Source: Chloroflexota bacterium (GTDB lineage: Bacteria > Chloroflexota > UBA11872). Taken from it: a stretch of DNA of 59,966 nucleotides. The stretch covers positions 1-59,966 of the forward strand of contig DAOUIX010000186.1 in the NCBI GenBank assembly GCA_034423235.1. The letters run 5' to 3'. The notes under the pieces were generated by a model, which did no database searches, was not told where the DNA came from, and was given only the letters and a program-made list of their open reading frames with translations. How positions within the stretch are numbered: position 1 is the stretch's first letter; the number at the start of each line of letters is the position of its first letter. Positions 1-59,966 of the stretch are shown piece by piece. The position numbers were made by a program, and so were the translations under genes.

Positions 1-743
1 GCAATGAAGCTGATGCGCGCCGCGGGCGACGTGCTCACCCGAACTTCATCGTCGTCGACCTGAAGGTCAATGATCTCCGGTCCCATTGTTGAGTAGAAAA
101 GCCCGCGCCGCATGGCGTCGACCAGCCCTGTTGGCGTGAAGTCCTCGGTCCGGACCATGACCCAACCACGGCCCTCGGCGCCGTGCTTCCAATGCACGTC
201 GTCCGTCGCGAAGCCCCACGTCAAGCCGGCCTGGAGCAGGTATTCGTCCCAGGTAACGCCCGAGAAACCCTTGGCGCGCGTCACGTCCGTAACAGAGTTG
301 AAGACCTCCATCCCGACGAAGCCGTCAATCTCCAGCATGTCGTGGGCGGACTGGCCCAGCCAGTACGGATGCGCCATCACGGCAATGCCGCCGCCCGCGT
401 TCACCAGGTCGATGGCCTCTTGCGGACCCCACGACTCGCTGGAGCGCTCGAAGCCGCTCACGCCCGTGGCCAGGATGTGATAGCGCTCGCCGGTGTATGG
501 ATCCGGGCCGTGCATCTCGATGCCGGGAATCGTCACGAACCCCGGCTGGGCGTAGGCCGTCGTATCGGAGACGACGTGGTGATCCGACAGCGCCATGAAG
601 TCGTAGCCGGCGTCGCGGTACCAGGCCACGGCGTCTGCTGGCGACTTCGCCCCGTCGGAGTTGGTCGAGTGGGCGTGCAAATTGCCGCGGTACCAGCGGC
701 CCTGAGTCAGAAACGGGTTGCCATTGCTTGCATTCGCGGTCAT
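1..743 (-). CDS. PHP-domain metallohydrolase (CehA/McbA-like), 3'-truncated by window edge
   Basis: Not in ORF track. Manual translation from ATG 743 (RBS GAGGA): MTANASNGNPFLTQGRWYRGNLHAHSTNSDG...YDFMALSDH...AHPYW...EVFN...FATDDVH; PHP HxH and DxH motifs. Confidence 0.85.
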   Translation of the reverse strand, partial: MTANASNGNPFLTQGRWYRGNLHAHSTNSDGAKSPADAVAWYRDAGYDFMALSDHHVVSDTTAYAQPGFVTIPGIEMHGPDPYTGERYHILATGVSGFERSSESWGPQEAIDLVNAGGGIAVMAHPYWLGQSAHDMLEIDGFVGMEVFNSVTDVTRAKGFSGVTWDEYLLQAGLTWGFATDDVHWKHGAEGRGWVMVRTEDFTPTGLVDAMRRGLFYSTMGPEIIDLQVDDDEVRVSTSPAARISFI

Positions 744-931
744 CTCCGACTCCTCATCGCACGGCGGCTCAGGCTCTATGAGGGCATTATCGGTTCTACA
801 CCGGAGCAACGGCTACAGCCGGCACGCGAAGTTAATCAGCCGGACATCCCGAAGCGGCCAGCGTTAAGGCCTCGGGGGCGGGGCCGACTATGATCAGCAC
901 TTCACGCGGCACCGCCGGGAGGAAGCACGAA

Positions 932-1618
932 ATGCCGACGAATGGTCGACACGTGTCGGTCTGCATCCCGGCCAAGGACGAAGCCGAGACGATCGAGGAG
1001 ATCATCACGCGCTGCCGGCCGCACGCGGACGACCTCTTCGTAGTGGACGGTCACTCCGGCGACGCCACGCGAGACATCGCGGCGGCGCTGGAGGTTCCGG
1101 TCTATCTGGACGCGGGACGAGGCAAGGGCTGCGCGGTGCGGGAAGCAATTGCTCGGGCAGAGGGTGACATCCTGGTTACCATCGACGCCGACATGTCGTT
1201 CGACCCCGACGACATTCCGGCGCTGGTCGCGCCGGTCGCGAATGGCGAGGCCGACTACGCCACCGGATCGAGGATGCGCGGCGGCAGCGACGAGCTGCAC
1301 GGGGACTTTGACAAGTTCCTGCGCATGATGGGTCAGGACATCATCACGCTGGGGATCAACTACCGTTTCGGGGTCCGACTGACCGACTCGCAGAGCGGCT
1401 TTCGCGCCTTCGACTTGGCGGCCGCCAGGTCAATCACGCTCCAGGAAGACATCACGACCACCGAGCAGGAAATGATCATCAAGTTCCTGCGCAAGGGATA
1501 CCGCGTCGCCGAGGTCCCCACGCACGAATACGCCAGCCGGCGCGATCGCTCGCACATCTCCCTGCGGCGGCATGGGGCGCGCTACGTATACAGCTGGCTG
1601 CGCTACATGTTCTTCTAG
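932..1618 (+). CDS. Glycosyltransferase family 2 (DPM1/polyprenol-phosphate glycosyltransferase-like)
   Basis: VSVCIPAKDE, VVDGHSGDAT, GKGCAV, TIDADMS (DxD), DSQSGFRAF; start could be 890. Confidence 0.88.
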   Translation: MPTNGRHVSVCIPAKDEAETIEEIITRCRPHADDLFVVDGHSGDATRDIAAALEVPVYLDAGRGKGCAVREAIARAEGDILVTIDADMSFDPDDIPALVAPVANGEADYATGSRMRGGSDELHGDFDKFLRMMGQDIITLGINYRFGVRLTDSQSGFRAFDLAAARSITLQEDITTTEQEMIIKFLRKGYRVAEVPTHEYASRRDRSHISLRRHGARYVYSWLRYMFF

Positions 1619-1664
1619 GCGCGAGACTCCGTCGGCCTCGGCTGCAAGGCAGGTTGGGGTGCTA

Positions 1665-3503
1665 TCAGCCCCACATGCGGCGTGGCGGGCCTTGCGGCAT
1701 GGCCTGGCTGACCTCGACCTGGTCTTTGCCAGGGAAACCGGTGGTGTAGAGCTTGTAATACAGATCGCGCTGGGCCAGCAGGTCGGCGTGGGCCCCGCGC
1801 TCGACGACTTCGCCGTCCTGGAATACCAGGATCAGGTCCGCGCCGCGCACCGTGGCCAGACGATGGGCGATGACAAACGATGTACGTCCACGCATCAAGT
1901 GCTCCAGGCCATCCTGGATCGTGCGCTCGGTACGGGCATCCACGCTGGACGTCGCTTCGTCCAGGATCAGAATGCGTGGATCGGCCAGCAGAGCGCGGGC
2001 GAAGCAGATGAGTTGCCGCTGACCGACTGACAACCGGGCACCGCGCTCACGCACGTCGGTCTGGTAGCCGTTCGGCAGTTCCTGGATGAAGTCGTGCGCG
2101 CCCACGGCCTTCGCAGCCTCGATCACGTCCTGCTCGGACGCCTCCGGCCGCCCGAACACGATGTTCTCGTAGATGCTGGCCGAGAACAGGAAGCTGTCCT
2201 GAGGGACGATGCCGAGCTGGCTGCGCAGGGAGTGCTGCGTGACCGAACGGATGGGATGGCCGTCGATGCGGACCTCGCCGACATCGGCGTCGTAGAAGCG
2301 GGCCAGCAGATTGATCGTGGTCGTCTTGCCGGCCCCGGTTGGGCCCACCAGGGCCACGCGCTGGCCGGGTTCGGCAACGAACGAGACATCGCGCAGGACG
2401 TCGGTTCCGTCATAGGCGAAAGTCACGTTGTCGAACTCGACGCGGCCGTCAATGCGCGGCATGTCCACCGCCGTGGGCGAGTCGCTGATCTCCTCCGGCT
2501 CGTCCAGCAGTTCAAAGATCTTCTCGCCGGCAGCCATCGTGGACTGCAACTGGTTGTAGAAGCGCGTGAGCTGCTGGATGGGCTGGAAGAAGCGCGCCAC
2601 CAGCGCAATGAATGCCACCAGCACCCCGACTTTCGTTTCACCGCCGACGACCAGCGAGCCGCCAACCACGACGACCAACGCCGTGGCAATGGCGGAGATC
2701 GTGTCGATGACTGGGATGAACCCGGACACGATCGCTCCTGCCCGCACGCTGGCGGCTACGTTGGCCTGGTTGGTGGCCTCAAATCGCGAGGCATTCGTTC
2801 GCTCGCGGCCGAACGACTGGGTGACGCGGACCCCGTCGATGCTCTCCTGCAGGTTGGCGTACACATCACCCACCGTGCTTCGAACGTCGCGGAACGCGTT
2901 GCGGGCCTTGGCGCTGAAGAACCGGCTCGCGGCCCACATGACCGGCAGCATGATCAGCGTGACCAGCGCCAGCTTGGCGTCAAGCAAGAACATCATGATC
3001 ACGATGATGAGCAGGATGAAGACATCGGTGACCAGCGAAACGACACCCATCGTCACGAACTCGCTGATTACGTCTACGTCGTTGGTCACGCGGGACATCA
3101 CGGCGCCCAGCGGGTGACGGGTGAAGTACGACAGCGACAGCCGGTTGAGCTTGGCGAACAAGTCGTTGCGCAGCCGCAACAGGCTCGCCTGCCCGATCGT
3201 GGCCGAGATTCGGACCTGGAAGTAGGTGCCCGCCCACATCACAAATAACGTGAGCAAGTAGACCGCACCTACGGTGCTCAGCGTGTCAAAGTCGCGGTTC
3301 GCGATTCCCTCATCAATCCCGATCTTCAGCAGCAGTGGTCCGGCAACATTGGCGCCGGACCCGATGGAGACCATGACAATGGCCAGCGCGATCATTCGCT
3401 TGTGTGGGCGCAGGTAAGCCAGCAGTCGGCGGGTAACCTGCGGGTTATAGGCGGCCGCGTCGCCCTCAAAGCGGCCCATGGACATTCGGCCGCCACCCAT
3501 CAT
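1665..3503 (-). CDS. Heterodimeric ABC exporter subunit (TMD+NBD, TM288/TmrA-like)
   Basis: Walker A GPTGAGKT, degenerate signature LSVGQ, Walker B ILILDE, H-loop IAHR; ATG 3503 overlaps upstream TGA (ATGA). Confidence 0.92.
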   Translation of the reverse strand: MMGGGRMSMGRFEGDAAAYNPQVTRRLLAYLRPHKRMIALAIVMVSIGSGANVAGPLLLKIGIDEGIANRDFDTLSTVGAVYLLTLFVMWAGTYFQVRISATIGQASLLRLRNDLFAKLNRLSLSYFTRHPLGAVMSRVTNDVDVISEFVTMGVVSLVTDVFILLIIVIMMFLLDAKLALVTLIMLPVMWAASRFFSAKARNAFRDVRSTVGDVYANLQESIDGVRVTQSFGRERTNASRFEATNQANVAASVRAGAIVSGFIPVIDTISAIATALVVVVGGSLVVGGETKVGVLVAFIALVARFFQPIQQLTRFYNQLQSTMAAGEKIFELLDEPEEISDSPTAVDMPRIDGRVEFDNVTFAYDGTDVLRDVSFVAEPGQRVALVGPTGAGKTTTINLLARFYDADVGEVRIDGHPIRSVTQHSLRSQLGIVPQDSFLFSASIYENIVFGRPEASEQDVIEAAKAVGAHDFIQELPNGYQTDVRERGARLSVGQRQLICFARALLADPRILILDEATSSVDARTERTIQDGLEHLMRGRTSFVIAHRLATVRGADLILVFQDGEVVERGAHADLLAQRDLYYKLYTTGFPGKDQVEVSQAMPQGPPRRMWG

Positions 3504-5299
3504 GACGACGGGCTCCCGACGGCGCTCGGGCTGGCGCCGGCGCTGGCGGCTTCGCGACGCAGGCGCTCGGCCTCCGCTTCCTGGGCCTCCCACATCTCGC
3601 GGTACAGGCCGTCGGTCTCGATCAGGTCCTCGTGGCGTCCACGCTGCTCGATGGCGCCGTGGTCAAGCACGATGATCTCGGCCACGTCACGAACGCTGCG
3701 AATGCGCTGGCTGATGATCAGCGTGGTTCGTCCTTGCTGGGCGGTACGCAGCGCATCCTGGATGGCGCGTTCCGTCCAGGTGTCAACGCTGGAGGTCGAC
3801 TCATCCAGGATCAGGATGCGCGGATCCAACACCAGCGCGCGGGCGATCGCCACCCGCTGCTTCTGACCACCGGACAGGGTCACGCCACGCTCGCCGACCA
3901 CGGTCTCATAGCCGTTGGGCAGCGTCTCAATGAAGCCATGAATCTGAGCCAGCCGGGCTGCCGTCACGACTTGCTCGCGGGTCGCATCGGGCCGGCCGTA
4001 GGCAATGTTGGCGCGAACGGTGTCGGCAAATACGAATGGCTCTTGATGGACGATGCCGATCTGCGCGCGCAGCGAGTCAATGGTCAAGTCGCGCACGTCA
4101 ATGCCGTCCACCAACACCCGTCCGTCGTTGGCATCGTAGAAGCGCGGTAACAGGTTGATAATCGAACTCTTGCCCGAGCCCGTGCCGCCGACGATGCCGA
4201 GCGCCTGACCGGGAGCAATCTCGAAACTGATATCGCTGAGCACCGAATGGTGCTCATGCTGAAAGCCAACGCGCTCGAACGTTACGCGGCCCTCGGCCTT
4301 CGTGAGCGCCTCGGCATGGGGCGATTCCAGCACGTCGGACCGCTCGTCGAGGATGTCGAAGATGCGTTCCCCGGAGGCGACGGCACGAGCAAAACTGTTA
4401 ATGGTCATGCCCAACATGCGGACGGGCATCATCAGCAGCAGCAAGTAGGTGTTGAACGCCACCAGCGTTCCCAGGCTGAAGTTGGGGTCATCGATCACCT
4501 TCCAGCCGCCAAACCAGAGCACCGCCACCTGCCCGGCGCCGAGGATGGCGTTGAAGAGCGGCGCGCGCATGGCGAACATGCGCATCACGGTGACGGTGCG
4601 GTCATCGAGCATGGCGTTGACCGGCGCAAAGCGGCGAGCTTCGGCATCTTCCTGGGCAAACGCGCGCACCACGCGCGCGCCGGCCAGGTTCTCCTGCACC
4701 ACCACATTCACGTCCGCCCAGGCTTCCTGCACCATCTGAAACAGCGGACGGATGCGCTTGGCAAACGATAGGGCGATGCCGACCAGCAGCGGAACGATCA
4801 GGAGCGACAGCAGAGCCAGTTGCCAGTCGATCACAAACAGGATTACCGCCACGCCGCCGGTGACCAGCAAGATCTGCACGATCTGGAAGATGCCCATCGA
4901 CGCGAAGCGGCGAACGCGTTCGACATCGCTGGTCGTACGCGACATCAGTTCGCCCGTGCGGGTCTCGTCGTGGAATCGGAACGAGAGGCTCTGGATGTGC
5001 ATATAGAGCTGATTGCGAATGGCGAAAACCACCCGCTGACTCAGGACCTCGGCCATGAATTGGCGGCCAAACTGCGATAGGCCCTTGAAGGCCGTGAAGG
5101 CGACCACCAGACCTGCAGTGATGTAAAGAACCGACTGAGCGCCTTCCTCAAGACCTCCGTCGATGGCCTGCCGCAAAAACATCGGTATCGCCAGGTCGGC
5201 GACCGTGCCCACCAGCGTGACCGCCAGAGTCCCCAGGCTCAGCCGCCAATGCGGCAGGGCATAGCGAATCAAGCGGGTCAGGATCGTCGTGCTACGCAT
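3500..5299 (-). CDS. Heterodimeric ABC exporter subunit (TM287/TmrB-like)
   Basis: Walker A GGTGSGKS, LSGGQ, ILILDE, H-loop His replaced by Gln (IISQR); start ATG 5299 overlaps MarR end. Confidence 0.92.
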   Translation of the reverse strand: MRSTTILTRLIRYALPHWRLSLGTLAVTLVGTVADLAIPMFLRQAIDGGLEEGAQSVLYITAGLVVAFTAFKGLSQFGRQFMAEVLSQRVVFAIRNQLYMHIQSLSFRFHDETRTGELMSRTTSDVERVRRFASMGIFQIVQILLVTGGVAVILFVIDWQLALLSLLIVPLLVGIALSFAKRIRPLFQMVQEAWADVNVVVQENLAGARVVRAFAQEDAEARRFAPVNAMLDDRTVTVMRMFAMRAPLFNAILGAGQVAVLWFGGWKVIDDPNFSLGTLVAFNTYLLLLMMPVRMLGMTINSFARAVASGERIFDILDERSDVLESPHAEALTKAEGRVTFERVGFQHEHHSVLSDISFEIAPGQALGIVGGTGSGKSSIINLLPRFYDANDGRVLVDGIDVRDLTIDSLRAQIGIVHQEPFVFADTVRANIAYGRPDATREQVVTAARLAQIHGFIETLPNGYETVVGERGVTLSGGQKQRVAIARALVLDPRILILDESTSSVDTWTERAIQDALRTAQQGRTTLIISQRIRSVRDVAEIIVLDHGAIEQRGRHEDLIETDGLYREMWEAQEAEAERLRREAASAGASPSAVGSPSS

Positions 5300-5744
5300 G
5301 CGTAGCCCTTCGTCGAGACCCGAAGTAGCCGGCTTCACGCTTGGCGCTGATGGCGCCGTTCAGCCGGCCGAGGGCTTGCGCAATGTCCGCAAGCTCGGAC
5401 TCGCCGAGTTCATCGAGCGCACCCTCCAGATACTCCACGAAGGCGGCTTCATAGGCCGCCAGGCTCTCAAGCCCGGGAGTCGTGGGTTCGATCAGGAGAT
5501 GGCGACGATCATCGGGATCCTCGGTGCGCGTGGCCAGGCCGGCCACGACCAGACGGTCCACTGTCTGCGACATGGTCTGGCTGCTGAGTAGCTGCCACTC
5601 GGCCAACTGCTTCATCCGTCGCGGACTTCGCCGACGCAGGGCGCGCAGTGTCCGGTATTCCGGTCCGCTGAGCCCCAGGCTGGCTTCGCGGGCCTTGGCG
5701 AAGCGGCGAGCAATGCGCGTAAGGCGCGGACCCAGCACGGCCAA
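5292..5744 (-). CDS. MarR-family transcriptional regulator
   Basis: wHTH pattern LSSQTMSQTVDRLVVAGLATRTEDPDDRR; the frame stays open to ~5786, so the start may be further upstream. Confidence 0.85.
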   Translation of the reverse strand: MAVLGPRLTRIARRFAKAREASLGLSGPEYRTLRALRRRSPRRMKQLAEWQLLSSQTMSQTVDRLVVAGLATRTEDPDDRRHLLIEPTTPGLESLAAYEAAFVEYLEGALDELGESELADIAQALGRLNGAISAKREAGYFGSRRRATHA

Positions 5745-5810
5745 TTCAACCGCAGCTTCCGCGCTTGCGTCTCTCGTAATTGTCAGTCTCTCAGATCATC
5801 CGCTTACCGA

Positions 5811-5839
5811 ATCATACGTGTTACTTACGAATTTCGCAA
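5811..5839 (-). promoter_or_regulatory. sigma70-type promoter for marR-ABC-ABC operon
   Basis: Minus strand TTGCGA-17 nt-TATGAT. Confidence 0.65.
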
Positions 5840-5894
5840 CCGTTTCGGCGCTGGCCGGGATCGAAGCCAGAGCGGACCTGCGCTGAACGGTGGC

Positions 5895-6383
5895 TTAGGC
5901 GTTGTCAATGATTGCCAGGAGGTTGGCCGAGTCCGGCCAGTCGCGCTGGTGGGCGCCCACGCTGATAAAGCGAATCCGGCCCGTGGGATCGGCCAGAAAC
6001 ACGCTTGGACGGGCAATGTTCCAAGACTCGAAGTTGAGGCGGACGTAGACACCGTAGCGGCGGATGGCGGCGCGATCGGGATCGGCCAGCAGCGGGAACG
6101 GGAGCGACAGGCCCTTGGCAAAGCGACGCACGCCTTCCGGCGCCTGACCATACACGCCAGCGATCCGGACGTTGCGCCTTTCCCATTCCTCCAGCTCGCC
6201 CGCGAGCTGCGCCAGATAGCTCCGGCAGTTGGGTCACCAGGTATGGCGAAGGAAGATCAGCAGTTGCCACTGGCGGCGGGCCGGAATCTCGCAGAGCTGT
6301 TCGGGAGCCGAAGCCAGCGGCAGGGTGAAGCGGGGCGCGGGGTCCCCGAGCCCGAGCGTTTCCGAGCCCTCGGCACGCGGCAA
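5895..6383 (-). CDS. Selenoprotein, AhpC/TSA (peroxiredoxin-like, thioredoxin fold) with UxxC motif
   Basis: TTG 6383 LPRAEGSETLGLGDPAPRFTLP...LLIFLRHTW-TGA(6236-6234)-PNCRSYLAQL continues in frame into track ORF 5895..6155 (FPLLADPDR...ARPSVFLAD); selB in the same window. Confidence 0.82.
6192..6226 (-). promoter_or_regulatory. Candidate bacterial SECIS hairpin(s) just 3' of UGA
   Basis: GCCGGA-GCUA-UCUGGC (6226-6211) and CAGCUCG-CGGG-CGAGCUG (6209-6192). Confidence 0.5.
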
Positions 6384-6460
6384 GGTTTAGCTTTCTGGAT
6401 ATCTGGGACGGTGACGCAAACCTGAGTATCGCAATGCCGCGGGCCCGCGACTGCCGGGAC

Positions 6461-7270
6461 TCAGGCGACGATGTCGCGACGCCGGAAGATGGCGAGCGAG
6501 AGAACCGCCGTAACGAGCGCGGTGGCGCCCAGCACCAGGGTGTCGCGCCAGATGAAGTCACCGGGCCCCAGTTGGTCCACTGGATTCCAGTAGCCAAAAA
6601 TGCTGATTTTTTCCAGCCACTCCAGGTTGGACGCGATGTCCGCCACGATCAGCAGCACGAACATGATCACGATGATGCCGGCCGCCAGCCCATAGGTTCG
6701 GCCGGGTTGCAGGATCAGGGTGGCCAGCAGTAGCCCGCCGCCGGCGATGGCCAGCGTAAAGACGAGCATCTGCAGGTGGACCAGCAGCAGCTCGAGCGCG
6801 CCCAACTCAACCTCGGCGGCCCAGATTGCCGCGCCGATCATGATGGAAACGTATGACGCGGCAATCACCACGGTGGTGAGTATCAGCAACGCCGCGAGCC
6901 GCGACAGCAGGAAGCGCGTACGGCTGATCGGCGCCGCCAGCAGCACGTCCAGCGTGCCGGATCCAAAGTCGCGCGTGATCAGTCCGGCCCCGAACCAGAC
7001 GCCGAAGTAGGCCAGCACGAGCATCAGCGTGCTGGTGTACTGCGAACTGAAGTAGCTGTAGAACGTGTTCTGTTGGGCCGTCGCCCCCGCGACCTGGGTG
7101 CCGCCAAAGACCTCGCTGCCGCCCATGGCCTGGGTGAGGTCGTCCCAGTTTTCGGCGAACAGCGGCCACAGGCCCATGATCAAGAGGCCCAGCGCGAAGA
7201 TCCCGAAGTCGAACCAGAAGGTGGCCAGCCGCCGGGTTCGCAGAGTCACGCGGATGATGCTGAGGTTCAT
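6461..7270 (-). CDS. ABC-2 type transporter permease
   Basis: About 6 TM segments, DFGSGTLDVLLAAPISRTRFLLSR, C-terminal FRRRDI; overlaps ATPase stop. Confidence 0.85.
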   Translation of the reverse strand: MNLSIIRVTLRTRRLATFWFDFGIFALGLLIMGLWPLFAENWDDLTQAMGGSEVFGGTQVAGATAQQNTFYSYFSSQYTSTLMLVLAYFGVWFGAGLITRDFGSGTLDVLLAAPISRTRFLLSRLAALLILTTVVIAASYVSIMIGAAIWAAEVELGALELLLVHLQMLVFTLAIAGGGLLLATLILQPGRTYGLAAGIIVIMFVLLIVADIASNLEWLEKISIFGYWNPVDQLGPGDFIWRDTLVLGATALVTAVLSLAIFRRRDIVA

Positions 7271-8157
7271 GCGCCACCCTCGCTCTCGTAGTGTTGCAAG
7301 AATGACTCCTCGAAGCTGGGTTCGTCGGTCTCCAGGTCGACCACGGTGTACCGCGCCAGCGCCTTGATCACCGGATCGATCGAGCCGCTGACCTCGAAGC
7401 GCGCCGTGCCGTCCTCGATGCTGATGTCGCTGACCCCCGGGATGACCAGATCGGCAGGCGCCTCGCCGTCAAAGGTGACGGTGACCCGCCGCACGCGCGC
7501 GACGCTGAGGTCGGCCACGGTGTCCACTTGCACCAGCCGCCCCAGGCGCAGGATGCCGACGCGGTCGCAGAGAGCTTCGGCCTCGGACAGCACATGGGTA
7601 GAGAGCAGCACGGTGCGCCCCTCGTCGCGCAGCTCGCTGATGATCTTGCCGAACTCCTGCTGCACCAGCGGGTCGAGACCGCGGGTTGGCTCGTCGACGA
7701 TGTATACGGGCACGTCTTCCTGCAACGCGCGCACGACAACCACCTTCTGGCGATTGCCCATGGAGAGGTCGCCGATCTTCCGGGAAGTGTCCAGTTCCAG
7801 CCGTTCGGTCAACTCATCGCGCCGCTTCCGCGGTGCGTTCGTCAGATTGCCGAAGGCATCCAGATACTGGCCTACTTTCATGAAGGTGTAGAGGCTGCTG
7901 TCGCTGGGCAGGAAGCTCATTGAGTTGCGGGCGGTGGGGCCGTCGCGGTGGACGTCAAGTCCCAGCACCTCGGCCCGCCCGCGCGTGGGGCGCATCAACC
8001 CCATGAGCAATCGGATCGTGGTGGTCTTGCCGGCGCCGTTGGGTCCGAGGTAACCGAAGATCTCGCCCGGACGGACTTTCAGGTTGAGGTCGGAGAGGGC
8101 CTCTACGTCGCCGTAGTGCTTGGTCAGGCCCCATGTCTGGATGGCGATGTCGCTCAT
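7267..8157 (-). CDS. ABC-2 transporter ATP-binding protein
   Basis: MSDIAIQTWGLTKHYG, GPNGAGKTT, LSMGNRQK, IVDEPTRGLDP, STHVLSE. Confidence 0.92.
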   Translation of the reverse strand: MSDIAIQTWGLTKHYGDVEALSDLNLKVRPGEIFGYLGPNGAGKTTTIRLLMGLMRPTRGRAEVLGLDVHRDGPTARNSMSFLPSDSSLYTFMKVGQYLDAFGNLTNAPRKRRDELTERLELDTSRKIGDLSMGNRQKVVVVRALQEDVPVYIVDEPTRGLDPLVQQEFGKIISELRDEGRTVLLSTHVLSEAEALCDRVGILRLGRLVQVDTVADLSVARVRRVTVTFDGEAPADLVIPGVSDISIEDGTARFEVSGSIDPVIKALARYTVVDLETDEPSFEESFLQHYESEGGA

Positions 8158-8353
8158 GGCGGCCCGGAAACCTCCGCTCGCGCCCTCGGGCGGCTGTCCG
8201 GTGGGTTCTCTTGGTCTGGGCACCTCACTGTAGCAATTCGGCTTGTTCCCGCTATGTGGCAAACACTACGGCGGGAGACCGGCGGGCGGGGCGTCCTTGT
8301 GCATTCGAGCGGTCGCCGAGGCGCGCGCCGCCGACGGCCGCCTAGACTGCGCG

Positions 8354-8986
8354 ATGCGGCTGGATCTGTTTCCGCTCAATACCGTTCTGTTCCCCGGCAT
8401 GCGGCTGCCGTTGCACATCTTCGAGCCGCGCTACCGGGCGATGCTGGGGCGCTGCATTGAGACGGAAGGCGTCTTTGGCGTGGTGCTAATCGCCGAGGGC
8501 GAGGAGGTGGGCCCTGCCGCCATCCCGTACAAGATCGGTACGACCGCGCGTGTCGAGAAGGTCGAGTATTTGCCGGACGGCCGCTTCAACCTGCTGGCGC
8601 TGGGCGAGACGCGCTTCCGCATTGAGCGCATTGTGGCCGAGGAACCGCACGTGGTGGGCGACGTGGACTTGGCGCCCCTGCGAACCGACACCGCCGAGTC
8701 AACCCTGCAGCGCGCGGAGGACGTCCGCGCGCAGTTTGATCGCCTGGTGACGCTGATGATCGAGATCCAGGCTGGCTATATGCCGGAGTTCGAATTGCCG
8801 ACGGATCCATTGCAACTGGCCTATCTCATCGCCGCCGGCGTACCCACCGGCCCCGGCAGCGCCCAGCGACTGTTGGAAGCGGATTCACTTGCCGACCTGC
8901 TGGCCCTTGAGGGCGAACTGCTGGACCTGCGGATAGAACAGGCGCTGCACCGGCTGCAGGAGAAACTAGACGCGCGCAGGAACTAG
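8354..8986 (+). CDS. LON peptidase substrate-binding domain protein (no protease domain)
   Basis: LFPLNTVLFPGMRLPLHIFEPRYRAML...GVVLI. Confidence 0.88.
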   Translation: MRLDLFPLNTVLFPGMRLPLHIFEPRYRAMLGRCIETEGVFGVVLIAEGEEVGPAAIPYKIGTTARVEKVEYLPDGRFNLLALGETRFRIERIVAEEPHVVGDVDLAPLRTDTAESTLQRAEDVRAQFDRLVTLMIEIQAGYMPEFELPTDPLQLAYLIAAGVPTGPGSAQRLLEADSLADLLALEGELLDLRIEQALHRLQEKLDARRN

Positions 8987-9136
8987 GCGGCAGCGCTCTC
9001 GGGAGTCCCACATGCGGCTCGGGCCGGTTCCCCCGCTTGGCCGACGGTTCGGGCCGTGATGCAGGGCAACGACCTTGAGATTGCCGGTTCTGTAGACTCG
9101 CTGCGGTCAACGTGGACGCACGCTCAAAGTTGAGGT

Positions 9137-9448
9137 GTGACGATGGACGACTATCCGGTTGATATTTCGGTTGAATATCCCGAGCGAAGCTCGCGCCTGC
9201 TGGCGCTGGCAGGGTTGCTCTCCTTGATCAAGCTGCTGCTGCTCCTTCCGCACATTGTGGTGCTTTCGATCCTGGGGGTCGTCGCAAGCATCGCGGCCTT
9301 GGTTGGCTGGATCGCAGTCCTGATCGTTGGCTACTACCCGCGCGGGCTCTTCGACTTCCAGGTCGGGCTCCTTCGCTGGAACCTGCGGGTGAACGCGTAC
9401 TTCCTGAGTGTGACCGACCGCTACCCGCCGTTTCGCCTCCACGACTAG
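9137..9448 (+). CDS. DUF4389-like membrane protein
   Basis: LLLLPHIVVL...GYYPRGLFDFQVGLLRWNLRVNAY...TDRYPPFRL. Confidence 0.8.
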   Translation: MTMDDYPVDISVEYPERSSRLLALAGLLSLIKLLLLLPHIVVLSILGVVASIAALVGWIAVLIVGYYPRGLFDFQVGLLRWNLRVNAYFLSVTDRYPPFRLHD

Positions 9449-9538
9449 CCCACCCAGCAACGGTGGTTCCGAGTCCCGGCGGGTCGGCGCCGGGACCGCG
9501 CCAGGGCCGACCCGATTCCGGTCGTCTAGTCTGCCTGG

Positions 9539-11917
9539 GTGACTGAGCAAACTGATTCGCCTGCCGCTCCCGCGGCGGGTGGCCAGCGAGAGTTTGTCGC
9601 CGACACGCAGACGAGAGAACTGCTGGAGCTGCCAGTTGTCTTGGCACGGGTAGCCGAATCTGCCTCGTTCTCGGCCGCGCGCGCCGAGGTGCTGGCGCTG
9701 CAACCGAGCCTCGATAGCGCGACGGTGAGCGCGCGGTTGGAGCTGACGGCGCAAGGCCGCCAGTTTCTTGATGTCAGCCGCTCGTTCACCGTGGGCGCCG
9801 CGCGCGACGTGCGCGACCGAGCCGAACGGGCCGCGCGCGGCGCGCGGCTGGACCCCGCCGACCTGTTGGACGTCCACGACCACCTGCGCGCCACCCGGCT
9901 GGCCGTGGCGGCCGTAGGGCGACAGGCGGTCGTGCTTCCCGCGCTCTGGTCGCTGGTGGAGGCCGCCAGCGATCCGCCGGACCTGGAAGGTCGGATTGCG
10001 GCCGCCGTCGATGAAGAAGCTGAGGTTCGCGACGAGGCCTCCGAGGAGCTGTCGCGCCTGCGACGCATGCTGGCGCGGGCGCGCGGACGCCTGACGCGCC
10101 TGCTGGAACGCATGATTCAGCAGGTCTCCGCGGACGTATTGCGGGAGCGCATCGTCACCGAGCGCCGCGGGCGGCTGACCGTGCCGGTGCGGCGGGAACG
10201 GCAGCGAGACTTTCCAGGCGTGGTGCATGACGTCTCAGCCAGCGGCGCCACGGTGTTCATGGAGCCGCTGGCGGCGATTGAGGCAGGCAACGAGATTCGC
10301 TCGCTGGAGGTGGCCGAGCGCCGCGAGGTCGAGCGCATCCTGCTGGAACTCTCGGCGGCGGTGGGCGCGGCACGGCAGGCGCTGAACGCCGCCGTGCAGG
10401 CCCTGGCCGACCTGGACCGGACCCTGGCCGTCGCGCGCTATGCCGACGCCACGGAGGCCGTGGCGCCTGTCGTGAGCGATGACACGTCGTTCGATCTGCA
10501 AGCGGCCCGCCACCCGCTGCTGGAAACGCCGGTGCCAATTGATGTACATCTCGATGGCGTCGTGGACCGGGCATTGGTGATTACCGGCGCCAACACCGGC
10601 GGCAAGACCGTGGCCCTGAAAACGGTGGGGCTGCTGCACCTGATGGCGGCCTGCGGACTGCATATCCCCGCCAAACCCGGATCGAGGGTGGCCGTTTTCG
10701 AGCAGGTGGCTGCCGATATCGGCGATGCGCAGAGCATCGAACACAGCCTCAGCACGTTTGCCTCGCACGTACGCAACCTGCGGGCCATGGTTGAGGCTGC
10801 CGGCCCGGGCGCGCTGGCGCTGGCCGACGAGATCGGCGCAGGCACCGACCCGGATGAAGGCGCGGCCCTGGGACAGGCGGTCATTGCCGCGTTACTGGAA
10901 CGAGGCGCAACCGTGGTGGCCACCACGCATCACCCGGCCCTCAAGGCCTTTGCCGCCTCGCACCCGGCGACCCGAAACGCCAGCGTGGAGTTTGACCAGG
11001 CCACCCTGCGCCCGACGTACCGCCTGCGCCTGGGGATTCCGGGGTCCAGCAACGCCCTGGAGATTGCCGATCGTCTTGGTCTCGACGCGAAGATCGTGGA
11101 CGACGCTCGTCTGCGCATGTCGAAGGGGGCGCTGGACCTGGAACAAGCGATTGCCGACGCGCAGAACGCACGGGCAGCCGCCGAACGGGAACGTACCGCC
11201 AGCGCGCAGGCACGGAACGCCGCCGAACAATCGCGTCGCGAGCTCGACGACCACCTCAACGAACTCGAGCGAGACCGCGATGCCTTGCTACGCGACACGC
11301 GGCGGGCGGCTCGCGGGCTGCTGCGTGACGCCCGGCGGGCCCTCCAGGAGGCGAGGCGGGCGGCACGTTCCGGTCAGGCCGACGCCAGGCGCACGGCGCG
11401 CGCCAGCCTGGAGGCGACGGAGAAGCGGCTGGCTCCGTCGGCGACGCCACCAACTCAACCCGCCCAGCGCGGCCCGCTTGTAGTGCGCGTGGGCGACGAG
11501 GTGGCGGCCGACGGGTTCAGCGGCCGCGCCCAGGTGCTGAGCATCACGGAGCAGTCCGTGGAGGTCGCCATTGGCAGCGCTCGCGCCACCTTCGATCGCG
11601 CTCGCCTGCAACGAGTGTTTCCGGCGTCACCCCGTCCGCAACGCCGTCGCCGCCGCGCGCCCAGGGACGGAGGGACGCACGAGATTGATATTCGCGGGAT
11701 GCGGGCCGAAGAAGCAGCCGAGATGGCGGAACGTAGCGTTGACGACGCACTGCGTCAGGGTGCCACGTCCGTTCGCATCATCCACGGCAAGGGCACGGGC
11801 GCCCTACGCGCGGTCGTGGCCGAGGTGCTGACCGTGCACCCCTCGGTTCAGCGACACGCCGCCGCGCCGCTGAATGAAGGCGGCGACGGCGTCACGGTAG
11901 CGGCCCTACGCAACTAG
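9539..11917 (+). CDS. mutS2: Endonuclease MutS2 / ribosome-collision factor
   Basis: VITGANTGGKTVALKT, DIGDAQSIEHSLSTFASH, DEIGAGTDPDEG, C-terminal Smr (DIRGMR...IIHGKGTGAL). Confidence 0.95.
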   Translation: MTEQTDSPAAPAAGGQREFVADTQTRELLELPVVLARVAESASFSAARAEVLALQPSLDSATVSARLELTAQGRQFLDVSRSFTVGAARDVRDRAERAARGARLDPADLLDVHDHLRATRLAVAAVGRQAVVLPALWSLVEAASDPPDLEGRIAAAVDEEAEVRDEASEELSRLRRMLARARGRLTRLLERMIQQVSADVLRERIVTERRGRLTVPVRRERQRDFPGVVHDVSASGATVFMEPLAAIEAGNEIRSLEVAERREVERILLELSAAVGAARQALNAAVQALADLDRTLAVARYADATEAVAPVVSDDTSFDLQAARHPLLETPVPIDVHLDGVVDRALVITGANTGGKTVALKTVGLLHLMAACGLHIPAKPGSRVAVFEQVAADIGDAQSIEHSLSTFASHVRNLRAMVEAAGPGALALADEIGAGTDPDEGAALGQAVIAALLERGATVVATTHHPALKAFAASHPATRNASVEFDQATLRPTYRLRLGIPGSSNALEIADRLGLDAKIVDDARLRMSKGALDLEQAIADAQNARAAAERERTASAQARNAAEQSRRELDDHLNELERDRDALLRDTRRAARGLLRDARRALQEARRAARSGQADARRTARASLEATEKRLAPSATPPTQPAQRGPLVVRVGDEVAADGFSGRAQVLSITEQSVEVAIGSARATFDRARLQRVFPASPRPQRRRRRAPRDGGTHEIDIRGMRAEEAAEMAERSVDDALRQGATSVRIIHGKGTGALRAVVAEVLTVHPSVQRHAAAPLNEGGDGVTVAALRN

Positions 11918-11957
11918 TCGAGGTCGGCCGTCGGTCCAGGCCCTGATCTGAGTCGCG

Positions 11958-12137
11958 CTACTGGTGGAGCGTCTCGAAGTCGACGCCGGGTTCGACGCCA
12001 AACAGCTTGCGGGCGACCTCACGCCGAAAGTTGGCGGTCTGCTCCGAGGTCAGGACGTAGGCGGTCGCGAGACCTGCCGCGAATCCGGCGGGAAAAGCAA
12101 GCCCCACGCCCAGCAGGAGCATCTTGAATCCACGCAT
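11958..12137 (-). CDS. Small membrane protein, hypothetical
   Basis: MRGFKMLLLGVGLAFPAGFAAGLATAYVL; one TM segment; 8 nt downstream of rsfS. Confidence 0.55.
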   Translation of the reverse strand: MRGFKMLLLGVGLAFPAGFAAGLATAYVLTSEQTANFRREVARKLFGVEPGVDFETLHQ

Positions 12138-12145
12138 CGCCGACC

Positions 12146-12496
12146 CTACTGAACTCGCAGCACGACGGGCGCTTCCGTCCAAAACTCTTCCAATTGATAG
12201 TACGCCCGGCCGTCCTCGGAAAACACATGAACCACCACGTCGCCAAAGTCGGCCAGCACCCAGGCGTCCGCCGCCTCGCCTTCAATCAAGGGTCGCCGTC
12301 CGACCACGGCTTTCAACTCGCGGTCCAGCGCGTCGCGCACCGCGCGCATCTGGGGCGTGCTGGACACTGTCGTGACGACAAAGTAATCCGCCAGGACGCT
12401 CAGGCCGCGGATATCCAGCAGCAGGGTATCCGCCGCCCCGCGCGCGGCCACCGCATCCACGATGTGGCGCGCCAATTCAATCGGGCTCAGAGGCAA
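12146..12496 (-). CDS. rsfS: Ribosome silencing factor RsfS (Iojap)
   Basis: LLDIRGLSVLADYFVV...WVLADFGDVVVHVF...YYQLEEFW; TTG start 12496; follows nadD. Confidence 0.92.
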   Translation of the reverse strand: MPLSPIELARHIVDAVAARGAADTLLLDIRGLSVLADYFVVTTVSSTPQMRAVRDALDRELKAVVGRRPLIEGEAADAWVLADFGDVVVHVFSEDGRAYYQLEEFWTEAPVVLRVQ

Positions 12497-12521
12497 ACCG
12501 GAATTCGGGCAGGTGGCTGAA

Positions 12522-13148
12522 TCATATCGCCCCCGACCCATTCGTCCCGCCACTGGTGTAGAGATTGCGCGCGGCAATGTATGCGGCCACGGCCGGTGGC
12601 ACCCAGGCGTCAACCGATCCCCCCTCGGCGAGGACGGCACGGATCTGGGAGGCGGCGATGTCCACCGGCGGCATGCGGTGTACGTGGATCCGCCGGTCGG
12701 CCCTCGGGTGTAAGGCCAGCACCTCCGGCGGAATCTCCGTGCTGTGCCGGGGCCGCGGGACGGCGATGATCTGGGCCGCCGCCAGGATCCGGTCGGTCTT
12801 CCGCCAGGCCGGAAGTTCAGCCACGGCATCCGCGCCCAGGATGAGGAAAAACTCTGCGCCAGGGTGCCGGACCGCCAGTCGCTTGAGCGTGTCGATCATG
12901 TATGACCGTCCAGGCCGGTCGATATCAATGGCCGAGACTTCGAAGTCCGGCAGGCCATCAATGGCTTGACGGACCATTGCCACACGGTCTTGCGCTGAAG
13001 CCAGCGGCGCGGCGCGCAACGGCGACTGGCGCGCCGGGATGAAGAGGATGCGTTTCAGGTCATACGCCTCGCGCACGCTGCGCGCCACGGCCAAGTGTCC
13101 ACGATGGACCGGGTCGAACGTACCGCCGTAGATACCAATACGGCCCAT
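12522..13148 (-). CDS. nadD: Nicotinate-nucleotide adenylyltransferase
   Basis: IGIYGGTFDPVHRGHL, SYMIDTL, LILGADA, DIAASQIR. Confidence 0.95.
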   Translation of the reverse strand: MGRIGIYGGTFDPVHRGHLAVARSVREAYDLKRILFIPARQSPLRAAPLASAQDRVAMVRQAIDGLPDFEVSAIDIDRPGRSYMIDTLKRLAVRHPGAEFFLILGADAVAELPAWRKTDRILAAAQIIAVPRPRHSTEIPPEVLALHPRADRRIHVHRMPPVDIAASQIRAVLAEGGSVDAWVPPAVAAYIAARNLYTSGGTNGSGAI

Positions 13149-13149
13149 G

Positions 13150-14175
13150 TCAGGCAGCGCGAAGCGTCTGCGTACGACCCGACGCCGCACCGGCCAGCAC
13201 CGCGCGCGTCAACGCGACGGCCCGGACGCCGTCAGACAGATCGGGGAGCGACGCGCCGGCCGCAGCGGCGCTGGCAAGGGCCCGCACCAGATCACGAAGA
13301 GCCTGGCCATCTGGCTCGACTCGCGCCAACCAGGCGCCGCCCTCACGTTCGAGCGTGAGGCCGGGCAGCCGCGGCGGATCCAGAGGTCGACCGTCGAGCG
13401 GAATGATCTCCGCCACGGTCCAATTGGACCAGATCCGCATGCGGGTTACGCCGTCCGTCAGATCCAGTACCACCGGTCCGAATTCTGGATCGGCGCCTCC
13501 GCCGACGACCGTGAGCGAAGCATGTCGCTCGCGGTCAAAGTACAACTCGGCCGCCAACGCGTCGGCTCGAGGAGGCACGAACGCAGTCGCACGACCTTGC
13601 TTGGTGGAAGGCAGTGGGCCCCCGTCGGCCACGATCTCCGCCGGCTGGGCATCGAACAGGTGCATCAACAGATCCAGCGCGTGATGGGGCGAGGTCCACA
13701 GGGTTTCGCGAACGGACTTCGGCGCCTGCGGTGGGCCTACGTCGACGGCCGTGAACAGGTGGGCGAATCGTGGTTCTGGCACAACCGCGCGAAGAACTCG
13801 CACCAGCGGCTCAAATCGCCATTCGAAGGCCATGCGAACGCCTCCGGGCGCGCCCGCGGCGGCGCGAGCCGTGCGGCGAGCCTCAACGACGCCGCGGGCC
13901 AACGGCGGATTCGCCAGCACCTGGATTCCCGCCCGCACGGCTGCCAGCAGGGTGGCTGAGTCCGGGCGCGGGGCGGCCAAGATGAGCGTGTCGAGCGCCT
14001 GTCCGGCCCAACTGGTCGCCGCCTCGCCGCCAAGAGCGCCGGCGCAGGCTTGCGCCGCCGCCAGGTCGTCATCGACACAAAGGGTCACTTCGGCGGCGGC
14101 GATGGATGCCACGGCGGCGGAAAAGGCCGGGCCGCGAGCGCCGCAGCCCGTAATCCCGAAACGGTGCGCGAGCAT
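13150..14175 (-). CDS. Gfo/Idh/MocA-like oxidoreductase, divergent
   Basis: RFGITGCGARG Rossmann start; ANPP where EKP is usual; HHALDLL. Confidence 0.6.
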   Translation of the reverse strand: MLAHRFGITGCGARGPAFSAAVASIAAAEVTLCVDDDLAAAQACAGALGGEAATSWAGQALDTLILAAPRPDSATLLAAVRAGIQVLANPPLARGVVEARRTARAAAGAPGGVRMAFEWRFEPLVRVLRAVVPEPRFAHLFTAVDVGPPQAPKSVRETLWTSPHHALDLLMHLFDAQPAEIVADGGPLPSTKQGRATAFVPPRADALAAELYFDRERHASLTVVGGGADPEFGPVVLDLTDGVTRMRIWSNWTVAEIIPLDGRPLDPPRLPGLTLEREGGAWLARVEPDGQALRDLVRALASAAAAGASLPDLSDGVRAVALTRAVLAGAASGRTQTLRAA

Positions 14176-14259
14176 GGCACGAATCTGCGCAGGCGCGCGC
14201 GCCGCGTCAACCCACCGCGCGGGTTAGGATGCCGGCAGTCAGACGCGCGGAGAGACCTG

Positions 14260-15066
14260 ATGGCAGATGCGAACCCGCAACTGAGCGGCTGGGCGCTGGT
14301 GCTTGGCGCATCCAGCGGATTTGGAGCCGCCACGGCCCGCTATCTGGCTGCGTGCGGGATGGATGTCACGGGGGTGCACTTCGACCGGCGCAACACCCAG
14401 CATCTCGCGGACGCGGTCAAGCAGGACATCAAGGCCCTGGGTCGCCAGGCGCGTTTCTTCAACGTCAATGCTGGAAACTCCGCCGCGCGAACCAAGGTGC
14501 TCGACGCGATCACAGACGACGTTCAAGGCAACGAGCCGCCAATCCGGGTGCTGCTGCACTCCATTGCGTTCGGAACCACCGTGCCCTACGTCGGCATGGC
14601 AGGCGCGCCCGGCGTGACGCCCAAGCAGATGGACATGACGCTGGACCTGATGGCCCACACGCTCGTCTACTGGTCGCAGGATCTGGTTGAGCGTGAACTA
14701 ATGGCCCAGGGCTCGCGCATCTACGCCATGACCAGCGCGGGCACCTCGACGATCTGGCCCAGCTACGGTCCCGTCGGCGCGGCCAAGGCCGGCCTGGAGC
14801 AGCACATCCGGCAGTTGGCGGTGGAGTTGGCGCCACGAGGCATATCGGCCAACGCGATCCGGGCAGGCGTCACCGACACCCCGGCCTTGCGCAAGATTCC
14901 CGGCAATCAAGCCATGGTCGACCAGGCGCGGCGCATGAACCCGGCCGGACGAATCACCACGACCGAGGACGTAGCTCGAGCCATCGCGGCCCTCACCGTA
15001 GCCGAGGCCGCCTGGATCACCGGCAACGTGATCGGCGTGGACGGCGGCGAGAACCTGGTGATGTAG
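14260..15066 (+). CDS. SDR, FabL-type enoyl-ACP reductase-like
   Basis: LVLGASSGFG; Y-x6-K catalytic spacing (YGPVGAAK); GVTDTPALRKIPG. Confidence 0.8.
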   Translation: MADANPQLSGWALVLGASSGFGAATARYLAACGMDVTGVHFDRRNTQHLADAVKQDIKALGRQARFFNVNAGNSAARTKVLDAITDDVQGNEPPIRVLLHSIAFGTTVPYVGMAGAPGVTPKQMDMTLDLMAHTLVYWSQDLVERELMAQGSRIYAMTSAGTSTIWPSYGPVGAAKAGLEQHIRQLAVELAPRGISANAIRAGVTDTPALRKIPGNQAMVDQARRMNPAGRITTTEDVARAIAALTVAEAAWITGNVIGVDGGENLVM

Positions 15067-15243
15067 ACGGGTCGCGTTGCCGGTCGCCGGCGCATGAGGG
15101 CCAGCGTTAGCCTTGAATCACCGAGTCAACGGGCGGATTCGGCCTCGCGAGCGTCAACCGCCTGACGAGTGGCCCGAGTGGCCTGGGAGGGCACGCGACG
15201 AACCTAAGCGGGCAGGAGCGTCCAACGGCGAGCGCTGATTGCG

Positions 15244-15735
15244 TTAATCGCCCGAAGGATTGCTCGTCGCTCTCATGGAGTCATCCACCGCCCGAGAGAG
15301 CAGTTCGAGCGTATGCACCACGGTCTCCAACTGTTCCGTGTTCAGCCGCTCCAGCACCTGATCGATGCGCATTCGACCGATTCGCCAGACTGCGGCGACG
15401 GACTCGCGTCCCTGGTCCGTCAACTCACAGACCACGGCCCTGCGGTCACCCGGATCAAGATTCCGAGCCACCAGACCCTTGTTGACCAGACGATCCACGA
15501 TCGTGCTAGTAGCGGAGAGGGTGCTGTCCAATTGCCGGGCGATTTGCCCCATCCGTAAGGAACCCCCGTACTGCAGCACAGCCAGTGCCTTGATCTGCGG
15601 AATGGTCAGATCCATCCCATCCCACTCCTGCTTGGGGCCCGTGTGCATCTGCTGATTCAAATACTCAACCAACTCAATGAACCGGTCGGCCAGCGCTTGC
15701 CTGGAATCTTCGTGCATGAACTCCGAACCATTCAC
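15244..15735 (-). CDS. MarR-family transcriptional regulator
   Basis: LTIPQIKAL...LSATSTIVDRLVNKGLVARNLDPGDRRAVVCELT; start may be 15717. Confidence 0.9.
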   Translation of the reverse strand: MNGSEFMHEDSRQALADRFIELVEYLNQQMHTGPKQEWDGMDLTIPQIKALAVLQYGGSLRMGQIARQLDSTLSATSTIVDRLVNKGLVARNLDPGDRRAVVCELTDQGRESVAAVWRIGRMRIDQVLERLNTEQLETVVHTLELLSRAVDDSMRATSNPSGD

Positions 15736-15872
15736 CCTGTCACGCAGAGCGCTAGCGTAGACACATCAACTTGTGCCAACCCGCGACTGCTGAGCCGGGA
15801 AATCCACGCGTTCGTGGGCCAAGCGTAGGCTTGCAGCTTTCCGGCTGTCAACCGGGTAGCCTATCCGTGTAC

Positions 15873-15912
15873 TCCACCCGCGCCCCAGGCCATGGCCTGG
15901 GGCGCGGGTGGA
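15873..15912. repeat. Perfect 40-bp palindrome
   Basis: TCCACCCGCGCCCCAGGCCA|TGGCCTGGGGCGCGGGTGGA; no loop, no mismatch. Confidence 0.95.
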
Positions 15913-15926
15913 CGACGCGTTACCCT

Positions 15927-16284
15927 CTAAACTTGACCGATGGGATTCATCGGCTGGCCTGGGTCCGCAGGCTTCGAAGTCGTCGGCCAGTTGGATTCCG
16001 CCCAGCGGTCGGCGGGGCCCGGGTAGACCAAAAGCCGCGACCAGCACGGAGGCGTCAATAGCCATGGTCGCCTGCGGTCAGCGTCGCAAGAGCGCACGAT
16101 CCGCGACGGGCTGACCCACGGTTGCGCCAGGGCCGTGCGCCCCCGAACGACCCGCAACCAGGCGATGACGGTGGGCCGTAATGCGGTCTATTCCAGATCG
16201 CCGCGGCGAAACTCCACACGGAAATGCGGCGAGCTCGTCGCGCACGCCCTCGGGGACACCGCCAACGGTGGTCGGTACGGGCAT
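15927..16284 (-). pseudogene. Decayed VapBC/FitAB-like toxin-antitoxin pair
   Basis: Antitoxin MPVPTTVGGVPEGVRDELAA, then frameshift to EFRRGDLE*(16188-90)TALRPTVIAWLRVVR...DADRR; PIN start MAIDASVLVAA (16065), then frameshift to YPGPADRWAES. Confidence 0.65.
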
Positions 16285-16712
16285 GACGTCACAACGTTGC
16301 CGCCGCCAGTGCCTTGCAACCGCAGGTCATGCCCGAAGCATCGGCTGATCTCGGGACGGACGAGCGCAGGCGGCGTCCGGCGGCAACCGTGTCACGCTGT
16401 CCTGGCGAGCCTGGAATCCCAAGACGTGCTGTGGGTGGTGCGCGGCGACCGCGAAGCTTGACTTCGCCGTTCTCAGGCTGACGCGCTACGCTTAGGCCGT
16501 TGCTACCCGAGGTCAGTAAAGCGAGCCGGTCTATGTAACGTCCAGAGCGCGGGGATCGAGGATGAATCCTCGCGGGGCGCGCGCCCTCAACGTGCCGCCA
16601 CGGCAGGTGCGGCGCAGGCGCCCGAAAACGACACGTGGCGATGGGTGATTCCCGGCGACGACGCGCGGGCACGGAATTCAACCCTTTTCTCTCTGAATGG
16701 AGATACGCAACG

Positions 16713-18137
16713 ATGTCGCTTCTCTGGACGCGCGACGCGCCCCGCTGGGCGCTGACGGTTCGCGCGGCGACGGCCGTGTTGCTGGCGCTCACGGCCATCA
16801 TGCTCATCCGCAACATGGTCTTCGCCCAGGCCGACCCGTCGGGCGAGGCCACGCTGGAGGCCGACCCGACCGTCGGCGTCACCTTCGTATGGACGCTGCT
16901 CTCGGGTGCCCTGGTGTTCTTCATGCAGGCCGGTTTCGCCTTCCTGGGCGCCGGTCTCATCCGCGCGAAGAACACCGTCAACTACCTGACCAAGAACATC
17001 CTGGACTTCGCGGCCGGCGGCCTCTCGTTCTGGGCCTTCGGCTACGCGTTCATGTTCGGGGGGGCAGGCGAATCTTTGGGTCTTTCGGGAATGGACCAGG
17101 GCAATGCCTTCATCGGCTACTCCGGGTTCTTCCTGGTCAACCAGGCCTACGACGTCTCGACGGCCATGTTCTGGTTCTTCCAGATGGTCTTTGCCGCCAC
17201 CACGGCCACGATCGTGGCCGGCGCCGTGGCCGAGCGCACCAAGGTCACCGCCTACCTGGCCTACAGCTTCCTGGTGACCGCGCTGGTGTACCCGATCTAC
17301 GGGCACTGGATGTGGGGCGGCGGCTGGCTGGGCGGCGAGCAGCTGGAAAGCTGGATCGGCGCCGCGGCAGTGGACTTCGCCGGTTCCGGCGTGGTCCACA
17401 CCATCGGCGGCATGCTGGCCCTGGCCGGCGCGTACACCGTGGGCGCCCGCATGGGCAAGTACGGACCGAACGGCGAGGTCCGCGTGCTCAAGGGCCACAA
17501 CATGGTCTACGTGGTCATTGGGACGTTCATCCTGTTCTTTGGCTGGTTCGGCTTTAACGCCGGCAGCACCGTCAACGGCAACGACCCGCGCATCGCGGTC
17601 ATCGTTGCCAACACTTTCCTGGCCGGCGCCACCGGCGCGGTCACGGCCGCCTACATCCGGCTGGTGCAGCGCGGCAAGATCAGCGCGGCCGACACGGCCA
17701 ACGGCTCGCTGGCCGGCTTGGTCGCCGTCACCGCCCCCTGCGCCTTCATCGCGCCCTGGGCCGCGGTGGTGGTTGGCGCGGTCGGCGCGATCGTCATGCT
17801 GGCCGGTGTGTGGTTCATCGACACCAAGCTGAAAATCGACGACCCGATTGGCGCCTCGTCGGTTCACGGGGTAGCCGGGGTCTGGGGCCTGCTGGCGGTC
17901 GGCATCTTTGCCGACGGCACGTACGGCGTCAGCGGCTTCATTGCCGGCAACGGCGTCCAGTTCGTCGCGCAGTTGATCGCCGCCGTCGTGGCGGTCCTCT
18001 GGGCGCTGGGCACCGGACTCCTGCTCTTCCACGCGCTCAAGGCCACCATGGGCCTGCGCGCCTCACCCGAGGAGGAGATGAGCGGCCTCGACGTGCCGGA
18101 ACACGGGGAGGAAACCTACCCGGTCGAGGCTTCGTAG
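16713..18137 (+). CDS. amt: Ammonium transporter (Amt family)
   Basis: FFMQAGFAFL, DFAGSGVVH, FGWFGFNAGS, NGSLAGLVAVT, IDDPIGASSVHG (twin His); RBS GGAG before ATG 16713. Confidence 0.96.
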   Translation: MSLLWTRDAPRWALTVRAATAVLLALTAIMLIRNMVFAQADPSGEATLEADPTVGVTFVWTLLSGALVFFMQAGFAFLGAGLIRAKNTVNYLTKNILDFAAGGLSFWAFGYAFMFGGAGESLGLSGMDQGNAFIGYSGFFLVNQAYDVSTAMFWFFQMVFAATTATIVAGAVAERTKVTAYLAYSFLVTALVYPIYGHWMWGGGWLGGEQLESWIGAAAVDFAGSGVVHTIGGMLALAGAYTVGARMGKYGPNGEVRVLKGHNMVYVVIGTFILFFGWFGFNAGSTVNGNDPRIAVIVANTFLAGATGAVTAAYIRLVQRGKISAADTANGSLAGLVAVTAPCAFIAPWAAVVVGAVGAIVMLAGVWFIDTKLKIDDPIGASSVHGVAGVWGLLAVGIFADGTYGVSGFIAGNGVQFVAQLIAAVVAVLWALGTGLLLFHALKATMGLRASPEEEMSGLDVPEHGEETYPVEAS

Positions 18138-18167
18138 AGCCATTCCGCCCGCTCGCAACGGGCACCA

Positions 18168-18199
18168 CGAGGGGCCGCAGCGTCCGCCGCGGCCCCTCG
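18168..18199. terminator. GC-rich hairpin between convergent amt and FAD oxidase genes
   Basis: CGAGGGGCCGC/GCGGCCCCTCG 11-bp stem, 10-nt loop; no U-tract. Confidence 0.5.
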
Positions 18200-18216
18200 G
18201 CTGTTCTCGAACCGAT

Positions 18217-19596
18217 CTACTGGTGAGCTTCCAGCGCTTCGGTCGGCCACATGGCGCCGGGATTCATGATGTTGTCGGGATCAAAGGCGTGCTTGATGCG
18301 GCGCATGGCGTTGAGGGTCGGCGCGTCGTACGCCCGGTCGACGAAGGGCTGCTTCACCCGCCCCAGGCCGTGCTCGCCCGAGAGGATGCCGCCGGCCGCA
18401 AGCCCGGCATCCGCCACGATGGGCAGTAGGCCAAGGGCCCGGTCCCGTTCGTCCGGATCCGCCGGGTCGTAGAGCATGTTGGGATGCAGGGTGCCGTCGG
18501 CCGCATGGCCAAAGATGGCCACGACGACATCGGCGTGGTCCGCGGCCTGCTTGATCGCCGTGAAGGTTGGCGCGAGCTGCGAGTAGGGCACGCAGATGTC
18601 CTCGCCGATCTTGGCCGGGCGGATACGCGCCAGCGAAGCGGTGATTCCGCGCCGCGCCTCCCACCAGCGCTCGGCGCGGGCGGGATCCACACTATCCAGC
18701 CCGCCGCCGGCGGACTTGAGCAGATGGTCCAAGGCGGCGGCCTGGTCCCGAACCTCGCCTGCCTCGCCGTCCAATTCAACCAGCAGCAGTCCGCCGGCGG
18801 CGCGCGGGAAGCCCCACGACCGCGAGCGTTCCAGTGATTCGACCGTGATGTCGTCCAGAAACTCCAGCTTGGCCGGGGTGATGCCGCTCGCCATGATTGC
18901 CGCCACTACCTGCAGTGCGGCTTCGCCGTCGGGAAAGCCGGCGGCACGTACGGTGCGGTGGGACGGCAACGGGCGAAGCTGGAGCGTGATCCCGGTGACG
19001 ATGCCCAGCGTGCCCTCAGAGCCGATGATGAGGTCGATGACGGCATCGTCCGTGCCGCGCGTCAGGCACAGCAGCCCGTGGCGCGGCGTGACCACGCGCA
19101 GACCCACCACCGCGTCACGGGTGACGCCGTACTTGAAGGCGTAAGGCCCGCCGGCGTTGGTGGCCACGTTTCCGCCGATCGTGGCGGCCGCTTCGGACGA
19201 CGGATCGGGCGCATAGAACAAGCCGCACCTGGCGGCGTAGGCGCGAAAGTCTCGAGTGACGACGCCGGGCTCGACTGCGGCCCGGCGCCGCACGGCATCG
19301 AAGTCCGTGATGCGGCGCATTCGATTCGTGTCGATCAGCAGAGACCCATCGGGCGGAACCGCCGACGCCGACAGGCTGGTGGCCCCGCCGCGCGCGAGAC
19401 AGGAAACTCCGTGGTTGCCGGCCGCCACCAGCGCCTCAACGATCTGGGCTTCCGTCTCCGCCAGCATCACGGCGCCCGGGGCGCCACGGTAGCCCATCGT
19501 GGCGTCGTAGCCGTAAGCCACAAGCTCGTCGGGATCCGTCAGCAGGTGTACGGCGCCGTCAAGACGACGGAGTTCGGCAATCAGGACCGGATTCAT
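18217..19596 (-). CDS. FAD-linked oxidase, GlcD/D-lactate dehydrogenase family
   Basis: YAPDPSS..ATIGGNVATNAGG...KYGVTRD, GSEGTLGIVT, GHAADGTLHPN, SGEHGLG, FDPDNIMNPG. Confidence 0.92.
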   Translation of the reverse strand: MNPVLIAELRRLDGAVHLLTDPDELVAYGYDATMGYRGAPGAVMLAETEAQIVEALVAAGNHGVSCLARGGATSLSASAVPPDGSLLIDTNRMRRITDFDAVRRRAAVEPGVVTRDFRAYAARCGLFYAPDPSSEAAATIGGNVATNAGGPYAFKYGVTRDAVVGLRVVTPRHGLLCLTRGTDDAVIDLIIGSEGTLGIVTGITLQLRPLPSHRTVRAAGFPDGEAALQVVAAIMASGITPAKLEFLDDITVESLERSRSWGFPRAAGGLLLVELDGEAGEVRDQAAALDHLLKSAGGGLDSVDPARAERWWEARRGITASLARIRPAKIGEDICVPYSQLAPTFTAIKQAADHADVVVAIFGHAADGTLHPNMLYDPADPDERDRALGLLPIVADAGLAAGGILSGEHGLGRVKQPFVDRAYDAPTLNAMRRIKHAFDPDNIMNPGAMWPTEALEAHQ

Positions 19597-19746
19597 CGAC
19601 GCTGCTGTTCGCTTGGGATCCAGACTGGTTCATCACGCATGCGGGCATGGTAGGCGGCAGATTGGCGTGTGAGCAGGATCCAGCGGGGATTCAGGCGGCT
19701 ACGGCACTGGCTCGACTCATGTGTTCGTGTTTTGTACGGTATCCCG

Positions 19747-20286
19747 ATGAGGCGCCATCGGACGACGCGGGAGATTCGGTTGGCCGCCGGGCTGCTGCGG
19801 CGACGAGGCGGGCGGACAGCCGCAGCGCCGATTCCGGACGCCGCCGACCTGGCGCGAATCGCAACTGAACTGCGCGTCTACGAGCGCCCACTGCCGCTGA
19901 GCATCCGGGGGCTGCTGGCCAGCGTCGGCCGTGGCCAACCGGCACTTGTGGTCAATGCCCGGCTGACCGGCGCGGATCGAAACGTCAGCGCCGCCCACGA
20001 ACTCGGGCACTGGGTGTTGCACGCGGGCGCCACGGCCGCTGATCTATCAGGCAGCGAGCGCCAGCGCCACGAGTGGGAAGCGGATCGGTTTGCGCTGGAA
20101 CTGCTGCTACCGGCGGAACTCATCCGACGGGCGCTGGCCGAGCGGCGTTGCTCACTGCCAGCCGCAGCGGTGCGGATGGGAGTGCGTAGAAACTATCTGT
20201 CGCGTCGGATTCGTGAATTGAGGCTGGCTGATCAGCCTTTCTTGAGGAGAGGAAGCCCAGTGCGCGGGTTCTCGGACACGACGTAG
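19747..20286 (+). CDS. ImmA/IrrE-family zinc metallopeptidase
   Basis: SAAHELGHWVLH (HExxH), EWEADRFALELLLP, C-terminal HTH-like tail. Confidence 0.85.
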   Translation: MRRHRTTREIRLAAGLLRRRGGRTAAAPIPDAADLARIATELRVYERPLPLSIRGLLASVGRGQPALVVNARLTGADRNVSAAHELGHWVLHAGATAADLSGSERQRHEWEADRFALELLLPAELIRRALAERRCSLPAAAVRMGVRRNYLSRRIRELRLADQPFLRRGSPVRGFSDTT

Positions 20287-20432
20287 CCGTCGGGCATTTC
20301 ATCCACCGCGCCCTCACCCACCGATTTCGCGAAGTAGTAAATGCGCTGCTGACGACCGCCTCGCAGCGTCACCACCCGCGAGTGCAGATGGTACGTGTGC
20401 CCGGACTTCTTGCTGATCACGCTATACGCCAC
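20232..20432 (-). CDS. Small basic hypothetical protein (66 aa)
   Basis: GTG 20432 with RBS GGAGGA; AYSVISKKSGHTYHLH...QRIYYFAK...VSENPRTGLPLLKK. Confidence 0.8.
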   Translation of the reverse strand: MAYSVISKKSGHTYHLHSRVVTLRGGRQQRIYYFAKSVGEGAVDEMPDGYVVSENPRTGLPLLKKG

Positions 20433-20666
20433 AGTTGTCCTCCATGGAGCGCCGCGCTTGGCGCAATTGGCGAGTCGGGAGCATACAGTCAATCCGTCAC
20501 GCCACAAAACCCACGTCACGACGAACCCGCATGGGTCAGTTATGAGTGTTTATGGAGAGCTCGTATGAGATCGCCCGGACCTACGTGACAAGTGCGGGCG
20601 GCGTGGCCTTTCGCCAGCGTCAGGGGTCGGTGAGACTGAACACGGCGCTGGGCATCGTGAGGTCTG

Positions 20667-21476
20667 TTGACGAACGCACCGATTCCCTGGACCCCGCTTA
20701 GACCTGCGGTCATCCAGAGGCGCCTGCGCGCGCACGGGCTGGATGCGCCGGTGAGGGTGGCGGACCTGACCGGCTCGACCCAAGACGACGCGCTGGCCGG
20801 TCTGCGGTTGGGCGTGCCGCATGGCGCGGTATACGCAGCCGAGCGCCAGTCGCAGGGGCGCGGACGCCGCGGCCGCCGCTGGGTCACGACGCCCGGCGGC
20901 CTGCTGTTCTCCATCGTCTCGCGCATCAGCGCCGCGACGCCCGCTGCCGCCGGACGGCTGACCATCGCCGTCGTGGTGGGGGTTGTGCGCGCAGTCCAGA
21001 CGTGTACGGGCGCCTCGGCTTCCATTAAGTGGCCGAATGACCTGGTGTTCGGCCAGGCCAAGGCCGGGGGCGTGCTGGTGGAAACCCACGGAAACGCTGC
21101 GGTGGTGGGCGTAGGGCTGAATGCATGCAGCGCGGCTGGGATGGCCGAAGGACAGCCCACAACCGCCGTTGCCGCCTATGCGACCCGCTCGTTCGACCGC
21201 AACGACCTGCTGGCGGCCTGCGCGGTAGAGATGCTGGACGCCCTGGCGGCTGAAGGCGCCGCGTGGGACGCCGTCTATGCCGAGTGGGTCCGACGGTCGG
21301 TGCTGGTGGGACGCGAGGTAGAAGTGAGCGGCGCGATTTGTGCGCGCGGCGAGGTGGAGGGGTTCGATCCAGACGGCGCACTGCGGCTGCGCGACACGGC
21401 TGGCGATCTACGACGGATCAGCAGCGGCGCCATTTCGTTGCGCCTGGTCACGGACGCTCAACCTCCGTGTCCATGA
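20667..21476 (+). CDS. birA: Biotin-[acetyl-CoA carboxylase] ligase (no N-terminal HTH)
   Basis: TGSTQDD, AERQSQGRGRRGRRW, IKWPNDL, KAGGVLVE, VGVGLN. Confidence 0.92.
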   Translation: MTNAPIPWTPLRPAVIQRRLRAHGLDAPVRVADLTGSTQDDALAGLRLGVPHGAVYAAERQSQGRGRRGRRWVTTPGGLLFSIVSRISAATPAAAGRLTIAVVVGVVRAVQTCTGASASIKWPNDLVFGQAKAGGVLVETHGNAAVVGVGLNACSAAGMAEGQPTTAVAAYATRSFDRNDLLAACAVEMLDALAAEGAAWDAVYAEWVRRSVLVGREVEVSGAICARGEVEGFDPDGALRLRDTAGDLRRISSGAISLRLVTDAQPPCP

Positions 21477-24400
21477 GCAACCACGTGGCGGCGCTGCGGG
21501 CGCGGGGGGCTCGGTGGCGGCGCCAGGCGGTGCATCCGCCCGTGCCCGCCTGGATGTTGCACACGGTCACGTTTGTCATCGTGCTTGCCGTTGGCGCAAC
21601 CCTACGCTTCGTCGGCCTGGACTGGGACCAGGGCCAGCACCAGCACCCCGACGAGCGTTTCCTTAGCACGGTGCTGCTCCAGATCGAGCCGGCGCCGAAT
21701 CTGTGGACGTACTTCGATCCAGGCCGTTCGCCGCTAAATCCGTTCAACCACGATGTCTCGTTCTTCGTCTATGGCACGTTCCCGCTGTTTCTGGTCGAGT
21801 CGCTGGCGCGAGTGCTGGGGCGCAGCGGTTACGACGAGATCTACCTGGTCGGCCGGACGCTCTCGGCCCTGTTCGACCTTGGGACGGTGGGAGTGGTCTA
21901 CCTGCTGGCTCGACGGCTGCTGGGGCCATGGCCGGCCGTGGTGGCGGCGGCGCTGCTGGCGTTGACGGTGCACTCGATTCAGATCGCGCACTTCTTAGCC
22001 GTCGATACGTTCGCCACCTTCTTTGCCACGCTGACCCTCTGGCTGCTGGTTCGGTACTCGAAGTCCCGGGAGGCGCGCACCCTGGGGCTGGCGGGGATCG
22101 CCACCGGGCTGGCCATGGCCAGCAAGCTGAGCACGAGCCTGCTGCTGCTGTTGTTCGCGGGCTGGTGGACACTGACAGGCGCGCGCGCACGCGTGCTTGG
22201 CGACACCTGGGCGCGCCGCGGGGCATGGCTGGCACATCTGTTGGCATTCGGCGTATTCGCGGCGCTGGGCTTTCGGCTTTTTCAGCCCTACGCGTTCGCC
22301 GAGGCGTGGCCCTGGGACTGGCGGCTAGCACCGGCGTTCACGAGCGCGCTGGCCCAGCAACAGGCCATCCAGACGGGCACGCTGGACTGGCCGCCCGGCA
22401 TCCAGTGGGCGGGCACGATCGGCTGGTTCTTTCCGTTGGAACAGTTCGTCCGCTGGGGCGCCGGTCCGTCGTTTGGCCTGGCGGCGCTGGCCGGGCTGGG
22501 CCTGGCAGCGGTGGGATGGTGGCGCACCCGGAATCACATCCTGGTGCTGCCGCTGGCCTGGGGCGGGCTGAATTTTCTGGTCTTTGGCGCGTTCGTTCTC
22601 AAGACGATGCGCTACTTCCACCCGGTCTACCCCGTGTTGGCGCTGGTGACGGCCTGGGCGTTCGCCTGGGGCTGGAAGCGCCGGCGACGGCACCGTCTGG
22701 CCGCCTGGGTCATCGCTGCGGCACTGGCCACGGTGCTGGGCGCGACGGCGCTCTGGGCGCTGGCCTTCACGCAGATCTACGGCCGTGACCACTCGCGCGT
22801 CGCGGCGTCCGCCTTCATCTACGCCAACGCGCCGCCCGGGTCCACGATTGCCGTGGAGCATTGGGACGACGCGCTGCCTCTGCCGCTGGATGGACTGCAT
22901 CCAGCCCGATTCCGGCAGGTGCAGGTTCGGGTCTACGACCCCGATCGCGAGGCCAAGCGGACGCACCTGATCGAGGCACTCAACCAAGCCGACCTGGTAG
23001 TGCTGGCGAGCGATCGGGGTGCGGCCACCATTCCGCGCATGCCCCAGCGCTATCCGCTGACGGCGCGCTACTACGCGGCCCTGGATGACGGGTCTCTGGG
23101 ATTTGACCTGCTGGCGCGCTTCGAGTCCCGTCCCTCGCTGGGTCCCTGGGTCATCGACGACCGTTCGGCCGAGGAGGCGTTCAGCGTCTACGACCATCCC
23201 ACGGTCTCAATCTACGCGCGCCGCGGCGACGAGACGCCTGCCGACATCCAGCGTGCCCTGGGTTCAGTTGACCTTCGCGGTGTCGTGCAGGTGCTGCCCA
23301 AGGACGCCGTCACCCGCCGCACGGACCTGACGGCAACCGAAGCCGCACGCGTGGAAGCCCAGGCCGGCTGGCCCGCCCAGTTCCAGGAGCGGCCGCTGCG
23401 CGGGGCCGGGGCAGTGGCGGCCTGGTTCGCCGCGGTGTGGCTGGCGGGGCTCCTGACCTGGCCGCTCGTGTGGCTGGCGCTGCGGCGGCTGCCCGACCGC
23501 GGCTACGCAGCCGCGCGGGTGCTGGGGCCGGCGGCTGCGGTCGTACCGGCCTGGTGGCTGGCCAGCCTGGATGTGCTGCCGTTCGACGTGCCGGCGGTTC
23601 TGGTTGGCGCGGGGTTGATGGCCGCGGCCGCGGCCCTGGTGATCTGGCGCCGACGGCAGGTGCTACGCCGATCGCTGCCTGCGGCCGCGGGGCCAGTTCT
23701 GCTCACCGAGCTACTTACGCTCCTGGCATTCGGCGTCATGTTGCTGCTCAGGACTCGCAACCCGGACCTCTGGCATCCGGTCTTTGGCGGCGAGAAACCC
23801 ATGGACGTCGCGCATCTCAACGCCGTAATCCGCAGCCCCGCGTTCCCGCCCCACGACCCGTGGTACGCCGGCAGCCGGCTGAACTACTACTACCTGGGCC
23901 ACGTACCAACGGCGGCCCTGGCCAAGACGCTGGGCGTGCTCCCGGCCACGGCCTATAACCTGGCGGTTGCTGGTGCGTTCGCGGCGGCGGTGACGGCGGT
24001 GTTCGGCGCAGCGGCGGGCCTGTGGTCGCTGCTGGGCCGGCGCTGGCGCGAGGCGGCGGCGGTGGGCACGGCCGCGGTGGTGCTGGTTCTGCTGGCCGGC
24101 AACCTGCACGTGGCCTTGCAGCTGGCGGTGGCCGCCCAGCGGCAGGCGGGCGCGACGGGGATTGCCGCGCTGGAGCTACCAGACTTGCTGTTCAACGGCG
24201 GGCTGGCCCAGGCGTTTGACTTCTGGGCCGCCACGCGGGTGATCCCCCGGACGGTGAACGAGTTCCCCTGGTTCACGTTCATGTACGGCGACCTGCATCC
24301 GCACCTCATGAACTTCGCTCACACTGGCACGGCGTTGATCGGCGCCGTCGGCATCGTAGGCCTCGGAGAGGCCACGCGGCGCCAGCGTGTGACCGGTTGG

Positions 24401-25738
24401 CGCCCGTGGGCAGCCGGGCTGGTGTTTCAGACATTCGTCCTGGCACTGCACCGGGTCGTCAACCCGTGGGACTACCCCACCTACACCGTCATTACGCTCG
24501 CCTCGCTCGCGTACGCGCTCTGGCGGAGCGGCCGGCTCGATTCACGAGGGTTGGCCGCGACGCTGCTCGGCGTTGGCGTGGGCCTGACGGTGGTCTCGCA
24601 GCTACTCTTTCAGCCGTTTCATGCGGCCTACGTGGACTTCTACGGAGGCTTGGATCTCACCCCCAACACGACGCCCGCGGTCCAGTGGCTGCTCATCTTC
24701 GGGCTGCCGATCGCGGTGCTCGCATCGTACGCAGCGCTGCGACTGGTCGAGAGCCTGCGGGAACGGCCGCCACAGGTCGTCCTGAAGGCTTCGGGGAGCA
24801 TCGCCGGTGTACTTCTAGTAGCGGGACTCATCGGCGCCGGCGCCGACTGGTCGACCCGCGCGCTTATCGTCGGCCTGCTGATTCTGGGCGCCAGCGCGGC
24901 CTGGCGAGTGCGTAGCCAGCCCGCGGCCCTGGCGCCCCTGGCCCTGCTGCTGGCGGGCGTGGGGCTGACGGCAGCCCCGGAGTTCATCGTGGTGCGCGAT
25001 GACATCGGCCGGCTCAACACGATCTTCAAGTCATACCTGCAAGCCTGGACGTTCCTGGGTCTTGGCGCAGCGCTGGCCCTGCCGTACCTGGCGCGTGTGC
25101 TGCGGCCTCGGCGCGGTGGCCGCTTTCTTTCGGCGCGGGTTGCGTGGGCCGCCAGCCTGGCGCTGCTCGCGGCCGCGGCTCTGTCGTATCCGCTGCTGGC
25201 CATGCCTCACAAGCTGGACCTGCGCATTCAGCCGCTCCCCGCGACGCTGGACGGCGAAGCCTTCATGGAAGGCGGTCTGATCTACGATCAGGGCGTGCCG
25301 GTCGAACTCAGCGCCGACCGCCGCGCCATTGAATGGCTGCGTGGGAACCTGGTTGGCGCGCCGGTGCTGGCGGAGACGCCAACCACCATCTATCGCTGGG
25401 GCGGGCGAATCTCGGTGTATACAGGCCTACCCACCATCATGGCCTGGGACTGGCACGCCAAGCAGCAACATTGGGGCTTTGTCCATGAGGTCGAGGCGCG
25501 CTTCGACGACGCGCGCGAGCTGTTTGCGACCAGGGATCACCGTCGGGCGCGGGCGCTACTCTCGACGTTCAACGTCGGTCTGATCTACGTTGGCGAACTG
25601 GAACGGAGCATCTATGCGGCCGAGTCACTGGCAAAGTTCGACCGCATGGAGGCGTTTGGGATTCGCGCGGTCTACCGCGACGGCGATACGGTGATCTATC
25701 GCGTGGATCCCAGCAGTCTATCCCCGCCGGCCGGATGA
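21473..25738 (+). CDS. Large membrane GT-C protein: PMT/GT39-like domain fused to DUF2298 (Chlor_Arch_YYY)
   Basis: HPDERF, YGTFPL, WHPVFGGEKPMD, PPHDPWYAG..LNYYYLGH, NEFPWFTFMYGDLHPH, DDIGRLNTIFKSY; ATG 21473 overlaps birA stop. Confidence 0.88.
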   Translation: MSNHVAALRARGARWRRQAVHPPVPAWMLHTVTFVIVLAVGATLRFVGLDWDQGQHQHPDERFLSTVLLQIEPAPNLWTYFDPGRSPLNPFNHDVSFFVYGTFPLFLVESLARVLGRSGYDEIYLVGRTLSALFDLGTVGVVYLLARRLLGPWPAVVAAALLALTVHSIQIAHFLAVDTFATFFATLTLWLLVRYSKSREARTLGLAGIATGLAMASKLSTSLLLLLFAGWWTLTGARARVLGDTWARRGAWLAHLLAFGVFAALGFRLFQPYAFAEAWPWDWRLAPAFTSALAQQQAIQTGTLDWPPGIQWAGTIGWFFPLEQFVRWGAGPSFGLAALAGLGLAAVGWWRTRNHILVLPLAWGGLNFLVFGAFVLKTMRYFHPVYPVLALVTAWAFAWGWKRRRRHRLAAWVIAAALATVLGATALWALAFTQIYGRDHSRVAASAFIYANAPPGSTIAVEHWDDALPLPLDGLHPARFRQVQVRVYDPDREAKRTHLIEALNQADLVVLASDRGAATIPRMPQRYPLTARYYAALDDGSLGFDLLARFESRPSLGPWVIDDRSAEEAFSVYDHPTVSIYARRGDETPADIQRALGSVDLRGVVQVLPKDAVTRRTDLTATEAARVEAQAGWPAQFQERPLRGAGAVAAWFAAVWLAGLLTWPLVWLALRRLPDRGYAAARVLGPAAAVVPAWWLASLDVLPFDVPAVLVGAGLMAAAAALVIWRRRQVLRRSLPAAAGPVLLTELLTLLAFGVMLLLRTRNPDLWHPVFGGEKPMDVAHLNAVIRSPAFPPHDPWYAGSRLNYYYLGHVPTAALAKTLGVLPATAYNLAVAGAFAAAVTAVFGAAAGLWSLLGRRWREAAAVGTAAVVLVLLAGNLHVALQLAVAAQRQAGATGIAALELPDLLFNGGLAQAFDFWAATRVIPRTVNEFPWFTFMYGDLHPHLMNFAHTGTALIGAVGIVGLGEATRRQRVTGWRPWAAGLVFQTFVLALHRVVNPWDYPTYTVITLASLAYALWRSGRLDSRGLAATLLGVGVGLTVVSQLLFQPFHAAYVDFYGGLDLTPNTTPAVQWLLIFGLPIAVLASYAALRLVESLRERPPQVVLKASGSIAGVLLVAGLIGAGADWSTRALIVGLLILGASAAWRVRSQPAALAPLALLLAGVGLTAAPEFIVVRDDIGRLNTIFKSYLQAWTFLGLGAALALPYLARVLRPRRGGRFLSARVAWAASLALLAAAALSYPLLAMPHKLDLRIQPLPATLDGEAFMEGGLIYDQGVPVELSADRRAIEWLRGNLVGAPVLAETPTTIYRWGGRISVYTGLPTIMAWDWHAKQQHWGFVHEVEARFDDARELFATRDHRRARALLSTFNVGLIYVGELERSIYAAESLAKFDRMEAFGIRAVYRDGDTVIYRVDPSSLSPPAG

Positions 25739-25775
25739 TGGATTCGACGGCGGAAGTGCGGAGGGAGGGCCTGAC

Positions 25776-26123
25776 ATGGCGACGCAACTCCTGAGCCGCG
25801 TGGTGTTGCAGCAGGTAACGCAGCAGGTGTTGCCGCGGGTGCTGCAGCAACTACCAGAACTGATGGCGCGCACCCAGGCCGGCTCACCCCAACAGGCGCA
25901 GATCCCGGACCTTGCGCGGATGAACGCACTGGCCATCGGCGAGGTGCGCGCCGAAGTTGGGCAATCGCAGGCGCGGGCCGACCGCCACGAGGCCCGCCTG
26001 GATCGTCTGGAAGAACAAGCAAGCTGGCGACGCACGGCGCTGACGTTTGCGACGGCCGTCGTGGCCTACGGCATCGGCTTCGGCACAGCCGTCGTCCTTG
26101 CGCTCCTGGGCGCGTTTGGCTAG
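25776..26123 (+). CDS. Hypothetical coiled-coil protein with C-terminal TM
   Basis: RBS GGAGGGAGG; Gln-rich helix; C-terminal hydrophobic segment. Confidence 0.65.
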   Translation: MATQLLSRVVLQQVTQQVLPRVLQQLPELMARTQAGSPQQAQIPDLARMNALAIGEVRAEVGQSQARADRHEARLDRLEEQASWRRTALTFATAVVAYGIGFGTAVVLALLGAFG

Positions 26124-26197
26124 GCCAGGGGATGCGATGGGTCACCGAGATGGTGCGGCGGGCGAACGTCGATCGACCCGGCTGATGGTGCCTGGCC

Positions 26198-26920
26198 ATG
26201 CACGCTGACCTGACCGGCGCCTTCACGAGAGTGACAGACGCGCTGGGCGACGATCCGAACCTGATCACCACGCTGGAGGTCGTGGACACGCTCAACGAGA
26301 TGGTGGAGGGCGTGCATCCAATCCTGCGCTGCCCCAGCGGTTGCGCCCGCTGTTGTTACCAGCAGGTCTTTATCAGCGAAGAGGAATGGGCCATCCTGCT
26401 GCCGGCGCTGCACCGCGACTCCACCGCCGACGAGCGGCGCCGAATCGTGCGGCGCGCCCGCCGACTCCTCGACCGTAAGCGCGGTCCGCTGCGGCGCGCG
26501 GTACGCGCCCGGAACATCGAGGAACTGAGTCGGTTAACCATGAATGTGGACCGGCGTCGTGTGCAGCGGTGCGTGCTGCTGACCAGCGATAACCGTTGTG
26601 CCGGGTATACCGGCCGGCCCATGGTCTGTCGCGCGTTCGGTCGCGTATCGCACAGCCTCGATCACCCCATGCTGTGCAAGATCTTCCTGGACCGGCTGTC
26701 GGACGCGGGCACTTCGCACCGGGACTTGCAGCTGGCCGACTTCGGCCCGGTTCGCTCGGCCTATCTGCTCGGCGCCGCGGAGGACCTGGGCTTCACCCTG
26801 CTCCCGATCTTCGTGGTGCTGCACGCGGACGCCGACGGCGACCTGCTGCGGGAGCCGCAGCCGCTGCCGCGCGACGGCAGTTGGCCGATATTGTCCCGCG
26901 AGGAGGTCGTCCACCTTTGA
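26198..26920 (+). CDS. YkgJ/UPF0153 (CxxCxxCC) cysteine-cluster protein
   Basis: CPSGCARCC...CVLL..NRCAGYTGRPMVCRAFG. Confidence 0.82.
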   Translation: MHADLTGAFTRVTDALGDDPNLITTLEVVDTLNEMVEGVHPILRCPSGCARCCYQQVFISEEEWAILLPALHRDSTADERRRIVRRARRLLDRKRGPLRRAVRARNIEELSRLTMNVDRRRVQRCVLLTSDNRCAGYTGRPMVCRAFGRVSHSLDHPMLCKIFLDRLSDAGTSHRDLQLADFGPVRSAYLLGAAEDLGFTLLPIFVVLHADADGDLLREPQPLPRDGSWPILSREEVVHL

Positions 26921-28827
26921 CCGAGTCCGCAGACGCACTGGCCCCGATGACCGTGGGCACAGCCGGTCATGTGGATCACGGCAAATCCACCCTGGTTGAA
27001 GCGCTGACCTCCATCTTTCCGGATCGACTGGCGGAAGAGCGCGAACGGGGATTGACTATCGACCTGGGCTTCGCCTGGTTCACTCTGCCCAGCGGACGCG
27101 AGGTGTCAGTGGTGGACGTGCCCGGGCACGAACGCTTCGTGTCAAACATGCTGGCCGGCGTGGGCGGGATCGACGCGGTGCTATTGGTCATTGCGGCGGA
27201 CGAGGGGGTGATGCCACAAACCCGAGAGCACCTGGACATCATCGACCTGCTGGAGATCGACACGGGCGTGGTGGCGCTGACCAAGTCCGACCTTGTCGAC
27301 GACGAGTGGGTGGAGCTGGTTGAGGAAGACGTGCGCGATGTCCTGGCAGGAAGCCGTCTGCGCGATGCGCCCATCGTTCATGTCTCAGCCCACGCCCGGT
27401 CTGGGCTGGACCCGCTGGTTGAGACGATCGACCGGGTGTTGGCCAGCCTTCGCCCAAGGCCGGAGGGCGGCGGCGCGCGCATTCCAATTGACCGAGTCTT
27501 CACGATGCCCGGGTTCGGCACCGTGATCACCGGCACGCTCTCGGGTGGACCGCTGCGCGTGGGCGATCAGCCCAGTCTCCATCCAGGTACACGCAGCGTC
27601 CGGGTCCGGGGCTTGCAGTCCCATCAAACAGCCCTCGACACCGCCCAGCCCGGACGCCGGGTCGCGGTCAATTTGGGCGGTACAAACCCTTCGCAGATCC
27701 GGCGGGGTGACGTGCTGGCGGTCGCGGGCGCGGTGTTCGAGACTCGCCGCATCGACGCCCGGCTGCGCATGCTCCCCTCGGCCCCGCGGGCGCTCAAGCC
27801 AGGGGAGGATGTGGCGCTGCACATCGGCGCGGCCTCACGCGTGGCGCGGCTCCGGCTGCTGGAGAGCGACCCCATTCCGCCGGGCGGGTCGGGCTGGGTC
27901 CAGTGGCGCCTGGACGCCCCCATCGCCGCGCGCCGGGGCGACCGTTATGTGATCCGGAGGCTGTCTCCCGCAGCCACCGTTGGCGGCGGCAGCGTGGCTC
28001 GCGCCCTGGCACGCCACGCGCCTCGAGGAGACTCGGCGACACTTGCCACCTTGTCACGGGCCGCGGCCGGCGATCCGCTTGCGTTGGTGCGCGATGCGCT
28101 GGCCGACGACCTGGTCACACCAGGCGACTTGTCGCGCCGAACCGAACTTGACACGGAGACCCTCGAGCGAGCCGTCGCCGAGCTCACCGCGGCCGGTGAA
28201 GCGGGAGTGCTGCGCAGCTACCTGGGAAGCACCCAGACCATCGTACGGTTGACTTCGGCGTTGCTGGCGGCGCTACGGAAGCACCACGAGTCCGATCCGG
28301 GAGCAGCCGGTCTCAGAAGCTCCGACCTCGCCCGCACGCTTGACCTGCCGGCCAACGCCGTAGCCGAACTTGCGGCAGCCGCTGCCGCGGGCGGATCGGT
28401 GCACATCGACGGGCCGTGTATCGCCCTGGCCGGTCACCGAGTCGAACTCAACGAGGCCGAGAAGCGAACGGCGCTTCGGCTGCTGGCCCGGCTCGATCAC
28501 GGCGGCTCGGCGCCGCCCTCGCTGACCGAGGCGCTGACGGCCAGCGGAGGAACTCCCAGGCTGGCAGCGGCGCTGGCCCAGGACGGGCGGCTGGTGCTGC
28601 TGGCGCCCGATATCGCGCTCTCGCGCAAAACCTACGATGTTTGGCTTCACGCCGTTCGCGGCCTGTTCGAAACGACCCCGGCGGTGACCGTTCGCGAAGT
28701 GCGGGACGCGCTTGGCACCAGCCGCAAATACGCGCTGGCGTTGCTCGAATACCTGGACAGTCGCGCGGTGACTCGTCGCGTGGGCGACGCGCGCCTGTGG
28801 CTCGGCAAGGACTCCAAGCGCGCCTAG
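26917..28827 (+). CDS. selB: Selenocysteine-specific elongation factor SelB
   Basis: VGTAGHVDHGKS, ERERGLTIDLGFAW, DVPGHERFVSNMLAG, C-terminal winged helix RDALGTSRKYALALLEYLD; start TTG 26917 or ATG 26947. Confidence 0.95.
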   Translation: MTESADALAPMTVGTAGHVDHGKSTLVEALTSIFPDRLAEERERGLTIDLGFAWFTLPSGREVSVVDVPGHERFVSNMLAGVGGIDAVLLVIAADEGVMPQTREHLDIIDLLEIDTGVVALTKSDLVDDEWVELVEEDVRDVLAGSRLRDAPIVHVSAHARSGLDPLVETIDRVLASLRPRPEGGGARIPIDRVFTMPGFGTVITGTLSGGPLRVGDQPSLHPGTRSVRVRGLQSHQTALDTAQPGRRVAVNLGGTNPSQIRRGDVLAVAGAVFETRRIDARLRMLPSAPRALKPGEDVALHIGAASRVARLRLLESDPIPPGGSGWVQWRLDAPIAARRGDRYVIRRLSPAATVGGGSVARALARHAPRGDSATLATLSRAAAGDPLALVRDALADDLVTPGDLSRRTELDTETLERAVAELTAAGEAGVLRSYLGSTQTIVRLTSALLAALRKHHESDPGAAGLRSSDLARTLDLPANAVAELAAAAAAGGSVHIDGPCIALAGHRVELNEAEKRTALRLLARLDHGGSAPPSLTEALTASGGTPRLAAALAQDGRLVLLAPDIALSRKTYDVWLHAVRGLFETTPAVTVREVRDALGTSRKYALALLEYLDSRAVTRRVGDARLWLGKDSKRA

Positions 28828-28829
28828 TC

Positions 28830-30008
28830 TCAGGCGTCGGGCAGCGCGGCAAGTCCGGGCAGTTCGCGGCCTTCCAGGAACTCCAGCGTCGCACCGCCGC
28901 CGGTGCTGAGGTGGCCCATCCGATCCGCCACGCCCGCGGCCTGTACCGCCGCCAGCGCATCGCCTCCCGCTACCACCACAAAGGCCGGCGCATCCGCCAG
29001 CCCACGCGCAACGGCCAGCGTGCCCTGGGCGAATGGCTCGTGTTCATACACGCCCAGGGGTCCGTTCCAAACGACGGTACGGGCACTCGCCAACTCGTCC
29101 AGGTAGGCGGCCGTCGTGGCGGGACCGATGTCCAGAGCCATCTGGTCCTCGGGAACCTGATCCGCGGGAGCGATAGTCGTGACGGCGGCGGCATCCACTT
29201 CCGATGCCGCGACCGCGTCCACCGGCAGCAGGATTCGACAGCCGGAAGCCGCGGCAGCCGCCCGCACGGCGGCGACAACCTCGGACTGACCTGGCTCCAC
29301 CAGCGAACGTCCAAGTGCGCCCCCCGTGTTGGCTAGAAACGTATTCGCAATGCCTCCGCCCAGCAGCAGCGCGCCGACCTGCGTCGCCAGGCGCCGCAGC
29401 ACGCCAATCTTGTCGGAGACCTTCGCTCCGCCCAGGACTGCCACGTAGGGACGGGCCGGACTGCGAGTCAAGCGGTCCAGGGCCTGAATCTCAGCGTGCA
29501 TCAGGGGTCCGGCACCCGCCGGTAGCAGCTGCGCGACGCCCACCGTGCTGGCATGGGCCCGGTGCGCCGTGCCAAAAGCATCGTTGACGTAAACGTCGGC
29601 CAATCTCGCCAACGCAGCCGCGTGCGAAGGGTCGTTTTGCTCCTCGCCTGGGTGGAAGCGCAGGTTCTCAAGGAGCAGCACCTCGCCGTCGTCCAGGCTC
29701 CGAGTCGGGGCTTCAACGGCGGCGCCAACGCTGTCCGTGGCAAGCGTCACGCGGCAGCCCAGCAGCTCGCCCAGGCGTTCGGCCACCGGCGCCAAGGAAA
29801 GGGCCGAATCCGGCTTGCCCTTCGGCCGACCTAAATGTGAGGCCACCACCAGGCGCGCGCCCCGCGCCCGCAGGCTGGCCAGCGTGGGCACGATGGCCCG
29901 GAGGCGGGTGTCGTCGCGAATCGTGCCACCCTTCAGCGGCACGTTGGCATCCACTCGCAGGAATACACGCCGGCCGCCGACCTCAAGGGTGTGACTCCCG
30001 CGTTTCAC
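28830..30008 (-). CDS. pgk: Phosphoglycerate kinase
   Basis: RVDANVPL, SHLGRPKG, LLENLRF, NDAFGTAHRAHAS, GGAKVSDKI, STGGGATLEFLEG. Confidence 0.97.
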   Translation of the reverse strand: MKRGSHTLEVGGRRVFLRVDANVPLKGGTIRDDTRLRAIVPTLASLRARGARLVVASHLGRPKGKPDSALSLAPVAERLGELLGCRVTLATDSVGAAVEAPTRSLDDGEVLLLENLRFHPGEEQNDPSHAAALARLADVYVNDAFGTAHRAHASTVGVAQLLPAGAGPLMHAEIQALDRLTRSPARPYVAVLGGAKVSDKIGVLRRLATQVGALLLGGGIANTFLANTGGALGRSLVEPGQSEVVAAVRAAAAASGCRILLPVDAVAASEVDAAAVTTIAPADQVPEDQMALDIGPATTAAYLDELASARTVVWNGPLGVYEHEPFAQGTLAVARGLADAPAFVVVAGGDALAAVQAAGVADRMGHLSTGGGATLEFLEGRELPGLAALPDA

Positions 30009-30101
30009 TGCACGGCTTCCCGGGAGGCGTCCCCGTGCCTAGACCAAAAGACCAGGCGCCGACTCCGCGCGAACGACATTCGAGTCGCGCGCGGTGGCAA
30101 A

Positions 30102-30117
30102 TGTTTCACGTGAAACA
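30102..30117. promoter_or_regulatory. parS: parS centromere site
   Basis: TGTTTCACGTGAAACA, exact match to the canonical ParB/Spo0J consensus; intergenic between gap and pgk. Confidence 0.9.
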
Positions 30118-30136
30118 TCGGCCGTGGTTGGTCGGC

Positions 30137-31156
30137 TCAGACCTGCGCCGGCGCTCCGACGCGCTCGCCGATGGTCATGGCCGCGTCGCCGATCCGGCAG
30201 GCGTAGCCCCACTCGTTGTCGTACCAGGCCGCGACCTTCACCAGGTCGCCGCCGATGACCATGGTCGAGCTGGCGTCGACGATCGAGGAGCGGGTGTCGC
30301 CCTTGAGATCAATCGAGACCAGCGGCTCGTCCGACACGCCCAAAATGCCGTCCAACCGGCCGGCCGCCGCGGCACGCAGCGCGTCCGTAACCTCACCTTC
30401 GCCAGCCGGACGCTCCAGGTGCGCAACAAACTCGACGATCGAGACCGTCGAGACCGGAACCCGATACGCCGCGCCATGCATGCGCCCATCGAGCTCCGGG
30501 ATCGCCAGTCCGATCGCGCGGGCCGCGCCAGTGCTGGCCGGCACGATGCTCATCGCGCTGGCTCGCGCTTCGCGCAAATCGCTGATGGCGGTGTCCACCA
30601 GGCTTTGCGAGGACGTATAGGCATGAATAGTGGACATCAGCCCCTTGCGCACCCCGAACTCGCGGTGAACGACGTCCAGCGGCGGCGCCAGGCCGTTGGT
30701 GGTGCAGGAGGCGTTGCTGACGACGTAATGGTTGGCGGGGTCGAACTGATCGTCGTTAACGCCCAGGACCACGGTGAGGTCGGCATCGCTGGACGGCGCG
30801 GAAATCAGGACGCGCCCCGCCCCGCCGTCCAGGTGCGCCGCGGCCCGGGCGCGCTCGGTGCCCACGCCGGTCGACTCCACGACGAGATCGGCGCCCAAGT
30901 CACCCCAGGGCATCGTGGACCAGTCGCGCACGGAGTAATACGGGATCGGCGTCCCGCCCACGACGAGCCCGCTGGCCGTGGCTTCCACGCTTTGACCGAA
31001 GCGGCCGTAGTTGCTGTCGTATTGCAGGAGGTGCGCGGAGGCGCGCAACTCGGCGAGGTCGTTGATACCGACGACTTCGGCCTGGGGATGGCGCTCCAAG
31101 AGCGCCCGCAAGGCCAGGCGGCCGATCCGGCCAAACCCGTTGATTCCAATTCGCAC
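30137..31156 (-). CDS. gap: Type I glyceraldehyde-3-phosphate dehydrogenase
   Basis: GINGFGRIGR, SNASCTTN, STGAA, WYDNEWGY; GTG 31156 with RBS GAGGAG. Confidence 0.95.
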   Translation of the reverse strand: MRIGINGFGRIGRLALRALLERHPQAEVVGINDLAELRASAHLLQYDSNYGRFGQSVEATASGLVVGGTPIPYYSVRDWSTMPWGDLGADLVVESTGVGTERARAAAHLDGGAGRVLISAPSSDADLTVVLGVNDDQFDPANHYVVSNASCTTNGLAPPLDVVHREFGVRKGLMSTIHAYTSSQSLVDTAISDLREARASAMSIVPASTGAARAIGLAIPELDGRMHGAAYRVPVSTVSIVEFVAHLERPAGEGEVTDALRAAAAGRLDGILGVSDEPLVSIDLKGDTRSSIVDASSTMVIGGDLVKVAAWYDNEWGYACRIGDAAMTIGERVGAPAQV

Positions 31157-31510
31157 GATGCTACTCCTCGGTGTCACAGCGCAGGGAATGACTGGCCGCC
31201 GTGGCCGGTCCGACGGCTTCCGATCACCTTCGACATTGCGACATCAGCGGTGGCCGCAACTGGCCCTCGCCGCGCGCGGGCGGAGTTTCGGGACGACGCA
31301 GCCGGGCGCTGATATTACGCGACAGATAACTGGAATGAGCGGCGACACCGCCGTTCCAACCAGTTCGTGAGCATTCGTTTCAATGCGGCCAAGGCTGCGT
31401 GGCCTAAACTTCCACCAAGCTGGGCGTGCGGTGGGCAGCCGCTGAATCCGCGGACTGGAGCGTGCGACGGATGAACGCTCCGGTGGCCGCGCCCCTGCCG
31501 ACGTGAGCCG

Positions 31511-32371
31511 ATGACCACCACGTCCCCGCCCGCGTCCGTACCCTCCCTGGCTGCGGTCATGCAGCGTGCGGGTGGAGAGAATTTTCCCGTGGCGTCGCGG
31601 CTGCTGCCGGGCCAGCTGCGTCGACACCTCCACAACATCTACGGCTTCGCCCGCCTGACCGATCAGTTGGGCGACTACGCCGAAGGCGACCGGCTGGCGT
31701 TGCTGGACTGGCTGGATGGCGAAGTCGATGCCGTCTACAACGGCGGCCTGCCCAGTCACGACGTGATGCGGCGCATTGTTCCGACGGTGGCGCGCTATTC
31801 GATCCCGGAAGCGCCGTTCCGGGCACTCATCAACGCAAATCGACAGGACCAGCGGGTCAGCCGCTACGCCACGTTCGACGACCTGGTCGCCTACTGCGAA
31901 CTCTCCGCCAATCCAGTCGGCCACCTGGTGCTCTACGTCTTTGAGGCGGCCACGCCGGAACGGTTCTGGCTCTCGGACCTGATCTGCACGGCCCTGCAAC
32001 TGACCGAGCACTGGCAGGACGTGGCCGAGGACTTGGAAATGGACCGCGTCTATCTACCCCAGGAGGACCTGGACCGCTTCAACTGCTCGGTTGACGTGAT
32101 CGCCGAACGCCGGCCCTCAAGCGAGTTTCGGCAGTTGATGCAGTTCGAGGTCGACCGCGCGTGGGGCCTTTTCGATCGGGGCGCGACGCTGGTGCGGACC
32201 CTTCCCGGCGTGCGCGGCATGGCCATCGCGGCGTTCATCGAAGGCGGACGCGCCGCCCTGCAGGCGATTCGCGAGGCGGACTACGACGTCCTCACGCAGT
32301 CGCCGCGTCCCCATGCACGGGCCAGAGTCCTGGCGGCGCTGCGCGTCATGCGTATCGCGCTGGACTGGTAG
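31511..32371 (+). CDS. hpnC: Squalene synthase HpnC
   Basis: ENFPVASRLL, IYGFARLTDQLGD, YCELSANPVGHLVL, HWQDVAED. Confidence 0.92.
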   Translation: MTTTSPPASVPSLAAVMQRAGGENFPVASRLLPGQLRRHLHNIYGFARLTDQLGDYAEGDRLALLDWLDGEVDAVYNGGLPSHDVMRRIVPTVARYSIPEAPFRALINANRQDQRVSRYATFDDLVAYCELSANPVGHLVLYVFEAATPERFWLSDLICTALQLTEHWQDVAEDLEMDRVYLPQEDLDRFNCSVDVIAERRPSSEFRQLMQFEVDRAWGLFDRGATLVRTLPGVRGMAIAAFIEGGRAALQAIREADYDVLTQSPRPHARARVLAALRVMRIALDW

Positions 32372-32374
32372 CCG

Positions 32375-33211
32375 ATGGACCCGGCCGCGGCCTACGCCCA
32401 CTGCGAACACATCACGCGCACGCAGGCCGGCAATTTCTACTGGGGCATCCGCCTCCTGCCGGGGCCGAAGCGACGGGCGCTCTGCGCGGTCTACGCTCTG
32501 GCGCGTGCGATCGACGACATCGGCGACGGCAACCTGCCCACCGAGACCAAGGCGAGGGCGCTGTGCGAGGCGCGAGAACGGCTGGGGGAGATCGGCCCGG
32601 ATGTCGACGAGCCGGTGCTGGCTGCGTTGGGGCACGCGTCCCAGCGGCTGCCGATTCCGATGGCTGCCTTTGGCGAACTTATCGACGGCGTCGAGATGGA
32701 CGTGCGGGGCACGACCTATGAGACGTTCGACGACTTGGTGGTGTATTGCCGCCGGGTGGCAGGCACCATCGGCCGACTCTCGCTGGGCGTGTTCGGCGCC
32801 GAGAACTTGGAACGCGCCGCGCCGCTGGCCGACGCCCTGGGTGTGGCGCTGCAACTCACCAACATCCTGAGGGACGTTCGGGAAGACTTTCGGAACGGTC
32901 GTATCTATCTGCCGCGGGAGGATCTTGAGCGTTTTGATTGCACGTTGGACCCTGACAGTCCCCAGGCTCCGAGATTCCCGGAGATGATGCGCTTCCAGAC
33001 AAGCCGCGCCGCCGAGTGGTTCGACGAGGGCCTGCGGCTGCGGCCAATGCTGGATCCGCGCAGTTCCGCCTGCGCCGGAGCGATGGCGGGCATCTACCGT
33101 CGCGTGCTTCAACGCATTGAGCAGGACCCCGCCGCCGTGATGCAAGGACGCGTGGCGCTGCCGGCCTGGGAGAAGGCGTTGGTCGCCGCAAAGAGCCTGG
33201 CGGGCGGGTGA
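32375..33211 (+). CDS. hpnD: Presqualene diphosphate synthase HpnD
   Basis: NFYWGIRLLP, ARAIDDIGD, LQLTNILRDVRED..GRIYLP. Confidence 0.92.
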   Translation: MDPAAAYAHCEHITRTQAGNFYWGIRLLPGPKRRALCAVYALARAIDDIGDGNLPTETKARALCEARERLGEIGPDVDEPVLAALGHASQRLPIPMAAFGELIDGVEMDVRGTTYETFDDLVVYCRRVAGTIGRLSLGVFGAENLERAAPLADALGVALQLTNILRDVREDFRNGRIYLPREDLERFDCTLDPDSPQAPRFPEMMRFQTSRAAEWFDEGLRLRPMLDPRSSACAGAMAGIYRRVLQRIEQDPAAVMQGRVALPAWEKALVAAKSLAGG

Positions 33212-34560
33212 GCGGCCCGCGGGTCGTGGTAGCTGGCGGTGGGCTGGCCGGAATCAGCGCGGCCCTTGCGCTGGCGGACGCGGGATTGTCGGTCACCCTG
33301 CTGGAAGCGCGCGGACGCCTGGGAGGGGCAACCTACTCGTTTCAGCGAGACGGGTTCTGGCTCGACAACGGCCAGCACGTTTTTTTGCGCTGTTGCACGG
33401 CCTATCGAGCGTTCATCAAGCGCATCGGATCCGGCGACCTGGTGACCCTGCAGCGACGGCTGGACATCCCCGTGATCCACCCCGACCGTGGTACCAGCCG
33501 GCTGGCTCGCTCGGGCCTGCCGGCACCTCTGCATTTGGGGCCGAGCCTTGCCGCCTACCGCCACCTGAGCCGCCTGGACAAGCTGCACGTCGCGCGTACG
33601 GCTGTGGCGCTGGGGAGGCTCGACCTCGGCGACCGAAGCCTCGACGAGCAGACGTTCGGTCACTGGCTGCGTCAACGCGGTGCGACGTCGCGGTCGCTGG
33701 AAGCGCTCTGGGACCTGATCGTGCTGCCAACCCTCAACCTGCCGTCCGACGAGGCTTCGCTCTGGCTCGGCGCCATGGTGTTTCAGGTCGGGCTGCTGAC
33801 CGACGGCCCCGCCGCGGATCTCGGTTACACAACCGTTCCGCTTGGCCAGGCGCACGGCGACCGAGCAGCCGCCGCCCTCATCGCATCGAAGGTCGATGTG
33901 CATCTCGACTCTGCGGTTTCCGCCATCGAGCTATCGGAGGATGCCCGTGTCCACGTGCGAGTGGGGGGGCGGTGCATTGCGGCGGCGGCCCTGGTCCTGG
34001 CCGTGCCGCACGAGCAGGCCGCCCGACTCGTCCCGGCGAAGGTTCATGCAGAATCCAAGTCCTTCGCGGACCTGGGGCACAGCCCGATTGTGAACTTGCA
34101 CGTGATCTACGACCGGCGGGTCATGGATCACCCATTCGCCGCCGGCGTGGACACGCGGGTGCAGTGGGTGTTTGACCGCAGCGCCGCGGCGGGCTTGACT
34201 ATGGGCCAGTGTCTGGCCGTTTCGCTTTCGGGCGCCACGGCATATGCCGCGCGCCCGACCGAGGAGTTGCGCGCGATGTTCCTTCCCGAACTCGCGCGGC
34301 TGTTCCCTCGAGCCGCCGAAGCGCGCGTGAGCGCGTTCTATGTCACGCGAGAGCCCCGGGCGACCTTTCGGCCCGTGCCCGGCACGTTGCGGGTGCGGCC
34401 GCGCGCCACGACTGCCGACCCGCGCATTACGTTGGCCGGCGCCTGGACCGACACTGGCTGGCCGGCCACGATGGAAGGGGCCGTCCGCAGCGGCCGCCGG
34501 GCGGCCCGCAGCACACTCCTGGCCCTGGGCCGTGAACGGGGCCTGCCGACGGCCGCATGA
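33208..34560 (+). CDS. hpnE: Hydroxysqualene dehydroxylase HpnE (FAD)
   Basis: VVVAGGGLAG, DNGQHVFLRC, AGAWTDTGWPATMEGAVRSG. Confidence 0.93.
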   Translation: MSGPRVVVAGGGLAGISAALALADAGLSVTLLEARGRLGGATYSFQRDGFWLDNGQHVFLRCCTAYRAFIKRIGSGDLVTLQRRLDIPVIHPDRGTSRLARSGLPAPLHLGPSLAAYRHLSRLDKLHVARTAVALGRLDLGDRSLDEQTFGHWLRQRGATSRSLEALWDLIVLPTLNLPSDEASLWLGAMVFQVGLLTDGPAADLGYTTVPLGQAHGDRAAAALIASKVDVHLDSAVSAIELSEDARVHVRVGGRCIAAAALVLAVPHEQAARLVPAKVHAESKSFADLGHSPIVNLHVIYDRRVMDHPFAAGVDTRVQWVFDRSAAAGLTMGQCLAVSLSGATAYAARPTEELRAMFLPELARLFPRAAEARVSAFYVTREPRATFRPVPGTLRVRPRATTADPRITLAGAWTDTGWPATMEGAVRSGRRAARSTLLALGRERGLPTAA

Positions 34561-36452
34561 GCGTCGAAGTCTCCGCGCGGCCTAGCGCCCTATCCAACGC
34601 CATTGAGCGGGCGCGACGCTACCTGCTGGGCCTGCAAAGCCCCGAGGGCTGGTGGAAAGGCGAGCTGGAAAGCAACGTCACCATCGAGGCGGAGGATCTC
34701 TTCCTGCGGCGCTACCTGGGCATCCTGGACACCGGCACGACCGAGCGGACCGCGCGTTGGATTCGCACGCGTCGACAGGCGGACGGGACCTGGGCCAACT
34801 TCCATGGCGGTCCGCCAGACCTTCATACGACGACCGAGGCCTACGTGGCACTGCGGTTGGCCGGCGATCAGCCCGACGATGCGCATATGCGGCAGACGGC
34901 GGCCTGGATCCGGCAGCAGGGCGGCGTGGAGGCGACCCGCACCTTTACCCGCTTCTGGTTTGCGCTGAACGGTTGGTGGTCCTGGGACGACGTACCGGCC
35001 ATGCCACCCGAGGTCATGCTGCTCCCGCCCTGGTGGCCGCTGAACATCTACGACTTCGCCTGCTGGGCGCGGCAGACATACGTGGCGTTGACGATTGTCC
35101 GCTCCCACGAGCCCGTGTGCCCCGCGCCGTTTCCGATCGACGAACTACGTACGCATCGCATGCCCCCCTTGGATCTATCGCTCCTGACCTGGACGGGGGT
35201 CTTCAACCATGTCGACCGATTGCTCCGGTGGTACCAGAAGCGTCCAATTGGCTGGTTGCGCAAGGTGGCGCTGAGCCGCGCCGAAGCCTGGATTGTGCGG
35301 CGACAGGAGCGTGACGGTTCCTGGGGCGGCATCCAGCCAGCGTGGGTCAACTCGATCATTGCGCTGACCCTGCGCGGCTATCCGCTGGATCACCCGATGA
35401 TCGCGCGGGCCCTGGATGGACTTGACACTTTCACCATTGACGACGGACATACGCGTCGCCTGGAAGCCTGCCAGTCGCCGGTGTGGGACACCGCGATGGC
35501 CATCGAGGCGCTCAGCGACTCCGGCACGCCAGGGGACGATGCCCGGCTGATTCAAGCGGCGGACTGGCTGCTGGACCAGGAAGTGCACGTGAAAGGCGAC
35601 TGGAGTGTCCGGCGGCCCCATCTTGCGCCCGCAGGCTGGGCCTTCGAGTTTGCCAACGACAACTATCCCGACGTCGACGACACAGCCGAAGTTGGGCTGG
35701 CGCTGCGGCGGGTCGACCATCCCGATCCCGACCGTGTCGACGCCGCGCTGGTCCGCGCACGGGGATGGCTGGAGGGCATGCAGTCGCGCAACGGCGGCTG
35801 GGGCGCTTTCGACGCCGATAACACCAATACGCTGTGCCGCCAACCGTCCTTCCGCGACTTCGGCGAGGTCATCGACCCGCCGGCGGCGGACGTGTCCGCG
35901 CGTGCCCTGCACTTCCTGGCGCAAGAGGACGCCCTGGCTACCGAAACGGCGCGACGCGGACTGGCCTGGGTGCGAGCCGAGCAGGAAACTGACGGCTCGT
36001 GGTTCGGCCGCTGGGGCGCCAACCACATCTACGGGCTAAGCGTCGTGGTTCCCGCCCTGGTCGCCGCCGGCACGCCGACGAGCGATCCCGCGCTGCGACG
36101 GGCCGTAGCCTGGCTGGAAGCTCACCAAAACGCCGATGGCGGCTGGGGCGAGGACCTGCGCTCCTACGAAGACCCCGCCTGGATCGGTCGCGGCGCCAGC
36201 ACCGCCTCCCAGACGGCCTGGGCCCTGCTGGCCCTGCTGGAGGCGGACGCCGAATCGCCGGCAATCCAACCCGGCGTTGACTACCTGATTCGCACCCAAC
36301 GCGAAGACGGAAACTGGGACGAAGACCTCTACACCGGCACCGGCTTCCCGGGCGCTTTCTACATCAACTATCACCTCTATCGCCTGCTGTTTCCGTTGAT
36401 GGCACTCGGGCGGTACGCCAGCAAAGCGGGGCGGGACGAGGACGGCATGTGA
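34557..36452 (+). CDS. shc: Squalene-hopene cyclase
   Basis: YPDVDDTA (DxDD), QW repeats (QERDGSWGG, QSRNGGWGAFD, QETDGSWFGRWG, QNADGGWGE), GTGFPGAFYINYHLY. Confidence 0.96.
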   Translation: MSVEVSARPSALSNAIERARRYLLGLQSPEGWWKGELESNVTIEAEDLFLRRYLGILDTGTTERTARWIRTRRQADGTWANFHGGPPDLHTTTEAYVALRLAGDQPDDAHMRQTAAWIRQQGGVEATRTFTRFWFALNGWWSWDDVPAMPPEVMLLPPWWPLNIYDFACWARQTYVALTIVRSHEPVCPAPFPIDELRTHRMPPLDLSLLTWTGVFNHVDRLLRWYQKRPIGWLRKVALSRAEAWIVRRQERDGSWGGIQPAWVNSIIALTLRGYPLDHPMIARALDGLDTFTIDDGHTRRLEACQSPVWDTAMAIEALSDSGTPGDDARLIQAADWLLDQEVHVKGDWSVRRPHLAPAGWAFEFANDNYPDVDDTAEVGLALRRVDHPDPDRVDAALVRARGWLEGMQSRNGGWGAFDADNTNTLCRQPSFRDFGEVIDPPAADVSARALHFLAQEDALATETARRGLAWVRAEQETDGSWFGRWGANHIYGLSVVVPALVAAGTPTSDPALRRAVAWLEAHQNADGGWGEDLRSYEDPAWIGRGASTASQTAWALLALLEADAESPAIQPGVDYLIRTQREDGNWDEDLYTGTGFPGAFYINYHLYRLLFPLMALGRYASKAGRDEDGM

Positions 36453-36539
36453 CGGCGGTAACGCCCCGGGAACAGCTGTTGAAAACACACTTGGCGCCCC
36501 TTGCGCCCGCGCAGTCTCAGCATTACCAGGGCCAAGAGA

Positions 36540-36564
36540 CATACCTGGGTATAATCAGAGTATG
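36540..36564 (+). promoter_or_regulatory. Candidate TA promoter/operator
   Basis: TATAAT at 36550-36555 overlapping inverted repeats ATACC-TG-GGTAT and CATAC...GTATG. Confidence 0.5.
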
Positions 36565-36798
36565 AAAACGGCCATTTCACTGCCGGACGAACTCTTCGAG
36601 GCGGCCGACGCGCTGGCCACGGAACTCGGCGTTTCTCGCAGCAAGCTGTATGCCACCGCCGTCGCCGAGTATCTCGACCGGCGCCGTGATGAACGCATCA
36701 CGGAACTGCTGGACGAGGTCTACCGTGAGCAGCCGAGTCAGTTGGCGCCCGAACTGCGCCGCATGCAGGGGCGCAGTCTCGCGGCTGACGAGTGGTAG
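36562..36798 (+). CDS. RHH antitoxin (MazE/ChpI-like)
   Basis: MKTAISLPDELFEAAD...LGVSRSKLYATAVAEYL; overlaps toxin start. Confidence 0.88.
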   Translation: MKTAISLPDELFEAADALATELGVSRSKLYATAVAEYLDRRRDERITELLDEVYREQPSQLAPELRRMQGRSLAADEW

Positions 36799-37136
36799 TC
36801 GAGCGGGGCGACATCTGGTGGGCCGACCTGGACGAGCCGCGAGGATCTGAGCCTGGGTTTCGACGTCCCGTGCTCATCGTGCAGGCCGAGGCATTCAACC
36901 GTAGCCGGCTGCAAACGGTTCTGGGGCTAGCGCTGACGACAAACCTGCGCCTCGCTGCCGCTCCAGGGAATGTCCTGCTTTCGGCGTCGGAATCCGGGCT
37001 CCCTCGACCTTCCGTGGTCAACGTGACGCAACTGATGACAGTGGACCGCGCCTTTCTCTCGGAAGCCGCTGGTCGGGTGCCACCCCGACTGATGGCGCGT
37101 ATTGACGACGGCCTACGTCTGGTTCTCGGCCTCTAG
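36792..37136 (+). CDS. mazF: PemK/MazF-family endoribonuclease toxin
   Basis: ERGDIWWADL...GSEPGFRRPVLIVQAEAFN...GLPRPSVVNVTQLMTVDR. Confidence 0.92.
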   Translation: MVVERGDIWWADLDEPRGSEPGFRRPVLIVQAEAFNRSRLQTVLGLALTTNLRLAAAPGNVLLSASESGLPRPSVVNVTQLMTVDRAFLSEAAGRVPPRLMARIDDGLRLVLGL

Positions 37137-37203
37137 GACTCTGGACGCCTGCGTACTCCCGTCGTAGGTTTGGCGGCCACCTCTCGAAGGTGAACGGTTT
37201 TTC

Positions 37204-38214
37204 ATGGGCGTTCCACTGCGTCAGAGCCTGACGGTGGGGTGGTACCTCTTCCGTCAGCGGCTGCAGGGGCGGGAGAAGTTTCCGCTGATTGTGGAACTGG
37301 AGCCGCTCTACGCCTGCAACCTGGCCTGCGAGGGCTGCGGCAAGATTCAGCACCCCACCGAGACGCTGCGTCGGCGCATGCCGGTGGAGCAGGCGCTGGC
37401 CGCGATCGAGGAGAGCGGCGCGCCGATGGTCTCCATCGCCGGCGGCGAACCGCTAATTCATCCCGAGATCGACCGCATCGCCGAGGAACTGGTGCGCCGG
37501 CACAAGTTCGTGTACCTGTGCACCAACGCCATCATGCTGGAGCAGAAGCTGCACCTGTTCACACCCTCGCCGTATTTTGCCTTCGCCATCCACCTGGACG
37601 GTCTGAAGGAACGACACGACCAGTCCGTGGCGCGCGACGGCGTGTTTGAGGTAGCTGTCGCCGCCATCAAGGCGGCGCAAAAAGCCGGATTTCGCGTCAC
37701 GACCAACACCACCTTCTTCACCCACGATTCCGCGCAGGACGTGCGGGCGGTGCTGGACTTCCTCAGCGACGAGCTGGAAGTCGACAGCATGATGATCTCG
37801 CCGGGCTACGCCTACGAGAAGGCGCCCGACCAGGACCACTTCCTGCCGGTCGATCGCACGCGCGCTGTCTTCCGCGAAGCCTTCGCTGAGGGGCGGCGCG
37901 ATCGCTGGCGCCTGAACCACAGCCCACTGTTTCTGGATTTCCTCGAGGGCAAGGTCGACTACCAATGCACCGCGTGGGGAATCCCCAGCTACTCGATCTT
38001 CGGCTGGCAGCGGCCCTGCTATCTGATGGCCGACGGTTACACGGAGTCGTACGCGGAGCTGCTGGAAACCACCGATTGGGACGCCTACGGCCGCGGCAAG
38101 GACCCGCGCTGCGCCAACTGCATGGCGCACTGCGGCTACGAGCCCACGGCGGTGCTGGACACCGCGTCGTCGGCCAAGGAGTCATTTCGCGCCTTGGCCG
38201 GCGCCCTACGCTAG
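37204..38214 (+). CDS. hpnH: Adenosyl-hopene transferase HpnH (radical SAM)
   Basis: LEPLYACNLACEGCGKI (CxxxCxxC), PGYAYEKAPDQDHFL, DPRCANCMAHCGYEPTAV. Confidence 0.95.
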   Translation: MGVPLRQSLTVGWYLFRQRLQGREKFPLIVELEPLYACNLACEGCGKIQHPTETLRRRMPVEQALAAIEESGAPMVSIAGGEPLIHPEIDRIAEELVRRHKFVYLCTNAIMLEQKLHLFTPSPYFAFAIHLDGLKERHDQSVARDGVFEVAVAAIKAAQKAGFRVTTNTTFFTHDSAQDVRAVLDFLSDELEVDSMMISPGYAYEKAPDQDHFLPVDRTRAVFREAFAEGRRDRWRLNHSPLFLDFLEGKVDYQCTAWGIPSYSIFGWQRPCYLMADGYTESYAELLETTDWDAYGRGKDPRCANCMAHCGYEPTAVLDTASSAKESFRALAGALR

Positions 38215-38223
38215 GGCGTCCGC

Positions 38224-38976
38224 TTAGCCAAGCCAACGCTCCAGTCGTCGGTACACGCTGGGCAACGTGGCCTGCAGCACGATCGGAATCCGCATCCAGC
38301 CCGGAATCACGACGTCCGTCCGGTCGCGCGCAATGGCGCGAACGACCGCCCGCGCCATGCGTTCCGGCGGCATTGGCCGCGGCCACCCACGCTCGTAGGG
38401 CGCGCCGCGACGTTCGAAGAAAGACGTCTGAACAACGCCCGGTGTCACGACCGTCACACCTACGCCCGTCCCAGCCAATTCCGCGTCCAGGGCACGGCTA
38501 AAGACCGCCAACGCGCCCTTGGAGGCGCTGTAGACCGTCTCATTCGGCACGCCCAAGCATCCCGCAATCGAGGCTACGTTAACCACGCGACCGCGACCTC
38601 GCTGCCGCATGCCGGGCAGCACCGCCTTCGTCAACGAGATTGGAGCGCGCACGTTCACGGCGATCAGCCGTTCAATGTCCTCCGCGCTGTGCTGGGCCAG
38701 CGGTGCGAAGCGTCCAGACCCTGCGCAGTTGACCAGGATGTCCATCGGCGGAAGGTCGGGCAGCGCCTGTTCCACGAACTGCCGTAGCCCGCCGGCTGAT
38801 TCGAGGTCAACGCGCTGCACGGTGACGCCGCTGGATTCTGCCAGGGCCCCGAGTGCCGGCAGATCACGCCCGAGACCCACGACCTGAGCGCCCGACTCCA
38901 CCAAGTTGATGGCGACGGCGCGTCCGATCCCGCTGCTGGCGCCCGTAACGAGAGCGTTGGAGCCAGCGATCTCCAT
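38224..38976 (-). CDS. Short-chain dehydrogenase/reductase
   Basis: LVTGASSGIG, LVNCAG, NVASIAG, YSASK. Confidence 0.9.
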   Translation of the reverse strand: MEIAGSNALVTGASSGIGRAVAINLVESGAQVVGLGRDLPALGALAESSGVTVQRVDLESAGGLRQFVEQALPDLPPMDILVNCAGSGRFAPLAQHSAEDIERLIAVNVRAPISLTKAVLPGMRQRGRGRVVNVASIAGCLGVPNETVYSASKGALAVFSRALDAELAGTGVGVTVVTPGVVQTSFFERRGAPYERGWPRPMPPERMARAVVRAIARDRTDVVIPGWMRIPIVLQATLPSVYRRLERWLG

Positions 38977-39093
38977 GCCAGATAGACCATTCGCCACACG
39001 CGGGCCGGGGAGCGCTAGTATTGCGCGAATCCCCATGCAACGGGCAGTATCGATCAGCGCCCGCCGCTCGGGTGTTTGCAAAGGGGGATCGCA

Positions 39094-40959
39094 ATGGACC
39101 GCATACTCGACCGGATTGCGGATCCAGCGGATCTGCGCACCCTGACCGACGCGGAACTTGACCGCCTGGCCGGCGAGATTCGTCAGCTCATCATCGACAC
39201 CGTCGACGCCAACGGCGGGCACCTGGCCAGCAACCTCGGTGTCGTCGAGATCACCCTGGCGCTACACCGCGTGCTCGAGAGCCCCAGAGACAAGATCGTC
39301 TGGGACACCAGTAATCAAACCTACCCCCACAAGCTCGTTACCGGCCGGGCCACCGACTTTCCGACCCTGCGCAAGCCCGGCGGTCTGTCTGGGTTCGCCG
39401 CCCGTGAGGAAAGCGCCCACGATGTGATGGGAGCCGGGCACGCCGGCACGGGCGTATCCGCGGGCGTGGGTATCGCCGTGGCCAGCCAGTTGCGGGGCGA
39501 AGCGTCGTCCACCGTCGCCATCATCGGCGACGGGTCCTTCACCTCGGGCGTGGTGTTCGAAGCGCTGAACCAGGCCGGCGACCTCGGGCTGCCGTTCGTC
39601 GTTCTGCTGAACGACAACGGCATGTCCATCTCGCCAAACGTGGGCGCGTTGAGTCGCAACATGGGTCGCGGCCGCGAAACCTGGGAGCCGGACGACCCCG
39701 AGGCACGGACCCGCTTTACGGCCACCCAGATCGCGACCGAGCCGACCGAGCCCTACGCCAATGCGGCCGACTTCTGCGCGGCCTTCGGGTTCGAGTACGT
39801 GGGGCCGGTAGACGGGCATGATCGGCCAGAACTCGAAGACGTGATTCGCGACGCCGTGGCCCGGCGACGTCCGGTGCTGATCCACGCCTTTACCCGCAAG
39901 GGCAAGGGCCTGCCGGCGGCCGAAGCCGATCCGGTAACGCTGCACCAGCCCGGGACCGCCCAGGCGGTGGGCGCCGCCAACGCCACCAGCTACAGCAAGG
40001 TCTTGGCACGAACGCTCACAGACCTGGCCCGCGAGGACGACCGCATCGTGGCCATCAGCGCGGCCATGTGCGAGGGCACCGCGCTGGCCGACATGCAGCG
40101 GGAGCTTCCCGACCGTGTGTTTGACGTCGGCATCGCCGAGAGCCACGCCGTGGCCATGGCCGCCGGACTTGCCACGCAAGGGCTACGGCCCGTGGTCTGC
40201 ATATACAGCACGTTCCTGCAGCGGGCGTTCGACCAAATCGTGCACGACGTGGCCATCCAGAACCTTCCGGTGATCCTGGGCGTCGACCGCGCGGGAATCG
40301 TCGGCGACGACGGACGCACGCACCACGGGGTGCTGGACCTGGCCTATCTGCGCGCGATCCCCAACTTTGTCGTGGCCGCACCCAGAGACGAGGACGAACT
40401 GCGCCACTTGTTCCGCACGGCGGTGGCCAGCGACCGTCCGTTCGCCATCCGCTATTCGCGCGGCTCCGGCGTCGGCGTTCCCCTGCAGGGGCCCCCGCGC
40501 GTTCTGCCGATTGGTCGAGCCGAAATGCTGCGGGACGGTTCGGACATCGCGCTGCTCGCCATTGGCTGGGGCGTGGCGCCCGCACTGGAGGCCGCCGAGC
40601 GGCTGGAGCGCCTCGGCGTCCACGCCGCCGTCGTGAACACTCGCTTCGTCAAGCCGCTGGACCGCGAACTCATCTGCGAGCTTTCGGCCCGCACCCGTTG
40701 CGTGATCACGATTGAAGACCACAATCTCATGGGCGGGTTCGGAAGCGCGGTGGTGGAGATGCTGGCCGATAACGGCTTGGGCGACGTGCAGGTCCGGCGC
40801 GTCGCCATGCCGGACATGTTCCATGAGCACGGACCCGCCGACAGCATTCGATCCGCGCACGGCTTGAGCGCCTCCGGCATTGTGGATGCGGCCTGCGCTC
40901 TCACCGACCACGCCGTCGCTGTCCGGATCGACGCGGGACGCCTGATCGTCGGATCCTGA
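39094..40959 (+). CDS. dxs: 1-deoxy-D-xylulose-5-phosphate synthase
   Basis: GGHLASNLGVVE, IIGDGS...NDNGMSI, DVGIAESH, YSTFLQRAFDQ. Confidence 0.95.
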   Translation: MDRILDRIADPADLRTLTDAELDRLAGEIRQLIIDTVDANGGHLASNLGVVEITLALHRVLESPRDKIVWDTSNQTYPHKLVTGRATDFPTLRKPGGLSGFAAREESAHDVMGAGHAGTGVSAGVGIAVASQLRGEASSTVAIIGDGSFTSGVVFEALNQAGDLGLPFVVLLNDNGMSISPNVGALSRNMGRGRETWEPDDPEARTRFTATQIATEPTEPYANAADFCAAFGFEYVGPVDGHDRPELEDVIRDAVARRRPVLIHAFTRKGKGLPAAEADPVTLHQPGTAQAVGAANATSYSKVLARTLTDLAREDDRIVAISAAMCEGTALADMQRELPDRVFDVGIAESHAVAMAAGLATQGLRPVVCIYSTFLQRAFDQIVHDVAIQNLPVILGVDRAGIVGDDGRTHHGVLDLAYLRAIPNFVVAAPRDEDELRHLFRTAVASDRPFAIRYSRGSGVGVPLQGPPRVLPIGRAEMLRDGSDIALLAIGWGVAPALEAAERLERLGVHAAVVNTRFVKPLDRELICELSARTRCVITIEDHNLMGGFGSAVVEMLADNGLGDVQVRRVAMPDMFHEHGPADSIRSAHGLSASGIVDAACALTDHAVAVRIDAGRLIVGS

Positions 40960-40969
40960 GGCCCTGCCG

Positions 40970-42016
40970 CTGAACGCGCTGACGTCGGCCCCCGTCGCGG
41001 CGCCCGAGGTTCTTGGGCGCTATCGCGAGCGGATTGACGCCGAGCTCGAACGTGCGCTGCGCGGGCCCGACCTGCCGCTCTACACGATGGCGCGGTATCA
41101 CCTTGGCCAGGTTGACGCCGACGGCGCGCCCGCGACCATGCAACGGGGCAAGGCCATCCGTCCCACGCTCTGCCTTCTCATGTGCGAGGCGCTGGGGGGC
41201 GACCTGGATGCGGCGCTCCCGGCGGCGGCCGGGCTGGAACTCCTGCACAACTTCACGCTGGTCCACGACGACGTGATGGACGATGACCGGGTCCGGCACC
41301 ACCGTCCGACGGTCTGGGCGTTGTGGGGACGCTCCCAAGCCATTGATGCCGGCGACCTGCTGCACGTGCTGGCAACGCTAAGCGTGCTGCGCAGCGGGGG
41401 CGGCGGCGCGTCGCCCGCGCTGGCCAAGGACGCAACCGAAGTCATGATGCAGGGATGCCGGCTGGTAACGGAAGGCCAGCATCTGGACATCGCGTTCGAG
41501 ACGGCCGCGGACGTTAGCGTGCCCGACTACCTGGACATGATTTCGCGCAAATCGGCGGCGCTGCTCGCGGTGGCGTTCGAACTCGGCGCCATCTTTGCCG
41601 GCAACGACCCGGCCACGCGCGAGGCCTGCCGCGCATACGGCAGGGAACTCGGAATCATGTTTCAGATTCGCGACGACGCGCTGGGGATCTGGGGGGACTC
41701 AGCGGTGACCGGAAAGCCGGTGGGCGCCGATATCCGAAAACGCAAGAAGACTCTGCCGATCATCCACGCGCTGGCGGCCGCTTCCAAACCCGACCGGACG
41801 CGGTTGCGCGCGATGTTCGGCAGCAACGACGGCTCGCCTGATGTTGAGACCACCGTGGCGATTCTGACGCGGGCCGGGTCTCGACCTTTCACCGAGCAGC
41901 GGATTTCGGTCCATGCGCAACAAGCAGCCACCGTGCTGGCCAACCTGCCCGTGAGCCCGTGGGGTCGCCGAAATCTGGGCGCGGTCACCACCTACATCGG
42001 CACGCGCGACCGGTAG
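40970..42016 (+). CDS. Polyprenyl (FPP/GGPP) synthase
   Basis: GKAIRP, LVHDDVMDDD (FARM), EGQHLD, FQIRDD, GKPVGADIRKRKKTLP; frame is open upstream of ATG 41087, so the start (CTG ~40964/40970 after GAGG) is uncertain. Confidence 0.9.
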   Translation: MNALTSAPVAAPEVLGRYRERIDAELERALRGPDLPLYTMARYHLGQVDADGAPATMQRGKAIRPTLCLLMCEALGGDLDAALPAAAGLELLHNFTLVHDDVMDDDRVRHHRPTVWALWGRSQAIDAGDLLHVLATLSVLRSGGGGASPALAKDATEVMMQGCRLVTEGQHLDIAFETAADVSVPDYLDMISRKSAALLAVAFELGAIFAGNDPATREACRAYGRELGIMFQIRDDALGIWGDSAVTGKPVGADIRKRKKTLPIIHALAAASKPDRTRLRAMFGSNDGSPDVETTVAILTRAGSRPFTEQRISVHAQQAATVLANLPVSPWGRRNLGAVTTYIGTRDR

Positions 42017-42052
42017 CCCGGCCCTGAACTCAGGTATCGAGGGCCTGAGGCC

Positions 42053-43372
42053 CTAGCGTCCCGCGCCCACCGCCAACGGTGTGGGCGTCTTGCGCGAGGC
42101 TTCCTGGTACAGCTCAATCAAGGCTGCCGCCAAGCTCTCGGAATCGTGATGCCGTGGATCGTTGTGGTCTACCACGTCGGCCATTACGGCCTGCACGCCG
42201 GTTTCCAGCAGTTCGACCTGTACCGCTGGATCACATTCGACCAGTCGCGACCCGCTGCCCGGCTGCACGCCCAAGCGAGTGTTGCTGTTGACCAGCGTGT
42301 ACTGAAAGAGATCCGAGCCGACGTGTGACGTAAGCGACGCCACATGATCGGTAAGGCTATACCCGTCCGTCTCGCCGGGCTCCGTGGCCACGTTGCAGAC
42401 ATACACCTTGACGGCGCTGGAGGCTCGCACCGCCGTTGCGATATCGCCGACCAGCAGATTGGGAACCACGCTGGTATGAACGCTGCCCGGCCCCAGCACG
42501 ATCATGTCGGCGGCCAGCAATTCCTTCACCGCCTCGTCGTTGGCCGCGGCATAGCGGGGCTCGATCAGCACTCGGGCGATCGGCTTGCCCGACGATCGGA
42601 TACGGGATTCGCCGCGCACGATCGAGCCGTCCGTCATCTGCGCGGCCAGCCGCACGTCCGTGAGGGTGGACGGCAGGATGCGCCCACGCACGCGCAGAAC
42701 CTCGCTCAAGTCATTGACGCCGCGCTCGAAGTTGCCCTGGTTCAGATCCGTCATGGCGGCAATCAGCAGGTTGCCGAGGCTGTGTCCCTGCAACCCCTGC
42801 CCACGGCTGAAGCGATACTCCATCACGTCCTGCATCAGGGACTCGGAATCGGCCAGCGCGGCCAGGCACTGCCGAATGTCGCCGGGCGGCATGAGCCCCA
42901 ACTCCTCGCGCAGCCGCCCCGAACTGCCGCCGTCATCCGCCACCGTCACCACGGCGGTGATGTTGTTGGTGTGCTCCTTCAGCCCGCGCAGCAGCACGCC
43001 GAGCCCGGTGCCCCCGCCAATGGCCACCACGCGCGGCCCACGCTGCAACCGTCGACTCTGATAGAGAACTTCAGCCAGGTTGTCCTGCGGGTCCACGACG
43101 ACCGACAACACGCTGCGCCCCAGCAAGAATGCGCCGGCTGCCGCAATCAGCAGTCCCAACGTGCCCACCGTGAGTTCACGCACGGGGTGAGCAAGAAACT
43201 GCAGGGTCAGGTAATACACCACGGTGCCCGCCGGCCCCGGGATGTCGATGGTGCGGTAGACGAAGGCCAGGAACATGGCCATGGCCAGCGCCAGGACCAC
43301 CGTCCCCAGAAAGATCAGCAGCAGATAGCGTTTTACGCCGATCCCGAGCGTCAGCCAGCGACGAGAGCGCAT
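42053..43372 (-). CDS. yvcK: YvcK/GlmR (UPF0052) gluconeogenesis/cell-wall factor with N-terminal TM region
   Basis: IGGGTGL, VTVADDGGSSGRLR, PPGDIR, GHSLGNL, LGPGSVHTSVVPNL. Confidence 0.92.
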   Translation of the reverse strand: MRSRRWLTLGIGVKRYLLLIFLGTVVLALAMAMFLAFVYRTIDIPGPAGTVVYYLTLQFLAHPVRELTVGTLGLLIAAAGAFLLGRSVLSVVVDPQDNLAEVLYQSRRLQRGPRVVAIGGGTGLGVLLRGLKEHTNNITAVVTVADDGGSSGRLREELGLMPPGDIRQCLAALADSESLMQDVMEYRFSRGQGLQGHSLGNLLIAAMTDLNQGNFERGVNDLSEVLRVRGRILPSTLTDVRLAAQMTDGSIVRGESRIRSSGKPIARVLIEPRYAAANDEAVKELLAADMIVLGPGSVHTSVVPNLLVGDIATAVRASSAVKVYVCNVATEPGETDGYSLTDHVASLTSHVGSDLFQYTLVNSNTRLGVQPGSGSRLVECDPAVQVELLETGVQAVMADVVDHNDPRHHDSESLAAALIELYQEASRKTPTPLAVGAGR

Positions 43373-43517
43373 CTACAAGCCTTCGCGGCCGTTATCCGTG
43401 CCAAGATTGATCCGCTGCCTCCGCGGATCGCGCCATGAGCCAAGCACATGATTGAAGCCATACGGCATTGGCCGAGAGTATATCTTCGCGCCCCTACTCG
43501 CGCGTGGGTGGGGCGCT

Positions 43518-44336
43518 GTGCCTGAGCCTGCGGACATCCGCGTGATTGCCATGGACCTGGACGGCACCCTGGTCAAGGGCAGCTCCGGTATCACCCCGCG
43601 CGTCCGCGAGACGATCGCCGCCGCGCGGGACGCGGGAATCGAGATCACCATCGCCACGGGCCGCATGTTCAGGTCGGCGCGCCGCTTTGCCGACGACCTG
43701 CAGGTCAACCTCCCGATCATCTGCTACCAGGGATCGCTGGTGCGGGATCCGGTGACCGGCGTCACGCATCGGCACGACGTCCTGCCAACCGGGCCGGCCC
43801 AGGCGGCGGTGACGTTTGCCCGCCGCCACGAGATCCACGTCAACGCCTACATCGATGACGAGTTGTACATGGAAGCCGACACCCCGGAGGGCCGCTTCTA
43901 CGCCGCCAGTTCAAACGTGCCGATTACGTTCGTTGACGATCTGGTCGAGGCTGTGGCCGCGGGCAGCACCAAGCTGGTATTCGTCATGGACGAGGACCGC
44001 GTGCTGGAGACCATCGCCGCCATGGACGGCCGATTTGGACCGACCGTTCAGGCGACTCGTTCGCACCCGCGCTTTGCGGAAGTGGTGCGGCGAGACGTGA
44101 ACAAGGGCCGTGCGCTGGCGATCGTGGCTGACGCGGCGAACGTGCCGCTTGAGCAGACCATGGGCATCGGCGACAACCTCAACGACCTGGATCTGGTGCG
44201 GGCGGCGGGCATTGGCGTGGCCATGGCCGACGGTGATCCACGCGTGCTGGCGGCCGCTGACTGGATCACCGGAACCTATGAAGACGACGGCGTGGCCCAA
44301 GCCATCGACCGGCTGCTGAACCGATCGGCCGCCTAG
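43518..44336 (+). CDS. Cof-type HAD-IIB hydrolase
   Basis: DLDGTL, IATGR, VNKG, GIGDNLND..GIGVAM, DDGVAQAI; start may be 43452. Confidence 0.92.
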   Translation: MPEPADIRVIAMDLDGTLVKGSSGITPRVRETIAAARDAGIEITIATGRMFRSARRFADDLQVNLPIICYQGSLVRDPVTGVTHRHDVLPTGPAQAAVTFARRHEIHVNAYIDDELYMEADTPEGRFYAASSNVPITFVDDLVEAVAAGSTKLVFVMDEDRVLETIAAMDGRFGPTVQATRSHPRFAEVVRRDVNKGRALAIVADAANVPLEQTMGIGDNLNDLDLVRAAGIGVAMADGDPRVLAAADWITGTYEDDGVAQAIDRLLNRSAA

Positions 44337-44364
44337 GCCGCCGCGCGACTGACGACCGCCGGCA

Positions 44365-46551
44365 TCACACCAGGGGCGATAGCAGGGAATCGGCCTCTTG
44401 TTCGGCGGTGTCGGACGGCGGCACCAGCGGCAGGTCAATGATCATCTCTGTGCCCTCGCCTTCCTCCACCTCCACCCGGATGTTGCCGCCGTGCTGGCGG
44501 ACGATATCGCTACACATGGCCAGCCCAAGCCCGGTGCCCTGGCCCGTGGGCTTGGTCGTGAAGAAGGGGTTGAAGATCTTTTCAACAACGTCCGGCGGCA
44601 TGCCGCCGCCGTTGTCCCGAATGCGCACTTCCACGTGATCCTCATGGCGTCGGCTCGCCAGCCACACCATGGGCATGAACGGCCCGTCGCCCTCGCCCGG
44701 CGTGGACGCTTGCCGTCGTTCGTCGGTGGCGTAACAGGAATTGGCCACCATGTTCAGGAAAACGCGGCCCAGGTCCTGGGACACCACATTGAGTTCACCA
44801 ACAGCATCGTCAAAGTCCCGCTCGATACTGAGTTGAAAGTTCTGATCGGTGCCCCGTGCGCTGTGGTACGCCAACCGAGTGTATTCGTCGACCAGCTGGT
44901 TGATATCGGTGGGCGATCGATCGCCCGAGCCTCGGCCCATCGACAGCATGTCTTGCACGATCCGGTTGGCGCGGTCGCCGTGTGATCGAATGCGCGCAAG
45001 GTTGTCGGTCAGGTCCTGCGAGACTTCCTCGATGATTTCGCGGTCAGCCTCGGCCAGACTGTCCCCGCTCTCCTCCAAGACCTCCTGCATCTCCTCCAGC
45101 AACTCTTCGGAAGCTTCCGCAAAGTTCTTTACGAAATTCAGGGGGTTGCGTATTTCGTGGGCCACGCCGGCAGTCAATTCACCCAGGGCCGCCAGCTTCT
45201 CGCGCATCACAATCTGGTCCTGCGCCTTTTGCAGGTCGCCCAGCACGCTCTCCAACTGCTCGTTCTTGTCCTGCAACTCGGTGGCCAGCTTCTCCACCAG
45301 GTTCAGGCGCTGAACCTCCAGCGCGTGCCGCCGAAAGACCTCCAGCGCCGCGGCCATGTCCGCCACCTCGTCGCGGCCGCTCATTTCGACGCGGGTCTCC
45401 AAATCGCCGCCGGCCATGCGGAGCATCCAGTCGGACAGCATCTGCAGCCGGCGCAGGAGGAAGCGTCCGACAAACAGCCAGGCGATCAGCAAAGCGCCGC
45501 CAACGCTGACCGCACCGATGATCAGCAGCAGGAACCGTCCGGTGGCGATCGTGTCGGTCGAGCTTTCCGTGGCCTCATCGGCGCTGGCGCGCGCCGCGCT
45601 CACCAGCCCGTCCACCTCGGCCAGCAACTCAACCGCCTGCGCGCGGTTGCCAGCCAGCAATTCCTGTTGGCGCTCCAGCAGTGTGAGCTCCTGCTCCAGC
45701 ACATCAAAGCCGCTGGGATCGCCCGTGCCAACCTCGAAGAGTCGGTCGAACAAGGGGGCCAGGTCGGCGTGGATCGGGGAATCGGCCAGCCCGTCGAGAT
45801 TACGCTGGATGCGTCGACCAGACGCCTCGAACCGCTCGCGCAGCGGCTCGATCAGCGACGGGCTGGAAAGCGTGAACGCGCTGGCCAGCAGTTGCGTCGC
45901 GATGTTGACGTCCGACTGCAGCTCCGCCAGGCGTCGGTAGCGGTTGAGCTCGGGCTCGGAGAAATACACCTGGCGGATCGGCGGAAGTTCCTCGATCGTC
46001 CGGTACCCCGTCATCGTGAAGAACAACTGGTCGTCGAGCGCGGGCACGATCACGCCCTCCAGGTTGCTCCGCAGATCCTCAAGCTCCGTTCGCAGCGCCT
46101 GCCGGCGCTCGTCCAGCTCGAAGATCTCGAACCGCTCGCGCCTGATCCTGTCAATGTTCGAGAGCAGCGTGTCGGCGAAACGTCGAAGCCGTTGGGTGCG
46201 CTCCGGGTCACCGGTGCTGCGATTCAGGACGGTAAACAGAACCTCGAGATCCTGGCGTGAACTCTCAATGCTCTGGGCGATCTCGTTCACTTCGTCCACG
46301 CTGGCGGCCGCCGCCAGGCGCGGCGCGGCCGCCACCAGCGTGCTGCTGTACTCGGCCACGCCAAAGGCCGCGGCCAATTCGGGCACGCTGCCCTCGTTGA
46401 CCCGGCTCTGCGCCTCGCCCACCCGCGTAAACGACGCCAGGCCGACGACGCTGGCGGCAATGGTCAGCGCAACGGCGCCGCCAATGCCGAGGTAGAGCTG
46501 CGTCGAGAGGCGATACCGCGCCTCCAGCAACTGCTTGAGTCGGTCCAGCAT
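44365..46551 (-). CDS. Membrane sensor histidine kinase (large periplasmic helical sensor, HAMP, HisKA, HATPase)
   Basis: Two TMs, HAMP, AHEIRNPL, DNGGG, FNPFFTTK, GTGLGL; sensor layout resembles TorS. Confidence 0.92.
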   Translation of the reverse strand: MLDRLKQLLEARYRLSTQLYLGIGGAVALTIAASVVGLASFTRVGEAQSRVNEGSVPELAAAFGVAEYSSTLVAAAPRLAAAASVDEVNEIAQSIESSRQDLEVLFTVLNRSTGDPERTQRLRRFADTLLSNIDRIRRERFEIFELDERRQALRTELEDLRSNLEGVIVPALDDQLFFTMTGYRTIEELPPIRQVYFSEPELNRYRRLAELQSDVNIATQLLASAFTLSSPSLIEPLRERFEASGRRIQRNLDGLADSPIHADLAPLFDRLFEVGTGDPSGFDVLEQELTLLERQQELLAGNRAQAVELLAEVDGLVSAARASADEATESSTDTIATGRFLLLIIGAVSVGGALLIAWLFVGRFLLRRLQMLSDWMLRMAGGDLETRVEMSGRDEVADMAAALEVFRRHALEVQRLNLVEKLATELQDKNEQLESVLGDLQKAQDQIVMREKLAALGELTAGVAHEIRNPLNFVKNFAEASEELLEEMQEVLEESGDSLAEADREIIEEVSQDLTDNLARIRSHGDRANRIVQDMLSMGRGSGDRSPTDINQLVDEYTRLAYHSARGTDQNFQLSIERDFDDAVGELNVVSQDLGRVFLNMVANSCYATDERRQASTPGEGDGPFMPMVWLASRRHEDHVEVRIRDNGGGMPPDVVEKIFNPFFTTKPTGQGTGLGLAMCSDIVRQHGGNIRVEVEEGEGTEMIIDLPLVPPSDTAEQEADSLLSPLV

Positions 46552-46553
46552 GC

Positions 46554-47849
46554 TTACGAACTCGACAATCTGGTAACGGCGCGGTAGCGACCGTCCGCGC
46601 CGATGACCGATAGAAACACCGCGTCGGATCCCTGGTTGTCGGCCTCGCCGTAGTGAAGGCTGAACCCATCAATCTCCTCGGCGCTGCGCAAGCTGGTCAG
46701 AAAGCAGGCACGGCTCAACGCTCGTCCGCACCGCTCCAGTCCCAGGATGGTCAGGCGGCCGGCCAGATAGCCTTCAAACGAGACAAAGCCCGGAACGGCG
46801 TCGGGCTGGTGGGCGGCCAGCGCACGATGGTAGGCCTGCACCACGGGCAGCGACGTGTCCGTGGGGAAGGGCACAACCTGGGTAACAAACACCCCGGCGC
46901 CTTCCGGCCCCAGTTCCTGGGCCAGCGCATTGCTGCCGACAAACGAGATGGTCATGAACACGGGAATGAACCCCAGGTGCCGCGACCACGCCACCAAGGC
47001 GGCCACGGGTTCATAGGCGCCAACCATAATCACGGCTTCCGGCTGTCCCTCGCGCAGGTCCAGCAGCGCGGTCTTCACGGCCGTGGTGTTGCGCGGATAC
47101 ACGCCAACCGCCGCCAAGGTCATGCCCCGCCGCTCCAGGGCAGCCTGCACACCGTTGTAGCCGGCCCGCCCGTAGGAATCGTCCTGGTACAGCAAGGCGA
47201 TTCGCGTGATGCCCAGGTCGTTAGTCAGGCGATCCACCATTTCCTCGGTTTCCTGGTTGTAGGAGGCCCGAAGGTTGATCACCACGTCGTGCAGATCCTC
47301 TCCGCGCAGGAACGCAGCCCCGGTGAAGGGGGCCAAATAGGGCGTATTGGCCTCGACCGCAACCGGCACGGCGGAACGAGAGGTCGGCGTACCCACGGCG
47401 CCAATCAGCGCAAATACGTTCTCCTGCTCAATCAGCTGCTTGGTATTGGCAATGGCGGCCTCGGGTTCGTAGGCATCGTCGAGCGTTGTGAGTTCCAGGC
47501 GCCGGCCATGCACGCCGCCGCGTTCATTCGCTTCCTGGAACGCGGCCCTGATCCCGAGCCGCATGTTCTCGCCCAACTCGCTGGCGGGACCGCTGAACGC
47601 GGCGGACTGTCCAAACAGCACGAGCTCGGCGGACACGCCAGGCGCTTCGGCAGTCGTCGCCGGGCTCGCGACCGCGACGGGTTCCGCCGTCGCCGTGGTC
47701 GCGGTCGCGGTCGCGGTCCGTTGACTCTCGATGCCCTCAGTCCCATTGCCGGAGGCAAGCACAGCCCACAGCGCGATGCCGAGGGCGCCAAGTCCCCCGA
47801 CCCCAAGCGCAATCAGCCACGCCCTGGGCACGGGAGCAAACCGTGTCAT
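46554..47849 (-). CDS. Type I periplasmic (LivK-like) ligand-binding protein, N-terminally anchored
   Basis: FGQSAAFSGPASELG, GGVHGRRLEL..LDDAYEP, GAVGTPTS, NLRASY, SFEGY. Confidence 0.88.
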   Translation of the reverse strand: MTRFAPVPRAWLIALGVGGLGALGIALWAVLASGNGTEGIESQRTATATATTATAEPVAVASPATTAEAPGVSAELVLFGQSAAFSGPASELGENMRLGIRAAFQEANERGGVHGRRLELTTLDDAYEPEAAIANTKQLIEQENVFALIGAVGTPTSRSAVPVAVEANTPYLAPFTGAAFLRGEDLHDVVINLRASYNQETEEMVDRLTNDLGITRIALLYQDDSYGRAGYNGVQAALERRGMTLAAVGVYPRNTTAVKTALLDLREGQPEAVIMVGAYEPVAALVAWSRHLGFIPVFMTISFVGSNALAQELGPEGAGVFVTQVVPFPTDTSLPVVQAYHRALAAHQPDAVPGFVSFEGYLAGRLTILGLERCGRALSRACFLTSLRSAEEIDGFSLHYGEADNQGSDAVFLSVIGADGRYRAVTRLSSS

Positions 47850-48268
47850 TCAGCTCGATAGGCGACGAGCGTCAGGTGGTTGCGGCCTTCGTCCCGCCGA
47901 TAGGTCAATTCGTCCATCAGCTTGCGTACCAGGAACACGCCCAACCCGCCAATCGGTCGTTCATCCATCGGCGCGTTGACATCCGGAACGGGAGCGTCGG
48001 TCAGTGGGTCGAACGGCTTGCCGTCGTCCACCATTTCGATCGTCAATGCCTCCTCGGTTGAGCTGAACGTGAACGAGATCTCGTGCAGCCCGCCGTCATG
48101 GCCGTGGTTGATCGTGTTGATTGCCAGTTCTTCCAGCACCAGGTTGACCTTGCCAACCAGCGCCAGCGACCACTCGTCCTCTTCGCCCAGCTTCTCCACG
48201 GCCTCGGCTAGCCGGGTCAACTCGTCCAGCCTGGTTTCGATCGTCAGGGTGCGCGTCAGGCTCATCAC
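47846..48268 (-). CDS. RsbW/SpoIIAB-like anti-sigma factor Ser kinase
   Basis: LVLEELAINTINHG, VDDGKPFDP, GGLGVFLV. Confidence 0.9.
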   Translation of the reverse strand: MMSLTRTLTIETRLDELTRLAEAVEKLGEEDEWSLALVGKVNLVLEELAINTINHGHDGGLHEISFTFSSTEEALTIEMVDDGKPFDPLTDAPVPDVNAPMDERPIGGLGVFLVRKLMDELTYRRDEGRNHLTLVAYRAE

Positions 48269-49434
48269 CCGCCTCCGGTGCGCCGGAACGTCAGGCAGGT
48301 AATGTCGTCCGACGCCGGATTGTCCCCGACGAAATCGGCCACGGCTTGAAAGACCACCCGGTTAGCCGCTTCGGCGCTTTCGCCGGAATCGGCCGCCAGG
48401 GCCGCGCGCAGCCGCCCCAGGCCGAACTCCTGCTCGTCACTGGTCATGGCTTCGCTCACGCCGTCGGTGTAGAGCACGATGGTTTCGCCCGGCTCCAACG
48501 TCACGCTGTTCTGCCGGTACTCCAGGTCAGGCAACAAACCCAGCGCAATGCCGCCGGTCAGCGGGAGGGACGTGGAACTGCCGTCCGGTTGGACCAGCAG
48601 CGGCGGGTCGTGCCCACCGCTGGCGTAGACGAATTCGCCGGTTTCCGGGTTGTACTCCGCGTAGAGCACGGTCACGAACATCTCGGTCTCGTTGTCTTCG
48701 TAGAGGAGGTTGTTGACTTCGCGCAGCACGTCGCCGGGCCCGGCCGATCCAATCGCCGCGCCCTTGATCAGGGTGCGCGTGGACATCATGAACAGCGCGG
48801 CGGGCACGCCTTTGTCGGACACATCCGCGACCGTCATGCCGATGCGATCGTTCTCCAGGGCCACGACGTCGAAGAAATCTCCGCCCACGCTCCGCGCCGG
48901 TTCCATGTGCGCGAACATCTGGTAGACCGGGCTCTCCGGGAAGTGCGTGGGCAGAATTGACTGCTGCATCTTGCTGGCCACGGTCAGCTCGTTCTGCAGG
49001 GCCACCAGCTGGTCACGCGAAGCCAGCGCCTCGCGCCACTCCATCAGGTGTTGCAGCGTGCGGTCGATCGTCACTCGCAGGTCCCTGAAGTCAATGGGTT
49101 TGGTGACGAAGTCAAAGGCCCCGCGGTTCATCGCAGTCCGGATGTTCTCCATGTCGCCGTAGGCGGAAACAATGATGGAGCGAATGTTGGGGTCGACCTT
49201 GGGAATCTGCTGAAGCAGTGTCAGCCCGTCCATCTCCGGCATGTTGATGTCCGAGACCACCATGTCGATGTCGTCTTCTTCGTGCAGCCGGTCCAGGGCT
49301 TGAACGCCGTTGCGGGCAAAGACAAAGGTGTACTGACCGCGCCGGATATTGCGCCGCATGCGTTGCAACATCAGCGGCTCGAGGTCCGGCTCGTCGTCTA
49401 CGACCAAAATCTTGTAGGGGGGTTTGACTACCAC
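48265..49434 (-). CDS. REC-PP2C (SpoIIE/RsbU-like) phosphatase
   Basis: REC (VVDDE, SDINMP, KP); VGGDFFD, VADVSDKG, LYTDGVSE, DDIT. Confidence 0.93.
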   Translation of the reverse strand: MVVKPPYKILVVDDEPDLEPLMLQRMRRNIRRGQYTFVFARNGVQALDRLHEEDDIDMVVSDINMPEMDGLTLLQQIPKVDPNIRSIIVSAYGDMENIRTAMNRGAFDFVTKPIDFRDLRVTIDRTLQHLMEWREALASRDQLVALQNELTVASKMQQSILPTHFPESPVYQMFAHMEPARSVGGDFFDVVALENDRIGMTVADVSDKGVPAALFMMSTRTLIKGAAIGSAGPGDVLREVNNLLYEDNETEMFVTVLYAEYNPETGEFVYASGGHDPPLLVQPDGSSTSLPLTGGIALGLLPDLEYRQNSVTLEPGETIVLYTDGVSEAMTSDEQEFGLGRLRAALAADSGESAEAANRVVFQAVADFVGDNPASDDITCLTFRRTGGG

Positions 49435-49500
49435 GATTTCACTCCTGGTATTGCCGTGCGGTGTCCCGGGCGGAGAAGCCCCCCTGGGGGCGAGCGGAGT

Positions 49501-50394
49501 TCAGTTTGTACATGCGGCCAGCGCCTCGGCCTGGGTCTCACATACCGGAATGATCTGATCGAAGCCGCTGACGTTGAAGACCCGGCGAACCTCATCGGTG
49601 ACCGAGCAAATGCCTAACTCGGCCCCTTGCTGTCGCAGCGATTTGGCCACACCCAGCACCACGCGGAGCCCTGCGCTGCTGATGTAGTCGAGCCGCCGGA
49701 AATCAAGAACCATCACCTGTTCGCAAGCCTTGCTCACGACCATGAGGGCCGTTTCGAACCGATGGACGGTGCTGGCGTCGACGCGTCCTTCCGCGGCTAC
49801 CATCACGTTTCCGTCCGGTGTCGCACTCAGCACGGCGAGCTTGACTCGACCTCCGGCCGGCTGCGCGCGCCCCTCCGCATCATCGGCATACAGGCCATCG
49901 GGCTCCATGTGGATCAACACAGGAGACCCAGCGTCCGCGGCGATCGACGCCGACTCCCCGTCGGCCGAATCATCGATATGCGCCGCCCGGCGCATGAGCG
50001 ATCGATGCTCCAGGGCTCGCTCAATTGTGGCGCGGAGATCCGTGAAATCGATGGGCTTGGTCACGAAATCAAACGCCCCTCGGTTCATGGCCGACCGGAT
50101 GTTGTCAATGTCCCCGTACGCCGTGACGATCACCGATCGAATGTCAGGGTCCACGTCCGGAATCTGCTGGAGCAAGGTCAGCCCATCCATTTCCGGCATA
50201 TTGATATCCGAGAGCACGATGTCGATATCGTTCTCACGCAGGCGCTCCAGCGCCTCCACGCCGTTGCGGGCAAAGACAAACTCGAACTGCCCCTTGCGGA
50301 TAGCGCGACGCATCCGTTGCCGCATCAGCACTTCGAGGTCGGCCTCGTCGTCGACGACCAGGATCTTCGCGGGGGGCTCAGCCGACACGGTCAC
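49501..50394 (-). CDS. REC-STAS fusion anti-sigma antagonist
   Basis: N-terminal REC; C-terminal GRVD...[11 protein letters not shown]. Confidence 0.9.
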
Positions 50395-50455
50395 GCCGGC
50401 CGGCTCCTACGATCCGCCCGCTGGCTGCGCGCCCCGACGCGCGCAGCGGACGCGG

Positions 50456-50800
50456 CTAGCGCGAACATGCCGCCAGCGCCTCGGCCTGGGTGTCGTGCAC
50501 GGGAATGATCTGATCAAAGCCGCTGACCTGAAAGACCGTGCGGAGCGAGTCCGGCACCGAGCAGACCGTCAGCGTGCCGCCTTTTCGGGTCAGGGCCTTG
50601 GTGAGTATCAGCAGAACACGCAGCGCCGCACTGCTGATGTACGTCAGCTTCTCGAGATCCAGGACCATGCCCTTGGTGCAGGCGTCGGCCACGGCATCCA
50701 GCACACGCGCGAAACGCGGGGCGCTGGCGCCGTCCACCCGACCCTCGATCGCCACAACCATCACCCCGTTCCCGGTGGCGTTCACCACATTCACGTTCAC
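50456..50800 (-). CDS. STAS anti-sigma factor antagonist
   Basis: EGRVDG...LTYISSAALRV...VSGFDQII. Confidence 0.92.
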   Translation of the reverse strand: MNVNVVNATGNGVMVVAIEGRVDGASAPRFARVLDAVADACTKGMVLDLEKLTYISSAALRVLLILTKALTRKGGTLTVCSVPDSLRTVFQVSGFDQIIPVHDTQAEALAACSR

Positions 50801-50915
50801 GCGGTCTCTAAGGTCCTGCCGACGCTCAACGGGACCTTCCGCGTGGCTGGCCTGGGGTTCCTTGCCAAGCCTCTCGCGGATCGGCCACGTCGCCGTCCGC
50901 CTCGCACGTCAGGAC

Positions 50916-51260
50916 TCAGCTCTTGCGGGCGGCGAGCGCTTCGGCCTGAGTGGCGTGAATGGGGATGATCTGGTCAAAGCCGCTAACGCTGAAGATCTCG
51001 CGGATCGGATCCGATAGCGAGCAAATCGAGAGCGTGGCATCTTTGCGCTGCAGGGACTTGGCGGCGAGCAGAATCACCCGCAGCCCGGCACTGCTGATGT
51101 AGGTGAGACGCTCCATGTCCAGGATCACGGCCTGGTCGCTGGCCTCAATCACGGCCTCCAGAGCGCTCTGAAAGTCTCGCGCGTTGGTGCCGTCCACGCG
51201 GCCGTCCGCCGTGACCACGATGGCGTTGTCGTTCCACGCCCACTCAGTGCTAACGCTCAT
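50916..51260 (-). CDS. STAS anti-sigma factor antagonist
   Basis: ATG 51260 (RBS GGAG); DGRVDG...[11 protein letters not shown]...VSGFDQII. Confidence 0.92.
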   Translation of the reverse strand: MSVSTEWAWNDNAIVVTADGRVDGTNARDFQSALEAVIEASDQAVILDMERLTYISSAGLRVILLAAKSLQRKDATLSICSLSDPIREIFSVSGFDQIIPIHATQAEALAARKS

Positions 51261-51516
51261 GGAGTTCGTCTCCTTGCCTGCTCCAGCGGTTTCCCAACCT
51301 CGGATGCCAGGTTCGCATTCTCCTCGGGCAGCACTCCGCTGGCCCATGTCGTCCAGGGTCTCAGACCACCACCACCCACGGCCTGGCGACTGCCACCACA
51401 CCCGCAACGTAATCGTCAGAGACCAACATCTCGGCCCTGAGCGTCAGCGCGACAGACATATCGGATTGGCCTTGTGCGGACGGTAAATCGCCAACACGCA
51501 ACTAGACAGAGGTAGC

Positions 51517-51714
51517 CTAGCAAATGCGAGGTGCTGGAGGTGGGTGGTGGGTCACATTGGCGAGACTCCATTCCCTGGAGCCATCCGCCGTGTTTCTGCC
51601 TCGCCCACGGAGCGAGAGTTGGGTGAGGGTCTCCGCTGCGTATGACCCGAAGTGACCCAAGACCTGGAGCTGCACCGCAACCGCATGCTTGCGCCACGCG
51701 ACCGGCGTTTGCAC
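51517..51714 (-). pseudogene. Possible transposase C-terminal remnant (IS1182/IS5-like)
   Basis: LSLRG...EWSLANVTHH loosely resembles the FxLRG..V.GEWSL...HN tail of DDE_Tnp_1_6 proteins; weak. Confidence 0.3.
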
Positions 51715-51896
51715 CCAACATGTGGGCGAAGCGCCACCTACTCTGGGTCGGGATGTCGCTCAGCACCGCGCGGCACGCAGTGGTCGGCCGTGGAGTGGCT
51801 CTCGATTTTCAGTTCAGAGCGCCGAGGCCATTCGCCTGTCGGCCCGACCCGGAGTGAAACTCGGCGCCTCAACCGTCGCCAACACCCGATGAGCAC

Positions 51897-52526
51897 ATGA
51901 CCCCAGCAATCACGTCGAGCCTCGACCGCTGTGCCAGGCTGCTGGCGGGTGGTGGTGTCGCCGCCATCCCCACCGACACACTCTACGGACTCGCGGCCAG
52001 CATCCGTGCGCCGGACGCCGTGGCCCGTGTGCTGCAGATCAAGCAACGCACGCCGGGCAGCGGCGTTCCCGTTTTGGTTGCAAGCGCGGCCCAGGCAGTT
52101 GAAATCGCCGAAATGCCGCCTGACGCCCGGCTGCTCGCGACGGCCTTCTGGCCGGGCGCCGTGACGCTGGTACTGCCAGCCCTCGCCGAGGTTGACCAAC
52201 GGCTGCTTGGCCCCAACGAAACGGTCGGCCTACGGGTGCCCGCCGCCGCCATCGTGCGTGATCTCATGCGGTTGGTGGGCGCGCCGCTGACCGGCACCAG
52301 CGCCAACGAACACAAGCAACCGCCGCCCATGACCGCGCAGGCAGCCGCCGAAGCGGTTGGCCACATGGTGGACCTCGTGCTGGACGGCGGTCCTGGCGGT
52401 GGTTCGCCCTCCACGGTCATAGACCTGACACGGGACCCGCCGCTGATCCTGCGCGCCGGCGCCGTGGACGCGTCAACCATTCAGGCCGTAGTCCCCGCCG
52501 TTCGCCCGCCCACGACTCCCGCCTGA
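51897..52526 (+). CDS. tsaC: L-threonylcarbamoyladenylate synthase (TsaC/YrdC/Sua5)
   Basis: AIPTDTLYGLAA, FWPGAVTL, VGLRVP, PLTGTSAN, PSTVIDL, ILRAG. Confidence 0.93.
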   Translation: MTPAITSSLDRCARLLAGGGVAAIPTDTLYGLAASIRAPDAVARVLQIKQRTPGSGVPVLVASAAQAVEIAEMPPDARLLATAFWPGAVTLVLPALAEVDQRLLGPNETVGLRVPAAAIVRDLMRLVGAPLTGTSANEHKQPPPMTAQAAAEAVGHMVDLVLDGGPGGGSPSTVIDLTRDPPLILRAGAVDASTIQAVVPAVRPPTTPA

Positions 52527-52936
52527 TGGGCGACACGTCGGTCGAACTGGTCGGCGACTTCGAAAGCGCCGAGGCGCGCTTCCTACGGAACCAGTTCGAC
52601 GACTGTCGGATCGAACTGGCCTCCCGCTCGTTGCTCGACCAGCGCACCGCCCTGCTGCGCTGGCAGCCCGCCGCGGACGTTCATCCGCGCGCCGTCGAAA
52701 CCACATCGCCACGCGTGACCGACCGTCGCCGCCGCCCGGCCGTCGCCTGGTACGTCTTGGGGCACCAGCCCAATCTGCACCTCACCCCCATAACCGCGAG
52801 CGCCGATTTGCGGGACCACTACCCCGGCCACTTCCCGGCCGACGCCGTCCCCGAACGGCGCGCTCGAAAGGGCTGCCTGCCCCTCGGGGGATGGCTGCTG
52901 AGCGCAGTTGGAGCGTTCGCCGTGGCTTCAGATTGA
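52526..52936 (+). CDS. Hypothetical protein with hydrophobic C-terminus
   Basis: TGATG coupling to tsaC; ends RKGCLPLGGWLLSAVGAFAV. Confidence 0.55.
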   Translation: MGDTSVELVGDFESAEARFLRNQFDDCRIELASRSLLDQRTALLRWQPAADVHPRAVETTSPRVTDRRRRPAVAWYVLGHQPNLHLTPITASADLRDHYPGHFPADAVPERRARKGCLPLGGWLLSAVGAFAVASD

Positions 52937-52989
52937 AGCCACGGCGAACGCTCCCGTCGGAAGCTCGGAGACCGCGTGTTGTCTGACGC

Positions 52990-53235
52990 CTAGCCGCGCT
53001 CTCCCGCCAGCCGGCCCTTGATCTGGCCCAGCGAGTCCGCGATAGAGGCCTGATACCGCGTCATTTCGGTGTGGTGCGTCGTCAGGCTGCGGTCGATGTT
53101 CTCCAGCAACTGCAGGGCGCGGGTCTCCGAATCGGTGCCGCGCGCCCGGCTGCGCCAGCGCACCATTTCGTTGCGCACCACGCGCGCGATGTACACCGTG
53201 ACGGCCGTGATGATGCCGATGGTTTCAGGTTCCAT
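52990..53235 (-). CDS. Small single-TM + coiled-coil protein (holin-like position and shape)
   Basis: RBS AAGGAG, ATG 53235; MEPETIGIITAVTVYIARVV...; last gene of the structural operon. Confidence 0.65.
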   Translation of the reverse strand: MEPETIGIITAVTVYIARVVRNEMVRWRSRARGTDSETRALQLLENIDRSLTTHHTEMTRYQASIADSLGQIKGRLAGERG

Positions 53236-53339
53236 TGAGACTTGCTCCTTCGGGGGATCGACAAGAGAACCGGGAATTGCGCTGGCCTCGTTGGACGAGC
53301 GGCGCTGATCGTTCCAGGCGGGCTTGTCCACGACGTGCA

Positions 53340-54392
53340 CTACACGGCTCCAATCGCCAGCCAATAGACCAGCCCGGCGTTCGTGCTGTTGAAGCTCCGG
53401 CCGTCGCAACTGGCGGCCTGCAGGGTGAATCCGTTGACGCGCAGGTTGGTGCAGCGCGCCACCACCCGGCGTCCGCCAATATCCTCGCGCGGTGTGGCCA
53501 GGGCTGCGTAGACCGTCCGAAAGGCCGTCTCGAATCCGATGTTGTGATCCGACCAGTTCTGCAACGGAACCCCCGGCACCGAGGCCACCCCCACCTCGGC
53601 CCGCCACTGGCCGCGGTCAACATGGTTGGCGGGCGAGCTGTCCTGGAAGTTCGTCAACCGCAGGACCTGATCCAGCGGGTTGGGGGTGAACGCGGGCGCC
53701 AGCGTGCCTTCGGCCAGGTGCAATCCGTCAAACCAGGCCGTGGTGTCGCCCTGCTTCAGCTTGCAGAGCGCCAGCAGTGTCGGCGCCGCACGGTCCACGG
53801 CAATCGTGGCGGTCAGCCACTCCCAGGCCGAACTGCCCGAGTGGTAGGCCGAGATGGACGTAGTCACGCCGTCGCCTAACTCAAGCCGCGCCCGGTTGGG
53901 AACGGTCGCATACACCCAGCCGCCCAGGGTGAACGTCCGTCCCCGCAGGTAGGTTAGCCCGCCTACGTCGTCGCTCAGGCTGCGGCGCAGATCGCAGTCG
54001 GCGCCGCGCCGCGTCAGGGCCGCCGCGTAGCGCCCGTGCTTGACCACCGAGGTCGAGCGCGCCGCAGCGGCGTCGTTCCCCGCCAGCGACCAGCCGTCCG
54101 GCGCCGCCGTTCCTCCGCCAGACCACGATTCGAAGTCGCCGTTCGGCAGCACGTTGTGAAACTGCTCGGCCTGGAAAGTGTCCAGGGCCAGCTTGGCGGT
54201 GGTCACCGCACCCGCGGCCAGGGCTTGCTCCGTTAACCGCGGCCCTTCGCCCGTCCGGCCACTGTGATCGTGACCGGTGGCGCCGTGGAAGCCGGCGTCA
54301 ATCAGGTCGGCGTTGTTGTTGAACACGTTGATGTCGTATCGCTCGGCGCCCAGTGGCTTGGTCAGCCGCAGGTTCGCCGTGGTGGTTGCCAT
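53340..54392 (-). CDS. Tail fibre/receptor-binding-like protein with CBM-like domain
   Basis: Phage-type N-terminus (TTANLRLTKP...YDINVFNNNADLID, GHDHSG); NVLPNGDFESW...WFDGLHL jelly-roll; RBS AGGAGG. Confidence 0.7.
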   Translation of the reverse strand: MATTTANLRLTKPLGAERYDINVFNNNADLIDAGFHGATGHDHSGRTGEGPRLTEQALAAGAVTTAKLALDTFQAEQFHNVLPNGDFESWSGGGTAAPDGWSLAGNDAAAARSTSVVKHGRYAAALTRRGADCDLRRSLSDDVGGLTYLRGRTFTLGGWVYATVPNRARLELGDGVTTSISAYHSGSSAWEWLTATIAVDRAAPTLLALCKLKQGDTTAWFDGLHLAEGTLAPAFTPNPLDQVLRLTNFQDSSPANHVDRGQWRAEVGVASVPGVPLQNWSDHNIGFETAFRTVYAALATPREDIGGRRVVARCTNLRVNGFTLQAASCDGRSFNSTNAGLVYWLAIGAV

Positions 54393-54403
54393 GCAAAAGC
54401 CTC

Positions 54404-56782
54404 CTAAAGCTTGGCGAGTTGCGTGTGCAGGTAGGCGGCCTGCTTCTCATGGGCGTAGGCCGCCAGTCGGTTGTGTGTGCCGGTGCCGGCGGTCGGCCGG
54501 TATTCCGTGGCGGTTACGGGCATCAGCCATTCCAGGTCGCGCCCGGCTTCGCTTCGCCGGGCCTGCGCTTCAGCCCCGCGCACCAGCGCCTCCACGTGCT
54601 CGCCGTCCGGGCTCACCAGCACCACCGGCTCGCGCGTGGCCGCCGCGGCGGCAATGGCCCGCTTGACCTCCCGGCCGGCCCGCCGGTCCCTCCGGCCGTC
54701 GCGCAGCGGCGCCTGGTCCGCAATCCGCACCAGGAACTCGAAGACGCGCTTGAAGTCCGCCCGGATGGCATAGGCCAGCGACGCCGCGTGGATCACCGGA
54801 GTCCTCATGGGATCGTCGCTGTGCAGCGAAAGTCGCAGGTCGATGGCCGTCGTCGCGGCTTCCGGCCCAAACTCAATCCGCTGCCCACCCGCCGCAAAGC
54901 GTCCCAGGCGTTGGAACGAAGCGCCGTCGGCCAGCCGATAGGCCGCATCGACCCAGGTCGACGCCGTCAGCCGGTCGCCGCCCAACGTCAGGGCCAGGAA
55001 TGCCTTGGGCTGCGCCGAAAACGCCGCGTCAAACCGCGAGAGGTACAACTCGGCATTGGCGGCGTAGCGGCAGTTGGGATCGTGCAACGGGTTGGCCGAA
55101 CCGCGCGGCAGCACGATGGCCGCCAGCGATCCGTCGACTCCCACATAGAGCCGGGGGTTCGGTCCTGGCCGGTCCGACACCCAGATGTGCCGGCAATCCA
55201 CCCGCCCCAGGTCGGCCAAGGGGTGCCAGGAGTCCTGCTCCTGGTTCAGCGCCAGCAGCGTGGTCCGTCCAGTCTCGTCCTGCAGGGCCGCGTAGAGGAA
55301 ATGCGCGTCGCCGGCGCAGGCCGTGACGCGACCCCGAATCAGCGAATCGTTCTCGCGCAGGCGCTCGGGACCCGACGGGGTCAGTTCGCCGGGCCGGAAC
55401 CGGTAGAGCCCCTGCGGCAACGGCAGCCACAAATAGCCGCGCCAGACCGCCGCTCCGCGACCATTGTGCGGGCCGGCGGCCCGCACCGGCTGGGACCAGA
55501 CGTGCTCCAGCACCGCGCCGCTGTCGACGCCGGAGCGCAGCGCGTAAAGGCCATCCGCCTTCACCACGAAGGCGGTACCACCCAGGCTCAGCAGCGAACT
55601 GACGCCATGCGCCCCGTCGCCCACGGGCGTGCCGTCCGTCCAGGTGGAGGCCGCCCCGCCGTCCAAGGAGACTGACAGCATCGGCCCGCCGGCCTCGCTG
55701 CTCAAGCGCACCAGGTGCGAACCGATCACCCGGAAAGCCTCGGCTTTGCGGACCTCGCGAACGGCGAGTTCATTGATGCGGGTCGATGAATCCAGCGCCG
55801 ACCCAACCGTAAGCCGCACCCAGAACGCCTCCACGCCATTGAAACGCTCGCGCTGCCAGTCCGTCGGTTCGTAAAACCGCAGGTCGCCATCGCGGGCCAA
55901 CGTCTTGCCGTCCTGCGCCGTGCCGTCGCTCAGCCCGCCGACGGTTGACCAGGCCGAGCCATTCCAGTACTCGGCCGCCAGTTCGGCCGCGTTGCCGTTC
56001 GCGGCGGCGTTCATCTCCATGGTCACGGCTGCGAACGGCGCCTTCCCGCCCACCATCAGCCAGGCGCCGTCGGTCACGGCGCCCAGCAAGTCCAGGTACC
56101 CATAGGTCCCCGGGTCGCCATCGCTGACCACAGACGTCAAATCGGCGTATGTCTGACCCTGGTCGCCGGTCCGCAGCACGGCAACCGGCGCGGCGGGCTG
56201 GCCGGCGTGCGGTGTCCAGGTACCGCCGTCGAACGTCCAGAACGCCTCGTCGGCCGACGAGCCGCCCACGGCCACAAAGGCCATCGGGCGATCCGCACGA
56301 CCCTTGAACACCGCGGCCGACAGTACCGTCACTCCAGGGTCGAACGCCTTCGCCAGGGTCCAGGTCCGGCCGTCGCGCGAGCGGTACACGGCCGACCCCG
56401 CCAGCACGTAGCTGGCATCGCCCAGTTCGAAGTGGTCGGTGATCGTTCCCGACGACGCAATCGGCGTCGTCACCACCTCGGGTGGCAGCGTCACCTGGTG
56501 CGGGATGCGCGTGTCCGCCATGCCGTGGGCATACCTGCGTGACCCGCCCCGCGGAACGATCCGCTGCCCGAAGCCGCCCGACAGATCATCGACCGCCCAC
56601 GTCGTTTCGTCCTCGGGCGGGAACTGCGCGTAGGACTGGTCGGTCTGGCTCACGCGCGGGGCAAAGAAGTCGAGCTTGCGCTCGCGCCAGGCCACGGCGC
56701 CGTCGGTCCCGTTGCTCAGCATCAGGCCCACCCCGTCCACCACGCAGTCATAGGGATAGGGTGGGCGGGTGCCACGCGGCAT
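54404..56782 (-). CDS. Large virion protein, putative tail nozzle/stabilization (beta-propeller-like) with inserted jelly-roll
   Basis: WAVDDLSGGFGQ, Asp-box-like SRDGRTW and SLDGGAASTW, W/G-rich strands; TAGATG coupling, RBS GGAGG. Confidence 0.6.
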   Translation of the reverse strand: MPRGTRPPYPYDCVVDGVGLMLSNGTDGAVAWRERKLDFFAPRVSQTDQSYAQFPPEDETTWAVDDLSGGFGQRIVPRGGSRRYAHGMADTRIPHQVTLPPEVVTTPIASSGTITDHFELGDASYVLAGSAVYRSRDGRTWTLAKAFDPGVTVLSAAVFKGRADRPMAFVAVGGSSADEAFWTFDGGTWTPHAGQPAAPVAVLRTGDQGQTYADLTSVVSDGDPGTYGYLDLLGAVTDGAWLMVGGKAPFAAVTMEMNAAANGNAAELAAEYWNGSAWSTVGGLSDGTAQDGKTLARDGDLRFYEPTDWQRERFNGVEAFWVRLTVGSALDSSTRINELAVREVRKAEAFRVIGSHLVRLSSEAGGPMLSVSLDGGAASTWTDGTPVGDGAHGVSSLLSLGGTAFVVKADGLYALRSGVDSGAVLEHVWSQPVRAAGPHNGRGAAVWRGYLWLPLPQGLYRFRPGELTPSGPERLRENDSLIRGRVTACAGDAHFLYAALQDETGRTTLLALNQEQDSWHPLADLGRVDCRHIWVSDRPGPNPRLYVGVDGSLAAIVLPRGSANPLHDPNCRYAANAELYLSRFDAAFSAQPKAFLALTLGGDRLTASTWVDAAYRLADGASFQRLGRFAAGGQRIEFGPEAATTAIDLRLSLHSDDPMRTPVIHAASLAYAIRADFKRVFEFLVRIADQAPLRDGRRDRRAGREVKRAIAAAAATREPVVLVSPDGEHVEALVRGAEAQARRSEAGRDLEWLMPVTATEYRPTAGTGTHNRLAAYAHEKQAAYLHTQLAKL

Positions 56783-58006
56783 CTAGAGACCTCCGCTCAG
56801 CATCACCCGCCGCGTGGCGCGCGGGCGGTAAAGACGCGAGAGCTGCTGGAACTCCAGTGCGGCGTCCTGTTGCAGCGCGGCATACCGCGCCACGTCGCCG
56901 GCCGGCGCGTCGCGGTGCAGGTGGCGGTACATCTCCACCAGCGCGCCCTGCGACACCCAGTCCACCGGCGCGTCGGTGGTCGCATCGTCGCTGGCCAGCG
57001 GCTCGTAGGCCCGCAGCCCTTCGACCAGCAGCGTTTCGCCCATGTTCGGCGGCGGGTCCACCTCCAGCCACAACTCGGGTCCCACAGGTCCTGGGTTGGA
57101 CGTCGTCCGCCACCAGGTGACCGCGGACATCACGCGCTGCGGGTGGGCCGCCGCCCGCCGCCAGACCTCCACCACCTGCTGGCGATGCGTGATCCAGGCC
57201 GGCAGCGGGAAGCGGCGACGCCCGGCCGCGAGCAGCATCGCCTGATCCCAGCGGGTCGTCGCCTCCGCGTCCGCGCTCCCCAACCGAACCTCGATTTCCT
57301 CACACCCGTCGGGGATGACGAACATGAGGCGCACCGGCCGCCAGGCGTGGCCCGTCGCCGTGACCTCGTCCAGGTCGACGCCGCGGGTCAGGTTGTGCAC
57401 CGCCAGCCGCGCTATGGATCCGTCCGGCGCCACCGACGCTTCCAGGGTGTACGCCTGGCCCGGTAACACGGACAGGCTGGTCGAGGCCGCGTAGCCGCCC
57501 GCCGCCGTGGTGGTCACCGCCAGACTGGCCGACCCGCCGGCCGCGTCCGCGCCGGCGGCGACTTTGGCCACGCTGGCATTTCGGGGGCGCCAGGCCTGGG
57601 TGCCCCGGTCTTCCATCGCGCCGTCGGCCAGCGCCGTCAGCGGCGTCAGCGCCTGGAACCAGCAGCGCGTGAGCGTGGCGTCGATAGCCGCGTTGATCAC
57701 GTCCGGCGCCACCAGGCGCGAGAGTTCGTAGGACGAGGCCGCGTCCACCGCGTGAGGAAACGCCCGGCTCACCGTGATCGACCCCGTCGCCGGGTCATAG
57801 GCCGCCACGCGGCGCGTCTCGCCGGCGTTGGGGCCGCCGAATACGTGGACCCAGCTATCGGTCCATAAGTCGGCCGACGCCGTGGACTCCTGGAGGCGCG
57901 CCGCGTCCACCAGTGTCACGGAGGACCCGCCCTCCGCCGTGCCCGTCAGGAATGGCGCCAGCCGCTGCGCGACCCGATGGCGCAGCGCGCGCCGGGTCAC
58001 GCTCAC
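56783..58006 (-). CDS. Putative head-tail adaptor/tail tubular protein with CBM-like insert
   Basis: GTG 58006 (GTGA overlap, RBS GGAGG); N-terminal helix RRALRHRVAQRL, DVINAAID, C-terminal helical region; position between capsid and nozzle-like gene. Confidence 0.6.
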   Translation of the reverse strand: MSVTRRALRHRVAQRLAPFLTGTAEGGSSVTLVDAARLQESTASADLWTDSWVHVFGGPNAGETRRVAAYDPATGSITVSRAFPHAVDAASSYELSRLVAPDVINAAIDATLTRCWFQALTPLTALADGAMEDRGTQAWRPRNASVAKVAAGADAAGGSASLAVTTTAAGGYAASTSLSVLPGQAYTLEASVAPDGSIARLAVHNLTRGVDLDEVTATGHAWRPVRLMFVIPDGCEEIEVRLGSADAEATTRWDQAMLLAAGRRRFPLPAWITHRQQVVEVWRRAAAHPQRVMSAVTWWRTTSNPGPVGPELWLEVDPPPNMGETLLVEGLRAYEPLASDDATTDAPVDWVSQGALVEMYRHLHRDAPAGDVARYAALQQDAALEFQQLSRLYRPRATRRVMLSGGL

Positions 58007-58257
58007 GAGTGAGCCTCCGAGCGCTGGACTGCGGGTTGGCCCCACGTCGCGCGTTGCGAATCCAGCGCCTCCAGGTCCGCCGCGCCGCGGTCCCGCAGTC
58101 GCGACGCCTGACGCTCGCGCATGGCCAGCGCTGTGTCGTGCGCTTCCTGGCGGTCAGGCGTGATTACCAGAATCTGCCGCCCGCCCGCGGCGCCAGGGAA
58201 GTGATGGACCAGGCGCCGCGCCAGCCGGCGCCTGATCCAGATGATGGGAGCGTGCAT
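58003..58257 (-). CDS. Small hypothetical protein in the capsid operon
   Basis: RBS AGGAGG 9 nt before ATG; stop overlaps next start. Confidence 0.7.
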   Translation of the reverse strand: MHAPIIWIRRRLARRLVHHFPGAAGGRQILVITPDRQEAHDTALAMRERQASRLRDRGAADLEALDSQRATWGQPAVQRSEAHS

Positions 58258-58289
58258 GTGCTGCTACCTCCTACTGGAACCGCCCAGCC

Positions 58290-59144
58290 TTAGCTGGACG
58301 GGGTGGACGCGTCGAAGTACATCTCCACGCCCCAGGCGTCCGCGTATTCGCCCAGGCCGTAGTCGGCCACCACGTTCAGTTCCCAGGCCCGCAGCGAGGC
58401 GTCGCGCTCGCGTTCCACGGCCCAGTCCTTAAACATCACCAGCACCAACGCCTCCTTGGAGAACACCGCGCCCTTGGCGTCGTCACTGGCGTCCACCGCC
58501 AGATTTCCGGCTTGAAAGACGTCCACGCCGAACGCGCGTGCCACCCAGTGGTTCTCCAGCACCGTCTGCGAAATGCCGGCCGGCACCGGGTAGGCGCCCG
58601 TGGGGGAAATGTCCGCCGCCAGGTCGTGCGCCTGGTACGGATGCAGCACGGCGTGGAACGGCTGCGGCGCCGGTTCAGTCGCCCCGTGCAGGCGCGACAC
58701 CGCCGCCCGCAGGTGGCCCATCGAAATGTTCTGGCCGGCTCCGCCCAGCGACGCGCTGAAGCCGTCCAGCAGCCCCAGCAGGTCCCGGTCCAGCTTGCGG
58801 GCGATCGCGTCGCCCAAAACCCGCCCGGCGGCCCGGGCCATGTCTTCCTTGGCCGTCCGCAGCGCGCGGTCGGTCAGCACGATCTGCGCCCCGACCTCGG
58901 CCGGCGTGATCGTGATCTTGCCCGTGGTCAGCGTCTGCGGGTTCGTCATGTCCACGCCCTCGGTCAGGGCGGCCGCCGACACCGTGCCGAACTTGGGGAT
59001 CTCCAGCCGGTCGCCGGCCCCACGCGGCACGCGGTAAGTCCGCACCAGCGGTTCCATCACCGTCCGGTGCATCTGCGTGCGGCGGGCCTCGGCGATCACC
59101 GTGTCCACCACGTCGCCAATCGAATCGCTCTTCGTAATCGCCAC
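58290..59144 (-). CDS. HK97-fold major capsid protein (P22-coat/N4-gp56-like), 284 aa
   Basis: GTG 59144, RBS GGAGGGA; E-loop LEIPKFGTVSAAALTEG, spine helix MARAAGRVLGDAIARKLDRDLL, C-terminal VERERDASLRAWELNVVADYG. Confidence 0.85.
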   Translation of the reverse strand: MAITKSDSIGDVVDTVIAEARRTQMHRTVMEPLVRTYRVPRGAGDRLEIPKFGTVSAAALTEGVDMTNPQTLTTGKITITPAEVGAQIVLTDRALRTAKEDMARAAGRVLGDAIARKLDRDLLGLLDGFSASLGGAGQNISMGHLRAAVSRLHGATEPAPQPFHAVLHPYQAHDLAADISPTGAYPVPAGISQTVLENHWVARAFGVDVFQAGNLAVDASDDAKGAVFSKEALVLVMFKDWAVERERDASLRAWELNVVADYGLGEYADAWGVEMYFDASTPSS

Positions 59145-59561
59145 TGCCTGTCCCTCCGGAGCACCCGCCAATACAGCGGCGCTCCCGCTATCTCGTTCCT
59201 GGAAGGCAGCCCCGCGTCGGGGAGCCTTCCGTACGGCCGCGGCGCTGCGGGGGCGCCGACGCGGCGAAGCCGTTGCTACGCCGGCACTTGGACTCGTGGA
59301 GCACCCCGGGTTGAGCCCCGGCCACTGGGGACGCACCAGTCCGACATCCCGTCGGACGATGCGCGGCCCGCCGCCCCCGTACTCCACGCAAGCGCGCTGG
59401 GCGGTGATGGCGCCGCCGCCGGGTTCACCTCCCCGTCGCCGGACGCACCATCTGGCGCGCCTGGCGGCGGTTGGGTCACGCGGCGCGGGCCGCCACCGCC
59501 TCGCCTCGGCCGACCGCCGCTCGTCCGGCGGACTCGATCAGGTCCGAAGCGCTACACCCAT

Positions 59562-59590
59562 AGTGTACACGATTAGAATACGACATGCAA
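59562..59590 (-). promoter_or_regulatory. sigma70-type promoter facing the capsid operon
   Basis: Minus strand TTGCAT-17 nt-TACACT. Confidence 0.65.
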
Positions 59591-59675
59591 CCCAAGTCTC
59601 GCCCACGACTTCTTCCCTTGCCGGTGATCGACCGCTACGATGCATGGGTCTTCCGGGTTGCCCACGGAGGCGGCG

Positions 59676-59966
59676 GATGCCGAGCATGCACGCGTTCCTT
59701 AGCCACAACACGGTCCGCAGAGTTCTCGCCGGCGCGGCGCTGGCCGCGGCGCTGGCGTTAGCGCTCACGGCCACGCGGGCCCTGGCGCAATGGCCCACGA
59801 CCTGCGTGGAACTGAACGACATCGTCGAGACCCACCTGGGTAACTCCCAGAACGTCGGCATTTACCAGCGCGTCTTCGGCGACCAGGCCGAGCAGGCCTG
59901 TCAGAACGACCATCGCGCCGATGTCCAGGGCACCTTTGCCTGGGCTATCCCGGCCCCGGTCCCCAC
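59676..59966 (+). CDS. Secreted protein of unknown function (3'-truncated by window edge)
   Basis: Not in ORF track; RBS GGAGG; signal peptide ...LAGAALAAALALALTATRALA|QWPTTCVELNDIVETHLGN...ACQNDHR. Confidence 0.8.

Follow-up and report, generated by a model that had tools for sequence, protein, structure and literature searches.

An in-frame UGA at the active site of a Prx-like redox protein from a Chloroflexota bacterium probably encodes selenocysteine

Introduction

In a stretch of 59,966 nucleotides from a Chloroflexota bacterium (contig DAOUIX010000186.1 of assembly GCA_034423235.1; hereafter the window), a minus-strand reading frame for a redoxin-like protein is crossed by one TGA codon, exactly where related proteins have the first cysteine of their active site. 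Does this TGA end a gene, mark a gene that has decayed, or encode selenocysteine (Sec) in an enzyme that gene callers overlook? Prx-like selenoproteins with a UxxC motif have been catalogued since 2004–2005 (PMC1088965, PMC2398784, PMC13188914), and the GOS ocean survey counted 225 Sec forms and 2,740 Cys forms of the class that it called "Prx-like 1" (PMC2398784). Here we combine comparative analysis of the codon, of the RNA that follows it and of the encoded protein, and we find it very likely that positions 6383–5895 of the minus strand are one intact gene, encoding a real selenoprotein by Sec recoding and missed by annotation. The features discussed below are collected in Table 1.

Table 1. 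Predicted features of the selenoprotein locus and of the selB gene; positions are those of the window
Feature	Position	Strand	Remarks
Predicted selenoprotein CDS, Prx-like/AhpC-TSA thioredoxin-fold, U50-P-N-C53	5895..6383	minus	162 aa + TAA; residues 1-162 collinear with 20 loci from Chloroflexota genomes
TTG start codon	6381..6383	minus	the one in-frame start past the upstream stop
In-frame UGA, predicted selenocysteine codon, residue 50	6234..6236	minus	TGA in 21/21 clade sequences
U-P-N-C redox motif, with R46-H-T-W before it	6225..6236	minus	alignment with ResA and BCP
Hairpin 1 (hp1), UGCCGGA[GCUA]UCUGGCG	6210..6227	minus	-9.7 kcal/mol; loop starts 13 nt after UGA
Hairpin 2 (hp2), CAGCUCG[CGGG]CGAGCUG	6192..6209	minus	-10.0 kcal/mol; 7-bp stem; loop starts 31 nt after UGA
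ABC-2 family permease, immediately upstream, 78-nt gap	6461..7270	minus	Pfam ABC2_membrane_2; conserved neighbour
ABC transporter ATPase, partner of the permease	7267..8262	minus	Pfam ABC_tran; synteny conserved
MarR-family regulator, downstream	5292..5744	minus	Pfam MarR_2; variable neighbour
Two ABC exporter genes beyond MarR	5338-3500 and 3593-1665	minus	
selB, selenocysteine-specific elongation factor	26947..28827	plus	TIGR00475 equivalog, full-length profile match

Results

A single reading frame across the UGA

Translation of the minus strand gives *TLPRAEGSETLGLGDPAPRF...LLIFLRHTW*PNCRSYLAQL...AIIDNA*, and the frame that opens at the TTG codon (6383–6381) reads (M)PRAEGSETLGLGDPAPRFTLPLASAPEQLCEIPARRQWQLLIFLRHTW-TGA-PNCRSYLAQLAGELEEW...AIIDNA-TAA, with a single internal stop and with the TAA at 5897–5895. 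The location, the frame, the lone TGA at 6236–6234 and the 162-aa length put forward in the original prediction all agree with this translation. The W-U-P-N-C motif is present in it as well, and the mechanical ORF list splits the gene into a 49-aa ORF (6383–6234) and an 86-aa ORF (6155–5895). The N-terminus requires a correction: the ORF begins (M)PRAEGSETLGLGD, and the sequence quoted earlier (LGLGD...) is real but begins nine residues into the ORF and not at its start. Contigs from three independently assembled sequencing runs carry the identical 489-nt CDS, TGA included, which rules out an assembly error; the runs SRR10406098-105 contain this identical gene. When the whole window was searched for TGA codons flanked on either side by coding-like sequence, the only returns were the candidate TGA and one antisense shadow of mutS2.

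The UGA column is conserved across relatives

In a search of 5.8 billion proteins we found 11 close homologues, every one of them called as a C-terminal fragment of 91–109 aa, covering 52–64% of the query. The orthologous DNA was read directly: with one genome fetched per species, 20 loci from Chloroflexota metagenome-assembled genomes (MAGs; 65–90% identity) were collinear with residues 1–162, and codon 50 was TGA in 20 of 20 (21/21 clade sequences). The start column held TTG, GTG or ATG in every orthologue. A metagenome scan yielded 58 relatives that cover the Sec column at 35–88% identity, 55 with TGA and three with Cys (L040, L043 and L069, motif G-T-W-C-P-T-C-R), which brings the DNA-verified relatives to 78, of which 75 have TGA and the other three Cys. 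HMMER, run exhaustively over 1.84 billion representatives with the window-encoded C-terminal part as the query and E <= 1e-3, returned 563 matches, a mixture of ~100-aa fragments and ~160-aa full-length proteins; the Sec column was Cys in all 20 full-length relatives examined. The family motif is F-x-R-G/H-T-W-[U/C]-P-x-C-R, which among these full-length Cys proteins reads F-x-R-G-T-W-C-P-x-C-R. Homologues with neither Cys nor Sec at this column would have told against the original prediction, and TGA or Cys is instead kept throughout the relatives.

The pattern of substitution extends this result to the whole frame. Variable sites at the first, second and third codon positions numbered 12, 5 and 38 upstream of the TGA and 21, 17 and 85 downstream of it, and this third-position-rich variation on both sides indicates that both halves are under purifying selection in this frame. 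Together, these comparisons show that codon 50, a UGA placed where the family W-C-P-x-C active site has Cys, is conserved as a sense codon and that, judged by its retention, the TGA is under selection.

Two hairpins follow the UGA

The two compact hairpins predicted to start 7 nt past the UGA were both located, and comparative tests back their paired state. Folding of the single sequence was uninformative: the 71 nt after the UGA did not exceed chance relative to shuffles (z = -0.69; 67% GC DNA), so that a single-sequence fold is no evidence in such GC-rich DNA and the support for the hairpins is comparative. We compared synonymous variation among 20 distinct sequences of the window's clade at degenerate codons with an invariant amino acid, and found it in 3 of 15 codons at positions 51–66 versus 86 of 97 elsewhere in the gene (Fisher p = 1e-7). 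This suppression at codons 51–66 points to RNA-level constraint on the 48 nt that follow the UGA; hp2 lies inside the suppressed zone. Across 18 diverse sequences, 91% of cells were paired, versus 31–41% when the partners were slid by 1–3 columns. For hp1, 90.5% of cells were paired in these 18 sequences and two pairs had changed on both sides (C-G to G-C in L037 and L038, A-U to G-C in L031). For hp2, the paired fraction was 92.1%, one-sided changes kept wobble pairing (A-U to G-U, G-C to G-U), and the loop variants CGGG, CGGU and CGUG all kept the G[G/U] pattern; hp2 covariation within the window's own clade is of the wobble type only, and the protein sequence encoded there, L-A-G-E-L, places a constraint of its own on the hp2 codons. 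RNAalifold independently recovered both helices. Taken together, the comparative tests show an RNA constraint that forms two hairpins directly downstream of the UGA.

[quoted passage not shown] For these reasons we chose hp2 over hp1: hp2 is probably the SelB-binding SECIS core, with hp1 as an auxiliary helix, and hp1 as the canonical SECIS was set aside as first choice and kept as a rival. The expectation of a SECIS-type element after the UGA is thus borne out by a hairpin, hp2, that is SECIS-compatible, conserved and under RNA-level constraint. An Rfam search over 6100–6320 gave no match at E <= 10, and no bacterial SECIS match came from the release searched.

More distant members of the family have hairpins of their own. 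In the sediment/freshwater clade (motif G-T-W-U-P-H-C), the hairpin is GUAUAUG[GGU]CAUAUAC, at 21 nt from the UGA. Its pairing reaches 99%, and two pairs have changed in a compensatory way (U-A to C-G and A-U to G-C), each by one synonymous and one conservative amino-acid change. A third clade has UCGCGC[GGUU]GCGCGA, 25 nt after the UGA. The natural Cys forms L040 and L069 are without the hairpin.

A separate observation concerns the sediment/freshwater clade as a whole, in which the Cys forms (L040, L043 and L069) lack GUAUAUG-GGU-CAUAUAC and all Sec forms (in the range L044–L081) have it. These Cys and Sec forms amount to a natural series of Sec/Cys exchange together with SECIS gain or loss within one family.

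A peroxiredoxin-like scaffold with a thioredoxin-type motif

With U replaced by C, the product matched Pfam AhpC-TSA (PF00578) over residues 13–139 with 82.4 bits (E = 3.2e-23; cutoff 26), in line with the AhpC/TSA-like character originally assigned to it, and also matched Pfam Redoxin. The nearest solved structures by sequence were BCP of Aeropyrum pernix (2cx3, E = 2.3e-11) and Bacillus ResA (3c71), and the alignment with both spans the full length of the product. W-U-P-N-C falls residue for residue on W-C-P-H-C of ResA; against F-S-P-V-C of A. pernix BCP, Sec50 falls on Ser and Cys53 on the peroxidatic Cys. From these two alignments we describe the protein as a Prx-like scaffold with a thioredoxin-type redox motif. 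The Prx motif P-x-x-x-T/S-x-x-C is not reproduced: R46 stands in for Pro and U50 for Thr/Ser, and C53 alone is kept. Read directly from the sequence, the N-terminus MPRAEGSETLGLGDPAPRF contains no hydrophobic stretch, signal or anchor, which suggests that the selenoprotein is cytoplasmic.

Natural variants bear on which residue matters. Two Sec forms have U-P-N-A (L041:1501-1977 and L045:1501-1968) and one Cys form has C-P-H-A (protein P0022). In all three variants residue 50 is kept and residue 53, the second, 'resolving' Cys, has become Ala. Because natural variants lose residue 53 and never residue 50, it looks as if U50 rather than C53 is the essential residue, and the U-P-N-A and C-P-H-A lineages hint at a one-residue redox mechanism.

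Selenocysteine machinery

The claim that SelB is encoded at 26917–28827 holds: this ORF matched TIGR00475 with 327.9 bits (cutoff 242.25) over profile positions 1–579 of 581 and is complete. The likely start is ATG 26947, with a protein that begins MTVGTAGHVDHGKST. ARAGORN detected no tRNA of any kind in the 60-kb window and no tRNA-Sec in the fetched flanks of 60 related loci; Rfam over the whole window gave no match at gathering score and hence no tRNA-Sec there. NCBIfam and Pfam scans, each of ten large ORFs, turned up neither selA nor selD in the window, and neither gene was found in the fetched flanks. To our knowledge, SelB has no role outside Sec insertion, so an intact SelB argues that the Sec trait is present. 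Sec users have already been reported among Chloroflexi (PMC1794560).

Next to selB, on the same strand, a 240-aa CxxCxxCC-domain protein (PF03692, putative zinc/iron-chelating) is encoded at 26198–26920; it ends ~27 nt before the likely selB ATG and may be co-transcribed with selB. A long ARAGORN tRNA-Arg(CCU) of 94 nt, an unusual length, was seen in the flank of a related locus (L020:11533-11626).

Genomic neighbourhood

The ATPase–permease pair lies upstream on the same strand in every clade a/b locus, down to 38% permease identity. In L024–L032 the gap between permease and selenoprotein gene is about 10 nt or less, and in L018 the upstream stop abuts the ATG. The 78-nt gap in the window contains no promoter-like site and no convincing terminator-like site; a promoter-like site lies at 5839–5811, ahead of MarR. 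The downstream MarR and exporter genes accompany only about half of the related loci. Co-transcription with the upstream ABC-2 transporter, as originally proposed, is plausible on the strength of this conserved same-strand adjacency. Clustering of neighbours in the sediment clade gave no recurring partner gene, which makes the ABC-2 linkage clade-specific.

On two contigs of one MAG, RHO2_bin_72, the selenoprotein gene occurs in non-identical copies (L004 and L016), with 90% and 87% identity to the window gene and with different downstream neighbours; paralogy or strain mixing could account for them.

Elsewhere in the window, the region 31475–42016 resembles a cluster for hopanoid/isoprenoid biosynthesis, with HpnE at 33121–34557 (TIGR03467, 403 bits), HpnH at 37168–38211 (TIGR03470, 520 bits), a polyprenyl diphosphate synthase at 40946–42013 and further ORFs at 31511–33211. 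A very large ORF (21263–25738) encodes a polytopic membrane protein of about 1,490 aa. For the minus-strand ORFs 53343–54446 and 58293–59537 (~370–415 aa), which have good coding statistics, there was no NCBIfam match at E <= 1e-10. Two further same-frame TGA junctions were rejected as recoding sites, since each separates ordinary adjacent genes: one at 13959 (SDR-type reductase) and one at 49501 (paired response regulators). At 48265–50406 (minus), two tandem paralogous response-regulator genes share a frame with a TGA between them; by eye, from the translation, the first has a STAS-like C-terminal part and the second is PP2C/SpoIIE-like, and they look like ordinary adjacent genes rather than a case of recoding.

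Discussion

Proposed mechanism and alternative readings

The sequence comparisons allow us to propose how the gene might be expressed and how its product might work. SelB-GTP-Sec-tRNA(Sec) would bind hp2 through its CGGG loop, 31 nt after the UGA, and insert selenocysteine at codon 50, with hp1 serving as a clade-specific helper or spacer. In the protein, U50 would be the attacking nucleophile and would cycle with C53 via a selenenylsulfide; the substrate that the pair would reduce could be a disulfide, a sulfenic acid or a peroxide, and a thiol reductant, of thioredoxin type or other, could recycle the enzyme. In the Chloroflexota lineage, the selenoprotein gene would be expressed together with the upstream ABC-2 transporter.

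Other readings of the UGA have to be set against Sec insertion. Had a Cys-type redoxin been inactivated by mutation to TGA, the locus would be a nonsense pseudogene, a reading that fits the annotation of a C-terminal fragment only, by gene callers and by NCBI, and the failure to find the accessory Sec genes (selA, selD and tRNA-Sec) in the window. However, the TGA is fixed in 75/78 relatives across 35–90% identity, third codon positions dominate the variation upstream of it, the start column is conserved, the N-terminal part shows no scattered frameshifts or stops in the relatives, and SelB is present; the comparative data effectively refute a pseudogene, and its probability is close to nil. 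It is also extremely improbable that the UGA is a genuine stop, with a 49-aa peptide before it and a C-terminal redoxin fragment re-initiated internally, for example at GTG 6155. Although a downstream 86-aa ORF with a GTG start exists, full-length Cys relatives have the active-site motif and the fold's first beta-alpha unit, both of which the fragment would lack, internal starts are not conserved (the called fragments range from 78 to 112 aa), and hairpins directly after the UGA suit recoding and not termination. Readthrough without selenium, by near-cognate insertion of Trp or Cys or under a reassigned code, would be compatible with the Cys that relatives functionally tolerate at this site, but many of the window's stop-to-stop coding segments end in TGA, which shows that the code has not been reassigned; a SECIS-compatible hairpin and SelB are both present, and the hairpins are lost in Cys forms. 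We consider such readthrough very improbable. Sec insertion at codon 50 is thus the reading that we retain.

Within Sec insertion, the part played by each hairpin and by each redox residue can be read in more than one way. It is possible, though we doubt it, that the SelB-binding element is hp1, whose loop G-N-U-A starts 13 nt past the UGA, or both hairpins jointly, rather than hp2 alone: hp1 shows clearer both-sided pair changes than hp2 (L037, L038 and L031), a re-registered hairpin occupies its place in L028, and the hp1 loop begins with G in the window's clade. The 13-nt spacing lies outside 16–37 nt, however, the clade-b loop AACCAA of L026 is without an early G, and the hp2 loop hardly varies and preserves G[G/U]; hp2 therefore stays our candidate for the SECIS core. 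The protein, for its part, might be a true peroxiredoxin, in which C53 is peroxidatic, as its alignment with the Prx Cp would have it, and Sec merely assists. The best PDB match, the BCP/PrxQ peroxidase (2cx3, E = 2e-11), places C53 on Cp, and the invariant R125 of A-R-P is close to where Prx has its catalytic Arg; against this, the Pro and Thr of P-x-x-x-T-x-x-C are replaced by R46 and U50, and natural variants lose C53 but never residue 50, and we hold a true peroxiredoxin to be unlikely. More speculatively, the gene may represent a distinct, uncatalogued, Sec-dominant subfamily (R-x-T-W-U-P-x-C-R ... YGVYVRxNFESWNxARP), which in marine and sponge-associated Chloroflexota would be linked functionally to an ABC-2 exporter and read via a two-hairpin SECIS variant. 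Its one indispensable redox residue would be Sec, placed as the N-terminal residue of a thioredoxin-type motif, as the existence of natural U-x-x-A forms would suggest. We offer this combination tentatively; if true, it implies a one-selenol mechanism unlike that of classical Prx and Trx.

Relation to known selenoproteins and redox families

What is new here is the gene itself and, at most, an uncatalogued subfamily; the kind of selenoprotein is already known, and the window gene leaves the understanding of how selenoproteins work unchanged. With the annotation corrected, related Chloroflexota MAGs and many metagenome lineages from sediment and freshwater regain a redox enzyme, and the gene documents selenium use in the Chloroflexota, sediment and freshwater lineages that carry the gene. 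The Sec, Cys and U-x-x-A forms and the three SECIS hairpin solutions within one family are material for the study of Sec/Cys exchange and of SECIS evolution. NCBI lists the orthologues as "redoxin domain-containing protein" or "peroxiredoxin family protein", with 106–112 aa and without the active site. These names for truncated proteins accord with the lack of an NCBIfam model for the subfamily: none reached its own cutoff for any clade member tested.

Three established groups come close to the window protein without including it. The best NCBIfam match was the SelL-related redox protein (NF040769), and with SelL (Prx-like 2) the window protein shares the Prx-like fold and a CxxC/UxxC-type motif; its score of 64.1 bits, and those of 53–75 bits for other clade members, lie below the curated cutoff of 120, and we rejected membership on that ground. 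The BCP/PrxQ peroxiredoxins, represented by A. pernix BCP (2cx3), have the same fold and length and place their peroxidatic Cys at C53, but Arg46 and Sec50 replace the Pro and Thr/Ser of P-x-x-x-T/S-x-x-C; with the peroxidatic motif thus absent and NF006960 at 35.4 bits versus a cutoff of 140, this assignment was rejected too. The extracytoplasmic thiol-disulfide oxidoreductases ResA, TlpA and CcmG (3c71) have a W-C-P-x-C that aligns exactly with W-U-P-N-C, whereas the window protein is without their N-terminal signal or anchor and has an inserted Y-G-V-Y-V-R-x-N-F-E-S-W-N segment. A ResA/TlpA-type protein was excluded accordingly, given the missing export/anchor segment and a score of 27.9 bits with NF002854 (cutoff 170).

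By its stated definition, the class that the predicted selenoprotein fits is that of the Prx-like thiol:disulfide oxidoreductases (PF00578, UxxC/UxxU), the 'Prx-like 1' of the GOS survey, with WP_010940744.1 as the reference (PMC1088965, PMC2398784, PMC9312934, PMC13188914). It fits because the domain, the motif, the Cys homologues and the bSECIS are all found: both have the PF00578 domain, in which a thioredoxin-like U-x-x-C replaces the T-x-x-U/C of Prx, Cys homologues at the Sec position and a bacterial SECIS hairpin after the UGA, and in the class, as here, the function is a predicted one. The reference members come mostly from Deltaproteobacteria, and the window gene is placed among them by the definition of the class. 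It differs from the class in the signature of its subfamily, F-x-R-x-T-W-U-P-x-C-R ... Y-G-V-Y-V-R-x-N-F-E-S-W-N-x-A-R-P, in the predominance of Sec over Cys forms among its close relatives (55 to 3) and, in Chloroflexota, in being locked beside an ABC-2 transporter.

Follow-up and report, generated by a model that had tools for sequence, protein, structure and literature searches.

The DNA analysed here (the window) is a 59,966-nt contig from a metagenome-assembled genome (MAG) of a Chloroflexota bacterium, in which 10,875 bp (31178-42052) carrying hopanoid genes lie between gap-pgk and yvcK. The locus raises the question of where these genes came from and whether they arrived together. The initial annotation read the block as a horizontally acquired hopanoid cassette that brought its own precursor supply. 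The account that we consider probable is stepwise instead: an ancestral yvcK-gap-pgk unit, an acquired hop core (hpnC-hpnD-hpnE-shc-hpnH), recruitment of the native polyprenyl synthase gene and then of dxs, and later decay.

The studied genome (G000) is fragmented, and its other contigs are referred to as C1, C76, C85 and C96. Its family is called f1 and its genus g1, with g2 and g8 as two further f1 genera. Family f2 is the sister family (5 genera, 16 genomes, including the hop-bearing genus g4), f3 and f4 belong to the same class as f1, and f6 is a more distant family of another class. The closest named relatives are MAGs that we take to be sponge-derived from their names, not from sample metadata; f1 is apparently an uncultured, sponge-associated family of Chloroflexota. 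No paper on this lineage came up in a literature search on hopanoids of sponge Chloroflexota.

Gene content and predicted pathway

Genes were identified by Pfam and NCBIfam profile searches, with bit scores compared to the family cut-offs. The left flank consists of two minus-strand genes, pgk (28830-30008; PF00162, E 6.7e-138), the downstream member of the ancestral unit, and gap (30137-31177; Gp_dh_N and Gp_dh_C domains). In every relative examined, pgk follows gap. The left junction of the insertion is the divergent gap/hpnC intergenic region (31178-31510). It is followed on the plus strand by hpnC (squalene synthase HpnC, 31511-32371; TIGR03464, 297 bits against a cut-off of 250), hpnD (presqualene diphosphate synthase, 32375-33211; TIGR03465, 291 against 279), hpnE (hydroxysqualene dehydroxylase, 33208-34560; TIGR03467, 404 against 283) and shc (squalene-hopene cyclase, 34557-36452; TIGR01507, 726 against 431). 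These four genes are tightly packed, with one 3-nt gap and two 4-nt overlaps. HpnC, HpnD and HpnE each exceed their equivalog cut-off, and thus the three-enzyme squalene route is encoded. In SHC, four QW-type repeats accompany a DVDD sequence (the DxDD protonation motif) at residue 372, and HpnC and HpnD have their Asp-rich motifs.

The spacer between shc and hpnH holds an antitoxin-like ORF of the RHH type (36562-36798, plus strand) and a MazF/PemK toxin gene (36792-37136, plus strand; PF02452, E 8e-27). Next is hpnH (adenosylhopane synthase for the C35 side chain, a radical SAM enzyme; 37204-38214, plus strand; TIGR03470, 520 bits against 225), whose product has the motif CNLACEGC (CxxxCxxC). 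A classical SDR gene (38224-38976, minus strand; adh_short, with TGASSGIG and YSASK motifs) is convergent with hpnH. The block ends with dxs (39094-40959, plus strand; TIGR00204, 673 bits against 466) and a short-chain type polyprenyl diphosphate synthase gene, pps (41087-42016, plus strand; PF00348). The right flank, convergent with pps, is the CofD-related yvcK (42053-43372, minus strand; TIGR01826, 349 bits against 196). The N-terminus of this YvcK is extended by about 114 aa, a conserved feature. The gene arrangement and coordinates given in the initial annotation agree with these calls, and its main genes were correctly named; the MazEF pair and the SDR were missing from its list.

The locus is a known kind of hopanoid cluster in a new lineage. 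The Streptomyces coelicolor cluster SCO6759-6771 contains hpnC/hopA, hpnD/hopB, hpnE/hopC, a polyprenyl synthase gene (hopD), shc/hopE, an hpnG-like gene, hpnH, ispG, dxs and an aminotransferase gene. The order hpnC-hpnD-hpnE, shc, hpnH is shared with clusters of this type. Also shared with actinomycete clusters are dxs and a prenyl synthase gene nearby and a convergent SDR after hpnH (in some actinomycetes). Both sequence comparison and trees give the core proteins of these clusters as the nearest relatives. In contrast to the Streptomyces type, there is no prenyl synthase gene between hpnE and shc, which overlap by 4 nt; pps is located 4.6 kb farther downstream than shc. The block also lacks hpnG and ispG and has the MazEF pair at the usual hpnG position, and its dxs and pps are single-copy genes native to the host instead of cluster paralogues.

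In the predicted pathway, HpnCDE would convert FPP derived from the MEP route to squalene, SHC would turn squalene into hopene or diplopterol, and HpnH would then form adenosylhopane. The ispG gene is elsewhere in the genome, on C85. With the HpnG model (TIGR03468), all 25 SHC-bearing genomes gave matches of 80-96 bits and the 16 SHC-less genomes gave at most 48 bits; none of the 41 matched above the curated cut-off of 187 bits. The match in g4 is located between shc and hpnH. The candidate in the studied genome (C96:19715-20473, PNP_UDP_1 family) is only 30-39% identical to the hop-linked hpnG of other loci, and tblastn (E<=1e-5) gave no match to the cluster-linked hpnG-like gene of g4. This divergent PNP-family protein is a candidate for HpnG. 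From the genes, we infer that hopanoids would be produced and that co-regulation may bring some benefit.

Origin of the hop core

In the SHC tree, f1 and g4 fall in a clade with Actinomycetota (100/100), apart from 19 other Chloroflexota SHCs. With SHC alone, the AU test did not reject Chloroflexota monophyly (p=0.074). The flanks of other Chloroflexota clusters were then gathered and five proteins were used. The concatenate of HpnC, HpnD, HpnE, SHC and HpnH assumes one shared history for the five genes. In its tree, f1 and g4 are sisters (94) and are together sister to two Actinomycetota MAGs (98), and the other Chloroflexota clusters (13, from 10 families) group apart in a clade of their own (support 100). 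The AU test on the concatenate rejects Chloroflexota monophyly (p=0.0046) as well as Actinomycetota monophyly (p=0.027; a hypothesis framed after the tree was seen). Median identities of HpnC, HpnD, HpnE and SHC to Actinomycetota are 49, 56, 50 and 60%, and those to other Chloroflexota are 35-46, 38-45, 32-40 and 44-50%. The 13 other Chloroflexota loci also contain hpnCDE, shc and hpnH, often with a prenyl synthase gene nearby, but they are of a different sequence type (SHC 44-50% and HpnC/D/E 32-46% identical). The hop core of f1 is thus of the Actinomycetota type, unlike that of other Chloroflexota.

For these trees, the Actinomycetota were picked by similarity to the query, only two Myxococcota MAGs were added beyond Chloroflexota, and no root was set. 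Due to this sampling, the direction of transfer rests on nesting with moderate support. We infer both the direction and the single occurrence of the transfer.

A purely vertical history would start from an old Terrabacteria or Chloroflexota hop core that resembles the actinobacterial type by coincidence, was lost many times elsewhere, and was placed between yvcK and gap only by intragenomic rearrangement. HpnCDE and SHC have been inferred in the common ancestor of Actinobacteria and Chloroflexi (PMC7306690), which is consistent with this history, as are the SHC-only AU test and the parallel divergence of hop and housekeeping genes within the order. It conflicts with the five-protein AU test and with the separate, fully supported clade of the other Chloroflexota clusters. 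SHC is also absent from f3 and f4 and from 4 of the 5 f2 genera. We consider a purely vertical history unlikely. The presence of SHC in Chloroflexota is itself already on record. Chloroflexota have been listed among the SHC-bearing phyla (PMC7306690), and 79 of the 401 Chloroflexota genomes sampled here (about 20%) contain SHC, so the earlier remark that this lineage is not commonly regarded as a hopanoid producer is not supported.

Another possible explanation for the Actinomycetota-type core is that related actinobacterial-type cores were acquired twice, with g4 receiving its core at one site and f1 receiving its own straight into the spacer between yvcK and gap. The g4 cluster is at another locus than that of f1. 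Like Actinomycetota, g4 has an hpnG-like gene in the interval from shc to hpnH, which f1 lacks, and support for f1 and g4 as sisters is only moderate (88/83 for SHC, 94 for the concatenate). Against two acquisitions, both trees pair f1 with g4 as sister groups. When the g4-type site was sought in the fragmented studied genome, the genes flanking the g4 cluster mapped to different small contigs (C76 and C1), which favors neither one acquisition followed by relocation nor two. Between f1 and g4, the SHC identity of 60% is in line with that of housekeeping proteins between the families (55-62%). The identities to g4 for yvcK, gap and dxs are 58, 58 and 53%. Two acquisitions seem a little less plausible still than vertical descent, and a single uptake by the ancestor of the order is preferred since the f1 and g4 versions are sister groups.

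Age of the insertion and the native precursor genes

The gap/hpnC and yvcK/pps junctions are common to all three f1 genera. The same gene order is found in 7 named MAGs of g1 and in g2, with dxs outside the locus in both g2 and g8. In g8, the block is present as two halves, gap/hpnCDE-shc-hpnH and SDR-pps/yvcK. SHC, intact or as a pseudogene, occurs in 21 of 24 g1 genomes (the studied genome counted) and in g2 and g8, and the SHC tree follows the species tree within f1. Identities to g2 are 62% for SHC and 79% for HpnH, compared to 69% for gap, 62% for pgk, 73% for yvcK and 69% for dxs; judged by these values, the hop proteins and the flanking housekeeping proteins diverge in step. GC (0.65-0.70) and GC3 (0.77-0.86) in the block are the same as in the flanks. 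Searches at and around the block found no tRNA genes, integrase or flanking repeats, and promoter and terminator scans gave nothing above shuffled expectation. Because the junction is common to three genera, SHC tracks the species tree, and there are no marks of mobility or shifts in composition, the insertion is taken to be old, not recent. The outcome that the initial annotation named as refuting its reading, relatives with the same arrangement and an SHC in agreement with the species tree, is what is seen within the family.

The dxs gene is present in one copy in the studied genome and in one copy per g1 genome, including complete ones. In the draft G010, there is also a second match, 71% identical, on another contig. 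In the DXS tree, the locus copy is sister to f2 dxs within a Chloroflexota clade. This indicates a native housekeeping gene that was recruited into the locus only in g1. For pps, each genome has one orthologue and one paralogue of 34% identity. The pps tree separates f1 and f2 from the hop-linked Actinomycetota genes (support 100), with the locus pps on the Chloroflexota side; it is thus the native single orthologue and not the hop-linked actinobacterial type. A second, housekeeping dxs, expected if the cluster had its own precursor supply, was not found in the studied genome, where the cluster dxs is the sole copy. Of the proposed horizontal acquisition, the hop core retains support from the trees, and the dxs and prenyl synthase part does not.

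These results also bear on a single recent cassette, in which the hop genes with their own dxs and prenyl synthase gene were inserted as a unit between yvcK and gap. The block is contiguous, and its content resembles that of Streptomyces-type hop clusters, which carry both precursor genes. However, DXS and PPS group with Chloroflexota orthologues, far from the hop-linked actinobacterial copies, and the single dxs lies outside the locus in both g2 and g8. The arrangement is furthermore found in three genera, diverges in step with housekeeping genes and carries no sign of mobility or of a shift in composition. The data already contradict this version, which has very little chance of being correct.

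The stepwise account starts from a yvcK-gap-pgk unit. In Firmicutes and Actinobacteria, yvcK is found in a rapZ-yvcK-whiA neighborhood, often followed in Actinobacteria by gap-pgk-tpiA. The relatives of f1 resemble this arrangement in that yvcK is directly followed by gap-pgk. The three genes are contiguous and co-directional in 16/16 f2 genomes from 5 genera, by coordinates (confirmed again in five), and in f6; in f3, yvcK-gap is present in all five loci examined and pgk was seen in three. The yvcK-gap spacer is 170-260 bp in these three uninterrupted lineages. As initially proposed, yvcK is linked to gap in relatives and the block interrupts an ancestral unit. The longer rapZ-yvcK-whiA-gap-pgk-tpiA template does not apply: rapZ (PF03668) and whiA (PF02650) matched in 0/41 genomes of the order, with working positive controls, and selB is convergent with pgk in place of tpiA. 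A reverse polarity, with isoprenoid genes ancestrally between yvcK and gap and lost or relocated in each of f2, f3 and f6, has to be considered formally in any unrooted comparison of synteny and has nothing specific in its favor. It is very unlikely, since the exact spacer would have to be restored independently in three lineages and dxs, pps and the hop core sit at three separate loci in f2.

Probable stepwise assembly and later decay

The established part of the stepwise account consists of the identities of the genes, their copy numbers, the polarity of the synteny and the positions in the trees. In it, the ancestor of the class would have had contiguous, co-directional yvcK-gap-pgk, with rapZ and whiA absent in the order. 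The ancestor of the order probably took up Actinomycetota-type hpnC-hpnD-hpnE-shc-hpnH once, together with the convergent SDR. In the f1 ancestor, the hop core and the cell's own pps would have been placed between yvcK and gap, giving the order yvcK / pps-SDR-hpnH-shc-hpnE-hpnD-hpnC / gap-pgk. In the g1 ancestor, the single housekeeping dxs would have moved between the SDR and pps, and toxin-antitoxin modules would have begun to occupy the shc-hpnH spacer. The last step would comprise deletion of the hop core in three small-genome species, an shc pseudogene, and rearrangements in G002, G017 and g8.

Regarding the second step, the SDR adjoins hpnH in g1, g2 and g4 and pps in g8, and is near the hop cluster in 25/73 Actinomycetota loci, suggesting that it travels with the hop core. 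Between shc and hpnH, g2 and g8 have a spacer of 79-115 bp, and g1 has one of 0.3-4.5 kb with variable content. The antitoxin-toxin pair in this spacer (36562-37136) thus appears to be a later, genus-specific insertion. An in-frame TGA flagged in the g4 SHC was dropped, as it was not reproduced by tblastn or by family search.

The small-genome species G005, G009 and G019 lack SHC and carry yvcK/pps-dxs/gap. A gap and pgk tree rooted on f2 places them within g1 (98/99) and leaves g2 and g8 outside it. Since they are nested in g1, their lack of SHC points to secondary loss of the hop core; they appear to have deleted hpnC through the SDR and to have retained pps-dxs. In one species, shc is a pseudogene. 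The block was relocated as one unit in G002, is broken next to gap in G017 and is split after hpnH in g8.

A bolder joint reading, which we regard as doubtful, is that an abundant uncultured sponge-associated family makes C35 hopanoids by an Actinomycetota-derived pathway. Selection would have built an isoprenoid supercluster in steps by pulling the cell's only FPP/GGPP synthase gene, and later its only dxs, beside the acquired genes, splitting the ancient yvcK-gap-pgk operon. The SDR, which keeps its place next to hpnH in Chloroflexota and some actinomycetes, would be the as yet unassigned NAD(P)H-dependent reductase that converts ribosylhopane to bacteriohopanetetrol.

The finding amounts to a tidy piece of history of a genome; neither a new pathway nor a recent acquisition is involved. 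It is a clean and dated case of the assembly of a biosynthetic locus, from an acquired core to single-copy native precursor genes and then partial decay. It also cautions that dxs or a prenyl synthase gene beside a terpenoid cluster should not be taken as a dedicated second supply until copy number and phylogeny have been checked. For biomarker attribution, one more abundant uncultured marine lineage of Chloroflexota, seemingly sponge-associated, would join the probable sources of hopanoids, as judged from its genes alone.

Gene content and insertion of the hopanoid block

In the window, gap (30137-31177, minus strand) and yvcK (42053-43372, minus strand) form the left and right flanks of the block and are separated by 10,875 bp. 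Directly after gap, hpnC, hpnD, hpnE and shc follow in that order on the plus strand and are tightly packed. The spacer between shc and hpnH (36453-37203) contains an RHH antitoxin-like ORF and a MazF toxin gene, after which comes hpnH. A classical SDR gene (38224-38976) is convergent with hpnH, and dxs lies between it and the polyprenyl diphosphate synthase gene (pps), the last gene of the block before yvcK. The five hopanoid proteins, DXS and YvcK passed NCBIfam curated equivalog or subfamily cut-offs, and catalytic motifs were found in the block proteins. The gene calls, cut-offs and motifs confirm the block as described in the initial annotation, with hopanoid genes, dxs and a polyprenyl synthase gene between gap-pgk and yvcK. 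In YvcK, the CofD domain is preceded by an N-terminal stretch of some 114 aa that matches no family. This extension is conserved, since for most of the listed Chloroflexota matches the alignment already starts near residues 1-8.

The genes yvcK, gap and pgk are contiguous and co-directional in all 16 genomes of the sister family in the same order (f2, genera g3-g7), with a yvcK-gap spacer of 170-260 bp (five confirmed). In f3, another family of the class, yvcK and gap adjoin in 5/5 loci, with pgk seen in three, and the three genes are contiguous too in family f6, which belongs to a different class. It follows that contiguity is the ancestral condition and that the state of the window's family (f1) is derived. 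This gene order points to the hop block being an insertion into yvcK-gap, as the initial annotation had proposed. The longer template it had used, rapZ-yvcK-whiA-gap-pgk-tpiA, holds only in the reduced form yvcK-gap-pgk. Neither rapZ (PF03668) nor whiA (PF02650) was detected in any of 41 genomes of the order, while control genomes were positive. In the window, gap is followed by pgk and selB is convergent with pgk; therefore, no tpiA follows pgk. In two f2 loci (L117 from G025 and L118 from G030), the intact yvcK-gap-pgk directly adjoins rnpA-yidC-jag, which is usually located near the replication origin.

Origins of the hop core, dxs and pps

SHC was absent from f3 and f4 (a further family of the class); in f2, four of the five genera lack it. 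In the SHC tree, which like our other trees is unrooted and has an Actinomycetota set picked by similarity to the query, with other phyla almost absent, the SHCs of f1 and g4 (a genus of f2) clustered with those of Actinomycetota (100/100). A long branch parts this clade from 19 other Chloroflexota SHCs. With SHC alone, the AU test fails to reject Chloroflexota monophyly (p=0.074). The flanks of 20 other Chloroflexota hop clusters were fetched for comparison; hpnCDE, shc and hpnH are present there too, but identity to the window's proteins is lower than for the actinobacterial clusters.

A concatenate of five proteins (HpnC, HpnD, HpnE, SHC and HpnH) took in 13 other Chloroflexota, which formed a separate clade (support 100). 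In this tree, f1 and g4 are sisters (94) and nest among Actinomycetota, where two MAGs form their joint sister group (98). The AU test rejected Chloroflexota monophyly (delta lnL 40, p=0.0046) and, more weakly, Actinomycetota monophyly (delta lnL 19, p=0.027). These results argue that the hop core, actinobacterial in type, was imported long ago, with the direction of transfer inferred. A draft genome of the window's genus (g1), G016, bears a second SHC (C22:2512-4422, L111) on a 6-kb contig. At 48% identity, this copy clusters with SHC from f52, an unrelated family of the phylum, and may be either a contaminant of the bin or an additional cyclase.

The window's genome has only one dxs. The gene is single-copy across the genus, complete genomes included; the draft G010 has a second match on another contig (71% identical). 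In g2 and g8, the other genera of f1, dxs is located away from the hop locus. The window dxs is sister to f2 dxs within a Chloroflexota clade, far from the hop-linked actinobacterial dxs genes, which are monophyletic. For pps, each genome has one orthologue and one distant paralogue, and in the tree it joins the f2 orthologues, apart from the hop-linked synthases of actinobacteria (support 100). Since ispG lies elsewhere in the genome, isoprenoid synthesis in general runs through the MEP pathway. On their phylogenies, pps and dxs are native housekeeping genes drawn into the locus, pps in the common ancestor of f1 and dxs in that of g1. Horizontal acquisition, as initially annotated, is thus upheld for the hop core, at an old date, but not for dxs and pps. 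The cassette's supposed own precursor supply, with a second housekeeping dxs to be sought elsewhere, is contradicted.

Several f2 genomes (G025, G032-G038 and G040, some complete) have ispG (GcpE, ~465 bits) but lack a recognisable dxs, for which the search yielded either nothing or, at most, partial transketolase-like matches of 33-35%. One of them, G032, bears a hop cluster. These genomes may use a divergent or alternative DXP-forming enzyme. In f5, another family of Chloroflexota (G041:C158, G065:C12 and G099:C123), a weak match to an SHC-like cyclase (PF13243, E ~1e-33 to 1e-37) is located ~1 kb from dxs, as if dxs had become linked to a terpene cyclase independently.

Age and later changes of the arrangement

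Seven named MAGs from the genus show the complete arrangement, with selB/pgk/gap on one side, hpnCDE-shc, hpnH-SDR-dxs-pps within, and yvcK/HAD/HK on the other side. It is the same in g2 without dxs. In g8, both junctions are kept in two separate places, gap next to hpnCDE-shc-hpnH and SDR-pps next to yvcK. Therefore, the f1 ancestor had yvcK, pps-SDR-hpnH-shc-hpnE-hpnD-hpnC and gap in that order. The divergence of the hop proteins keeps step with that of the flanking housekeeping proteins. The block does not differ from its flanks in GC or GC3, and searches for tRNAs and flanking repeats were negative. Inside f1, the SHC tree agrees with the gap+pgk tree. A recent acquisition is refuted by the shared arrangement, the agreement of the trees and the lack of compositional or mobility marks; the first two are what the initial annotation had itself set against it.

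Three g1 species with genomes of 2.0-2.1 Mb lack SHC, and their yvcK-gap interval holds only pps-dxs. Because the gap+pgk tree places them within g1 (98/99), the deletion of hpnC through SDR is secondary. In G014, one species of the genus, shc is internally deleted, leaving fragments (C6:2514025-2514531, L112/L113) that correspond to residues 1-121 and 308-381, while hpnCDE, mazEF, hpnH, SDR, dxs and pps are intact. This looks like pathway loss under way. The hpnC-to-pps block is relocated as one unit in G002, and G017 has a breakpoint between gap and hpnC. The shc-hpnH spacer, compared among the window, L021-L027, G002, G024 and g8, is a hotspot. It measures 79-115 bp in g2 and g8 and 0.3-4.5 kb in g1 (e.g. 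0.3 kb in L026, 3.7 kb in L025 and 4.5 kb in G002), where it holds differing toxin-antitoxin modules or larger inserts. The g4 spacer is ~730 bp and contains an hpnG-like gene.

Candidate accessory genes and carriers of hopanoid genes

No protein in the order reached the HpnG cut-off. A sub-cut-off match of the PNP family (80-96 bits) was found in 25/25 SHC-bearing genomes of the order, and matches in the 16 SHC-less genomes were at most 48 bits. In g4, this match sits between shc and hpnH. In the window's genome, it is a 252-aa PNP_UDP_1 protein (C96:19715-20473, plus strand; 88 bits, under the cut-off), whose identity to hop-linked hpnG from other loci is only 30-39%. It is a candidate for a divergent HpnG encoded off-cluster. 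The SDR gene accompanies hpnH in g1, g2 and g4 and pps in g8. A homologue with ~45% identity occurs near the hop cluster in 25 of 73 actinobacterial loci (e.g. L029, L039, L066 and L068), making the SDR a candidate hopanoid-modifying oxidoreductase.

The window is contig C186 of its source assembly, which has 235 contigs, 3.19 Mb and 66% GC. All of the nearest SHC loci in public data, at 84-94% identity, come from MAGs labelled Chloroflexi or Chloroflexota. Their names include SB0662_bin, jk18x, p16x and chromosome-level OY/OZ records, which we take to be sponge metagenome projects. Judging by these names, the lineage is apparently associated with sponges.

Our literature search found no published account of hopanoid genes in this lineage. 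Chloroflexi are already among the SHC- and HpnCDE-bearing phyla, and an Actinobacteria-Chloroflexi link has been noted (PMC7306690). SHC was present in 79/401 sampled Chloroflexota genomes (42/217 genera). At the level of the phylum, the suggestion that the lineage stands outside the recognised carriers of hopanoid genes is not supported. The initial annotation was right about the insertion and wrong about the timing and the origin of dxs and pps. The cluster is of a known kind, in a further lineage, and the assembly history of the hop locus is what is instructive.
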